Source: Eledone cirrhosa | Taxonomy: Eukaryota | NCBI GenBank assembly: GCA_964016885.1 | Contig: OZ024742.1 | Location: 354,640,001-354,704,000, forward strand | Direction of reading: 5' to 3' | DNA length: 64,000 nucleotides | Part shown: positions 1-64,000 of the stretch, in pieces | How positions within the stretch are numbered: position 1 is the first letter of the stretch | Layout of the letters: every line of letters begins with the position of its first letter | Program-made: the position numbers and the translations under genes | The notes under the pieces: model-generated | Database searches by the model: none | The model's input: the letters and a program-made list of their open reading frames with translations, nothing else | What the model was told of the DNA's origin: nothing

Positions 1-628
1 CCGTAATTATATCTCTACCATGGTTTCGTACCTATTTTTAGATTTCCTATTGTTAGGATGTTTCCAGAGTAACAGACACATCAGGAGAAAGCTCAAGATT
101 GAACAGTTAATTTTCCGAAGCGATCCCCCCAAAATAGATTTAAAAATGGCTAAGAATCGTGACGTGGCAGTGGTCAAGTTAGAAAGAATGTGATTAGTTG
201 CTTACGGCGCGTGGGCTTGTTGCTAGAAAGCGCAGCCCAATATCGCCCAATTGTATCTCAACCTAACGGGAGATTATTAAATATAAAGATTTACATATAC
301 ATAAAGTCATAGATATATATGTGGCAACCGGTTACGTTGTGGCTCAATGAAGAATTAATGAATTAAATAATCAGAGCAATATATCATAAATCATGTCCTT
401 AGAATTATTAGATAAAATATATAACATTTCCTCTCCCAATTAGCATAAATAATTTTTTATATGGTTAATTATGCTAATTGGGAGGGGAAATGGTATATAT
501 TTTATTAAATAATTCTAAGGACATGATTTATGATATATTGCTCTGATTATTTAATTTATTAATTCTTCATTGAGCCACAACGTGACCGGTTGCCACATAT
601 ATATCTATGACTTTGTGTATATGTAAAT

Positions 629-636
<8 letters not shown>
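1..636 (-). mobile_element. Non-coding HHR-bearing repeat family A with fold-back end (arms 281-448 / 469-636) abutting (TA)n
   Basis: Arms are reverse complements. Segment 140-450 is similar to 31770-32480 and, inverted, to 41150-41535. Confidence 0.65.
12..88 (-). ncRNA. Hammerhead-like motif with variant core CUGAUGU
   Basis: Minus strand: tctc CTGATGT gt...ac GAAA ccatgg TA gaga. Stem I tctc/gaga, palindromic stem III. The same CTGATGT recurs near 41174. Confidence 0.45.
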
Positions 637-690
<54 letters not shown>

Positions 691-696
<6 letters not shown>

Positions 697-980
697 AAAG
701 TGAACAACACAAAATATAACTACTCCATTACCAAAGGTTTCTGAGATCACGGACGATAAAAATATACATCTGGGTCGTTCGTCAAACAGAGATGTTATAT
801 CTCTGCTGTAACATCTCTGTCTGACGAACGATCCAGACGTATATTATTATCGCCTGTGATCCAGAAACCTTTGGTAATGGAGTATTTATATTTTGTGTTG
901 TTCACTTTCTAATTAAATAGATCTGTTCTATACATAGATCGCTCCTTTTTCCTTGGCCTTTCCTTTGGAATTTCCTAACA
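691..980 (+). mobile_element. Short fold-back element between (TA)n tracts (arms 691-798 / 807-914)
   Basis: About 108-bp inverted repeat that contains an HHR motif. Confidence 0.7.
815..882 (+). ncRNA. Type I hammerhead ribozyme
   Basis: ctctgt CTGACGA ... GAAA cc-ttt-gg TA atggag. Stem I has two G-U pairs; GUA cleavage triplet. Confidence 0.6.
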
Positions 981-989
981 TATATATAT

Positions 990-1128
990 AGTTACGGCCC
1001 TTTATGGCCTGACTTCAAATCCCGCCGAGGTTAACTTTACCTTTCATCCTTACGGGGTCGATAAAATAAAGTACCAGTAATACACCGAATTAATTGCTGG
1101 CCTTGTGCCAAAAGTAGAATAAGTTATT
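990..1128 (+). mobile_element. 5'-truncated tRNA-derived SINE with Meta-like central domain
   Basis: B-box-like ttcaaatccc followed by cctttcatccttacggggtcgataaaataaagtacc; similar to copies at 8395 and 15591. Confidence 0.7.
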
Positions 1129-1664
1129 TTCGCTATTACATATATTTTTGATTTCATAGATATATATTTAATTCTTCCTTAGAAATAAATACTTCACTTT
1201 ATCGGATGATTTTATGGTTTTAGAGACACAATTCCCCACCCTCCCTCTGCCTGGGTTCATATATTTCCCTCTTTCTTTATTGAAGTCGTACTTTTTCCCT
1301 CGTATTTCTGTTACGTTTATATTTCTAATTCTTCCCTCAGTTTGTAGTGTTGTATCTTTATATACTTTCTGCACTCTTGTGTCTCTATATATAACCTTTG
1401 TTTTCATTTCACTTCATCACCCGAATCCTGTATACATAGTCTGTATATTTAGTTTTCCTTTACTTACTCAATGCGTCATTTTGTATTTCTCCGTATCAAA
1501 AGAACCAGTTGCGTATCATACTCCTTTTAGATAGACGTCTCCTTGTGTATGTGTTTATGCATTTCGTTCTTCCTTCTCTCTATCTCTTTCTCTCTCTCTC
1601 TCTCTCGCGCACGAGCTCTCTCTCTATCTCTCTCTTTGCTTATATATAAATAAAAATAGGGATA

Positions 1665-1957
1665 AGTTGTAGTGTGCCGGAGAGAAGATTGCGATGGTAT
1701 GGACATATGATGCGCATGGAGGATGACCGCTGGGTAAAGAAGTGCCAAAAAATGCCAGTAGAAGGAAGACGCACTAGAGGAAGATCACGAAAAACATGGG
1801 CGGAGGTGCTGAAAGCAGACCGCAGATCGCTGAAGCTCACGGAGGAGATGACGAAGGACAGTGACAAGTGGAGAGATGCTGTGCTGAATAGGACCCGTCC
1901 GATCCTTGCAACCATGGAAAAGCGGACGTAAATTGATGATGATCATGATGATGATGA

Positions 1958-1960
<3 letters not shown>
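1665..1960 (+). mobile_element. RTE-clade LINE 3' end
   Basis: RRLRWYGHMMRM...GRRTRGRSRKTW...D..KWR C-terminal motif followed by an (ATG)n tail. Confidence 0.85.
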
Positions 1961-1999
<39 letters not shown>

Positions 2000-2088
2000 C
2001 ATATATTGTACCGATTTTGTTGTTATTTCTGTTTACCTCTTACTCGCACACACACATAAACACACACACATATATATATGTATATATA

Positions 2089-2155
2089 TTGGTGTAATGG
2101 TAGCACAGTGGTTTGGATAACCAAAGATGTGGGTTCGACTCCCATGTACGGCAAC
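2089..2155 (+). mobile_element. tRNA-like Pol III head (SINE remnant or tRNA pseudogene)
   Basis: A box TGGTGTAATGG and B box GGTTCGACTCC (2132-2142) at tRNA spacing; the 5' acceptor strand is missing. Confidence 0.55.
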
Positions 2156-2308
2156 ACTCATCTTTTTCAATTTCTCTTATAAACCCCACTATTAGGCTAG
2201 AAATGTTAGTCTAAAATACGGTGAAAGCTTATAATTTCTAATTTCTAATTTCAAACTCGCGCACCGTTTCAAAAACATACTTACATGTTTACGTTTATAA
2301 TTTGCTTG

Positions 2309-2341
<33 letters not shown>

Positions 2342-3869
2342 AGATCAAAAGATGGTTAAAGGAGTTCCAAGTATTTTATTATGCGCATTTCAAAAACAAA
2401 TATCATCATGAGATGATATCTGCGTTTTCATTGTACTACAATAAAACTCACCTCCTACATATATATATATATATATATCGGTTTTTCAGCAACACCGCCT
2501 CATTAAATAACCTATCTACTCACTTAACATATATAACTTCTACGCCACAGAAATATATTACGCAGTTGTCGTTCTGTATGTGGTTGTTTCTTTTTGTTAA
2601 ACCTGAAATATTACCTGTTAAACTTCTCTCAGATATCAACCTTCAATCTACAAAATTGAGGCCTTTATTGTATAATGTCACCCATCAGTATCAACAACTT
2701 AGTTTATTTTCCTTCAAGTGATATTTCAATTTCATAAGTCATCGATATTTTTCATACATGTTTGAGTTCTCTCTCCTTCAAATATTTCACAAAATCAGAT
2801 GTCTGTTCAAGAAACATTAGTTTTTAAGAATTGTTGGTTGCTATCAAGAAGCGTGTTGTCAGGCGCTTACAGAACTTTACTAACTCGATCAACCTGATGG
2901 CAGGTCGGAGTACAACAGTTGCTTTCTATAGTGTATTGCAATGTACGATTGACGATGACTTCGGGCGGATCAGGACCAGCAAACACATCTGTGGGAATTT
3001 CAAGTAGAACAATATGGACAATTGTTAATCAAACTTGGTGAAACAGTGTACGGTGGTCGTGGTGGGGTACAACAATTTGTAGATATACCAGCAACTGAAC
3101 CTATTTAAAAAAGTATGTAGGTAGACGAAACCATTAAATGTGCTATCGCCCAGTGTCCGAGTACTACAGACGTGGGTTCCTGTCAAAGAACTGCTATCAA
3201 TCTATATAAATTGAACATCGAGCTACTTTAAGACGGGAAGTGGGAACAATCCACGTCAGACTAATATCTATGGAAAACGAAACTGTATATTGGCCTCGTC
3301 TAAAATATTTCAAGATCGAAATTTTCCACCCCTGTGAGCCTCACATCGCACGAAGAAGGTTAGAGTAAAAAGGGAGGTGAGAGTGTCAAGAATGGATGTT
3401 GTCTGAACCTTTCATAAGCAGGAGGAAAGAAACAGTGTCTCAGAGGCTTACGAATTGTTACATTTGTATTCATTGAGTAGTACTGTGGTCTCTGTTGAGT
3501 AACATAAAACATTCTCAGATTGTCGGTAAAGATACGAACGAAACACTATGGCTTCATTCCATTTACCATGGATTTACCAGGGATATAACAGAGGTGAAGT
3601 TAGTTGGACGTGGTGCATACTCGTTCGGACGTAACTTTCTCTATACTTCTTTACAAATCACTTCAAAGGTCAACTCTGTATCTAGGTGTCAAAATAATGT
3701 TGGTCACTACAAATCACGTGGTTGCAAGTCATATATGATACAATCAACTTCTCCCTCGTCATCTGTATATAATGTACATTATTCTTAAATCTGAAGCCGA
3801 GAATCATTCGGTTTCCTAAATATAATTTTAGTCTACTTTTCGGATTAGGACAATGTGATTGGTGAGTTA

Positions 3870-5385
3870 ATATCTGTATACAACTAAAACGGTACGCGAT
3901 GGAGCCCACCCACAGCCCCCGCGGACAGAATGGAGAAGGCGTTTCCCCGGAGGACGGCAAATGAAAAGCGCTGGAAAAGCCACTCCAACTCGCGGGGCCA
4001 CACCTGCGGCTGGCCAGCTCAGCGCCTATGGTGGTGAGTAAGGAGGTAGCCCTGGGGCCGAGGACACTAGAAGTCTCCACTGTCAGGAGTACGGCGGCAA
4101 ACCTGTCGGAGAGCGACCGGTATTTTAGGATGTTGGCACCCTCAGCCCGACGTGCGGCAGAACCTACCCAGTTGCACCGGACTAAACTCCTCACCCAGTT
4201 CGTGTGTTACGGACTTGCAGATCACCTTGGCAGCCAGCCTCCCGAAGACATTGCCCACATTAATGGGGTGTATGCCACCCTCTTTAATTCCGAGCGCGGT
4301 GAGGCTGGCCGAAAAAAAGAGGCTTCGGGCGTCAGGGTCCAGGGCACCATGGATGAGCCTATTGGTGAGCTCCACAATTGCACTCAGAAGGCAGCGCCCG
4401 GCCTCAACGGAGAGGGGGGTGTCAACCCCATGAAGTGGCCTGCTCGAAAACCATCAACACCTCCGCAGCTGCTAGTTGGGAAGGACCTGATGGCGGACAT
4501 GATGTTTGTATCAGAAGCCACAAGGAGCAAGTGGGGTCGGGTGGGGATATGGGTCTGATATATATGGGTGGCTCAGTGTGTTTGAGTCGCAGAGCAGCAG
4601 GACCTCCTCGGTGGTTTGTAGGACAGTGTCCTCTGAGGCAACAACTATGACTGCGACCGAGACATCACCCATGATAGGCTTGGCGTTTACCTGGTCACGC
4701 AAACTCTTGGCGCTGGCCTCGGGAATGCAGAATAGGGGGTACCTGAGGGTGGGGTGTGTGGCGTATGTGAGCACGCTTGGAATATTGCGCTCGCCCAAAG
4801 GAGGAGACATTGGCCTTGACGAAGGCTGCTGTTGACCGGCCGCCCCGGTCAGCGCCAGAGCGGGGAGGCCGAGGGGGAGTGGGGCGAAATGTAACAGCTG
4901 CTCCCAGTCACTGGCTCGATTGGAGTGCAGGGTGCTCTCAGTCGAGGAGCGAGGGCATCGGCTACCAGCCCCGTGCCACTCTCGGGATCCTGAGTGGGAT
5001 CTTCCGGAGCCCCCTGAGCCGAGCGATGTTGACCAGCGAGGCTCGGGCGTCAGGAAAGCTCGCTGCCCCATCTGGTGGTGTGCCAGCAGACCGTAGCTGG
5101 GAAGTCGTGGGGAAGAGGCAGCTCCAGCACCTCCACGCTACGAGGGCATTGGAAGCTCGACGAGTCAAGCAAACGCATGTGAGTTGGTGGGAGCAGCCGC
5201 ACCACAAACAGCTCCGGTCCCTCTTTCGTTTGTTAGTGGTGCTGCAAGTGCTGCAGGTGTCGGCTTGGAGGGATGTGGATGGGGCGTGGGGCCGGGGACT
5301 GGGGCACCGAGCGGCATCAGGGATGGGTGGCTGGCGTGTGTGGGTGGAAGGGAAAGTGCTGGTAAAATGGCCTCATATCTCACCT
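3870..5385 (-). mobile_element. Internally deleted CRE-clade (RLE) non-LTR retrotransposon
   Basis: GC-rich. RT start SASLTALGIKEGGIHPINVGNVFGRLAAK...PVQLG. RLE C-terminus AARRAE..ILKY..L..VETSSVLGP..LEWLFQRFSFAVLRGNA, frameshifted. Confidence 0.8.
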
Positions 5386-7700
5386 ATATATATATAGAAG
5401 TGTCAGAAAATAAGAGAGAAAAGAAGGGAGTGTATGGAGGGGGAGACACGGGAGGTAGAATGTTAATAAATGAATGAGTGAATGGATGAATGTACAAAAA
5501 AGGGTGGGGGTAAACAGGGGGTTGTTCCCAGCGGAAAGACCCAGAGTTCAGCATGCACACATGCGAGAAATATAGCAGTTTGTCATAAGACCTTGTGGCT
5601 GGAGGTGAGTCACTGATGCTGGGGTTGGCTTCCTCTTGTTAATGGTAGAGTTGTTGTTGTTAATGTCACTGTTGTCGTCATTGCCTTCCTCTTGTATCGC
5701 GTTTTGTTGAAAACATTTTGGTATAGAAACATCTTTAATTCCATGATAACATTGGAAATATGATAATGGCTGTATTCCTTAAGTTTACACAATCTCCCTG
5801 ATAACCCAGCTGCAGGTCTATATCCAGTATAGCCAGCTTAGAAAACCCTAATACCAAATGTTGTGGACATGAGTCATCTCATCGGAGGGTTTATTCAAAT
5901 TTTACTGGCTGAGAAATATTCCCTAATAAATTCCAGATTAAAAATATTTCCATCACTATAGTAAGTTATAGGCACCTTAATAGTATGCTGGTTTGCTTTA
6001 CAAAAAGCAAATGCTTCCTCGTTATATGTCGAAGACTTGATTTTACACTGGAATGCATAACGTTTACCTAAAATTATTGCATTCCTTTTCATTATTTTCT
6101 GGTGATAATGTAACCTGCCTGACTGTGATATGTATTAATCCTCTTTTTCAGCTTTGTGGATCACTAGGAAGTAATTTAGAGGAAAGATCCTTGTGTTGTT
6201 GTTTGTTACTGTTGTTCTTCTTGTTAATGATACTTCTTGATCTGTAAATAATTATAACTAATTGCATCAAAGGGATGCGTTCTTCACTGAATGCTATGGT
6301 AATGATTATTGTGTATTGCGCTTTTTTCAAAGAAAGTGTTCATGCATCAAATTGTATTGGTAATTATCCAGCTTTTATTGTTGATTTTATTGTTGTTTTT
6401 ACTGTTAACCATAAATTTACTTTAATAATATAGATTCTGGTTTTCGTTAATTGTTGACGTTATTGATGTTACTGCTTACGTTGCTGTTGATAGTAATCTT
6501 CTTATCGTGTCGATTTGTATTTCTGTTAAATGTCTTAGAAAGCCATGGATAACTTGGAAATCCCATCATTGTAGTAAACTCTCTTCACTGGTTTAACGAG
6601 AAATGGACCTCAGTATCCTGGCAAACTAAACATTTCAATATTTTCCACTATAGGAAATGTTTCACAAACATTGCAGATCATGTTGTTAGATATATTACAA
6701 ACACCGTAAAACAGTCGATTAATTTAATGTAGTATTTGACTGATAAATAAATTAATCGACATAGCTGAGAATCTGTACTCTAGTGTCACAAATAATGAGG
6801 GTGGCGGTGGAATAAGTTGAGGGATTAAGTAATGTTTCTAGGTTGTCTCCATTGATTTTGAAAATGAGAATTAGTCGTTTAGTTTACATATTGAGACCTC
6901 CGACCCATCCTATTAATTTATAATGTAGTGGTGTTCTTTTGTGTCATGTATAATGTTTTTTTAATATTTAAAAAAGTGTTGTAGAAATGCTACCATTTCA
7001 AATAAAATTTTGCCTGAGAGAGATTAGCAAAATATAATAAACGATGGTTCTTTGTTTGCGGTGGGAGGAAAAAAGGCCGGAGTGGGTGATGCTGGGATCA
7101 ATCTGAAGAAAGAATAGCTGGTGGGGGCATTATTTGAGACCCGAGAGTAGTTAACTTTTCTGAGGTTTGAACATAATTCGTTAAAATACTTATATATTTA
7201 AGGAAAGGATAATGTTACAGCTCTCATTGAATGATAAAATAGGGAGGAATGTGTGTTGCTTTAAATAAAAGTGGCAGTGTACTATATAGGAAAATGTCAA
7301 TCCTATTCACAAAGGGAAACTAGTAATTAATAAAATGTCGTGAAAAATGATTACGAGGAGCTTCAAGTTATTATGTTAAGATCTAAATACATTAGAAGCA
7401 GGGAGAACATATCATATATCAATTTCAATCTTTGACATGATCTAATGAATAAATAAATAAATGTTAGGATTTCCAACACAAAAAGTAATTGTGTTCCTTG
7501 GAAAGACGCAGTAATTATCAGAGGATTGTACAATCATAAAGAAAACCAAGAATTACATCAATTTTGCTCAATTATCTGATAGATAATGGACATTCATTTC
7601 AATACAAAAATGTTTGAATACTACTCTTTATTGAGGTGACAAATAGATGTATGTATGTGTGTCTCTGTGTGCGTGACTTGTGTGTGTGCAAATATGTATC

Positions 7701-7787
<87 letters not shown>

Positions 7788-8394
7788 ATATACATATATA
7801 TATATATAAATACATGGACGATTTGTCATGTCTTCATTACGTTTATTGATTGGTGAAGCTCGTTTAGATATTAATCAGATCAAGGTTCGATTTGTATCGA
7901 TCTGACTCGACTCTGGAATCAAAACTTCCTTTGACTTTTGCTGTTGTAATGACAGAATGAACACATAAAGCATAGAAATGTTGGTCATTTCATGCTGTTT
8001 TGATTGATGGTTTAGGTAGGAGGGATGTTTTGGCATGAGTGATAGGTGGGGGGTGAGCATAGTGACGATGTGGTGGTGGGGAGCGATGGTAGATGTGAGC
8101 TGCGGGGATGTGGTGTCGTGGCTTATCATAGATATTTCGGCGTGTACGTGGTAAGGCGGAGGTGATGTGTTATGTGTGGATATGGTAGTTCTGTGTGTGA
8201 TGGGAAATGGAACGTCGCGATGCTGTACTAGGGGGGGGGTTATGCTGGTCATCTGTTTGTCATGAAACAGTGAGGGGAAGGGAAGGAGGGAGTCATAAGG
8301 GAGGTAAGTTATACTAGGTTACGTTGGGGCTTATTTGTAAGCTGTTTAGTCATCTTTAAAGAGGATTTGTGCTAAAAAGAATTAATGTAATAAT

Positions 8395-8578
8395 TGTTTC
8401 TACTTTTGACACAAGGCCAGCAATTATCCTAGTGCATTACTGGTACTTTATTGTATCGACCCCGTAAGGATGAAAGGAAAAGTTAATCTCGGCGGGATTT
8501 GAACTGAGACTGTAAAGTGACGTAACTCTATGCAGCAAAGCATGGTATCCGACCCTCTACCGATACTCCCAATCCACC
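8395..8578 (-). mobile_element. tRNA-derived SINE (Meta-like domain)
   Basis: Reverse-complement copy of the 990-1128 family, including the tRNA head (GTTCAAATCCC). Confidence 0.75.
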
Positions 8579-8939
8579 AATGAATTATGGTATGAGGTTA
8601 GTGTTTGAGAAAGCTATTAAAACATCTTCTTGAAAAGGTTGCTAAAAAACTGTGGTTAAAGGTAAGATACCTGTGCTGTGCATATTGTGTGAAAAGAATA
8701 TAAAAAGAAATATAAATATACATGTGTAAACACGCACTCGGAGACATACGTGTATGCACAAACATCCATAGATGCATCAATGTAAATATATATACACGCG
8801 TGTTTCACCCCACACAGAAGATATACGGAGCAACACTGACATACATTACTAAATACATTTGGTCGTGGAAGGACAACTTTATGTTAATGCATCATATTTT
8901 TTCTTCTTCTGCTTCTTTGATATATATATATATATATTC

Positions 8940-9090
8940 CCTAATTAATATTCCCTACAACTAAGCCAAGAGAATCTGTACTATAGTCTCCAATAAAAAT
9001 ACCGGTTACTTACGGCTACAAGAACTAAAGGACACACTCATAGGCAGGAACTACCCTGCATCACTAATTGACAATGGAATCCAAAACTTA
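8940..9090 (+). pseudogene. PLE RT thumb fragment
   Basis: NIPYN*AKRICTIVSNK...RLQELKDTLIGRNYPASLID. Confidence 0.7.
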
Positions 9091-9774
9091 AAACTAAAAC
9101 TGAATACTAACCAATACTTATTATTAATATTTACTTATTCCTAATTAAACTATTTTTCACTTGGAACAATTTATCAGCAATTTCTTTTCCTTTTACCAAT
9201 ATATATATATATATATATACATATATATAGATAAATATACACGGGTGTGTATGATTGTGTATAGAAGATTATATTAATAAAAGGAATTCCAACTTTGTCT
9301 GATTTACTTGTTTTATTTACAATCCTTTAAAATGTATAATGGTATTAGAATGAAATTGTATGGTAAAATATTAAATGTTAAGTGTTAATTGAACAAGTAC
9401 TTTGATGCTTTCGCAATCTTCAGGTTCATATTGTGTGGTGACAGTCAAGTTTGCAATGTTCAACTGTAATGAGATGGGTAAATGTTGTGCCTTATATACA
9501 GTGAAAAGTCGCTCCAGAATGCTAAATCTTGCAAACTGTATTTCGACCAATCGGTGTGTAGTTTCACTGGATTACTAAATCTGATTGGTTTAGGCGTCAC
9601 GGTTGGTTGAGCATGTCTAACGACTACTGATTGACCCTATCCAAAGCATCAATTGTTTTGCTATTTTTAGAAATGATGAAAATAACATTTTCATCACCAT
9701 CAACATCTCTTTTATTATTATTATTGTTGCTGTTGTTGTTAGTGCCCGTAGTCATAGTCACACTGCCAAAGCAA

Positions 9775-10304
9775 ACCTACCGATCATTGCTCAAAGTAAT
9801 GCATTAAAAAGCTTAATCACAGATCGATCTTTGACTTCTAGTAAAAGACAGCCGAAAAATTTGAAGCAGTTACTAACAAAAGCAAAGTTTGACCTTAACA
9901 ACAAAGACCAATCATTCACTGTATCTAAATGCAATGATAGTCGATGTGGCACATCTAAATCCATACACGCCGGTCAATATATGAAAATAAAAACTGGAAT
10001 AACATTCCCAAATGCAAATATGAACGGCAAATGCAGAAATCTAATTTACTGCATTAAATGCACGAATTGTGAAGAACTATATGTCGGTCAAACTGGAAAT
10101 GCACTATCGGAACGTGCACGGGTACACCGTCAGCAAATCAGAGACCCGAATATCCGTCAGATTCCCCTAAGTAAGCATCTAGCAACATGTGGTCAGGGAA
10201 TATTTATAATATTCCCATTCTACAAATTGCACAGCCCAAGTGAAATCAAGAGAAAAATCAAAGAAAATAATGTTATTAATAAATTCAAACCCAACCTAAA
10301 TTAA
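9775..10304 (+). pseudogene. PLE linker, Zn-knuckle and GIY-YIG endonuclease
   Basis: KRQPKNLKQLL, CNDSRC, NLIYCIKCTNC..LYVGQT..LSER..HR, E...I...KPNLN. Confidence 0.88.
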
Positions 10305-10657
10305 CAATAATAATGGGGGATTAATCCTACTGTGACTATGACTACGACGACTAAAATCAACAACAACAATAATAATAATAAATGTGATGTTGATGGTGAT
10401 GATTACTAGAAAATGCTATTTTCATCATTTCTAAAATTAGCAAAACAATTGATGCTTTGGATAGGGTCAACCAGTAGTAGTTAGACATGCTCAACCAACC
10501 GTGAAGCCTAAACCAATCAACTTTAGTTATCCATTGAAACTACACACCGATTTGTCGAAATAGAGTTTGCAAGATTTCGCATTCTGGAGCCACTTTTCAC
10601 TGTATTTACCCATCTCATTACAGTTGAAAATTGCAAACTTGACTGTCAGCACACAAT

Positions 10658-10698
10658 ATGTACCTGATGATTGCGAAATCATGAAAGTACTTGTTCAA
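10658..10698 (+). ncRNA. Minimal type I hammerhead in pLTR (mirror copy at ~9390-9430, minus)
   Basis: tg(a/t)ac CTGATGA ttgc-gaaa-(g/t)cat GAAA gtac TT gttca; stem III is the AGTACT palindrome. Confidence 0.65.
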
Positions 10699-10809
10699 TT
10701 AACACTTAACATTTAATATTCTACCATACTATTTCATTCTAATACCATTATACATTTTAAAGGGTTGTAAATAAAACGAGTAAATCAGATAAAGTTTGAA
10801 TTCTTTTTA

Positions 10810-10852
<43 letters not shown>

Positions 10853-10986
10853 AAAATGGTGTAGACATATAATACAACAGGAGGAAACATAATAGTACCA
10901 CTGAAGATGTTGCAGGTGTGCAACGTAAGAAGTTTGATAGACTATATATATATATATTTATATCTGTATTTTTGACCGTTGTTCAA

Positions 10987-11880
10987 TCTATATATATAAA
11001 GCTGTGGTTGTCTGTCTGTCTATCGATTTTTGGCACACATCTCCTCTTAGAATCTCTGACGGAATTGCACTGAAATTGCTATACTTGTACATTGAGCCCT
11101 AGCGAAGACATCGGAAAACAAATATTTCAAATTGACCCACCCTATGTGACGAAATCGAATCTAATGTATCGATTTTTGAGCGTAAGTGACGAGTTATTTC
11201 CCTTTGTTCTATATATATAAAGCTGTGGTTGTCTGTCTGTCTATCGATTTTTGGCACACATCTCCTCTTAGAATCTCTGACGGAATTGCACCGAAATTGC
11301 TATACTTGTACATTGAGCCCTAGCGAAGACATCGGAAAAGAAATATTTCAAATTGACCCACCCTATGTGACGAAATCGAATCTAATGTATGGATTTTTGA
11401 GCGTAAGTGACGAGTTATTTCCCTTTGTTCTGTTTACATTGAGCGTCTTACGTTCTGTACGTTCTGTTTACATTTTCTGCGTGCACAAATTAAAAAAATT
11501 ACGCTGGCTTTCTCAGCGTTTAAAATGACATTAACACAATACACGAACAGTTGTCGAGCCAGCAAAATTTTGACCTGCAAAATTCATCAGTTCGAACACT
11601 AAGCTTCCGTTTTGCTTCATTTCCATTTAAAAGCCTTTTAAAACAATATTTTTACTTGAAAACAAGTCTATTTAAAGACTACGTAAAACAAGCAAATATT
11701 TCGTAAAAAAAAGCAAAAATTATATAAGTTTATTTAAAATATATGTATCTGTAAATTTCGTTAGGCGTGCAGACAGACAGACAGTCGTGCAGACAGACTT
11801 TAAGCTAAAAAAGAAAGTTAATATTGTAACTTTAACACAGTTACTGAGCGACCCTGAGCAACGCCGTGCTTTACTGCTAG
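10987..11880 (+). mobile_element. Non-autonomous Helitron-like element with duplicated 5' 221 bp
   Basis: Starts A|TCTATATATATAAA and ends GCAACGCCG...CTAG|T with no TSD. 10987-11207 is repeated at 11208-11428. Confidence 0.7.
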
Positions 11881-12133
11881 TCGATGATAAAATTGATTGC
11901 CAAGTAAATTAACTATGGAGATATACAAGATACAGAAGCGAAAACATACCAAACAGTGAGTATTTTCTGATATTATTTCTGGCAATATTATTACAACAAT
12001 ATGAACCTCCTAAAGTATAACAATATATATATATATATATATATCATTATATATATCATGTTATATATATCATTATATATATCATGTTTAACTAGAGTTA
12101 TTAAAAACGTTGCCTAAAAAAAATATTAAACTA

Positions 12134-12399
12134 GGCCTGAAAAATGCGCAAGGTCAAAAGAGCCAGAGAATGTTATAATAAAGCTTCAAAAGTGTGTGAC
12201 TAGAGTTGTTGCTAAAAAATATTGTAATCATTATCTATCGTGCACTCTGTGGCATCCTTTCTCTTTTTTCATAAAACGATGCCACAGAGTGTACCATAGA
12301 TAATGATTACAATATGTTTGAGCAACAACTCTAGTCCCACACTTTTGAAGGTTTATTATAACATTCTCTGGCTCTTTTGACCTTGCGCATTCTTCAGGT
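12134..12399. repeat. Inverted repeat, ~122-bp arms with ~21-nt spacer (MITE or fold-back)
   Basis: 12134-12256 is the reverse complement of 12278-12399. Confidence 0.75.
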
Positions 12400-12628
12400 C
12401 AAGTGTATATATGCATATATAATTCATGTCAGTTTATTTCCTTTAATCCAGTGTTTATGCAATGTAAAGGTGTCAAAAATACGAGAATATCCAATGGACA
12501 GCTGATGCTAGAAATGTCCTTATCATGTTTCTCTACCTTTCATTACTTTTCAGTTTTTTTTTTATATTCGTCGCTGCCTTTATCCTATTTATTTAATATA
12601 TATTTCTTACACATGCATATATGTGACA

Positions 12629-12778
12629 TTGTTGTTGTTGTTGTTGTTGTTGTTCTTCTTCTTCTTCTTCTTCTTCTTCTTCTTCTTCTTCTTCTTTCTT
12701 CTTCTTCTTCTTCTTTCTTCTTTTTCTTCTTCTTTCTTCATCTTCTTCTTCTTCTTCTTCTTCTTCTTCTTCTTCTTC
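12629..12778. repeat. (GTT)n(CTT)n microsatellite
   Basis: Directly visible. Confidence 0.95.
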
Positions 12779-12849
12779 AATTTTGAAATGTATCAAAATT
12801 TATGTTCCATAATATTTCCTGCCATTTCTGAACCCTGAACTTATCTACC

Positions 12850-14090
12850 TCCACTACCATTACCATTAACTGCACCACCACCACCAAGAATAACTTTACC
12901 ACAACCACAAATAGCAAAACCACTCCCAGCACCACCAAGAATAACTTAACTGCCGCCACAAACACCAACACCAATACTGACACCATCACCACCACCACCA
13001 CCACCACCACAAACAGAAACACCATCACTGACACCATCACCGACAACACCACCACCGCCACCGCCGACGCCACCGCCACCACCACAAATATCTTAAACAC
13101 CACCACAAACAGCAACACCATCACTGACACCATCACCGACACCACCACCACAAATATCTTAAACACCACCACAAACAGCAACACCATCACTGACACCATC
13201 ACCGACACCACCACCACCACCACCGCCACCGCCACCGCCGACGCGACCACCACCACCACAAATATATTAAACACCACCACAAACAGCAACACCATCACTG
13301 ACACCATCACCGACACCACCACCACCACCACCACCACCGCCACCGCCGACGCCACCACCACCACCACAAATATCTTAAACACCACCACAAACAGCAACAC
13401 CATCACTGACGCCATCACCGACACCACCACCACCACCACAAATATATTAAACACCACCACAAACAGCAACACCATTACTGACACCATCACCGACACCACC
13501 ACCACCACCACAAATATCTTAAACACCACCACAAACAGCAACACCATCACTGACACCATCACCGACACCACCACCACCACCACCACCACCGCCACCGCCA
13601 CCGCCGACGCGACCACCACCACCACAAATATATTAAACACCACCACAAACAGCAACACCATCACTGACACCATCACCGACACCACCACCACCACCACCAC
13701 CACCACCACCACCGCCACCGCCGACGCCACCACCACCACCACAAATATCTTAAACACCACCACAAACAGCAACACCATTACTGACACCATCACCGACACC
13801 ACCACCACCACCACAAATATATTAAACACCACCACAAACAGCAACACCATTACTGACATCATCACCGACTCCGCCACCACCACAAATAACTTAAGCACCA
13901 CCACAAACAGCATCACCATTACTGACATCATTCAGCGCCGCCGCCACCACTATCGAAACTACCGTTACCACCACGACCACAACCACGAATATAAGAACCA
14001 CCGATACCACTACCGACACTATCCACACCGCCCACACATCACCATCATCACCATCAACAGTAGTAGCAATTGCATCATCATCATTCTAAT
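12850..14090. repeat. ACC-rich minisatellite (~60-100 bp units)
   Basis: Repeated acaaatatcttaaacaccaccacaaacagcaacaccatcactgacaccatcaccgac with variable (ACC)n. Confidence 0.9.
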
Positions 14091-15199
14091 AATTATCATC
14101 ATAAACATAATTTGCTTGGCTTCCGTTTCGTTTATTTATATTAACTTATTTGTAATTACAGCTTGCAGCAACGTTTTGTTTTATGTTTGATGTCTGCATG
14201 TTAGCTGCAAATAGAAACAACTTTAATCTGGTCGTGTTTCTCATTACAAAATATATTTTCTTACATTACAAATTATGTTTAAGGAAAAACATATTAAAAT
14301 ATAATTAAAATGAAAAATATAATAAATGAATAAATAAATAACTCGATATAAAAATGAGATCAAATTATAGAGTATTATTGAAGACAGTGATGTTATTGTT
14401 GTCTCAGGTGTCGATCAACGGAGATCTGTATCAATCGTATCCTGATCCTTTATTGATACTCTTATATCAAGCTGGTGTAGCCTGTTATAGTGTAATGACA
14501 TATATACTTTCAGAACATGGTTGTTTGTGGTAAGAGAAAAATAGTAGGTGTCAAATTGCCAGAGTCTAAAGAATGTCGAACTGGTCATTAGTCTGTATTA
14601 GTCTTAGTTCTGTTCGCTCTGAGTTCAAATCTGGCTTTAATCCTTTCCTGGTCGATAACATTTGTATAGTTCCAATTCTAAGAACCATTCAACCCTGATA
14701 TTTCCTTCGTAATTCCTCTCTATTAATCTTGCTACTTCTCTGCTGGAAGTCAGATATTTTCAATAAAACCTTTGGAAAGTTCATGTATGTTAGTACGGTG
14801 ACTCTACGACTCCAACAACAAATACAGTTACTGATCTACACATTTAAGTCACAACTAAATATGACTCTAAATATTCAGGAAACATATTTTGTCGATCAAA
14901 TTAGTCAGACTATATATACATTTTTCTTTTTTATAGCGATCGACTTTTGTCAAATCGAACCGTAACGATAAAAAGCAAAGCTGACATTGGCAGGATTTGA
15001 ACACAGAAGGTGGAGATCCGGAAATATTTACTGCTATATATATATGTGGCACTCTGCCAATCTACCACACTACTAGCTACTCTTAGTAGCTAGAAGAGTC
15101 ATACATATATATGAAAGCATATTTTATTTTCGAAAGATAAAGAATTACGAGAAAGAAAGAAGAAAGCATGTTCAAGCAAATGAAGAAATGGGTAAAGGG

Positions 15200-15540
15200 T
15201 AAGGACGGTCAGATCTGTTTATATGGGAAAGTGGAAGAAAGGACTATGGAAGAAATATCTGAGAGGGAAAGGAGGGGGAAAGCAAGGAGTCTGAGGCCGC
15301 ATAAGGAAGGGAGGTAGTAGGTCTTATGCTGATGGCCTCTGGGACTAGGGCGCAGCGAGGTTGGGCAGTGCCCCACGGACAATACTTCAAAAGCATTTAG
15401 GCTGACAATGGCCAGCGACACCTTTTGCCCAAGCCACCCTAACGTGTGGGGCTCCTACGTCAGGCGGGTTGTTGACATTCCGATGTTGCGGAGGTAGACA
15501 CCTCCTGTCAAAGTATAACCTATTCCGAAGAACTTTGTGT
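15200..15540 (-). mobile_element. CRE-like LINE 3' fragment
   Basis: EPHTLGWLGQKVSLAIVSLNAFEVLS aligns with the LEWLFQRFSFAVLRGNAFSILS end of the 3870-5385 element; a pyrimidine-rich tail follows. Confidence 0.55.
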
Positions 15541-15590
15541 ATTATCCAACCCTGGCAGAATTATAGATTATTCTAGTCATATTAATATAA

Positions 15591-15807
15591 TTATTTCTAC
15601 TATAGGCACAAGTCCAGCAATTTGGGGAAGGGGAAAGTCGATTAAATCGAACCCAGTGCGTGACTGATACTTTATTTTATAGAGCCCGTAAGGATAAGAG
15701 GCAAAGTTAACCTCAGCGGGATTTGAACTCAGATCATAAAGGGACGTAACTTTATGGTGCAAAGCATGTTGTTCGACGCCCTACCAATATTGTCAATCGA
15801 CCGCCCT
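15591..15807 (-). mobile_element. tRNA-derived SINE (Meta-like domain), near full length
   Basis: GAGTTCAAATCCC B box; same body as the 8395 copy. Confidence 0.75.
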
Positions 15808-17165
15808 TAATTATTATTATTATAATATTATAAACTATTCCTGCGATAAAATATATATTTGCTCCAATACAATAATAGTCGAATCTTAAATTACAATTAA
15901 TTATCTACCTTCATTTAGAATATGAATGATACTAGAATCTATTGTATATTACACAGCATGGCAGGGGATTGACAGAAACAAAAGACCAACGGACGCAATA
16001 TCTTCAGATATTGAGTTATGTCTCTACATGTAGGAGTTGTGTCTCTACATGTGTCGCTACATGTACCAGTAAGATATAACAATGTCTAAGCAAAGTCACC
16101 AAAGAGAATCATCCTACGTTTCTGTTCTAAAAATAGATACTTGGTTGTTACTTAAATGGTTACGAAAAGGTCAGGGTTGATCGTGAAATAGTAGTGGGGG
16201 TAAATATTTGTAGTTCAGGTAGTTAGTCATATATACTGCGCTAACATAATTGATAGAAGTTGTCTGCACGGCTTAGAGTAAGAGGTAATGTGGTTATTTT
16301 CTATTCAACTTATACTTGGTTTTATTCCTACACACTGCTCTGACACTTCACTCATGTTATTCAAGTTGTATTGTGTCACATAATCTTAAGATCCAATCAC
16401 CACTAGTATTCATATGTGTGGGTATGTATGTGTTGGTTTTTTTTCCATGTGTGTATATATGATGATATCCGGGCGTGTATGTGTGTTTGTGTGTATGTGT
16501 GTGTTTGTGTGTGTATGTATGTATGACTGTGTGTGTTTGAACTGAAATATAGAAGTGTGTTTTGTTATGGTCTACGTGAAATTCAAAATCACAAATTGCC
16601 AGGTTATCGTTATTTGAAATAAGTAGTTTTGTGACTACTAAAAATAATCAATACATTATATTACGATGAAATGCAGTCAATTCAATCGTCTATTTAAATT
16701 CACATGAAATCTTTGCTATGATACTAATATGTCGGTCTTTGCATATAGAGTAGCACACGGTGTACAGGCTTAAAGGTGAATAGTTAAGTGTTTTAATGGC
16801 TTCACATTGAGTTAGTAGTAGACGTGATTTGATATTCCCTCGTTGATGTTTTTTCTCGATGACATAATTATAAAGAATACTGAAATCACAAAGTTTAGTA
16901 CAAATAGATCTTCTCCTCGCCTGCAAAAATTATTTCGAGAAAAAATTCTTCGGAACGAAACATCGTTGAATTGCCACCCCGCACGTACACACTCATAGAC
17001 AGGCATATATATACAGGCCATTCCATAGTCGTAAAGATAGATCATACAACATATGCTTCTGTTCACTTAATTCTGCCTAATTTGTTATGCTACCATATAT
17101 ATAATATATATAGACATATAATATGGAAAACGAAGAATCAGTTATGCATCGGAACACAATTTATT

Positions 17166-17258
17166 ACGTATTACAATTGTTTCTCCGGCGAACATGTTGA
17201 GGTTCGATCTGTTTGCGCATCGAACCATACTCTGGATTCGCAAGTTCCTCAGATACGT
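17166..17258 (-). ncRNA. Type I hammerhead with extended stem II, in a solo pLTR fragment (~17120-17365)
   Basis: acgtat CTGAGGA [62 nt] GAAA caattg TA atacgt; homologous to the pLTR at 20130-20290. Confidence 0.75.
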
Positions 17259-17377
17259 CTTGTGATTTCGAAGCAAATTCTCTTTTTCTATATTATCATA
17301 CTCTGCTACGAAGGATAATAGTGTTCAACCGGTATACTGCCTATGGACGCACCCAAGCAACCATACTACAAATACAT

Positions 17378-17435
<58 letters not shown>

Positions 17436-18135
17436 ATATATACGGAATATATGAAAATGGGTTTCTAAGCTATATGTTAAGCTTATATTAACTTTCAGCA
17501 GTAAGCGGCGCAAGGAGCGCTTTATTGATAAAGACTATCGCCAGAAACGATGACGTCATTATCGCTTCCTTCCCGTACATAGAATTATAGGAAACATTCT
17601 AGATGGCGCTGGGCCATCAGTTTTCAAACTCATACCTGAGTTTTTCTGACTCAATTGTCATAATGTTTCTCCCTTATATATTGACACGGAACATAATACA
17701 GATCTTACTTACTTACGACAATCAGCGCTAATAAAATGCAAATTAGTACGCCCATTTCAGGATATTACTTTAACTGATAGGTTATATTAGCCACTCGATC
17801 ACGTATATCCTTATTGTTGTTTCGGTCGATAGATGATATAATCTGATTAAACACAAATTATGCTTGTACAACGATGTTGATATGTGTATCTACTAAGATG
17901 CGTAAATGTATATACACATGTAAGCAGTCTCGCCACCGATGATGCGTGCCGAGTCCGCCGCCGCCGACCCGTTTGCTTGTGCGTCGCTGCCGGGAAATCC
18001 AGCCGACGACGCCCAAAAGACTGAATATATAGAGGAGTAACGTTAAGATATCTATGTTATTCTCCCGCAGTATGTCACTCTCTCTCCGCCCCTCTCTTAC
18101 TAGGTCGCTCTTTACTCTCACTCTGTCCTCTCTCT

Positions 18136-18169
<34 letters not shown>

Positions 18170-18363
18170 TTATACAAGTATTATTATTATTGTTAGCACG
18201 GATTAAAATTTTAAGCAAAATAGTTTCAGAGGATCCTGCTTTAGGCTGAAAGCAGCAATATTTTGCTTAATATTTTAATGTAGATATTTTTTTATATATA
18301 CAAATACATATGTCTACGGGTTTATATATATATATATGCTGTGTGTATATATATATATATATA

Positions 18364-18396
<33 letters not shown>

Positions 18397-18399
<3 letters not shown>

Positions 18400-18715
18400 G
18401 GAAAAAATGTAACGAAATTTAATTTCCCACTCTTAGTACGGCTGTTACTTAAATATAAGTATGTACACGTATATGTATACAGACGTACAGTAATATGTAT
18501 ATATATATATATATACGTACATGCACACATATATATATGTACGTATGGATTCACCAAACATTTATTATAATGCTCGGTGTGTTTGTAAACAAACATCCCG
18601 TATTAAGCCGCAGTGTCTAGCAATCACCGTTGCTCGTTTGTTCAACACTGACAAAGAAACGCTGTACTAGTTTCAAGCTTGTTAGCTATCGGAAATATAT
18701 AAGGAAAGTATATAC
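18397..18715 (-). mobile_element. Truncated copy of the 56-kb retrozyme-like family
   Basis: Reverse complement of ~56697-56995, broken inside the HHR core. Confidence 0.7.
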
Positions 18716-18719
18716 CTGT

Positions 18720-21700
18720 GGGCACACATGCATACATGCTCCCACACCAGATGCATATACTTGATGAGTCACCCCCTCATCCGTCTACCCAAGCGCCGGT
18801 GCGCAGATTATGCACACAGTATTGTATGAGACAACTCATTTGAGGCCTTGACCCAACATGATAACGTGGCGTTGTGAGTCCGAGGGTGCCTGCACTATAT
18901 GCCTAAATGTTACGGCAGCACAATATCCTTGCACTAATCGAATATAGCGTGGGTGACACATATATAAAACACCCTGTATGCTCATAACATAAAATAATAA
19001 AATAATATACAATAATAAAATAAAATAAGATAAAATACAATAAAATAAAATGCTGGAAAACCAGAATGCATACATGACAAGGATGCAGAGGGGGGCCGGC
19101 CATTATCAAAGTGTGCGTAAAGTTTCATACAATAGTTGGGGGCTGTGGTGCAAATGTTTATATGATATACATAGGGGCTGGTGCGCTAAGGCATTGGGTG
19201 GGAGCCTGCACATGATGCAGGTCTCGTTGTTGTGGATAGATGTGGGCCATGTGTTCGTGCCCAAACAAGTTATATATATTGTGTTTATGTGTAACATCCA
19301 TTTCATAAAAGTATATATGAGATGTGCATAGGTTTGGTGTATACATGGAATATAAAGGGTATGTGCTTCATAACAATATATATGGAATGCACGTGGAATG
19401 TATGTATGATGAAATGTGCCAGCGGCATGCGTTGTGTGATTGTGTATATCAGCGGCAGGGAACGACAAAATTAAAACTTGAAATCAAAATCGAAATTGCA
19501 ATTAAAATCAAAATTAAAATTAACATCAACATTACAATTAGCTGCAAAATTACTCTTAAGACCGGCATCATGTCCATAACGCAAGTAGCGGATTAAACAC
19601 CGCGAATCGAATATCGGAAATCAACAATTTAAAAACAAAAAAATAAAAAAATTATAATATTAAAAAACATTTTCGTAAAATCGTTCTTGATACAGTTTTT
19701 TTCTTTATTTTACTCTTTCTTTTTGAAATATGTATGGCGAAGTGTATCCTAAGGCTGTGTATACTAATGTTACTCTAAATATCCATATTATTTTTTTTTT
19801 TTCTATTCCCGCCAAACATTATTTATGATGAATGCCGCATACAGCATAATTGCGGTTGTGTCCTTGACCGATGCAGACTAAGGCGCCTAGGGTTAATGAA
19901 GACGTCCAAGTGATGCCAGCCGTTCATGATTTTAGCCCCTCTGCCACCACAGTAGTAATTCTGATACATGAATACATTTTGATTTACAGATAGAGAACGA
20001 AAAGAAGCAAGAAGAGGACAACCATGAGTGGCTAGAAATACCGGTGACGTATACAATTCGTAACCGCTCTTGGAATGACAACAGGATATAAATCAACAAA
20101 CAAAAAAATTCGATGTTAAAGGACTATAGGAAAAAATCTGCTTCGTAGAATCGAGGCGTATCCAACGACCGAGTGATTTCAGAGTCAGGTTCGATAACCA
20201 TATCGATCGTGCCTCGAGCTGGTCACCCGAGAAACAATTGTAATATGTCGAATAAATTCCTTTCGTCGGAACACTGCTTCTCTTTTTTCTGTGATATCAT
20301 ACTCTGCTCTACGAGGGCATTGAGTGCTCATACGGCCTATCGCATACGGACGCTTTAAGCATCCAACACCAATTATTTTGCTCCTCCACAAGTCGAGCGC
20401 TTGAAACGAATTGCCATGGAGAGATTCCAGTACTCTTCCTCGTCCAAAGACATCACGATACCTTCGGACAACACCTACCTTCGCCTACTCATCCACCACA
20501 CCAACTCATTTGTCAGGCGGATGAGATGGCTGGCCTTCCACTACGACCACGGGAATACACAACAGACTCAGGACATCCCACGCGACGGCCTTAGGAAGAT
20601 TTTCAAGTCCAGACGACACCCCCCGCACAATGGGGCACTAGAAACCTTCGAAAACCGCCTAGTAAGCATCGTAAGGAACATAAAATTCAACAGGATTGCG
20701 GCACGCGGAAACCAGTACCTGAAATAGCTCAGCGCCGACATTAAAAGCATGGAGAGTTGCCGTATTTACATGTACGTTCTGATAAGACGGGTAACATTTA
20801 CAGGATGAACCACGGAACCTAAGGAAAATGCATGGAGAAAGGAAGTAGAAAGATTTATAGGATTACGGGTCAGGACAACCTTGATAGAATCAACTACACG
20901 ACCAAAAACTTAATGACAGGACTGTAGCAGACAGGACAGAACAATACGTACCTAGAAAACCGCGGATTTCCATCAAGGAGCATCAATTATATTTTAAAGC
21001 AACCTCCCGGTTAGACTAATAGCAACCTCCAAGTCGGACCTAGGGAGGGCGAGTAAGAATATTATAGATAGGATACTGCTCACCTTTATAAATAGAAATA
21101 GACTTAGATTATGGACTTAAGGAGATAATAGAATAGTTTACAGCGCTGCCCACCAAGCAGCAAGTGAACTTTGTGCAACTTAACATAGAAAATCATTATG
21201 CGTCTATCTCACCATTAATTGTTAACAAGGCCCTCATGAGCGCTATGATAAGGTCCAACTCAACTAGAGGTGAAGTGGACATCATTATAGCTGCTACAAA
21301 GACACTCATTAGGTTTGACGGTAGACTGTGGGAAAGGAGGGATAGACCCGACAGTTTCGACATCACCATGGGATCGAGCGACTCCGCACAAGTGATGGAC
21401 TTGGTGGGAATTTATCTACTCCATAGGTTAGCACAGGAGATTCGAAGGATAGGCTGAGGGATATATAGAGACGACGCCCTATTTATATTCCTCTCATTAA
21501 ACTCTATCCAGCTGGAGCGCATCTCACATTTCGTTAAGCAGCACGGCTTGTCCGTGCTAATAGAAAATAGCACTAAGACAGTAAATTTCTTAGACGTATC
21601 CTTGGAACTGGATACAGGCTTATACCGACCATATCACAAGCCCAACAAGAACCTGCAGTATGTAAACAGGCACTAAAACCACCCCAAGTCGGTTATTGAC

Positions 21701-24700
21701 CCTATAGTGAAGGGGGTATCCAGCCGAGTATCAACACTCCTGCAATGTGTATGTGTTCAATCAGCACGCTGACTACTACAATGACGCACTGGGCAGGGCA
21801 GGGTATACAGAAGCCATAGTATATACCCCGACCAAGGGCAGGCCGCATAGCAAGGTACACAAACACCCGGATACCGTTAGTAAAAACTTAGGCAGACAAC
21901 CTACCCGTAAGCAAACACCCAACAGTATAGATAGGAGTATTATACAAGGCAGTGATAGCCGCACAACAGATAGACAGTTGAGGGAGCTTGGGAACCCTAG
22001 GGAAAACAACACATACGAACTTAACAGTAGTAACACCACGGACCAGGATGGGCAAACCATAGATAGTGAAGTAGATAACACAGCCCGGAGATCTAGGGGG
22101 TAATACCAAGACTAAGAAAACCAGCAATGATACGTCAGGACACTCGGGTAGCGGGAGTGAGACGGAAAAAAGGGCTAGCAACCGTGCCCAGAACAAATTA
22201 GCATGCAAAGGCCATTCAATAGACTTAAGTAACATTTCTATGCATCGGCATAGAATGTAGGGGACAATTAGGGGTAGGACCTAACCCGAGAGAGCAGCTT
22301 GACAATGCAAGCACCACTAGTAGCAGACAACGAAATTGAAATAGATCTAGAAACGTAACATGGTATATTGCACAATACTCGAAGCATGTACGCACTAACA
22401 TTCCAGGTCTCTTTTTCGGGCCATAGGGATGAGTGTTTCCCGGCTTCACAGAGGTACCACATTTTCAATCAGCACGCCGTGAAGTTCTCATGTTCCACAG
22501 CACCCAACATGGCGGACTACATGGCCAGGACCGGCGCGTTGAAATTCAGGACACCTCATGGGCGCAACGATTAGGCACCGGACCTGCCGGGGGAGGTGGT
22601 TGCGGGGAGTGTAGGCGGTAGTGGCTGATGGTTCTCGGGACGTGCTTGGGGAAGAGCCGAGGCTACGGAGTGCCCCATGCCAGCCAGTAGAGACCAGCTG
22701 GTAGTGAACATTGAGTCCACCACTCCCCCGGAGCACCACTCGAGGACCGGTGAAAACACAAATAAGACGCCAGGACCACGTAACGGGAGTTGCAAAAATG
22801 ATGTATGGACATGTAACTGCCGTTCCCGTGAGGAATGCCCTGTGCAGGGAATGTGCCTGACTAAGGGCGTTGTCTTCAGATGTGTGGTTACCACGCAGAA
22901 CGATAGGCACATATACATCCGAGCTACATCCACGACTTTTAAGTTGCGGAGATGCCACCAGAAGAGCTCGTTCAAGGACAGGAATGAGAGACATTCCACC
23001 AGATTGGCGGACTTAGTGTGGAGATTCACAGACAATGGCATAGATATGACCTCAGCTGGGATGTTGTATAGCATGCGAATGCGTACTCGGTCGGAGACAG
23101 GAACTGCAAGTTATGCCTGTCCGAGGCTATGGAGATAATAAAAATTAAGGGTGACGCAGTCAACCTCGTGTCTGAAATAATCATGGAATGTAGACATCAA
23201 CGTAAATGCACACTCTCCTCGGCCCAAGTGATACTGGATGGATCTACATAGCGCACTACCGCCACCGCATTACCTGGTGGAGCGCATGCAACGGACCACA
23301 ATGGAACACTGCATAACTATGAATTCATGACAGCACAAACTGATAGCAATCACAGTTCCAACGTTGCCCACCTCGTAGAACACCTTAATAGCACCACCAC
23401 ACCAATTGGGGGACGCCGACGGATTACAAGTAGGATTGGGTCTACAAACATATGTGTGCTTTTAAATTCTCAAATTTCTAAATTGTCAAACTTTTAAATT
23501 ATTAAATTGTTGATTTCCGATAATCGATACGCGGTGTTTAACCCGCTACTTGGTTGGTGGACATGATGCCGGTCTTTAGGTTAATGTCACAGCTAATTGT
23601 AATGTTGACGTTAATTTTAATTTTAATTTTGATTTTGATTTCAAGTTTTAATTTTATCGTTCCATGCCGCCGATATACACACGCACACAACGCATGCCGC
23701 TGGCACATTTCATCATACATAAATTCCACGTGCATTCCATATATATTGTTATGAAGCACATACCCTTTATATTCCATGTATACACCAAACCCATGCACAT
23801 CTCATATATACTTTTATGAAATCGATGTTACACATAATCACAATATATATAACTCGTTCCGGCACGCACGCAAGCCCACATCGATGCACAACAACGAGAC
23901 CTAAATCATGTGCAGGCTCCCACCCAGTGCCTTAGCCCACCAGCCCACATATATATCATATAAACATTTGCACCACCATGTTGGCATATTGTGCAGATAC
24001 CCTCGGAGTCACAGCGCCACGTGATCAGGTTGTGTCAAGGTCTCAACTGCGTTGTCTCATACAATAGTGTGTGCAATATCTGCGCACCGGTGCGTGGGTT
24101 GAAGGATGAGGGTGGAGGGACTCATCAAGTATACGCATACGGTATGTGAGCACGCGGGTGTATGTATGTGTGCCTACATAGACATGCAATAGCACGGGTG
24201 TGAGCATGCATGGGTCGATGTATTTGTCTGAGCATGTATGCGTGCGGATACGGATGACATTCCATAGATTGTTCTTTTCTCATCTATCTATATATGTGCA
24301 GAGTCTTGGCTATGCACGCTACTCTGAGTCCAGTGTGTGAGTGTAGAACTGGGTCTATTTGTTGAAAACACCTTTGATATAGTCCTTCCGCTTGAATGGC
24401 TGTTGAAAGTTTTTTTTTTTTAATTTAAAGAAAAAAACCTTCTTGATACAGGTTTTTTTCTTTTTCTTTTTCTTTTTCTTTTTCTTTTTCTTTTTCTTTT
24501 TCTTTTTCTTTTTGAAATATGTATGGCGGAGTGTATCCTAAGGTTGTGTATAAATGTTACTCTAAATATCCCCATGATTTTTTTTTTTAATTCCCGCAAA
24601 ACCTTATTTATGATGAATGCCGCATACACCATAATTGCGGGAGTATACTTGACAGATGTAGAGAGTACTAGACCGATGTAGACCTAGTGTTAATGAAGAC

Positions 24701-25092
24701 GTCGAAGTGATGCCAGCCGTTCAAGATTTCAGCCCCTTTCCCACCACAGTGGTAATTCTGATACATGAAGAAATTTTGATTGACAGGTGGAGAACGAGAA
24801 GAAGCAAGAAGTGGCCAAATATGAGTGGCTAGAAATACCGATGACGTGTACAATTCTTGACCACTCATGGAATAGCAACAACGGGTTCTAAACCAACAAA
24901 CGAAGAAATTCGATGTTAAAGGACTATAGGAAAATCTGCTTCGTAGAATCGAGACGTATCCGACGACCGAGTGAATTCAGAGTCAGATTTGATCACCATA
25001 TCGAGCGTGCCTCGAGTTGTTCACCTGAGAAACAATTGTAAAAGTTCCAACAAATTCCTTTCGTAGCAACACTGATTCTCTTTTTTCTGTGA
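18720..25092 (+). mobile_element. Near full-length decayed Naiad-type PLE: inverted 3' UTR piece (18720-19635), direct pLTR (19690-20292), ORF, long 3' UTR, pLTR (24435-25092), (TA)n
   Basis: 18720-19635 is the reverse complement of 23500-24175. The two pLTRs are direct repeats, each with an HHR-like motif (20155-20249 and 24953-25047). Confidence 0.85.
20416..23251 (+). pseudogene. Naiad-type RT-GIY-YIG ORF with stops and frameshifts
   Basis: YSSSSKDITIP..FVRRMRWLA; FDITMGSSDSAQVMDLVG; GIYRDD; VNFLDVSL; CNCRSREECPVQGMCL; CKLCLSE; ECRHQ. Confidence 0.9.
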
Positions 25093-25098
25093 TATATG

Positions 25099-26112
<1,014 letters not shown>

Positions 26113-26124
26113 GCATAGATATAT

Positions 26125-29100
26125 AGTTAGGGAAGCAGAAAATTGCTTATTGTGATCCAGTTCGTGGTTAAGAAAGCCAGTTTCATGGATGGTTTCAACG
26201 TACAGTTAGGGGTAACTCCAAAAGTTTGTAAAAATTCCGTTCAATCTTGGAGTATAATGAATAAAAGAGAAAACACAGGTAAGTATAAGAGAAGGATTTT
26301 ATCCAGGTATTTACGACCCTTTCATTGGTAAGTGCAACCTTATATTGCTATACTGCAAATAGCAGCCACTCAATTATAATTGTTGTTCACGTCAAAATTT
26401 TCAAAATAGTGAAGAAGTTACTCTGGAAATAGTTGTTAATATATAGAGAAAAACAATTTTTAAATTGTATTTACTCGTATAGAGAGAGGCGAATTAGAAA
26501 GTGAGGGGACACACGGAATAGTATAGAGAGAGAGGAAGGGTGAAAAGTGTTAGGAAGTAGAGTGACAAACTGAGATGGACGGAGGGGTAGAGGTGGAAGG
26601 ATTCCTTCATCAGTTTTTATATGTAGACTTCATGTCGTGGAATGTAGTGAGTTCAAGAGAATTAAATTCATATTAGTGGGAGGAATGGGTAGGGAGAGAG
26701 AAGGGGGGGGGGGGGGTAAAGAGATAAATATACATATAAAAAATAAAGATAAAGATAATAATTACTAAAATAAAAGCAAAGGAGTGCGGATAACGGAGGA
26801 AAGGAAATATAGCCAAAAGGGGAGGGAAGTAAAGAAGAAAGCGAAGAAATAGAAGAGGAATGAAGGAGAAGGGATGGATATAGGTATTGGTTTATGTGGA
26901 TAATTAAAAGGGTTTAGATACAACAAGAGGGTATAAAGGTCTAAGTATAAACAGTTTGTCAGATGGTAGTAAGAGGTTAAGGGTCGATTTGCTCTTAACG
27001 TGTGAAAACTTCTCTTTGAGTATATGGTTACAATAAACTGATCTTTCGATTTTTTGTTGAGTAACTTACTCTTCGATCTCAAAATGTGGAACAGCTCAAG
27101 GTCACATAATCAACAGCTTCTCATACCACTCCGATATGGGGGTGCGTCGATAATTTTTTCCACTTCAGGGTGTATTGATGGTTACTTTCCCTCAGTTGCC
27201 AGGTCTTGTTTGCAAGGGTAGTTACATAGCGATGCTGGGAATGTTTCATTGCGTAACGGTGTGTATACCAACGGGCTTTAAATATATTCCCAGTCGCTCC
27301 GATGTAACACCATTTCTGGTTGTCCGATTCCACTGTGCATTGGAAAACCAGGATAGATTGCATACATTCATTATGTAATGGACAGGTTTCAGGTAGGTGC
27401 CGGTTACAATTATTGTCATGGTCAACTTTGGCATTATTGGTACCCACACATTTAACCTCAATGACCACAAGGTACATTTTGATCATAACCCCACAATTAG
27501 ACTTATATGCGCGTCCAAATCGGACATCGGGAAAATTAGTAAACATATATTAGACATAGTCATAGGACAAATGAAGAATAAACTAGTGATTAAACTATGG
27601 GGTAACGCTTCCGAAACAATTAAGTGGTTTAACAATATAGCTAACAAAAAAGTATATAAATTTATACAATTTGACATTAACGACTATTAGTCCTCTATAT
27701 CCACCAACACCTTGGATAAAGCCTTAGCATTCGCCAAAGCCAATTCTAACCTAACAAACGACGACATAAAAATCATATCAGCTGCTAGGAAAACAATAAT
27801 TAAATTTGAAAACGCCTATTGGAACGTAAGGATAGATTAAATAAAATTGGCATCACGATGGGGGCTAACGACTCGGCTCAAGTCACAGATTTAGTATGTA
27901 TTTACATATCCCATAGTTTACAAAGTGAGTTTAGCGACCGTCACGGTGGAATCTACAGAGACGACGCCCTTATCCTAGTTAAGAACCCTATTAACCAAAG
28001 CATAGAAAGATTCCGTAAGAATTTTAGAAAGATTCTCGGGAACCTAGACCTTATCATAACATATGAGTATAGCACTAAAACAGTTAACTTTCTAGACGCG
28101 ACGCTTAACCTAAATACGGGAGTTATAAGACCTTTTCAAAAGATTAATGAAAACTTAGCATACATCAACTGTAACTCAAACCACCCACTATCCATAATTA
28201 AATCCATTCCGCACAGTATATCCCTTAGACTCTTCCGCCTCTCGTCTAACCGAAAAATCTTCGAGGAACATGCAGAATACTACAATACCGGATTAGACAA
28301 TGCGGGGCACTTAGATAGAGGAGAACGTTTAGATGAAAGCCACCGCAAAGCGCACACGAACACGCATAACACAAACTCTAGAAACACACGCACACACGCA
28401 CTTATTCAAAGAACTACAAAGTATACGGTAAATAGAAATACAACATCGAAATAAAACAAGTCACGCAGTAGAAAATATATTTGGTATAACCCTATATTTA
28501 ACACCTCTATTAGTACTAACTTACCCTCTACCTTCTTTAGAATAAAAAAATAAGCACTTTCCAGATTCACATAGATACACTATAATCCTTAACACTAAAT
28601 CTATTAGACTATCTTACTCCACGGCACCAAATATAGAGGCACACATTAAGATGCTTAACGCTAAACAGATACATAACAACACCAGAACACAAATTTACAA
28701 CAATAACAATACAATCACCCTTAAACACAACATAATATTTAATACACAACCACCCAATAATAGGCAAACAAAACGTAACACATTTGTACAGGCATCGCAG
28801 CCCACCAATAATGCCAAAGTTGCCCATGACAAGAATTGTAACTGCCACCTACCTGAAACATGTCCATTACATAATGAATGTATGCAGTTTAACCTGGTTT
28901 TCCAATGCACAGTGGAATCAGACAACCAGAAATGGCATTACATCGGAGCGACTGGGAATACATTTAAAGCCCGTTGGTATACACACCGTTACGCAATGAA
29001 ACATTCCCAGCATCGTTATGTAACTACCCTTACAAACGAGACCTGGCAACTGAGGGAAAGTAACCATCAACACACCCTGAAGTGGAAAACATTTCGAACG

Positions 29101-29990
29101 CGCCCCCATATCGGAGTGGTATGAGAAGTTGTCGATTATGTGACCATGGTCTGTTACACATATTGAGTTGAAAGAATAAGTTACTCAACAATAAATTCAA
29201 AAGATCAATTTATTGTAACCATAGACTCAAAGAGAAGTGTTCGCACTACAAGTGCAAATCGAACGCTTAACTTCTTACTACCAACTGACAAACTGTATAT
29301 ACTTATACTTTATACCCTCTTGTTGTATCTAAACCCTTTTAATTACCCACAAAAAACAATACATATATCCCTCCCTTCTCTTTCATTCCTCTTCTATTTC
29401 TTTGTTTTCTTCATTCCTTCCCTCCCTTTTGGCTATCTTTTCTTTTCTTCTTTCTCTCCCCTTCTTTGATTTTATTTTTGTCATTATTATCTTTATCTTT
29501 ATTTTTTATATATATATTTATCTCTATATATCTCCCGCTCTCTCTCTCTCTCTATCTCTCCCTCTCTCTCTCTCTCTCTCTATCCATCCTTCCCACTATG
29601 ATCAATTTAATTCTCTTTAACTCAGTACATTCCACGACATGAAGCCTACATATCAAAACTGATCAAGGAATCCTTCCACCTCTACCCCTCCCTCCATCTC
29701 AGTTTGTCACTCTACTTCCTAACTCTTCTCCCCCTTCCTCTCTCTCTATACTATTCCGTTTGTCACCTCACCTTCTAATTCCCCTCTCTCTATACTAGTA
29801 AAAACAATTCCCAAAAAATGTTTTTCTCTATATATTAAGAACTATTTCCAGAGTAACTTACTCACTATTTTGAACATTTTATAATTAAGTGGCTGCTATT
29901 TGCAGTATAGCAATATAAGGTTGCACTTACCAATAAAACGGTCGTTAATACCTGGATAAAATCCTTCTCTTAATGCTTACCTATGTTTTC

Positions 29991-29998
<8 letters not shown>
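26125..29998. mobile_element. Palindromic Naiad-type PLE insertion: minus arm 26125-27441 (EN and 3' UTR) fused to plus arm 27443-29998
   Basis: 26260-27441 is the reverse complement of 28805-29998; (TA)n at both ends. Confidence 0.9.
27443..29270 (+). pseudogene. 5'-truncated Naiad-type RT-GIY-YIG ORF
   Basis: DHK.HF..NPTIRLICASKSDIGKISK; FIQFDINDY; ITMGANDSAQVTDLV; GIYRDD; WYNP; CNC.LPETCPL..EC; YIGAT...FKARW. Confidence 0.9.
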
Positions 29999-30043
<45 letters not shown>

Positions 30044-30103
30044 GGGGGGGTATATATATATATATATATATAATTATATATATATATATATATATATACA
30101 TAT

Positions 30104-30273
<170 letters not shown>

Positions 30274-30725
30274 TGAGAGATAGAGAGAGAGAGAGAGAGA
30301 GACATAGCGATATATGTACTAGACAGATGATTGCATATGCTGAAACTAAAATGAATTATGATCTAAAAGTAATTATTTTCTCTAATTTAAATTCACTTTC
30401 TTGCAAAAATAAATTTCCTTGCAATTGTTCATATATTTCCTTTAATTTTAATACATTTGGTAACAAATAGCACACCATATATGTTTCCTATACCCGGGCA
30501 TCTCTTAAATAATTTGTAAAGTAATTAAAATATGGACAACGTATAATATGTTGTAGATTTAAATTGAAAGGAGAATAATGTTCATTACTAATCTGATTTA
30601 CAAAGGATCGATGTCATTTCCGATATCATTGGCTATTTTCTAAATTAGGTGTAATTTGAGTCTTTGAAATGTGAATCAACTTCATATACAGGAGAGGGCG
30701 TCTTTACTTTTTCTCGCGATTGTCG

Positions 30726-30825
30726 AAGATAAAGTGATATCATATATGATCAGAAAAAATAGAATATTCATATATATATATGAATATTCTATTTTTTCTG
30801 ATCATATATAATATCACTTTATCTT
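30726..30825. repeat. Near-perfect 100-bp hairpin centred on (TA)n
   Basis: aagataaagtgat...gaatattca TATATA tgaatattc...atcactttatctt. Confidence 0.85.
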
Positions 30826-30853
30826 TATATATATATATACATATATATACAAT

Positions 30854-31664
30854 TATAATTCAGCGAGAATAGTATTTCGGCTGGTAGAAAAATCGAAACA
30901 AAACGCAAAATCGTAGAAATGCTGGCAAGCGCTCATTAGTTAATAAACCAGAGCTAAACAACATGTTAAAACGCCATACAAACTGAAAAAGTGGTTAAGA
31001 AGGCATTAACCACCTAAGCCAAAAAACAAATCAAGCTAAACAAGTCAAACAAAATAAATGATAAAAACCTGGACCCAAATGGAACTGGTGGTATAATCCA
31101 AATGCATGGTTTCTATGACAACTAAAATCAATAATACTGTCTTCTTAAAACTATAAGCTTTCAGCATAAAGATCGAACAAGGAATATCACGTTATCAACA
31201 GGTAATTCTGCTCTTTAACCAACTTTGCGAGTGACGCCGAACATAGTAAACGCACATGCATAAGTCACAAGAGGAAATTCCCCATATTTTGGCAAAGGAA
31301 TTCAGTATGTGTATATCATACAAAAAAATTGCATAGATAGCACAAATCGAAGAAGCACTCAACCAGGTAGTTTTTAAAAATAAACTTATGCAATTAATCT
31401 GTCAATAGAATTATTAACAGGTTATTTGTATGACTCGGGAGATTAATACAAATATAATTCAGCGAGAATAGTATTTCGGCTGGTAGAAAAAGCGAAACGA
31501 AACGCAAAATCGTATAAATGCTGGCAAACAGTCAATAGTTAAAAAAACAGAGGTAAACAATATGTTAAAACGCCATACAAACTGAAAAAGTGGTTAAGAA
31601 GTCATTAACCACCTAAGCAAAAAAACAAATCAAGCTAATCAGATCAAACAAAATAAATGATAAA

Positions 31665-31667
<3 letters not shown>
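30854..31667. repeat. Non-coding ~1.4-mer tandem unit (period 599 bp) bounded by (TA)n
   Basis: 30854-31068 is repeated at 31453-31667. Confidence 0.85.
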
Positions 31668-31752
<85 letters not shown>

Positions 31753-31759
31753 TTTATAT

Positions 31760-32560
31760 ATAAAATTGCATGTCTGAAGAATTATTAGATACTATATACA
31801 CAGTATTTCCTCTCCCTAGTCCGTATAAATCAACTAGAGAAATAATCATTTATACTATGCTATAAGTTTAAAATGTAACTATGAAGAAATAATAGACAAA
31901 CGATATAGACTATTTTTCGCGAGGAACAGTCAGATAAAATGTATCTAGTCATTCTTTTTAGCCCGTAGAAATTAACTAGACAAATAATCAATTCAAAGGA
32001 GTTAGGTCGAAAATATAAGTTAGAAGAAAACATTCATATAAACTTTACCAACATTCCTCTTGTCCCGACTGTCGGCAGTTTCGCTCGTTCTTTGTGGATA
32101 TATCCGAACCTGGAATTATCCATGAGTCTTCGAGCTTATTAAGAGACTCCTCAAATTTGGACTAACATTTCTATAGTGATCGCCGCAAGAAATGAATTCA
32201 AAAATGGCTAAGAATCACCATGTGGCTAGTGGTCAAATTAGAAGGTTGTCAATGGTGGTTATGCGGCAGGTAGGCTGGCTGTTAGAAAGCAGAGCCAGAT
32301 ACTGGCTAAAGTCTTACTCTACCGTACGGGAATATATATTAAATTCATAGGGATATATGTATATATTTAGACGTATATTTACACATAGTCACATATACAT
32401 ATCTGAGTGTGGCTACCTTTCACGATGTGACTCAATGAAACATTTAATTAAGCAAATAATTATTAATCAGAGCTATATATAACATTGCGAGTTTGAAGAA
32501 GTATTAGATAAAAGGTAGCCACACTCATATATGTATCTGTGACTATGTCTAAATATATAT
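31760..32560 (-). mobile_element. Family A copy with short fold-back end
   Basis: 32200-32480 resembles 140-400 and 31775-31830 resembles 400-450. 32510-32555 is inverted relative to 32375-32420. Confidence 0.6.
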
Positions 32561-32563
32561 ATT

Positions 32564-32595
<32 letters not shown>

Positions 32596-32604
32596 CATAC
32601 ATTA

Positions 32605-33848
32605 ATGAACACAATGAATAAAAAAAAAAACAAGTTCCTTATATTAAAATGATTCATCATTTTAATATCGTTTCTAGGATATATATCTGTGTTGGTATGT
32701 ATATCATATAGATCTATGTAGTCATTTTACAAACTATCAGAGGAAATATACATAGCTTCACATATATATGCTGTCTTCAGAAATAATGATATTCGTTTAT
32801 TAAAAAAACCAACAAAGATTTAATATAATAGGTCTGTTTGGGAACAGCTTTTTAATAGACCAATAGAAAAGTAGTAAGAGGTCAAGGTGATAGCATAGTA
32901 GTAGTAGAAATTTAATTTAGGGTAGAGGAATGAAAACTTAAGTTTTGAATGGAAAGAATAATTTGAATGAAAATAATACTTTGGGATGAAAAGAGGTCAA
33001 GCCGGTGAAGGGTACACGAAAATTTGATGTTATTAAATAATAATGTTAATGTTAAAACCGAAGGAGAATAACATTTTAGGGTAAAGGTGTAGTGAGAAAT
33101 ACCAATCTTATTTAAAATACAAGGAAATTAGATCTATAACAAGAAATTTAATTAATTGATAGGTATATTTATAGGGATACATTTATATTAATTCATATGG
33201 TTGTGATAAATAAGAATTAGATGTTATTAAAGAAAGTTAAAAACGAAGGAAAATAAAATGTTGGGTTAAGCGTAGTAGTGAGATATACCAATCCTATATA
33301 GACTACAAGTAATCTAGATTCATAACAGGAAATTAAATTAATTTATATGTATACATTTAGGTATTAATTTTAGGAAAAGAGTGCTGTAAGAAGGAAATAA
33401 AATAATGAAGTTCTCTGTAGTAAAGTACTAATTACAGGTTAACTAAATTTAAAAAAACTAATTATAATAATATGTAAAATATAAGTGTAAGGTGTATATT
33501 AATTAGGTTTATAATATTTGAAAGTTCTTCTAATTCTATGATTGCAAGATATAATTAATTCTTGTCGCTTATTTAATACGATATCCTTAGATTTCATTAT
33601 TTCAAAAAGTTCCTGGGAGCATAATCTACACTCATATCTGTTATTTTGATAAGGGGTGGCCCTTTTGAGCACACTCCAGGTCAGGTTGTAATCGATATTC
33701 TTTTTACTATAATTATTAATTATTTCAGCCAAGGATGTTGTATTAGATAATGCGGCATTTTTAAAACTATGTTTGTGGGTATTAAATATTACTTTAAATT
33801 GGTTAGATGTAGCTCCTATATATGAATAAGTTGAGTTCTTAGTGCTAA
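32605..33848 (-). mobile_element. Naiad-type PLE 3' fragment (EN 33499-33848, 3' UTR, HHR at 32655-32788)
   Basis: YIGATSNQFK..CRLCSQE..LNKRQELIISCNHR; same family as 61725-64000. Confidence 0.85.
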
Positions 33849-34798
33849 ATATTTATAGTATATATCAACTAAATGAAAATAATTGATATAAAACATTAAT
33901 CATTTAACAATATATTTTAACTATATATATTTTTTAACAATATTTTCAGTAACTTATTTACTGTATTGCATTATTTTATTTTGTTATATTATATATATTT
34001 GAATGGTATCACCTTAAGTCTATAGACATTATAATCCTTATGCATTTTTTATTAACACATATATATAATTAAAAATTTAGACTTTTTTAAGTTTAGTTAT
34101 AAGGCCGGTTGATTATTTAGGCACTCAAACTGTTTAATCATAAATTCTTTAATAATTATAACTACAATTATTTTATAAATTATATTATATAAACTGTTTT
34201 CAATATTATAAATAATTTTGTAAAGATTACCTTCGGGAGGGTATAAAAGCATTATATATTTTCTCTCTTGTGTTTCGTAATTTCTTTAAATTGTTTTCAT
34301 AAAATATGAAATTTAGAAATTAAACTTGATAGTATAATATAATATTATTACAAATACCTATTAACTTTTAAAACCTAAAATATTACTCATTACTCTGAAA
34401 TAACTTAAATTAGATATTTTGAATATTAACGGTCAACTAAATAAGTTTAGATATATATTGCATATGTGGAAAATTGTCTGTAAACTTGAACATAAATTAC
34501 TCCCCTCTGTCTCTGTCTCTCTTTAATCATCTCTCATTTGTTTTTTCGATGCACCTACTAAATATATTATCACATCAACTGTTTCTTCAGTAGTTTAAAA
34601 AGAAAAAAAAATGTGATTGTTATATTGATGCCATGTATTTTTTAAGCTGTATCACACGCACCCGCTCTATTGTTTGTATTATATATTTTTCTCATGTTCT
34701 CAATATTAGGGTATAAATATTGAGTGTTGTCATATGTTAATCACTACCATGACTGAATCTTAACAATCAAATATGTCAGGGTATGTCATGCATCATCT

Positions 34799-34865
34799 TA
34801 TTTTATCTGATGAGGACGTACTGTTGAACTTAACTCAGCACCTCTGAAATATGTATAATAAAATA
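34799..34865 (+). ncRNA. Type I hammerhead at the end of an AT-rich pLTR (33850-34910)
   Basis: tattttat CTGATGA ... GAAA tatgta TA ataaaata; perfect 8-bp stem I. Confidence 0.8.
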
Positions 34866-34905
34866 TACTTGATCACAATAATTTCTATTTTGTTAATATT
34901 TTGAA

Positions 34906-35015
<110 letters not shown>

Positions 35016-35035
35016 TGTGTGTGTATAAATGTATA

Positions 35036-35164
35036 TTTTAATATAGAAAAGCTTCCCCAGGACTAGAACTGTTTCATTCGTGAGAAGTCCTCCTCAGGAG
35101 CTGCCTGATGATTTCTCACGAATGAAACAGTTCTAGTCCTGTGGAAGTTTTTCTATATTAAAAC
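35036..35164. repeat. Short fold-back element with HHR-like core (CTGATGA 35105, GAAA 35124)
   Basis: About 50-bp inverted arms; a related arm lies at 41575-41635. Confidence 0.65.
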
Positions 35165-35231
35165 ATTTAACTCTGGTATGTATTGAGTACCTTACTTACT
35201 GTGGTTAACCCCGATTGAACCCGGAATAACT

Positions 35232-35273
<42 letters not shown>

Positions 35274-36860
35274 TATATTAATGAAAAAGAACAAAGGAAC
35301 TATTATGACATGATAACGAGTTTATTGCAGACAGCCGTTTCGTCCGACCATATGGTTGGACTTTTCAAGGCATAAAACTTGTGATTGTAAGTTCATTATT
35401 TACATCAACGTATCACTTAAGACTAGCAGTGTGAAATTGTGGTATACATCAGCAGCTCCGCTTGTATATGTGGGCCTATATTCTAAGAGGGCTCTTTTAT
35501 ATTAGTTGTCGGAATTGTAAAAGGGATGGGTTATGCGGAGTTAAGATAATTAGAAAATGGCCTAAGAGTAAGGGATTGAAGGTTAAAAATTAGATAATTT
35601 ATAATTTACGCATTAAAAATAAAAGACGTGGGATCTCGTAGAAGCACATTAAAAAATCCCTCAATAAGTGCATAAAGCTTACAAGCCCCAATAACCTTAA
35701 CAAACTAGAAGAGATTAAGAGACTAATGAAATAAAATAAAATAAAAAAATAAAGATATAAAGTTTCCGTAAAAAAATATAAAGTTTCCCAAGAAGTTCCT
35801 TCGAGAGAAAAAAATTTCTTTCGAAAGAAAAAAACTTTCTTCCCCAGAGATCTCGTTAAAAAAATTAAGAAAATTTACGAAGTTTTGATAATCCCTACTA
35901 AGTTGAAAGAAACTAATCAATTAAAGGTTAATTCAAAAAGCCTTCAATAAACCCCTCAGAAAAGGCCCCTTTAATATTTTTAATAGGAACCTCCTCCGAG
36001 AGACCCTTCGAAGAATTAAAATTTTAGAGAGCCTTTAAGGATATATATAAACGAATTGAGGAAAATTATAAATTAAAAGTTAAAAATTACGGTATTTGGG
36101 ATATCCGAGGAATTTTCAAAGGGCTGCTTCAACAGATACAACTTAGGTATACTAGATAAAATAATTTAAGTAATTTAAGTAATTTAATTAGGGAGCAATT
36201 CAAAGAGCTTATCAAGTTGGGCAAGATTAAAGAAAATTATAAGTAAGAAATTACATAAGCAAAAGGACAATAATTATAAAATGTATTTTTAAGAAGGTAT
36301 AAAGTAGCTTCACTAATCTAATAATGTACTATCAAAAAATTATTATAAAATTATTACAAAATTATCATAAAACTATTGATACAGGATTAAAAAATTACTA
36401 TAAAATTATTGATACAGGATTAACAAAGACATAATAATATATTCCTGCCTAATTAACAAAAAATCAATAAACAATTAACAGTCAAGCAAAATTAGCTCAG
36501 GGATATCCCGCTCTCGGATACTTTACACACATACAGCATCACATATGATTAACAAAGACATAATGTTATAATCCTGCGTAATTAACAAACAATTAATTAA
36601 CAATTGATAGTCAAGAAAATGTACTCAGGGATATCCCACGCACGGATACTTTACACACATACAGCAGGATAAACAATACAGGTGACCTTGTGGGCGCGAT
36701 ATCCATTATGCGTATGTAGTCATCTGCATAGCTCCAGGCACATTTGGTCTTGTTTAAAAGTTCAGAGTTCACGAATCAACTGGGATTCACTATCAGCTGC
36801 GTGGACTCTCTGGTAAATGTACCTGTGGATCAAATAGCTATTGGTTGCTGGGTGTGGTCC

Positions 36861-38155
36861 TCAAAGCAATTGTTAAGGGAGTATCTAGTAGGATTAGCGG
36901 ACTATCTAGCAGTGTGACCGCATTTGAAGCGAACGCGGAGTATTACAATAAGGCGCTAGCTGGGTCAGGGCACAAAGATAAACTCCATTATGTAGAGACA
37001 GGCGGCACCACCCCACCACCCCAACCCAGCACTGTAATCACGCATGATATGTCCATGGGAGATAGAGGGAGAGCTAGAAAGACGAATAGGGACAATAGGA
37101 ATTTAGCTAAGAACAACAACACTAGCAATGCAGACACGGATAGGGCCTACGCGCCTGGAAAGCACTACGCCACCCCAAGCAAGTCCAACAGTAAAAACAG
37201 GGGCCTGAGGCCTAGGAGACTCGAGACCAAAACACATACCACTGGAAGCCCAGCAACCACACGTGGTAGAACCCGTAATAATATAGATGAAGGGAGGGTA
37301 AGCAGCATAGGGGATAAGAAACGCAGTGGAAGGAATAGAAGACGTGATAGAACCTTCTTTAACCCGCCCTTCAACTCTAATGTTACTACAGACCTCACCA
37401 AATCTTTTTTCTCTTTAATAGATAGGAACTTCCCCCCAGGTAGAAGGTACGGTAGTGTCATCAATAAGAATACTATCAAACTATCGTACTCAGCAACCCC
37501 TAATCTGGCCTCACACCTAGCTAAGACCAATAAGAGTAAGATTAAAGAGGGACTTAAGGCCATCCGAAATAGTGAACCACGCCAGTACACACGACAACAC
37601 GGGACCAACCCATTGAGTGAATGACCCAGGGGGATAACAGGCAATATAACCGGTCCCACTAGGCAGCCCCGCGGCCGTTTGGAGGGACACGCACCCCTGA
37701 TTGAGGAGCAGGACCCTATTAGAAAGTGTAATTGGAGACGGAAGGGCAAATGCCCACTAGCTGGACACTGCCTTATTAGGAACGTGGTATATGCATGTAA
37801 CGTAACCACAGACACGTATACTAAGACATATGTGGGATCAACCGCTAACCAGTTCAAGACGAGATTCAACGCCCACCAGCATAGCTTCCGATATGAGAAG
37901 CTTAAAAATACCACGTCGTTAGCGGGACACATACATAACTTAAAACAAACAAAAAACCCCTACACACTAAGCTGGAGATGCCTTACTATAGCTCCTCCAA
38001 ATAGCTCGTTGAGCAGGTTTTGTAGCCTGTGCCTAACTGAATCTCATGCCATAGTATTCTCAGGACTCAACTTGCTCAACAAGAGATCATAAATCTTCTC
38101 GTCCTGCCCCCACAATATACTTAGCTCTTTCTTTTTCTTCAGACCAGACACATAG
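36861..38155 (+). pseudogene. Naiad-type thumb, linker, Zn finger and GIY-YIG
   Basis: VSSRISGLSS..YYNKAL..SG; FFNPPF; IKLSYS; CNW..KGKCPLAGHCL; YVGST..FKTRF; CSLCLTE; LNKR. Confidence 0.9.
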
Positions 38156-38347
38156 CCCTGACCCCACCCTATCCTGCACATGGCTGCCCCGCTGGCGAAC
38201 AGGGTGCTCCTTAGTAACCCCGTCCGCATTGATGCCTCGGCTGCCCTATTGCCGATGGGGACTCTGGTGAGGAACAGTCGACCCTGTGTCCCTATTGCCA
38301 ACCTGGGATTGGTGGCAGCATTGTTGTTGGGCACCCTGCGGGCAGAT

Positions 38348-38605
38348 GATGCCTGCGGTGTAGTACATTGTGAGTGCCTGGACCCACGTTGACTAATCTG
38401 GGGAGGTGCCATCGGAGATGTATTTCAACAAATTCGGGAACTTGCCCAAGGAAACAGTAACAGCACACCCAATATGGATGCCTGTGGTGTGGGACATTGT
38501 GAGTGCCTGGACCCACGTTGACTAATCTGGGGAGGTGCCGTCGGAGATATATGTCAACAAATACGGGAACTTGCCCAGGGAAACAGTAACAGAACACCCA
38601 ATATG
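38348..38605. repeat. 129-bp tandem duplication in the PLE 3' UTR
   Basis: Two adjacent similar copies starting gatgcctg at 38348 and 38477. Confidence 0.85.
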
Positions 38606-40925
38606 GCGGCCGCTCCCTGCCTATAACCAATCAAACCCCCTCCTCCCCTAATAAACCCCCGCCCAAATATATGCCCCTCCCCATTCTCCCCCACTCACTT
38701 CTTTTGAGTTAGTTCTCCTTTATTATTAGTGGTTCTTTTTGAGTTAGTTCTTTATTAAAAGTGATATTTTGTATATTACCACGGTTGACTTAATGGGCAT
38801 GGAGAATTGACTCCCTTGATGTCTGACCACTCGATAAGTTAGGGGTTGTGCCCCTTGCGCAGGGGTGTGTCTAGCTGGTCTACCTGCTCTCTGCTACGAC
38901 CCGAGACTGGACACGGTCGTAGCCACAGGCCAGCGCGTGCGCGATAGCATGGGATATAATTTGTTTGCTAGTCACCCCGTGTAATATGATACCCCAAGAT
39001 TCCATGCATGAGATTCACCGAAGCATGCGCAGTCTTAACCGGGAGATGAGAAACGAATTTGAAAATAACACAAGAGAGACCCTTTGGATAGCGTAGACGC
39101 CGGACCATGCCCGCAAATATATACAGACCTGTCTTGAATATGCATGGCTAGCGCAATATGGATAACGCGACCAAAATCTAAGCTTGAACCGACCCCTACA
39201 ACAGACAAATAGAGGACAGCCCTTCGCATTTGACCAGTCGCGTGTGTGCTTGGAGTTCGTAGTATACCACCCCAGTCAAATCCACACTGGTTTTTTTACC
39301 AATATAGCATGTAAACCAATACATCCTATGCAGCGAGACCTTGGATTAAGAACCGGCAGCGTGCAATCCCCGAAACTAAAAGATCGAACGGACCACACCC
39401 AGCAACCAATAGCTATTTGATCCACAGGTACATTTCCCAGAGAGTCCACGCAGCTGATAGTGAATCCCAGTTGATTCGTGAACTCTGAACTTTTAAACAA
39501 GACCGAATGTGCCTGGAGCTATGCAGATGACTACATACGCATAATGGATATCGCGCCCACAAGGTCACCTGTATTGTTTATCCTGCTGTATGTGTGTAAA
39601 GTATCCGTGCGTGGGATATCCCTGAGTACATTTTCTTGACTATCAATTGTTAATTGATTGTTTGTTAATTACGCAGGAGTATACCATTATGTCTTTGTTA
39701 GTCATATGTGATGCTGTATGGGTGTAAAGTATCCCTGAGCGGGATATCCCTGAGCTAATTTTGCTTGACTGTTAATTGTTTATTGATTTTTTTGTTAATT
39801 AGGCAGGAATATATTATTATGTCTTTGTTAATCCTGTATCAATAATTTTATAGTAATTTTTTAATCCTGTATCAATAGTTTTATGATAATTTTGTAATAA
39901 TTTTATAATAATTTTATAATAATTTTGTGATAATTTTATAATAATTTTTTGATAGTACATAATTAGATTAGTGAAGCTACCTTATACCTTCTTAAAAATA
40001 CATTTTATAATTATTTTCTTTTAAAAATACATTTTATAATTATTGCCCTTTTGCTTATGTAATTTCTTACTTATAATTTTCTTTAATCTTGCCCAACTTG
40101 ATAAGATCATGAATTGCTCCCTAATTAAATTACTTAAATTACTTATTTTATCTATTATACCTAAGTTGTATCTGTTGAAGCAGCCCTTTGAAAATTCCTC
40201 GGATATCCCAAATACCGTAATTTTTAACTTTTAATTTATAATTTTCCTCAATTCGTTTATATATATCCTTAAAGGCTCTCTAAAATGTTAATTCTTCGAA
40301 GGGTCTCTCGGAGGAGGTTCCTATTACAAATATTAAAAGGACCTTTTCTGAGGGGTGTATTGAATGATTTTTGAATTAACCTTTAATTGATTAGTTTGTT
40401 TCAACTTAGTAGGGATTATCAAAACTTCGTAAATTTTCTGAAATTTTTTAACGAGATCTCTGGGGAAGAAGGTCTTTTTCTTTCGAAAGAAATGTTTTCC
40501 TCTCGAAGGAACTTGTTGGGAAACTTCATATTTTTTTACGGAAACTTTATATCTTGATTTTTTTATTTTATTTTATGTTATTAGTCTCTTAATCTCTTCT
40601 AGTTTGTTAAGTTTATTGGGGCTTGTAAGATTTATGCACTTATTGGGGGATTTTTTAAGGTGCTTCTACGAGATCCCAAGTCTTTTACTTTTAATGCCTA
40701 AATTATAAATTATCTAATTTTTAACCTTCAATCCCTGACTCTTAGACCATTTTCTAACTCCCCATAACCCATCCCTTTTACAATTCCGACAACTAATATA
40801 AAACAGCCCCCTTAGAATATAGACCCCAAATATACAAGCGGAGCTGCTGATGTATACCACAATTTCAAACTGCAAGTCTTAAGTGATACGTTGATGTAAA
40901 TAATGAACTTACAATCACATGTTAT

Positions 40926-40974
40926 TTGCCTTGAAAAGTCCAACCATATGGTCGGACGAAACGGCTGTCGGCAA
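40926..40974 (+). ncRNA. Type I hammerhead with U3-A8 core (mirror copy 35325-35373, minus)
   Basis: ttgcc TTGAAAA gtcc-aacc-atat-ggtc-ggac GAAA cggctg TC ggcaa. Confidence 0.8.
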
Positions 40975-41533
40975 TAAACTTATTATAATGTCATAATAGT
41001 TCCTTTGTTCTTTTTCATTAATATTTCTGCTCTGCTTATACGCATAGAGCTTAACTAGCTACCGTCGCATATTTGGTAGGTCCGACGTGATCATCGCGAT
41101 TCACATACGACCTACCATACATCTTGCTTATATATATATATATATATATAATCTGTCCTAAAGAGTTTGTCTCCTGATGTGTTCGAAGCTCGAGATTTTA
41201 TCCATAATAGGATATATCAAAATGCGGACGAGACCCGGGGTTAGCGACATAATCCTGGTATGTGTATAAGCATTTCTTGTAACTTTAATGTTATACTTAA
41301 TAGTGTATGGTTGACCATGTATTTAATCGATTTCCACGTGCTGTTGAAATGTTGGGGAACATTCCATGGCGGTTGGCCGCGAAGAGATTGCTGTCGTTTA
41401 TTTATTTTCTATTTCTTCATAGGTGCCTTTTAATCTTATAGCCTGGTCTAATTTATTTTTTGTGTGGTTAATTATGCTAATTGGGAGAGAAAATGGTGTA
41501 TATATATTATCATATGATTCTATGGTCATACTT

Positions 41534-41575
<42 letters not shown>

Positions 41576-42613
41576 AATATAGAAATGGCTTCTACAGGCC
41601 TAGAATTGCTTCATTCGAGAGAAATCATAAGACATCCAACTGCCAATGTTATATTGTGGTATTTATACATTTCCTGTTGGTAGGAGGGGGTGGCGATTCG
41701 AAAGGGTGGAAGTCAGTGATTTTATGCATGTCTCCCATCTTTTTCTCACAATTTCCTTAATCGTTTTCTTTTCATTACAAACAATCAGTTATAATTTAAA
41801 TTAGTTTATTTTACATTTATCATTTATTCATATCGTATGTTTCTCTATATTTCAAAGACTAATTAACATTTACCATTCGAAATAATTTACTCTATTCTTA
41901 ATCATTAAAAACATCATTTAACCCATTTACTTTACATTCCTATAATTAAACAGCAAATGTTTTCACTTCCAATGATATCACTATTAAGATACCATCAATC
42001 AGCATTTAAACATTAGTTTAATTTAAGGCTTATTTTATACATGAATCTCCATATAAAACTTAGTTAAACACTTAAGCAAATTTAAAGTATAAAGCATACC
42101 TGCTCCTCGTACATTTCTCATTGCAGGTGATTTTAAGTTCTAATTTTAAATATATGCTAATGATACTTTCTTTTTATCTGGTGTACGTTCCTGTCTTTTT
42201 CTTTTATCCTTACCTCGTACAAATGACGCTGGGTCAAGTCTGTTATATTTTAACTGTCTTTTTCACATACATATGTGAATTCACCATAACCGGATTTAAC
42301 CAGTAACGAAGACCTCTTTCACGTTCAGGCGATTTATGTAAGTAACATTAGCATTAAACCCTTTAAACGATCCATCTTAAATTAAATTCTGAACAGTAAC
42401 CATCGTGGAGACATTACTTCTCTCCATTACCCCGACTCTCTCATTTCAACATAGTCTATCTATCAAATGCCTTCAGTGTTGTGAATTAAACAGTCCTCGT
42501 ATTGTAGAAGTTATTTCTATGGCATTACTTCTCTCTCCCTCCCTCCCTGTCCCTCTCTATTTCTATATGTCTATCTCTCTCTCTTTCTTTATTTCTCTCT
42601 CACTCGCTTTATC

Positions 42614-42711
<98 letters not shown>

Positions 42712-42751
42712 AGTGCCCGTGTGTGTGTATATACAAAGTACACACACGCAC

Positions 42752-42861
<110 letters not shown>

Positions 42862-43571
42862 ATAATAATAAATTTGAAGACTAAAATCCAAAGAGGACTC
42901 GATAAGGATAAATATATATCAAATATATAAGAACCGTTTCAGAAGATCCCGTTAAGGGTGAAAGCAGCGATTCTTTGCTTAAACTTTAATCTGTTATTTT
43001 AATAAATATATATATATATATATGTATATATGCAGAGGTTATATTTAATTTGTTGGAATTCAACAAGCTTAACAATTTTAAACTAATTATTAATATTAGA
43101 TTATTAAATTAAATCTTTAATATTAAGGCAAATTTAAATCTTTAATTTTGATTTCTAATTTTGAACCTATCATTATAAGTATTGTAATCAAAACGTAATG
43201 AACCCTGAATTATAAATATTTCTGTTCCACGTTAATCTTATTTCTTCTTTAACTTAGATATACTTACGCTGTGTATATTTCTCCTTTGAAACTTATTTCT
43301 TCATGCACTCTATCTTCACTATCAATATATATAATCGTTCTTTCTTTCCTCTTCTAAAATTCTCCCTTCTTTTTTCTTTTCTTCTCTCTCCCTTACATAT
43401 CATGTTCTTCCAACAGTTTAAATAAACCGTTATCTTTTCAACCTTTCGGCCACTCATTTGCATACTCACTCATAACTTTGTATTACCCTCAATATCCAGG
43501 AAGCTCCAACCGTTAAGGTTGTCAATATTTATTTATAAATATTGTCAATATTTATTTATAAAACAAATCTG

Positions 43572-43636
43572 TATTTTATCTGATGAAAGCGTACCATAAT
43601 TTGTCTTGGTTGCCCTTGAAATATGTTTAATAAAAT
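43572..43636 (+). ncRNA. Type I hammerhead, 5' pLTR
   Basis: tattttat CTGATGA ... GAAA tatgtt TA ataaaat. Confidence 0.75.
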
Positions 43637-43824
43637 TTAATATGGTTCTATACATATAGTTTCCATTTATTAATATATTGTGTATTTACTCCAATAAACC
43701 ATTGAGTGCTTTATATCAGTTATAAAAAATGTTTAAGCTTGTTGAATCCCAACAAATTAAATATAAACTCTGCATATATTTTGCTCCTTTGTTGTTGAGC
43801 GTTTTAAATTATAACTGATTAAAA

Positions 43825-46040
43825 ATGGAATTCTTTAGGATCTCTTCTTCTCTAAAAGACATACCTTTACCTAAGTATAATGACTTTCTAAAACAACTTA
43901 TAGAAAAATCGGACTAATTTATAAGAAGACTCAGATGGCGTGCTTTTCATTTCGATAATGAATCTGATGCGAAAGAAAATATTTCCAATCTTGATAGAAT
44001 CTTCAAATCCAAAAAGAATCCACCTTCCAACAAACTATTAATGGAATTTGAAAATGAGATTATCTCTATCATACAAAGGATTACATTTAAGAAAAAAACA
44101 CTTTGTAGGCCAGGATTACCTAAACAGTCTCAAAAATAATACAGAAAACTTTGAAAAAACGAAAACAATTCTTGTTAAATCAGATAAAACCAACAATCTT
44201 TTCGGAATGCAAAGGATGATTGCAATGATCTTATATTGAAGGAATTAAGGAAGAATTACAAAAGAGCAACCAATGATGACCTTGAAAAACTAAATAGTGA
44301 AGCTTCTTATATAATGCAGGAATTAGGCATCGAACATAGGACTTAACCCTTCAAACCTAGGAACCAAAAATTAATTTGAAGGACCATAAAAGAAATTTTG
44401 AAATTGAACTACCAGTTAGATTGATTGCACCATGTAAATCGGACATTGGTATACTTAACAAGAATATTTTACATAGAATCATACCACAACTTAAGGAAAT
44501 ATCTTATTTAAAATTATGGAATGGGACTAATGAATTTATTGACTTGTTTAAGAACATTAAATATAAACATAACAATACATTCATTCAATTGTATATTGCT
44601 AATTATTACTCATCTATCACTCATAATTTACTTAATAAAGCCCTTACATATGCATTTAAATATATTGATTTAACTAGTAATGAATTGCACACTATCTTAA
44701 CTGCACGGAAAACATAAATTTAGCAAACACCTTTGGACTAGAGCAGATAGGGATAACAATTTCGATATCACTATGGGTTCATCGAACTCGGCGAAATTAA
44801 CGGATCTTGTGGGGCTTTTTATTAACAATATATTACATAGGAAAATACCAGAGATGAGCGGTGGTTTATAACGTGACGATATGCTATTACTTATTGAAAA
44901 TAATAATAATTGTGAAATAAATAGGAAAAGAAAAGAAATTATACACTCTTTTAATAGCGTTAATCTTAAAGTAGAAGTAGTGAATAACTATAAAATAGTT
45001 AATTTTTTAGATGTAACTTTCAACCTTAATACTGGTCTTTATTATCCATTTCATAACATAAATGAGAATTTAAACTATGTTAACTTTAATTCCAATCACC
45101 ACAGATCCGTTAAAAACACTATTGTAAATTCTATGCAGCAACGAATTTCTAGAATTTCAGCGAATAAAAATATATTTGAATATAAAGCACAATATTATAA
45201 CGAAACGTTAGGTAGAGCAGGCTATAGTAATGAAATTAAATACTTTGACAATAAGGATGTGCCAATTAACCATAACTATAAATATGATCATAATAGGAAA
45301 CCTTGCACTAACTCGAAAATCAAAAGAAAAAATAGAACTATACATATATTATGGTTCGCTCCACCTTTCTCATTAAGTTTTAAAACCCCTATAGCTAAAT
45401 TATTCTTTAAAGCTCTAGATAAGTGCTTTCCTAAGACACAGAGGCATTACTCAATCTTTAATTGACATACAATTAAACTCTCACATTCCACCACTATGAA
45501 TTTAGCGCAGAATATTAATAGAATTAATAATATAGACTTAAAACCTAACCAGAATAGCATCAATACCCCTAGCAATATCCAATATAATGTTATGGCACCC
45601 AATAATATGAATTCAGATAAATGTAATTGTAGAAATAAATCTAACTGTCCTCTAAATAATAATTATTTAGTTAAAAATATAGTATACAATTGTAATGTCA
45701 AAACAAATGAAAACTCGATTAACTATGTCGGCTCTACTTCCACAGACTTCAAATATCGTTTTAATAACCATAAATGTTCCGTTACGAATATTGGTAAAAC
45801 ATCTTCAACTTCTCTATCTAACTTATTATGGGACTTAAAATCCAAGAATATTAACTATTCTTTACTTTGGAAAATGATTTCCAAACCTCCTTCATACACT
45901 GCTTTATCCAAACATTGCTCACTTTGAGTTGAATATTATTTATATTAAAAAGTAAGAACTCCATTAATTTGCGAAATAATTTATTTAGTTCCTATAAACA
46001 TCGTTTAAACTCAACTTTTAAATATATATATAAAATGTAA
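43825..46040 (+). pseudogene. Naiad-type RT-GIY-YIG ORF, disrupted
   Basis: SLKDIPLP..FIRRLRWRA; KDHK..PVRLIAPCKSDIG; FDITMGS; GGL*RDD; VNFLDVTF; WFAPPFS; CNCRNKSNCPL; YVGST. Confidence 0.9.
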
Positions 46041-47335
46041 TATATGATTTATCTCCTTTACATAATGTTTTCTATATCTAGATAAGATTCATATATATTT
46101 AATTTACTCTCTATGATTACTTTATATCATTATCGATAGATTATAACATTTTTTTCATTCTTCCTAGATGCCACCTTCAACCTCAACAGCCAAATTATCA
46201 CACCCTTTCACAAAAACAATGAGAACCTCACCTACATCCACACTAGCTCTAACCACCCACTATCTATTATAAAGTCCGTGCCACATAGTATATCATACCT
46301 TCCAATATTTTTATTTTTATATCTTCAAACGTTTTTAATATATATATCCAAATGTTTATATATATGTGGAAAAACATATGATTTTTATATATAGCTTTTT
46401 TATATATATGTGGAATAACCTATGGTTTATACTTTAAATATATTCTTAACATAATTTTTTTTTTTTTAACTTTATAGCAAGTACATTTATGACTTCGAAT
46501 AAAATAACATATGGATCATGTTTTAATTATATTCTTAAGATAAAAAATGTTTAACTTTTTAACTGTATAACATTTATCCTTGGAGTGTTCTGTGATCTTA
46601 AAAAAATCACTTCTAATTTCCTTTACACTTCCTTAATATTTTTATATCATAATTAAGTGGTTATTCCTTTGTAAACATTTGTAAATTTTTCATAAATTTA
46701 CAATTATTTGGATGTGCAAATTTTGAGTTACAACTTTTACTAAAATAAACTATACTAGATTTTCTATAATGTAAAATACTATATATTTTTTTTTATAATT
46801 TATAATACTTAACACACATTTAAACTAATTATTAATATTAAATTATTAAATTAAATCTTTAATATTAAGGCAAATTTTAAACTTTAATTTTGATTTCTAA
46901 TTTTTAATTTTTCAACCTATCATTATAAGTATTGTAATCAATAAGTAATGGACTCTGCATTATAAATATTATTCTTCCACCTTAAACTTATTTCTTCTTT
47001 CACTTAGATATGTATACGCTGTGTATATTTTTCCTTTGAAACTTATTTCTTCATGCACACTATCGTCACTATCAATATATATAATCGTTCTTTCTTTCCT
47101 CTTCTATCTTTCTCCCTTCTTTTTTCTCTTTTCTTTTTTATCTTTTTTTCACTCTCCCTTACATATCCTGTTCTTCCAACAGTTTAATTTAAATAAACCG
47201 TTATCTTTTCAACCTTTCGGACACTCATGTGCATACTCACTCATAACTTTGTACTATCTCCACTATTCAGGAAGCTCCAACCGTTAAGATGTCTTTTTTC
47301 CGGGTATGTCAATATTTATTTATAAAACAGATCTG

Positions 47336-47400
47336 TATTTTATCTGAAGAAAGCGTACCATAATGTGCCTTGGGTGTCCTTGAAATATATATAATAAATT
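47336..47400 (+). ncRNA. Type I hammerhead, 3' pLTR
   Basis: tattttat CTGAAGA ... GAAA tatata TA ataaa. Confidence 0.75.
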
Positions 47401-47441
47401 GAATATGGTTTTATAAATATACTTTCCATTTATTAATATAT

Positions 47442-47488
<47 letters not shown>

Positions 47489-47907
47489 ATATATATATAT
47501 TTTAGTTGAAACAGTAAACAAACAGCAATGTGGAAGGGAAGGGGCACTGCAAAATGTTAATATTAGTTTCATGCTTGATACATATATACATACATTTATA
47601 TATATATATAAGTTTTATAAAATAAGAAGGAAAAATAGACACAATATACCTATTTTTTTTTCGTGCCGACTGTACATTTTCGCTGGTCACTATGCACAAA
47701 TGTTATATCATAGATATGTAACATTGTTGAGAGGTAAGCCAGCTTATCATGGGAGCACCTCAGGGAAGAGCCCTAACTACATACGTCCGTAGCAAGCGAG
47801 AACATCTCAAAAAGGCGGATGGAGACTCTATCACGTAATACACCGGCCAAAAGTATACAAATATACATGAACACGTAAGCCTACACAAACATCTTACACA
47901 CACACAC

Positions 47908-52503
<4,596 letters not shown>

Positions 52504-52564
52504 TAGAAAGTGTGGTTTTCTTTTCAAAGTGAAAAATAACCGAGGTGTCCTACACGAGTAAAAT

Positions 52565-52854
52565 TATAAAGAAAAAAAGATGGAATCTAAAATGCAACTG
52601 GAGTCTTATTTAAAAAATATATATATATATTTACTTGGTTCCTTTACCGGTTTCGCAGTTCTGCATTTCAAAAGTAGAGTTGAGATGGTGGGGCTGTGGT
52701 TTTTCTCACATCTGTGAGAAAAACCACAGACCCACCATCTCAACTCTACTTTTGAAAAGCAGAAGCACTGCGAAACCGGTAAAGGAACCAAATAAATATA
52801 TATACTTTTTTTTTAAATAAGACTCCATTTGCATTTTCGATTTCATCTTTTATT

Positions 52855-52861
<7 letters not shown>
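52565..52861. mobile_element. Fold-back mini-element (~146-bp arms, 2-nt loop) carrying a U3-A8 hammerhead (52749-52784)
   Basis: ctt TTGAAAA gcag-aagca-ctgc GAAA ccgg TA aag. Confidence 0.75.
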
Positions 52862-52896
<35 letters not shown>

Positions 52897-53252
52897 GTGT
52901 GTGTGTGTGAAATTTATGGTACGCTGATGTGTTTATGTATGTTTGTATACTTTTGAAATATTAGCAAACATAGACTAGATTTGTTATGCTATCTGGGAAA
53001 TAGAAATTGATTCACAATTGTAGGATTTTTAGAAGAGTTCTTCGTATTATTCCTCATTATTTTCCTCTATCTTTGGGAAAAGCATCTACATTATATTAAC
53101 CGTTCCTCCACATTTTAACCTTCAAATTGGAGATCAATCCTTTCACCCGTGAGACCCAAAAGTGTTCCCGTAAATCTCACGCTATATATAAGAATCTGTA
53201 TACATACATACATACATACGTACATACATACATACATACATACATACATACT

Positions 53253-53351
<99 letters not shown>

Positions 53352-54544
53352 GTTTATACATCTATATATGTATATGTATTTCATGTATATATAGCCGTAT
53401 ATTAAAACCGTAAATGTAAACTCGACGTATCACCTGGCCAATTTTATTTCATGCCTTTGTATTAGCAAAGGTTTATTATTTGCTTCGTTTTCAAATTTAG
53501 ACTTTGTCTTTCTTAAATGAGCTAATCTACGATTCTACAAGACACGCTTGACGTAAATAATTGAATTGGTTTTCCTATTTGAACATGAGTTATGTTTCAA
53601 TCTGTCCTCTAGTTGATAGTTATTTAAAAATTGGTTACTTTCCAAAAACCCAATACCATTTTGGGAGATAATTTTCCCAATAGATAAAATACTTTCTTCC
53701 TCCATTTAGAAAATTTGAGCGTAGAACCGATTTAATAACAGAGAGGGTGGTCTTTTCTTTCTCGTGACATCGGACGACAGAATGTTTCTTAAAAATATCA
53801 GTTCTCTGTCACTAATTAAATGAACGTCTGCCCAGTGCTCCCATTATTACAAAACTTTGCAATCTATCTTCCTTCTGAGATGCATCCTATTGAAGCTTTC
53901 GCCTAATTACATACCATAGCATAGATTATATTACAACATCGCTCTCATTTCAGGAATCTTTTTGTCGTCGAAGAAAATATGAACTTTTGTTATATCTTTA
54001 TCCTGAAAAGTCATATTAGTTTTCATTTTCTCCCCATCTTCTAAATGTCATCTGTCAAATAAATTTCCCTCTAATACAAGCAATTCTCTGCATTAGCTTT
54101 CTACAACCTATCCTATACTAATATAAAACTGTAATAAATTTTATAAGCTAAACTAATTCGGTTCTTGTACAGGCAGTATCTCATATTCAAATGAATATAA
54201 TCTCGAAGCTCTCTTAAATCTATGCAATATTTCCTTTGGGAATAATGAGCAGTGGAAGACAATGAAAATTCTCCAACCATTTTAACAGAGCAATACGGTT
54301 TCTCTTCCCAATCGAAACTATATCATCTCAGTTACATCGTTCTTTATTTCTTGAACAGTCAGAATCTCGCAATTTCTTCGTCCTCCTGCATGTCCATGGA
54401 ATTTACTCAATTCAAAGAAACCATTTTTTGTGAATGGCAAAACTTATACGGCAAAAAAGTTTCAGTTCCGGCATTTATTACTTTAATATCCTAGCGAGAA
54501 GCATACATGTCAAAGTATGTTATATGTTCATTACCCAAAATAAA

Positions 54545-54873
54545 GGATACTCAGGTAGAGACGCTACTTCTCCGAACTGAGTGATTACAGCAACGATAAT
54601 ATGAGCATGTAGTCAGAATATCACGGGAAAGAATCGCTGCACAGATTCTACGGGCACAACCAGCCGGAAGGAGACCTAGGAGTAGACCCAAGGCAAGTTG
54701 GTTGGATGACAACCAGGAGCTGGTGACGCTTGGAGATCCAGCCGTATCAGTTGGAGACAATTGCTTCTGACAGGGCCCGTTGGAATTCTACCCCCATGAC
54801 ATTCGAAGAAGAAGAAGAAGAAGAAGAAGAAGAAGAAGAAGAAGAAGAAGAAGAAGAAGAAGAAGAAGAAGAA

Positions 54874-54904
<31 letters not shown>

Positions 54905-54910
54905 AAGAGG
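54545..54910 (+). mobile_element. RTE-like LINE 3' end with (GAA)n tail
   Basis: YEHVVRISRERIAAQIL..GRRPRSRPKASWLD. Confidence 0.7.
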
Positions 54911-55099
54911 AGCACTCATGTACAATCGGACTAATCTAAGCAATTACTAGTGGAAATATGAATGTCAGAAGAACAAGTTGTAAAGGCGATCCTTTAACAG
55001 TTATGGCGTTTTATGATCATCGCTATCTTAGTTTATCTAAATGTTCATGACACGGATTAAATCATACCTATCGTACTTCACCAACGTTCGATACTAAAT

Positions 55100-55365
55100 A
55101 TAGCCGGTCAATACACTCTTGCATCTATCGACCGAAGCAAAAGCCTGAGCAATGGTTGACCAGCAGTCACCCATGCATGCCAGTTTCCCCTCTCGAAGCC
55201 ATTGGCCGATATATCTTCGCACTAGTGACGTCGCAACTCATTTCTAAAGCTGTGTAAACAGGAACAATGTGAAATAAAGTGTCTTGCTCAAGAACGCAAT
55301 ACAAAGTCTGGTCCGAGAGTCAAGTTCACAACCTCACGAATGTAAGCCCGACACACTAACCACAA
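55100..55365 (-). mobile_element. tRNA-derived SINE with V-domain-like motif
   Basis: Minus strand gtggttagtgtgtcgggc...ttcttgagcaagacacttt. Confidence 0.6.
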
Positions 55366-55396
55366 CATATTTCACTCAATATATATATATATCCAC

Positions 55397-56152
55397 TCAC
55401 ACTATGCTAAACCCATGATCTCCAAATACCTGATACTCAAAAACTCAGCAATGTCCAGTAGTGCTAAGTTTAATATTCTGATGCAGTTCTCTGGCTACAA
55501 CCAAAGAGACCGAATCAGAGTATACGAAGGAGCCACGGAGAAGTATAAGACCCTCATAGAACTAGACATGAAAGGAATTTGCCCATTATACAGGAGCAAA
55601 TCATGGAATAGCTTAGACAGGACTAGACATAAGATAGGGAAAGCCACCCCATGGTACGACAAACAGAGATACCAGAGTGTCATGTTGGTGGACGCTACCC
55701 CTGGAGGGAAATTAGCTAACCAGTGTAGAAAGGCCCGGAGAAAGATCCACTTAAAGATTAAGGTGGTAGAAAAGCCAGGAACCACCATAAAATCCCTGAT
55801 CAGCTAAATCTACCCTTTTAAGAAAACCCACTGTACTAATAGGAAATGTATTATATCTAAAGTAAACCCCCGGATAAACTGTAAAACTAGAAACGTAGTC
55901 TATAGCATAAGATGTACAGAGGGTACTTGCAGAAACATGACAACAGCATACACAGGCGAGACAGCTCGTAGCATAGGTGGAAGGATAGACCAACAATGGG
56001 GGGAACAAAAAGGACGAAAACAAAGTTCAGTACTATACGAACATGCCAGATAATAACACGAAGGTAACATAGACAACATAGACATTAGAATAATATCTAA
56101 ACATAGAAATGACCCAGCAGATAGGCAAATCAGAGAGGCCAGCGAAATAGAA
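55397..56152 (+). pseudogene. Third PLE lineage: thumb, linker and GIY-YIG fragment, cut off by the adjacent palindrome
   Basis: YAKPM..SA; SGY; LYRSKSW; TPGG.L; IKVVEKPG; C....C; VVYSIRC..C..YTGETARS; RQIREA. Confidence 0.8.
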
Positions 56153-56154
56153 CT

Positions 56155-56995
56155 GTATACATACATACATATATGTAGACAGACGTACTGTAGTATGTAT
56201 ATATATACATACATTCACACATATATATATTTATGTGCGTATGGGTTTACCGAACATTTATTATAATCTTCGGTTTGTTTGTAAATAAACATCCCGAATT
56301 ACGCCGTACAGTGTTCGGCAACCATCGTTACCCCTTTCGTTCAACACTGACAGAGGAACGATGAACTAGTTTCAAGCTTATTAGCTATCGTCAGCACCGT
56401 ATACCTTCCTGTCAGATGATTGAACGTTTGAAAGTATATACTTTCCCTATGTATATTAACGGCTGAGCGGACTAATTTGCATATCGAGAGAGTTAGTCGG
56501 GCGGGCGTACCGAAAACAATAAGTGGAAAATAATGAAATGAAATTTCATTTCATTCTTTTCCACTTATTCTTTTCGGTACGCCCGGCCGACTAATTCACT
56601 CCATATGCAAATTACGCTGCTCAGCCGTTAATATACATAAGGAAAGTATATACTTTCAAATGTTCAATCATCTGACAGGAAGGTATACGACGCTGACGAT
56701 AGCTAATAATCTTGAAACTAGTTCATCGTTCCTTTGTCAGTGTTGAACAAAAGGGCAACGATGGCTGCCGAACAACGTACGGGGTAATTCGGGCTGTTTA
56801 TTTACAAACAAACCGAACATTATAATAGATGTTCGGTAAACCCATACGTACATAAATATATATATGTGTGAATGTATGTATATATATACATACTAATGTG
56901 CATCTGTATACATATATGTATGTACGTATACATACATATATTTAAGTAACGGCCGTACTAAGAATGAGAAATGAAATTTCATTTCATTCTTTTTC
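56155..56995. mobile_element. Inverted dimer of a ~433-nt non-coding HHR unit (retrozyme-like)
   Basis: Axis at 56543/56544. HHRs at 56358-56400 (minus) and 56687-56729 (plus): acggtg CTGACGA t-agct-aata-agct-t GAAA ctag TT catcgt. Confidence 0.8.
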
Positions 56996-57306
56996 ATATA
57001 TATATATATATATAAAAACAAATAACGAAACGAAATTAAATATCGTTTCGTTTGTAACTCACTTTTGTATGACTGACGCTTAAACAATTAAGTTAAAAAT
57101 GTACATCCACATATGTATACTGAAATACTAGTAGGCATATGAATACACACACGTGTACATATGTAGATGTACCGAGTTTTTCACTGGTCACTTTACTGTG
57201 AGTGTCCAGCTATACTGTATTTAAACACACAGACAAACCGGTTTCTAGAGTCATACTGGTTTTTGAGGAAACACCTTTCCTCTATTCTTCAGAAAGCCAG
57301 ACAAGG

Positions 57307-57351
57307 AATATTGGACTAGTTTCGATGTTGTTACATCTCATCAGCAATATT
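57307..57351 (-). ncRNA. Canonical minimal type I hammerhead
   Basis: aatattg CTGATGA gatg-taacaa-catc GAAA ctag TC caatatt; GUC triplet. Confidence 0.92.
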
Positions 57352-57772
57352 TACCTATCTTCCGGCCTTTCTAGAGAATCGTAAAAGCACATATCGTAAT
57401 ATGCTTTTTCTATGAAAATTAGTAGTGGGCAGACTAATTTGCATAGAGCGTGAGTACGTACCGGTTCAACGGAGACGATAAAAACAAATAACGAAACGAA
57501 ATTAAATTTTGTTTCGTTTGTAACTCACTTTTGTATGACTGACGCTTAAACAATTAAGTTAAAAATGTACATCCACATATGTATACTGAAATACTAGTAG
57601 GCATATGAATACACACACGTGTACATATGTAGATGTACCGAGTTTTTCACTGGTCACTTTACTGTGAGTGTCCAGCTATTCTGTATGTAAACACACAGAC
57701 AAACCGGTTTTTAGAGTCATACTGATTTTTGAGGAAACACCTTTCCTCTATTCTCCAGAAAGCCAGACACGG

Positions 57773-57817
57773 AATATTGGAGTAGTTTCGATGTTGTTAC
57801 ATCTCATCAGCAATATT
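57773..57817 (-). ncRNA. Second hammerhead of the dimer (stem III mutated, CUC triplet)
   Basis: Identical to the first except ctag>ctac. Confidence 0.8.
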
Positions 57818-57965
57818 TACCTATCTTCCGGCCTTTCTAGAGAATCGTAAAAGCACATATCGTTATATGCTTTTTCTATGAAAATTAGTAGTGGGCAGAC
57901 TAATTTGCATAGAGCGTGAGTACGTAGCGGTTCAACGGAGACGATATATATATATATTTATATAT

Positions 57966-58190
57966 ATAAAAATAACAGATTAAAGTTTAAGCAAAAATCG
58001 GTGCTTTCACCCTTAACGGGATATTCTGTTTCCGAAGATCACGTTAAGTGTGAAAGCAGCGATTCTTTGCTTAAACTTCAATCTGTTATTTTATTAAATA
58101 TTTGCCCTACGGTTATATATATTTGATGTATATTTATTATTATCGAGCCCTCTTTGGATTTTAGTCTTCAATTTTATTATTATTACTATA
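57966..58190. repeat. Small dispersed family with fold-back (relatives at 18190-18295 and 42858-43010)
   Basis: Shared gatcccgttaagggtgaaagcagcgattctttgcttaaac; inverted arms at 57966-58095. Confidence 0.6.
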
Positions 58191-58236
58191 TATACATATA
58201 TATAAACATATATATATATATATGTATATATATATG

Positions 58237-58310
<74 letters not shown>

Positions 58311-58321
58311 CATATATATAT

Positions 58322-58425
<104 letters not shown>

Positions 58426-58429
58426 GATA

Positions 58430-61400
58430 GTAATAAATGGAAACTATATTTATAAAACCATATTTATTTCATCATATATATTTCAAGGATACCAAGTTAA
58501 ATTATGGTATGCCTTCATCAGACAAAATACAATATATAACAGTTTTATAAATAGACATTGTCGTACTCTTTTAAAAGTGACCGTTGCTTTTGGAGGCCAC
58601 CAGGATAGTCGTTTGTTTACTTTAGTAAGTCATAGTGTTATGAGTAAGTAAAAAGATGGAGAGGGGGAGAGAAACGTAGAGAAAAGAAAGGGAGAGATAG
58701 ATAAAGAAAAAGAAGAAAGCAAAAAGAAAAGAGAACAGAGGAAAATAACGGGGAGATATCAAACCATCAGACAGAGAAAAAAACTTAACAGAGTGATATT
58801 TAGAGATAGAGAGAGGAGGAAGAGAACGAAAACCTCAAGTTATGTCATATTAAGTTGAGTTAACAATTGAGATGAAATGAATAAATAAAATTAGAAATAT
58901 TAATATTCATGAATGGAATATAGATATATAATATGAGAAATTACACATTGTTTAATTATGATTAGATATTTAGTTTAAAAATTGAGATCAATATATTAAA
59001 AATTAGAATTTAAACATTATAAAATATATATATTGCTAGAGAAATTACCTATCGTATATCACATACACATAGGCAAAGGTACATAAATATATATATATAC
59101 ACACTCACTCAGAAAATACACATTATCTCTACTCCCGAATATAATATATACATACAAAGCATAAGTGATTTTTTATTTATTGCTATACATTCCTTGTGTT
59201 ATTAATTAAAAATTAAAAATTGTTAGTATATATATATAAATGTATAGGATTAACTTTCATGCATTTATGGCTGTTATAATCATAAAAAGCATATAACACA
59301 TGTATATGCATGTCAACACACATATATAGATACATAAGCCGCATACAGACATAAGTATACATCAATATACAACATAGTACAATTGAGTATGTAAAATACA
59401 AAAGGATTATATTTTGGAAATATAATGATATCAATATAACTTAAAAGGCAAACGAATTCTACAAATATCAAAATACCAAAATATCCCAAAATATTATAGA
59501 ATATTTTAAGTTAAAATAATATGTTTAATATATTTAGTATAGAAATTTATCTTACGTATATTTTAATCAAGATATTGAAAGGACAAACTTTTGAAAATCA
59601 GCTATCAGAATAAAAATAAATCTAATAAAAAAAATATGAGAAGCTATCAGGATAAAAAAATCTAATAAAAAAAAAAAAATAAATGAAAAAAAAAAAAAAA
59701 AAATAATAATAATAATAATAATAATTAAAAAAAAAAAAATAAATAATAAAAAAAAAATAAAAAAATAAAAAATAAAAAAAATAAATAAAAAATAAAATGA
59801 ATATAATAAAAAAATAAAAAAAAAAAATAAAATAAAATATATCAATAAATTTAAAAACAAGGATTCTACAGATATCAAAATATAAAAAAATGAAAAAAAA
59901 AAAAAAAAAAAATTAAAAATAAAAAAAATAAATAAAAAAAAAATGAAAAAAAAAAAAATAAATAAAAAAATAAAAAAATAAAAAAAGTTTAAAAAAAAAA
60001 AAAATTTTAAACAATTTTAAAATATAGAATATTTCAAGCTAAAATATGTTTAGTATAGAAATTTATCTTACGTATATTTTCAAGATATTGAAAGGATAAA
60101 CTTTTCTAGAATAGTTGATTATATTTATAATTATATTTATGAAGAACATTTATACTTGGGTTCTTAACCAAAGAAAATGAAAAAGGTGAAGGAATCTAAT
60201 GATTTATCGACAGGTTTCATATATTAACTAAATTACTTAATTAATTAAACTACATTTTAAATTTATATTTATATTTAAACGTTGAGTTCAATCTATGTCT
60301 GCAGCAACTGAATAAATTATTCCTTAAATTAAGGGAATTTTTGGTCTTTAATATAAAAAATATTTCCTCTAGACAAAGATCACAATTTTCTGAAGAGGAA
60401 CTAAAAGGAGTAGCTTGAGAAATAATTATCCAAATCAGCGAATATTCAATATTATCTCGTTTTAGGACCCATAATAGGCTAGATAGCGAAGTTGAAGATT
60501 TTTTGTTTGGATCTGTAAAATAATTTTTATGATTATTGAAGCGGGATTTAAATTCTGTAGAGGTAGAACCGACATAATTAAATTAATTTAAATTAGTTTT
60601 AACATTACAATTATGAACTACATTTTTAGCTAAGCAGTTGTTATTTAACGGACAGTTGGATTTATTTCTACAGTTACAGTTATTCGATTGAATATTGCTT
60701 GGGTTATTATTGGTATTTTGGTTAGGTTTTAAATTTCTATTATTAATTCTATTAATAGTTTGCGCTAAATTGTTGGTGTAAGTTAATGTTATAGTATGTC
60801 TATTAAAAATTGAGTAATATTTATGTGTTCTAGGGAACCGTTTGTCAAGAGCTTTAAAGAATTGTTTAGCAATAGGGGTTGTAATATTTAGTGAGAAAGG
60901 AAGAGCGAACCATAATATATTCTAGTTCTATTTCTTTTTCAGCTTTCGGAGTTATTGTAATATTTTCTATTATAGTTGTTGAAATTGTTACCATAATTAA
61001 AGTTGTTATTATTTTGGTTATTTTGTATATTATTATTATTATCGATGTATTTAATTTTATTTCTATATCCTGCTCTACCTAACGCTTCGTTGTAATAATG
61101 CGTTTTTTTCATCAAATATATTCTTATTAGATGAAATTCTTGAAATTCGTTCTTGAACAAAGTTCACTATAGTATTTTTAACGGATCTGGGGGTGATTAG
61201 AGTTAAAATTGACATAATTTAAGTTTTCATTTAGGTTGTGAAATGGATAATGAAGACATGTGTTGAGATTTAGTGTTACATCTAGAAAATTGACTATTTT
61301 ATGGTTATTCTCTATTTCTACTTTTAGATTAAGGTAATTAAAAACTTGTATAATTTGTTTTCTTTTTCTATTTAGTTCACAGCTATTATTTTCTATAAGT

Positions 61401-61512
61401 AGAAATGTTATTAATATCGCATATCTACTCCAAATATTCGTCGAGTGCTTTATATCAGTTATAAAAATATTTGCTTGTTGTATCCCAACAATTTAAATAG
61501 ATTTTTTGCATA
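58430..61512 (-). mobile_element. 5'-truncated Naiad-type PLE related to the 43-47 kb family (ORF remnant 60251-61405, HHR 58466-58530, inverted terminal piece 61408-61512)
   Basis: VNFLDVTL; CNCRNKSNCPLNNNCL; CDLCLEE..CCRHR. HHR: attttgt CTGATGA aggcatacca..tggtatcctt GAAA tatata TG atgaaat (triplet mutated). Confidence 0.85.
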
Positions 61513-61724
61513 TATATATATGTATATATGTATATATACATATATATATATACATATATATATACAGATATATATATATATGTAGATAAATCTACCAAAA
61601 TATACGGTAGTGTCCAATCCGTATGAAGAACTCAATGTAATCCGAATATCATGAAAAGAGAAGATGAATTCAAATTTTTTTTTCTTCCCATGAAAAATAC
61701 AGGAAAACAGAGTCAAGAAAAATA

Positions 61725-64000
61725 ATGAATAAAAACAAAGAAACAGTTCCTTATATTAAACAATTCATCATTTTACGATCGTTTCTAGGATATATATGTT
61801 TGTCTTGGTATGTATATCATATAGATCTATGTAAAATGTTTACAAACTATTAGAGGGAATATACATACCTACACATATATATGCTGTCTTCAGAAATAAT
61901 GATATTTGTTTATTGAAAAAACCCAGCAACGATTTAATATAATAGGTCTGTTTGGGAACAGGTTTTGAATTGACCAATAGAAATGTAGTAAGTAGTCAAG
62001 ATGGTAGAATAGTAGTAATAGAACTTTAATTTAGGGGTAGAGGAAAGCAGATTTCAGTTTTTAATGGAAAGAGTATGATGAATGAAAAGATTATTTTAGG
62101 GATGAAAATAGGTCAAGTCGGTAAAAGGTACACGAAAAATTGATCTTATAAAAGAATAATGCTAATGTAAATATCTAAGGAAATAACATTTTACCATAAA
62201 TGTGTTAGTGAAAAATATCAATCTTATTTAAAATATAGGGAATTTACATCTATAAAAAGAAAAGAAATTAATTAAATTGATAGGTATATTTATATTGATA
62301 AATTTATATTAATTCATATAGATATCACAAATAAGAGTTAGATGTAATTGAAGAGTGCTGTTAAAAGCGAAGGGAAAATAAAAAAAATACTAATAATAAT
62401 TATTGGGGGGGGGGGGATTTATTAGTGAGAAATAACAAATTTATATAGATTATAAGGAATATAGAATCATAACCTGACATTAAACTAGTTTATATGTATA
62501 CGTATTGGTATACATTTTAGGAAAAGATAGCTGTAACAGGGAAATAAATTATGCAGTTCATTAGTAGTAGAATATTAATTATAGGTTAACTAATTTAACA
62601 AAAAAAAAAAAAAAAAAAAGTGTTATTATAATAATTTCTAAAGTGTATATTAATTAGGTTTATAATATTTAAAAGTTATTCTCGATTTATGATTACATGA
62701 TATAATTAATTCCTGTCGTTTATTTAATAGGATATCCTTAGATTTCATTATTTCAAAAAGTTCCTGGGAACATAATCCACATTCATATCTATTATTTTGA
62801 TCAGGGGGGGGGGGGGGGCTTTTGAGCACACTCCAGGTCAGGTCATAATCTATATTCCTTTTTCTATAATTATTAATTATTTCAGCTAAAGATGTTTTAA
62901 TAGCTAATGCGGCATTTTTAAAACTGTGTTTGTGGGTATTAAATCTTACTTTAAATTGGTTAGAAGTAGCTCCTATATATGAATAAGTTGAGTCCTTAGT
63001 GTTAATTTTACATTTATATACTATGTTATTAATAAGGCAATTTCATATTAATGGGCAATTTGCTTTGTTTCTACAGTTACAACCTCGTGAATGCTGTATC
63101 AGAGGAGATAGTCAAATTAGGTGTGGAATTTTCACGACTTGTTGTATGTGAATGAGATGTTGGTTTGCTGTGGTTTATTTTAGTATTATGGTTAGTTTGT
63201 TGTATTGGTGGTATATTCATGTTTTTCTTACATGTATATGCATTATAGGCACTTATATTTTGTTGTATATTTTTGGTTGTTGAGTAGGAGAATTTAACTG
63301 TTGATCTATTTAACATTTGATGGTATTTGTGGTTTGGCGGGAAGTTTTTCTCTAGGATAGTAAAAAATTGTTTAGGTATATTATCTTTAATTTGTAGATT
63401 AAATGGAGCATTATACCAAGGAACTCGTCTATTACGGTTTCGATGTTTTTTTATTATTTTTATAGGATGTATCCTGATGTTTATTAAGAGAATTATTGTT
63501 AATGAATTTATTACACATATTTTTAGTTAGATTCATTGATTTAGGGGTTTTAGCCTGTTTATTAGGAATTTTATTATTAACATATATTGGAGTATTAGGA
63601 TGAATAGTTTTTTGAAAGTTACTATATTGTATATTAGAAGAGTTAGAGAAATTAAGTCTATGTTTGTATTTTTGGGTATAGTGTGACTGGCATTTAGGTG
63701 TGTATATTTCATTTGGTGTTTGTTGGTAATATTGGGTTGTATGTTTGTAGTGTTATTGGTACAAGGTATATATACTAATTTGTTTTTGTGGCCACTTCTA
63801 GCTAAAGCTTCGTTATAAAAGGTCGCATTTTTATCAAATACATCCTGGTTAGACGAAAGGTTAGAAATTCTGAGTGAGATATTATATGCTAGGTTTTTAA
63901 GGATAGATTTAGGGTGATTAGATTGTGAGTGTATGTAATGTAAGTTTTGGTTAGGTTTATGGTAAGGTTGGTAGATACCCGTAGTTAAGTCTAATGTTAT
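61725..64000 (-). mobile_element. Naiad-type PLE running off the window (ORF remnant 62650-64000)
   Basis: TLDLTTGIYQPYHKPN..SNHP..RISNLSS; WYNAPF; YIGATSNQFK; LNKRQELIISCNH. Confidence 0.88.
61766..61901 (-). ncRNA. Type I hammerhead with ~100-nt stem II domain
   Basis: cattattt CTGAAGA [101 nt] GAAA cgatcg TA aaatgatg. Confidence 0.7.

Follow-up and report, generated by a model that had tools for sequence, protein, structure and literature searches.

The 64-kb window, i.e. the whole stretch of DNA that was analysed, is AT-rich DNA, probably of animal type, and contains many TA tracts. It harbours two highly repetitive non-coding families with units of about 450 bases, A (433 nt) and B (466 nt), whose features are collected in Table 1. 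At its locus A is a partial tandem of period 433 nt: after the unit, its first 34 nt occur once more, comprising the terminal hairpin and the U-rich tail, and (TA)n comes next. B is a head-to-tail dimer (57012-57946, minus strand) with (TA)n on either side and, because its ends sit inside TA tracts, a target-site duplication, which in retrozymes exceeds 4 bp when present, would be indistinguishable from the tract itself. The GC content of both families is 0.35-0.36, and the longest ATG-initiated reading frame in a circular reading reaches only 71 aa in A and 50 aa in B. The ORF that precedes the left arm of A (55346-56153) has no Pfam match and a weak one (E 4e-5) to the Pfam GIY-YIG protein of the window.

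Table 1. Coordinates of the A and B units and of their neighbours in the window (strand "." for the TA tract).
Feature	Position	Strand	Evidence or remark
Broken Penelope-like ORF with a GIY-YIG-like end, cut where the left arm of A begins; lies outside the unit, as host of the insertion	55346..56153	+	Translation; E 4e-5
Inverted A copy, left arm, joined head to head at the hairpin, 3' end about 63 nt shorter	56154..56552	-	92% identity
Type I hammerhead core of the left A arm; no damage in stems I-III, stem II with a U.U at its base	56364..56394	-	
Octamer ATGCAAAT, A left arm	56475..56482	-	
Family A unit, right arm of the palindrome, 433 nt from hairpin to hairpin	56535..56967	+	34-nt direct repeat 56535/56968, spacing 433 nt
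Octamer ATGCAAAT, A right arm	56605..56612	+	
Type I hammerhead core (C3-H17) of the right A arm, with damage to stem II (56710) and a GUU triplet	56693..56723	+	
3' end of family A with its U-rich tail and terminal hairpin, adjoining (TA)n	56968..56996	+	Fold z -1.9, weak
(TA)n tract at which A and B meet tail to tail, common to their 3' ends	56996..57013	.	
Family B unit 1 (B1), 466 nt	57012..57477	-	TRF period 466, 97% matches
B1 terminal hairpin	57024..57052	-	z -2.4; B2 equivalent at 57490-57518
Type I hammerhead core, B1, GUC triplet	57314..57344	-	Rfam HH9 E 7.7e-8, below the gathering score
Octamer ATGCAAAT, B1, 5' arm of a 13-of-14-bp hairpin	57437..57444	-	
Family B unit 2 (B2), upstream in sense, 5' end at (TA)n	57478..57946	-	11 differences from B1
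Hammerhead core, B2, stem III broken (ACUACU)	57780..57810	-	
Octamer ATGCAAAT, B2	57903..57910	-	
Third A copy, 5'-truncated within the ribozyme, octamer absent, 3' end at (TA)n	18394..18699	-	79-82% identity

At the 3' end, one arm of the A palindrome is about 63 nt longer than the other, with 35 nt of this difference located before the hairpin (one locus). The two arms have the letter of the window in common, as opposed to the alternative seen in public runs, at 9 of the 22 positions listed, including the GUU triplet, which suggests that both arms stem from one insertion that decayed later. Beside B, at 57960-58101, lies a third small family of inverted repeats, also near TA tracts and with related copies at 42855-43023 and 18223-18299.

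The original prediction treated A and B as distinct families that cannot be aligned by eye, and a description of this kind must be abandoned. Global alignment pairs them end to end at about 66% identity (66-67% on ungapped columns), with scores above those of all 300 dinucleotide shuffles (z 13.2 and 10.0). When the octamer 15-mer and the ribozyme core are left out, the score still exceeds every shuffle (z 9.8), and the non-TA stretch behind the ribozyme taken alone gives z 5.2. Judged from these alignments, A and B are two diverged, homologous families, and the order of octamer, hammerhead and hairpin is common to both because of their common descent. The octamer is ancestral to A and B and, because the families are homologous, its presence in each of them provides no independent evidence; the argument from convergence fails.

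Hammerhead cores, which had been proposed for the two families, occur in all four units and are of type I. Rfam Hammerhead_HH9 matches B1 (E 7.7e-8) and B2 (E 6.9e-5), both under the gathering score, and gives no match in A; miRNA-family matches returned by the sub-gathering Rfam scan of the units were discarded as hairpin and TA artefacts. The ACUAGU stem III announced for both families is present in three of the four units, B2 being the exception with a broken stem that reads ACUACU. In structure predictions B1 folds into stems I-III, with stem I extended and bulged (z -3.3), the left arm of A folds likewise (z -2.0) and the right arm as it stands gives no hammerhead fold (z -1.0). Between A and B, 10 of the 26 consensus pairs of the hammerhead region differ on both sides, compensatory changes that come from four sequences and effectively from two lineages. 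In the public runs described below, the majority letter at 56710 (96-100%) restores stem II of A, whose cleavage triplet is GUA in 80-94% of the depth (GUU in the window copy); that of B is GUU in 69-82% of the depth in the runs of the organism labelled A and GUC in X5 and X6. The pair 57325/57336 in stem II of B varies at matching shares on its two sides, 35%/33% in X1 and 29%/31% in X21 (shares only, the molecules not being linked). The repaired stem II, the majority triplets and the variation at paired sites point to selection on the hammerhead fold. A palindromic stem III of two pairs is described in PMC4209133 for the type of hammerhead that works as a dimer, and the palindromic ACUAGU stem III would probably assist cleavage of the A and B transcripts by allowing them to dimerise.

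Other hammerhead-like cores (CUGANGA, hairpin, GAAA) are found in the window at 58481-58521 (-), 43580-43621 (+), 47344-47385 (+), 47996-48027 (-) and, as an inverted pair, at 35072-35127. They sit near Penelope-like 3' ends or short palindromes and none has an octamer 70-100 nt upstream.

The units were also expected to end in a hairpin just before (TA)n. This hairpin is exact in the right arm of A (56968-56985) and again at the centre of the palindrome (56535-56552), but it is approximate in B, absent from the end of the left A arm and, in B2, located at the internal tandem junction. The more general proposal of a ribozyme cassette with a terminal hairpin at the end of the insertion is supported. 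In the Poseidon system, reverse transcription is described to start in a stem-loop and AT-rich DNA to be nicked, cleavage being unnecessary for insertion in vitro (PMC11167929). By analogy to Poseidon (PMC11167929), we infer a role of the terminal hairpin in recognition or priming by a reverse transcriptase (RT): most likely, the hairpin would mark the start of reverse transcription and, in A, also the fold-back point that gives rise to the inverted arm.

Beyond the window, a 937-nt stretch was compared with four public runs (X1, X5, X6 and X21), skipping the TA-rich interval 56840-57029. The A/B stretch fits 4659 contigs of X1, keeping in mind that summed contig depth does not equal copy number, and 33,659 of the 12,467,656 RAD reads of X21 (0.27%). 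X5, which bears another organism label, contains 16 contigs over both families, one of them across the head-to-tail junction of B; here the A hairpin lies directly upstream of the start of the A unit, and copies of A start at 56603, 56629 and 56666, each with 92-106 nt of foreign flank. X6 contains a single 495-nt contig with a period of 465, which corresponds to a closed B cycle (465 nt); a tandem DNA array or a circle would give this equally. Four opposite-strand joints were found in X1 and X21. Loose ends at 56662, 56752 and 56768 represent further A subfamilies beyond 80% likeness, one of which resembles the copy at 18394-18699.

A and B are probably non-LTR retrozymes, that is, non-coding tandem units with type I hammerhead motifs. 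They display the features of animal non-LTR retrozymes that a sequence can reveal, a target-site duplication aside: one hammerhead per unit, head-to-tail units of a few hundred bp, absence of coding capacity, low GC, multiple copies and a predicted circular RNA that is strongly self-paired (circular MFE z -5.6 for A, -7.0 and -9.8 for B, 25 shuffles each). Animal retrozymes are described in similar terms (PMC7229834; 10.64898/2026.07.22.740005), namely as non-coding tandems of less than 50% GC with a canonical type I hammerhead, a strongly self-paired predicted circle and two related families in one genome, and the axolotl HHR_Amex2 has a U.U mismatch at the base of stem II, as in A. With 433-466 nt, A and B stand at or just above the size of 150-450 bp given in PMC7229834 and within the 51-972 bp of 10.64898/2026.07.22.740005. 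They differ from animal retrozymes in their head-to-head inverted arrangement and in their targeting of TA tracts.

According to the model that we favour, a tandem array of A or B would be transcribed and the transcript cut by successive hammerheads, this predicted self-cleavage releasing a monomer that contains the whole unit including the octamer. The monomer may be circularised by a host ligase, as retrozymes of axolotl and mussel have been shown to be in vitro (PMC7229834). Acting in trans, a Penelope-like RT/GIY-YIG protein would then reverse-transcribe the unit RNA into (TA)n. This copying would start at the terminal hairpin and would often end prematurely or fold back, which would produce the truncated and inverted copies. 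Cleavage, circularisation and the Penelope partner are steps that we infer from the sequence. Counted against the model are the report that only 1 of 9 predicted retrozyme dimers was cleaved in vitro (10.64898/2026.07.22.740005), the dispensability of cleavage for Poseidon insertion in vitro, the size of the units, the length of the 3' extension in the right arm of A and the result that no autonomous element in the 64-kb window shares the 3' end of A or B. A link between retrozymes and Penelope has already been proposed (PMC7229834; 10.64898/2026.07.22.740005). Penelope-like elements are described as having 3' ends in common and ragged 5' ends, with 5' copies in inverted orientation and a bias towards microsatellites (10.1101/2021.04.23.441226), and A and B follow this insertion pattern with an inverted 5' copy, 5' truncation and a microsatellite/AT target. 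Inverted, truncated and TA-targeted copies are circumstantial support for a mobilisation of the Penelope type.

Many Penelope-like ORFs are present in the window, with Pfam GIY-YIG matches in 2 of the 6 ORFs scanned. Long palindromic Penelope-like insertions with RT-like and GIY-YIG ORFs are found at 47955-52244, 35271-41028, 26439-29833, 19245-23877 and 9270-10817; their arms are 87-98% complementary and the insertion at 47955-52244 folds back at 50090-50114.

The inverted copy, the TA-tract ends, the hammerhead and the frequent 5' truncation are all hallmarks of Penelope, and A adjoins a GIY-YIG-like ORF at 56154, so that A and B might simply be 5'-truncated pLTR/3'-UTR remnants of autonomous Penelope-like elements. 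The pLTRs of these elements indeed share with A and B a type I hammerhead, a short palindromic stem III and partial tandems (PMC4209133, PMC11167929, 10.1101/2021.04.23.441226), together with inverted 5'-truncated copies, a 3' extension at one end, AT-rich targets and a start of reverse transcription in a stem-loop. We nevertheless consider such an origin unlikely: the sequence upstream of the octamer is the tail of the previous unit and not a coding sequence, which holds for the two arms of A and for B as well as for X5 and the X6 cycle, and the adjacent ORF is cut mid-domain by the 3' end of A, in opposite orientation. Unlike the pLTRs, A and B have no ORF, and they carry hammerheads of the canonical, not the minimal, kind; in the right arm of A the 3' extension is about 63 nt (one locus) versus 30-40 nt for the Penelope tail. 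The unit encodes no RT plus GIY-YIG ORF, and its start follows its own tail. On these sequence features, A and B do not belong to the autonomous Penelope elements. It would also be conceivable that the ribozyme is a relic and that A and B spread at the DNA level, by recombination or replication slippage, as satellites or fold-back (MITE-like) repeats, given that the window contains a perfect palindrome and a tandem dimer and that the ribozymes of the right A arm and of B2 are decayed. This is very improbable in view of the compensatory changes, of the catalytic cores, which are intact in the majority, and of the polarity of the copies: 3' ends are shared and 5' ends ragged, and the inverted arms are copies of whole units, not short terminal repeats.

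Within the retrozyme model, the octamer calls for a separate discussion. It is exact in all four units at the predicted places, and the predicted distance of 80-92 nt to the downstream CUGANGA core also proves correct (80 nt in A, 92 nt in B1 and the same offset in B2). The longer 16-mer ATGCAAATTAGTCYGC is exact in three of the four units and has 2 mismatches at 56605, the very copy that had been quoted for it. In the reading that we favour for it, the octamer may be a POU-binding distal element of the snRNA type that would let one unit drive the transcription of the next. Cleavage at an equivalent position in every unit of an array would leave a full copy of the element in each monomer. We advance this identification tentatively and regard a promoter role of any kind as plausible, if somewhat short of probable. 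An snRNA-type promoter is defined in PMC3499247 by an octamer (DSE) and by a PSE, the essential core element; a ZNF143 motif is a further feature of such promoters. The octamer is present in A and B, but no PSE has been identified in them, the host PSE consensus being lacking and no snRNA gene for comparison being found in the 64-kb window; this is counted against a promoter role. A TATA-like box is absent between octamer and ribozyme in A and B. Read ends at 56610/56613, 56786/56789, 57089 and 57436 were considered as transcript ends and rejected: they coincide with AATT sites and are interpreted as RAD restriction cuts.

Alternatively, the octamer could be without any transcriptional role, kept as the arm of an RNA hairpin or by shared ancestry, and the arrays could be transcribed by read-through from outside, a reading that we judge neither probable nor improbable. 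Each of the four units indeed has a downstream arm with which the octamer arm pairs (10, 9, 11 and 11 of 12 pairs), this partner reading as a degenerate inverted octamer, and the octamer hairpin region of B folds with z -4.8. That of A alone folds poorly (z +0.5), however, 9-19% of the 12-mers in the A and B units have a comparable pairing partner, and the consensus structure given by RNAalifold does not contain the octamer hairpin. A hairpin would also not explain why two bases of the octamer are kept although they are left unpaired, the C in each of the four units of the window and one A in family A, nor why the partner arm and other stems drift and the octamer arm does not. In the window as a whole, the octamer by itself shows no enrichment (8 occurrences versus 5.6 expected, with 19 of 100 shuffles reaching 8). 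The longest exact match between A and B, 14 nt versus 9 nt for the ribozyme, includes the octamer but is not significant as a longest run (P 0.08-0.29, end gaps trimmed; 0.38-0.82 for the 11-nt run with the right arm of A). Looking at the site itself, identity between A and B is 8/8 in the octamer versus 11/20 in the upstream and 12-13/20 in the downstream flank, and the site-specific chance is 0.04 for 8/8 and 0.003 for 14/14, for a site picked after the fact. In X1 the depth increases between 56602 (102k) and 56615 (704k), with a small rise in X5 (265 to 321), which would speak against the absence of a transcriptional role but is confounded by alignment loss near the private differences of the copy. 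Base +2 after the octamer is variable in 57% of the X21 reads of B; the octamers are without variants among 40 of the 151 variant rows listed, which the row density makes uninformative. In one further A subfamily the partner arm pairs better with the octamer arm (by eye).

An absence of transcriptional role would also agree with a scan of metagenome contigs for the succession octamer, gap and hammerhead, which returned at least 107 loci, 34 of them passing a stem test and falling in 19 clusters (there being no background denominator for these counts). Among the passing loci listed, the distance between octamer and hammerhead takes scattered values (70-99 nt) and the tetranucleotide that follows the octamer differs in 19 of 19 clusters, as by chance, so that there is no sign of a general octamer-hammerhead rule; none of the loci listed resembles A or B. 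Many of these loci (L003, L006, L024, L034, L043 and related) carry type I hammerheads in which stem III reads ACAUGU and a U bulges out at stem II. The largest cluster comprises 11 of the 34 passing loci listed, and these loci are probably DNA of host animals.

A promoter carried by a ribozyme unit would not be without precedent. Newt satellite 2 can be likened to A and B by description and is an amphibian repeat. Its unit is about 330 bp long, and its promoter reportedly includes an octamer and was tested in oocytes. The satellite is presented as a hammerhead tandem repeat with an internal snRNA-type promoter in work (Coats, Zhang & Epstein 1994) cited in PMC2220036, and as transcribed by Pol II in PMC6765202. 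The Sm-alpha hammerhead SINE-like repeats of Schistosoma also have a promoter followed by a hammerhead, in tandem, one unit transcribing the next (PMC6765202), but their promoter is of the Pol III type. A tRNA-type Pol III promoter was rejected for A and B, which lack an A box; a B-box-like 6-mer is present in A only, and B contains internal T4 runs. The main text of PMC7229834 names no endogenous promoter, the "promoter" that it mentions being T7. In the literature covered, which for PMC7229834 meant the main text, no octamer was found described in a retrozyme besides newt satellite 2, and none is present in the files covered (all but one) of the supplement of PMC4209133.

How the reportedly abundant RNAs of animal retrozymes are transcribed, and which enzyme moves them, is mostly a matter of hypothesis, and two diverged families with a fixed octamer provide a specific site to mutate. 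It is tempting to speculate, with due reserve, that A and B represent an invertebrate retrozyme clade in which each unit has its own snRNA-type (POU/Oct) promoter, with a perfect octamer facing a degenerate inverted one. If true, a unit-borne promoter would solve the problem of promoter loss in retroposition, as in newt satellite 2, and the scars of Penelope insertion would be borne by a ribozyme-containing non-coding unit. If the octamer is inert, A and B would be an ordinary pair of retrozyme families.

A solo octamer at 17736-17751 (+) matches the A/B 16-mer at 15 of 16 positions. It lies outside any A/B copy (context 17440-18120) and was rejected as a third family member; no snRNA was found downstream of it. 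Nearby are an 8-mer near 17552, which we take to be CRE-like, and a GC-rich stretch at 17930-18020, and the region 17440-18120 is possibly a host promoter. At the gathering threshold, the only Rfam match across the window is a tRNA-like segment at 2090-2145 (+; 36.8 bits, model positions 8-63). This segment immediately follows a TA tract and is possibly the head of a SINE. Finally, the interval 12832-14190 (+) contains a Thr-rich, low-complexity ORF of 452 aa made of 72/108-nt tandem repeats.

Follow-up and report, generated by a model that had tools for sequence, protein, structure and literature searches.

We interpret positions 56154–56995 of the window (the whole 64,000-nt stretch of Eledone cirrhosa DNA that was analysed) as a non-coding 433-nt non-LTR retrozyme with a predicted hammerhead ribozyme and an inverted copy of itself, which probably owes its insertion to the enzymes of a Penelope-like element (PLE); the probability of this reading is put at roughly 0.8. 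Judged from its letters, the folded-back copy is an inactive, aged derivative of a high-copy retrozyme family. No function is evident for this single decayed insertion, and every feature described here has precedent. The mobilisation of animal retrozymes by PLEs has so far been argued from co-occurrence and from kinship with PLE pseudo-LTRs (pLTRs). A retrozyme bearing the PLE footprint of a fixed 3' end, a (TA)n target, a partial tandem and an inverted arm with a palindromic junction is independent support for it. The features of the locus and of its relatives in the window are collected in Table 1.

Table 1. Features of the folded-back retrozyme copy, the adjoining PLE fragment and related insertions (window positions)
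Feature	Positions	Strand	Basis or remark
(TA)6 tract where the PLE fragment homology begins	55380..55392	.	P0001 homology from 55391
5'- and 3'-truncated, decayed PLE ORF fragment	55391..56158	+	3 stops; homology to P0001
Left arm, inverted copy of 56544–56932	56154..56543	-	blastn, arm alignment; 63 nt short of unit end
Type I hammerhead motif, left arm	56358..56400	-	motif scan, fold z -2.4, compensatory changes
Octamer ATGCAAAT, left arm	56475..56482	-
18-nt perfect palindrome with the inversion junction	56535..56552	.	shuffle-tested
3' end of preceding unit (right hairpin half and T-run); terminal redundancy, a very short partial tandem	56544..56562	+
One full 433-nt unit	56563..56995	+	non-coding, 35% GC, fold z -6.4
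Octamer ATGCAAAT, right arm	56605..56612	+	conserved in 466-nt neighbour
Type I hammerhead motif, right arm	56687..56729	+	predicted cut after 56723
63-nt stretch of the right arm only; possible PLE-type tail or deletion loss	56933..56995	+
3' hairpin and T-run, end common to all window insertions of the superfamily; likely RT start	56960..56995	+
(TA)n target tract, tail-to-tail between right arm and neighbour	56996..57014	.	sequence
Neighbour, an exact dimer (466-nt hammerhead unit, head to tail) with (TA)n tracts on either side	57012..57945	-
Second copy of the 433-nt family, 5'-truncated, same 3' end at (TA)n	18377..18716	-	blastn, alignment

The inverted repeat was identified by blastn at 56154–56932, with 91.8% identity over 780 nt, and alignment of one arm to the other gave 32 differences in 390 columns, comprising 31 substitutions and one gap. 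The inversion axis (56543/56544) is the centre of the 18-nt palindrome, and a second copy of this palindrome is found 433 nt further on, at 56968–56985. The first-pass annotation had described a unit of about 433 nt with a folded-back inverted copy whose axis is the centre of a self-complementary motif, and both observations hold. It had also reported a terminal redundancy, which is present, though the quoted 27-mer is not fully repeated: the exact direct repeat, starting at 56535 and 56968 (spacing 433), is 26 nt because the first copy has four T rather than five, and self-complementarity is confined to its 18-nt core. A 29-nt direct repeat was returned by blastn with an E value of 9e-7, and none of 300 dinucleotide shuffles of the unit contained a perfect palindrome of at least 18 nt; the palindrome and the direct repeat are not attributable to chance. 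Perfect palindromes of at least 16 nt occupy 54 of the 433 positions of the unit, and the 18-nt palindrome about 4%. As the 9 nt to the left of the axis would come from the inversion itself, the independent redundancy amounts to the 17–20 nt right of the axis. The inversion junction lies inside the palindrome, and no finer placement is possible. The left arm does not contain the final 63 nt of the unit; the right arm closes with a T-run, after which (TA)n begins.

An artefact, in which the palindrome would be a fold-back chimera from sequencing or assembly, is scarcely credible. Palindromes are numerous in the window and the junction is spanned by no listed read or contig, but the arm differences are substitutions with a single exception, and the palindromes of the window have arms 74 to 98% identical, as expected for insertions of different age. 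The two arms were also compared with the family alleles in reads at 32 variant rows, taken from 40 of 169 rows. The left arm carried the read allele in 14 of the rows, which again speaks against a chimera; both arms differed from the read allele in 16, and a third letter was found in two. At seven of these 16 sites, 74–99% of the raw reads carry the other letter, and both arms likely share a recent source or one template, the sites being a sample of 40 of 169 rows and the read pool a mixture of subfamilies. With the second window copy as an outgroup, 11 arm-specific changes were assigned to the right arm and seven to the left, with one unresolved (p 0.48); both arms thus changed after the event, which likewise argues against an assembly chimera.

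The unit contains no ORF of at least 80 amino acids. Its family boundary likely lies about 5 nt to the right of 56995, as suggested by comparison with the neighbour. In the left-arm hammerhead motif stems I and II are intact and stem III is minimal with a palindromic loop, and cleavage is predicted after 56364. In the right-arm motif, private changes at 56691 (stem I) and 56710 (stem II) have damaged both stems; family reads mostly carry the pairing letters at these positions. The motif scan returned six type I hammerhead candidates in the whole window, of which one is in the left arm and two are in the neighbouring dimer. A separate family with AT-rich stems accounts for three further type I hammerhead-like motifs, at 34807, 43580 and 47344 (all +), which possibly lie within PLE pLTRs. 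Between the 433-nt and 466-nt families, both members of a pair have changed in three of six stem I pairs and two of four stem II pairs; as the four sequences span two lineages only, this covariation is modest evidence. Rfam HH9 scored 38.9 and 29.7 bits on the neighbour motifs, below its gathering score of 52, and Rfam lists no match for the hammerhead motif of the 433-nt unit. The Rfam microRNA matches were rejected as chance matches to hairpins and microsatellites. Fold z-scores against shuffles were -6.4 and -7.6 for the 433-nt and 466-nt units respectively, to which TA-rich hairpins contribute part.

The neighbouring dimer is homologous to the 433-nt unit from end to end, with an alignment score of 120 against 26 +/- 4 for 200 shuffles, and its own two units are 97.6% identical. 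Both kinds of unit exhibit the same order of an octamer, a short palindrome, the hammerhead motif, TA-rich hairpins, the 3' hairpin and a T-run. The neighbour stands tail-to-tail with the folded-back copy. The octamer is conserved in both families some 35–40 nt into the unit, at window positions 56605, 56482, 57444 and 57910, and is a possible snRNA-type promoter element. It is also present in a similar context at 17736 and 43463. The promoter of newt satellite 2, a hammerhead-bearing tandem unit of about 330 nt that resembles the present one by description rather than by sequence comparison, includes an octamer, and by analogy the octamer of the 433-nt unit may be a promoter element of the same kind. 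The newt promoter is reported to be internal and of the snRNA type, as cited in the available text of PMC2220036; PMC2837043 gives no information on the promoter.

Assignment of reads and contigs to the unit at 80% likeness was performed with four of 20 runs, the small-share runs X4 and X6–X17 being left out. In two reduced-representation runs the family accounted for 30,634 of 12,467,656 and 29,789 of 12,785,554 raw reads, and in two other runs for 3,969 of 16,517,967 and 51 of 762,587 contigs. Two pattern scans of metagenome contigs returned no loci. Read mapping omitted the repeat-rich 3' part of the unit, including the terminal hairpin. Depth at 56548 relative to 56595 was 59% and 54% in the raw reads and 108% in the contigs of X1, a run that may come from the source sample; this indicates that the hairpin followed by the unit start is the usual junction, and therefore that copies longer than one unit are common. 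This bears out the earlier proposal that reverse transcription had run beyond one unit. Molecule ends accumulate at 56542, 56610/56613 and 56786/56789; as these positions coincide with AATT sites, they were rejected as element ends and are read as restriction cuts of the library.

In the accessible text on metazoan non-LTR retrozymes (PMC7229834, PMC7761336, bioRxiv 10.64898/2026.07.22.740005), these elements are described as non-coding units of 150–450 nt with a GC content below 50%, a type I hammerhead with a weak stem III and a palindromic loop, head-to-tail repeats, a high copy number and co-occurrence with PLEs, and the present family resembles them in each respect. The unit itself has the type I hammerhead motif and is non-coding, low in GC and within the stated length; the head-to-tail arrangement is found in the family, through the junction common in reads and contigs and the homologous dimer adjoining the locus. 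The locus departs from the described retrozymes in that its single unit is extended by about 20 nt and is joined to an inverted arm on the 5' side; cleavage here is predicted and circular RNA hypothetical. Two consecutive complete units are the criterion for an active retrozyme in the available text of bioRxiv 10.64898/2026.07.22.740005; the folded-back copy has the single unit just described, with its right-arm hammerhead damaged.

Kinship with pLTRs raises the alternative that the unit is the pLTR of an autonomous PLE, left as an ORF-less remnant, and not an independent non-autonomous family. We regard this as very unlikely. It draws on reports that pLTRs have type I hammerheads and the same inverted, palindromic junction (PMC11167929 and PMC3846280, in the text available) and that retrozymes are related to pLTRs (bioRxiv 10.64898/2026.07.22.740005, likewise). 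In the family, however, unit follows unit head to tail without an intervening ORF, the homologous neighbour is a pure dimer, not one of the window's five unit copies follows an ORF in the sense orientation, and the unit is without an ORF of its own. An RT and GIY-YIG ORF within the element, as an autonomous PLE would have, is absent from this non-coding unit, and no autonomous partner was matched at the DNA level.

The retrotransposon origin assumed by the first-pass annotation is upheld by the hammerhead motif together with the ends of the insertions. All three insertions in the window (the right arm, the 18377–18691 copy and the neighbour) end at the hairpin, T-run and (TA)n. The predicted cut site is located about 270 nt upstream of this common 3' end, and each insertion runs through the site unbroken, so that the RNA template was uncut or religated. 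In length, the neighbour is exactly 2.0 units, the folded-back copy 1.0 unit plus about 20 nt, and the second copy about 0.7 unit. Whole-unit stops fit a circle, on which the enzyme meets its own product, and end-to-end jumps between linear units equally well. In our judgement, a circle as template stands a little below even odds, an uncut tandem transcript is a tentative second candidate, and an end-to-end jump between linear units is doubtful.

The insertion has further counterparts in the available text on endonuclease-bearing PLEs (PMC3846280, PMC8557442, PMC11167929), with which it shares a partial tandem, a slightly shorter inverted 5' copy, a palindrome at the junction, an AT-rich or (TA)n target and a fixed RT start at a stem-loop. 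Partial tandems, an inverted 5'-truncated copy, a 30–40-bp tail and a (TA)n bias are standard for PLEs (PMC8557442), and palindromes of 18 bp and 38 bp are reported at pLTR 5' ends, where an inverted pLTR overlaps the direct one by 15 bp and is 37 bp shorter (PMC3846280). PMC11167929 describes reverse transcription that begins internally, in a stem-loop, along with AT-rich targets and a predominant use of uncut RNA as template in vitro. At the locus the partial tandem comes with an inverted 5' copy, the inverted junction falls in a palindrome and the target is AT-rich or (TA)n. Unlike PLEs, the element is without an RT or endonuclease ORF. The left arm falls 63 nt short, against a PLE tail of 30–40 nt, and only one full unit stands in tandem, both of which count against the reading as a PLE-inserted retrozyme; the one-sided extension could reflect a deletion, and this stretch lies outside the read mapping. 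A target-site duplication was not seen at the folded-back copy.

Under the preferred reading, a PLE endonuclease would nick the (TA)n tract, and reverse transcription would start at the 3' hairpin and T-run and read through the hammerhead cut site. The RT would then pass the unit boundary and stall in the next hairpin, where the cDNA end would pair with its own complement and then use the cDNA as template for 389 nt. The palindrome would be fixed by repair, and the arms would since have drifted by about 4% each. The palindromes at PLE inverted junctions have been interpreted as self-priming on an antisense template (PMC3846280, in its available text), whereas here we infer a snap-back of the nascent cDNA. 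Longer-than-unit cDNA from circles has already been modelled (PMC7761336, likewise), and with the published PLE and retrozyme models each step proposed in the first-pass annotation has precedent. No account of an inverted PLE footprint on a retrozyme was found in the literature searched, which lay mostly outside subscription papers and comprised text without figures or supplements. The word "inverted" has no occurrence in the main text of PMC7229834 and one, within a reference title, in the available text of bioRxiv 10.64898/2026.07.22.740005.

Snap-back at the hairpin, as originally proposed, fits the locus, where the junction is inside the palindrome, but does not extend readily to the family. 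Strand-change joints are listed at 56580/56622, 56603/56676, 56662/56736 and 56735/56777, each in 3–7 reads or one contig. At the 5' end of the second window copy, 21 nt are inverted beside a different palindrome, of 16 nt, without involvement of the terminal hairpin. None of these five inversion points is at the terminal hairpin, which makes a programmed fold-back at this hairpin improbable for the family; the test is weak, as an apparent library cut site in the axis makes fold-backs there largely invisible in reads and the 3' part of the unit was unmapped. Strand-change joints detected in short reads could be chimeras of the library. Reads running past the left end number 366 and 281, with no strand-change joint listed there. 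The proposal that all inversion joints lie at natural stems was rejected: one of the four listed joints has such a stem, of 7 bp, a length attained by 4% of the positions with the same span, and the other three were no better than background.

A different history is improbable, namely that a normally inserted and aged retrozyme was later copied in inverted form at the DNA level, through a template switch during replication or through break repair acting at the 18-nt palindrome, and that the flank was lost. The shared minority alleles fit it equally well, and the left junction truncates the PLE ORF and the arm alike. Against it, eight of 10 self-inverted structures chosen from the blastn results abut (TA)n at an end and the largest of them contain PLE ORFs, which is the published PLE pattern, and no flanking DNA is found in the inverted arm. 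The folded-back copy is the only one of the 10 whose 16-nt axis seed recurs one unit away.

The truncated GIY-YIG ORF that the insertion was said to abut is a real, decayed PLE fragment. It encodes the C-terminal third of the protein, comprising the region C-terminal to the RT core, a Cys linker and a GIY-YIG-type endonuclease, and about 25 C-terminal residues are missing (median, 29 of 30 aligned relatives). Aligned to P0001, which its source names as a reverse-transcriptase-domain protein, the fragment is 48.9% identical over 225 columns and has a 30-residue gap. Relatives at E <= 0.001 numbered 1489, and the one named relative, labelled Octopus vulgaris by its source, was 48% identical. Pfam matches on the relatives, GIY-YIG (P0003) and RVT_1 (P0060), were weak and below the cut-off; Pfam gave no family on the window ORF pieces 55415–55804 and 55808–56050, and Atlas matches were all under 0.9. 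By the description in the available text of PMC8557442, the Cys linker before the endonuclease suggests the Neptune/Nematis clade. A (GAA)n tract about 110 nt long is located upstream of the fragment, at 54804–54912.

The final 5 nt of the fragment overlap the left arm, to which it is antisense. Two accounts of the contact exclude each other. Either the fragment and the retrozyme are two (TA)n insertions joined by a deletion, or the whole of 55391–56995, bounded by (TA)n, would be one nascent strand, in which retrozyme cDNA snapped back and then switched onto the mRNA of a helper PLE. The latter is unlikely in our estimate; the polarities of the fragment and the arms are compatible with it, and if true it would point directly to the element that serves as helper for an animal retrozyme. 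Taken with the lengths of the neighbour and of the folded-back copy, 2.0 units and 1.0 unit plus about 20 nt, it would further show that both ends of retrozyme insertions are set at a hairpin boundary, some 160 nt away from where the ribozyme cuts.

The window is eukaryotic, AT-rich and rich in microsatellites, and contains at least 10 PLE endonuclease-like coding fragments and several other inverted PLE structures. Large inverted structures are located at 47955–52244, 26261–29998, 35271–41028 and 9270–10817, the first two of which contain PLE ORF fragments in both orientations and (TA)n at one end. The arms of the 4.3-kb structure are 96% identical and are separated by a 23-nt spacer with a small hairpin. 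Short palindromes with arms 74–98% identical, most of them beside (TA)n, occur at 278–639, 665–939, 12123–12412, 30726–30825, 32333–32595, 34899–35288 and 52565–52861, and probably arose when members of other families were inserted with the same kind of fold-back. A family of imperfect palindromes of about 140 nt is also present (57960–58101, 42936–43023 and 18223–18299), with two of the three copies beside hammerhead-unit insertions at (TA)n.

What the first reader, a model, noticed from the sequence alone, without database searches (positions are those of the whole stretch)
57012..57945. 466-nt hammerhead tandem dimer: candidate circular-RNA retrozyme
Seen: two head-to-tail non-coding units, each with a minimal type I HHR, inserted in (TA)n. 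The first HHR is textbook (7-bp stem I, ACUAGU palindromic stem III, GUC). Known: minimal HHRs with palindromic stem III cleave as dimers, and animal non-LTR retrozymes are tandem HHR repeats processed to monomers and circles. Inference: a minus-strand transcript would release a 466-nt monomer that neighbouring PLE enzymes could mobilise.
Basis: partly seen in the sequence, partly recalled or inferred. Interest (0 to 1): 0.85.

Follow-up and report, generated by a model that had tools for sequence, protein, structure and literature searches.

The report
Decaying copy of Penelope-mobilised hammerhead retrozyme
This is a two-unit, partly mutated copy of a non-coding repeat present at thousands of (TA)n sites in this genome; each unit carries a predicted self-cutting RNA motif, and the shape of the copies suggests they were likely pasted in by a Penelope-type jumping-gene enzyme, at least sometimes by copying round an RNA ring.

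Summary
Observation confirmed: two 466-bp units (97.6% identical) in (TA)n, each with a minus-strand type I hammerhead. The second has GUC>CUC, which breaks the palindrome needed for dimer cleavage, so this copy is probably a poor monomer source. It belongs to a protein-free family (at least 2,364 insertions, arrays of up to 31 units): a non-LTR retrozyme, a known kind. No sampled copy joined an RT gene. Copies carry the Penelope-like (PLE) signature: head-to-head arms starting at two fixed sites about 70 nt apart (60 of 64 two-armed insertions), as in coding PLEs here. Arms run through the cleavage site, so the template was a circle or an uncut multimer. One insertion repeats the same 11 A>G changes in three successive units; the 37-nt part searched occurs nowhere else. 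That fits rolling-circle copying of one edited RNA, but a family-wide A>G bias was not significant without it, and a few arrays favour multimer templates. The neighbouring PLE is broken and no partner was identified. Cleavage, expression and circles are untested. This scan reached the same reading earlier on other DNA (e1-8803518, e1-8668073, e1-8672458).

The parts
57012..57477 (-). Retrozyme unit 1 (466 bp); its left end is the family's fixed start site A joined to (TA)n
57478..57943 (-). Retrozyme unit 2 (466 bp), followed by ATA (microhomology to unit start and to the TA tract); no inverted second arm
57307..57351 (-). Intact type I hammerhead, palindromic ACUAGU, GUC; predicted cut after 57314
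57773..57817 (-). Second hammerhead with G>C at 57782 (ACUACU, CUC); dimer helix III predicted weakened
57012..57089 (-). About 70-nt 'tail' between start site A (unit position 1) and start site B (unit 69-80), containing a hairpin at unit 13-41; nearly invariant between subfamilies
57438..57445 (-). Octamer-type motif (unit 427-434), identical in the sister family B; role untested, lost in one mobile sub-lineage
56997..57011 (.). (TA)n target, left flank
57944..57965 (.). Imperfect (TA)n target, right flank
56154..56932 (.). Separate head-to-head insertion of sister family B (colinear with the unit, own HHR-like motif in each arm); not part of this insertion
55346..56158 (+). Broken PLE 3' fragment (frame interrupted by stops, GIY-YIG-like motif by eye; no Pfam hit for the two pieces scanned); bystander

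Best explanation
This is a decaying two-unit insertion of a protein-free, hammerhead-bearing tandem repeat family (a non-LTR retrozyme) that is likely mobilised in trans by a Penelope-like reverse transcriptase/GIY-YIG endonuclease, likely often from a circular monomer. Inferred cycle: tandem copies are transcribed on the minus strand; adjacent hammerheads pair through ACUAGU and cut; the structured 466-nt monomer is ligated by a host ligase (by analogy with PMC7229834). The PLE enzyme nicks both strands of a (TA)n tract and starts cDNA internally at two fixed sites about 70 nt apart, then runs through hammerhead sites for a variable number of turns; the two cDNAs join head to head. Uncut multimers probably also serve as templates. 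Shown here: anatomy, copy number, fixed ends, read-through of the cut site, repeated template-level variants. Not shown: transcription, cleavage, circles, identity of the enzyme. This copy lacks the second arm and its upstream hammerhead is mutated, so it is probably a dead end.
For: Copy counts, exact patterns, controls 0: 4,194 HHR cores, 2,364 TA-joined site-A ends, 6,360 unit-to-unit junctions. Of 94 site-A-anchored insertions, 64 are complete two-armed (60 of them end at unit 69-80), 8 have a site-B remnant, 17 are one-armed and 5 were cut by the fetch. Coding PLEs here show the same two arms, TA target and a 40-60-nt one-sided tail (L186, L199, window 9270-10817; 3 of 4 examined, L196 gave no alignment). 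This matches the tail and two-site internal priming in PMC8557442 and PMC11167929. Arms pass the cut site: arm A over 310 nt in 71 of 91, arm B over 240 nt in 50 of 64, no pile-up at the cut (3 of 91, 2 of 66). 28 of 87 multi-unit loci have variants shared by all units, often in both arms; the window's two units share one at unit 123. L083: 11 RNA-sense A>G changes in unit 336-455 repeated in three successive units. Its edited 37-mer has only 2 genomic hits, both in L083; the unedited form has 13 hits at 12 other loci. Single-unit changes are strand-biased, RNA-sense G>A 105 vs C>U 51 (p 6e-5; new loci alone 31 vs 13, p 0.015), as RT error or cDNA deamination would give. The circular monomer folds at -143 kcal/mol, z -8.6 against 60 shuffles. 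Stem II has a compensatory pair swap in 2 of 6 subfamilies, and family B keeps stems I and II with different sequence. An intact RT+GIY-YIG frame exists elsewhere (L181, 938 aa).
Against: No partner PLE found by sequence among 82 PLE 3' ends and 20 long-frame loci. The family-wide A>G excess is not significant without L083: 12 A>G vs 8 U>C (p 0.37), 13 vs 5 by a second alignment (p 0.06), and 2 vs 2 in 39 new insertions. A variant that looked private in my sample (L062) is a sub-lineage of 70 matches at 7 loci, mostly long arrays, so array-wide variants can simply be inherited. In L004, L081, L120 and L127 the outermost units of both arms share changes that inner units lack, which fits a heterogeneous multimer template or gene conversion, not a monomer circle. 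Long arrays show higher-order duplication patterns. In PMC11167929 the uncut RNA was the main substrate. In bioRxiv 10.64898/2026.07.22.740005 eight of nine tested dimers did not cleave. 13 predicted pairs are broken in some subfamily.
Confidence: 0.7

Rival explanations
1. Non-autonomous PLE derivative copied only from uncut linear multimer transcripts; the hammerhead is a retained pseudo-LTR feature and circles play no part in mobilisation.
For: Uncleaved RNA is the dominant PLE substrate in vitro (PMC11167929). Outermost units of both arms share private changes in 4 loci. The L062 lineage has mostly long arrays. No RNA evidence was available.
Against: L083 needs identical 11-site A>G patterns in at least two passes of one insertion. 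Homogeneous long arrays in both arms are hard to regenerate from linear donors. Array length does not differ between GUC and GUU lineages (33 vs 53 insertions, p 0.29).
Confidence: 0.22
2. Truncated pseudo-LTRs of an autonomous PLE, with tandem units built afterwards by unequal crossing-over (satellite-like).
For: Higher-order repeat patterns in long arrays (L035, L091, L122). The PLE-type ends are equally those of truncated autonomous copies. The preprint proposes local amplification.
Against: None of 80 end-anchored and 20 HHR-anchored loci continue into a PLE frame. The same 466|1 junction occurs 6,360 times at dispersed sites and is colinear in family B. Both arms begin at fixed sites and cross the junction.
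Confidence: 0.06
3. Assembly artefact or chance hammerhead-like sequence.
For: None beyond the repeat-rich context.
Against: The units differ at 11 sites. The 466-to-1 joint is present in contigs of all 4 public runs laid. Stems covary.
Confidence: 0.02

Closest known systems
Metazoan non-LTR retrozymes (coral, mussel, axolotl; PMC7229834; abstract, Results parts 1-2 of 3 and Discussion read)
   Same: Protein-free tandem units, one type I HHR each, GC below 50%, weak palindromic helix III like axolotl HHR_Amex1, strongly self-paired monomer, thousands of copies, co-occurrence with PLEs.
   Different: Unit is 466 bp, above the 150-450 bp given there. Insertion ends are resolvable here and show PLE-type two-site starts, tail and inverted arms, which the parts read do not describe. 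Expression and circles are not shown here.
Vertebrate non-LTR retrozymes as PLE derivatives (bioRxiv 10.64898/2026.07.22.740005; parts 1-3 of 5 read, supplements not seen)
   Same: Dimers and multimers with type I HHR; proposed mobilisation by PLE machinery.
   Different: Their evidence is co-occurrence and pLTR homology. Here no parent pLTR was found, and the evidence is insertion anatomy and template-level variants.
EN+ Penelope-like elements, including Poseidon_Ac (PMC11167929, parts 1-2 of 4 read; PMC8557442, passages read)
   Same: Partial tandems, inverted 5'-truncated arm, one-sided tail from two internal RT starts downstream of the HHR, AT-rich or (TA)n target, both strands extended.
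   Different: No ORF. Tail about 70 nt instead of 30-40. Whole units repeat. Canonical rather than minimal HHR.
Non-autonomous Chlamys elements such as MRC1 (PMC8557442, passage read)
   Same: Non-autonomous PLE with multicopy head-to-tail insertions.
   Different: Algal and a different PLE clade; an HHR/circle cycle is not described in the passage read.

Membership tests
Metazoan non-LTR retrozyme | [quoted passage not shown] | tested here: met
   149 of 156 matched HHRs keep ACUAGU (that pattern misses one stem II subfamily). In this copy the second HHR is mutated.
Metazoan non-LTR retrozyme | No protein coding and no attached RT gene | tested here: met
   Six-frame translation; 80 + 20 loci without a continuing PLE frame
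Metazoan non-LTR retrozyme | Low GC, highly self-paired monomer | tested here: met
   168 of 466 G+C; circular MFE z -8.6, 65% paired
Metazoan non-LTR retrozyme | Dispersed multicopy mobile family | tested here: met
Metazoan non-LTR retrozyme | Self-cleavage as monomer or dimer | not testable with these tools
   Only a predicted dimer helix
Metazoan non-LTR retrozyme | Expressed as linear and circular monomer RNA | not testable with these tools
   No run on record as RNA was listed; indirect genomic signs only (L083)
Metazoan non-LTR retrozyme | Target-site duplication, when present | tested here: inconclusive
   Insertions lie in (TA)n, so a duplication cannot be read
Autonomous EN+ PLE | Single ORF with RT and GIY-YIG | tested here: not met
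Autonomous EN+ PLE | Tandem/inverted insertion with one-sided tail and AT-rich target | tested here: met
   60 of 64 two-armed insertions end at site B. The window copy itself has only arm A.
Autonomous EN+ PLE | Unit homologous to the pLTR of a coding element | tested here: inconclusive
   None found in 82 PLE ends and 20 long-frame loci out of over 10,000 GIY-YIG candidates
PLE minimal HHR (PMC4209133, part 1 of 4 read) | Helix II 7-8 bp, helix I 4-5 bp, no helix III | tested here: not met
   Helix I 7 bp, helix II 5 bp, ACUAGU present

The most novel reading that the evidence does not exclude
The family is a genomic fossil record of the unproven step in the retrozyme cycle: a PLE enzyme primes both nicked strands of (TA)n at two fixed internal sites on a hammerhead-made RNA ring and rolls round it, occasionally writing ADAR-type A-to-I edits of a single RNA molecule permanently into the germline genome, repeated unit after unit.
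Probability: 0.55. Interest if true: 0.72.

Novelty: new member of a known kind. Interest (0 to 1): 0.48.

Why it matters
Papers on animal retrozymes propose that PLE enzymes reverse-transcribe the circles but, in the parts I read, show no insertion-level evidence. This young, abundant family has readable ends that match PLE biochemistry and gives exact predicted priming sites, so the proposal becomes directly testable in vitro. One array appears to preserve RNA editing in DNA. The locus itself is an ordinary, decaying member, and the scan has already reported this reading from other loci, so it adds a replicate with some tempering results.

Tried and rejected
Rfam at gathering thresholds: no hammerhead hit. 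RNA evidence: no RNA holder listed. Contigs of 4 runs of unrecorded kind hold the unit and the 466-to-1 joint; one is a single 495-nt contig with a 30-nt end overlap, but tandem DNA gives the same, so it is not counted as evidence of circles. Whether any of those runs is RNA stays open. Partner search by octamer pattern found family B arrays, not coding elements (17 of 20 loci); PLE-end and long-frame comparisons were negative; L020 and L075 flanks led nowhere. Family-wide ADAR bias looked strong at first (21 of 45 vs 35 of 331) but rests largely on L083 and did not replicate. L062 as a second private edited array: rejected. Octamer as an essential promoter: weakened by the same lineage, which lacks it; the likeness to the newt satellite 2 promoter is recalled and my search did not find the paper. 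Run-off at the cleavage site: no pile-up at 296-308; a post hoc cluster at 283-305 in arm B (9 of 66, p 0.005) is unexplained, and some inner ends are misparsed at 41/466 because of the hairpin. The 278 C>T recurrence in the first 30 loci was treated as selection by the query, so L001-L030 were left out of the spectra. Duplicate loci were dropped before counts. The sigma-70 scan is irrelevant to a eukaryote.

Full report
Observation. The repeat is as described: 57012-57943 holds two 466-bp units, 97.6% identical, between (TA)n tracts. Each has a minus-strand type I hammerhead with a 7-bp stem I, CUGAUGA, a 5-bp stem II and GAAA. The left one has ACUAGU and GUC; the right one has ACUACU and CUC. 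By the definitions in PMC4209133 (part 1 of 4 read) this is the canonical metazoan form that needs a dimer, not the PLE minimal form. The mutation lowers the predicted dimer helix from -6.2 to -1.9 kcal/mol. In a minus-strand transcript the mutated HHR makes the upstream cut, so monomer release from this locus is doubtful. The monomer between cuts folds as a circle at -143 kcal/mol, z -8.6 against 60 shuffles.

Family. The genome is 3.0 Gb. A DNA search scored 40 of 267 candidates and returned 43 near-full units at 96-100%. Exact patterns give 4,194 HHR cores, 2,364 ends joined to (TA)n and 6,360 internal junctions, all lower bounds with reversed controls at 0. Arrays reach 31 units. Subfamilies of 463-470 nt differ by about 5%. 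None of 80 end-anchored loci (tblastn) or 20 HHR-anchored loci (ORF scan) continues into a PLE frame. The palindrome at 56154-56932 is a colinear sister family (score 277 against a shuffled maximum of 169) that also forms protein-free 430-443-bp arrays with re-paired HHR stems. I did not test the organism; 'cephalopod' appears only in earlier scan notes.

Insertion anatomy. Of 94 insertions anchored at unit position 1, 64 have a complete inverted second arm, and 60 of those end at unit 69-80 against (TA)n. Eight more have a remnant of that end, 17 have one arm (like the window copy) and 5 were cut by the fetch. In RNA terms both arms point outward from a head-to-head joint, and one carries about 70 extra bases. 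Coding PLEs in this genome look the same, with 40-60-nt tails (3 of 4 examined). PMC8557442 (passages) describes inverted arms, tails and (TA)n bias for PLEs. PMC11167929 (parts 1-2 of 4) shows that the tail comes from two internal RT starts and that both target strands are extended. I infer PLE mobilisation in trans. The adjacent PLE is broken. An intact 938-aa RT+GIY-YIG frame exists elsewhere, but no partner was matched by sequence.

Template. The starts lie 225-300 nt downstream of the cut. Most arms cross the cut (71 of 91 and 50 of 64) with no pile-up there, so a cut linear monomer is not the usual template; it is a circle or an uncut multimer. For circles: 28 of 87 multi-unit loci have changes shared by all units, including one in the window dimer that is absent from run X1's contigs. 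L083 has 11 RNA-sense A>G changes within unit 336-455 in three successive units and is otherwise almost identical to its nearest relative. The edited 37-mer, which covers five of the changes, occurs only there, the unedited form occurs at 12 other loci, and 11 sibling loci carry A at these sites apart from one unit at one site. Even if the middle unit is a later duplicate, the first and last passes share the pattern. Array-wide A>G sites have a 5' G less often than single-unit ones (2 of 23 vs 14 of 41, p 0.03), in line with ADAR preference as I recall it.

Against over-reading. Without L083 the A>G versus U>C bias is not significant (12 vs 8; 13 vs 5, p 0.06) and 39 new insertions gave 2 vs 2. 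The L062 variant is an inherited lineage at 7 loci. Four loci share changes only between the outermost units of the two arms, which suggests multimer templates or conversion, and long arrays show later local duplication. PMC11167929 found uncut RNA to be the main substrate, and the 2026 preprint (parts 1-3 of 5) saw cleavage in one of nine dimers. A separate, replicated signal is the excess of RNA-sense G>A over C>U among single-unit changes (105 vs 51; 31 vs 13 in new loci), which fits RT error or deamination of first-strand cDNA and supports the minus strand as template. No RNA data were available.

Comparison and verdict. It meets the sequence-level criteria of non-LTR retrozymes in PMC7229834; cleavage and circle expression could not be tested. 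It works like a non-autonomous PLE but is not an autonomous one. Search listings (titles and abstract starts only, open-licence library, preprint supplements not seen) showed no paper on this family or on edited arrays as evidence for rolling-circle insertion. I reached this reading before (notes), which then showed three earlier scan reports with the same reading on other loci; they are not independent support. Verdict: new member of a known kind, with useful but partly single-case mechanistic evidence; interest 0.48.

Noticed in passing
window 56154-56932: Head-to-head insertion of sister retrozyme family B (HHR-like with CUGACGA, GUA or GUU triplet); long tandem arrays elsewhere (L131, L132).
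   Followed up: partly
window 34799-34865 (+), 43573-43636 (+), 47339-47398 (+), 58526-58449 (-): A further group of hammerhead-like motifs with AT-rich palindromic stem III, probably PLE pseudo-LTRs.
   Followed up: no
window 9270-10817, 26439-29833, 35271-41028, 47955-52244: Large inverted-arm elements; GIY-YIG Pfam hits at 9621-10301 and (weak) 37625-38089; the first has TA flanks and a ~40-nt tail.
   Followed up: partly
window 57961-58100: Short palindromic insertion next to the dimer, with relatives in many fetched loci; likely another TA-targeting mini element.
   Followed up: partly
L062 759-780 and six other loci: A 468-nt sub-lineage in which three RNA-sense A>G changes destroy the octamer motif, yet it spread and has mostly long arrays; possibly an edited founder.
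   Followed up: partly
L020 1160-1300: One arm starts with about 120 nt of foreign sequence before joining the unit at position 396; possible template switch.
   Followed up: partly
window 2090-2145: tRNA-like Rfam match (36.8 bits) beside (TA)n; possibly a SINE head.
   Followed up: no
window 10987-11431, 36418-36666, 38348-38606: Other two-copy tandem repeats (221 and 129 bp periods).
   Followed up: no
L147 1896-3572: Intact 559-aa host ORF that looks like a NOVA-type KH-domain protein (label by eye, no scan).
   Followed up: no
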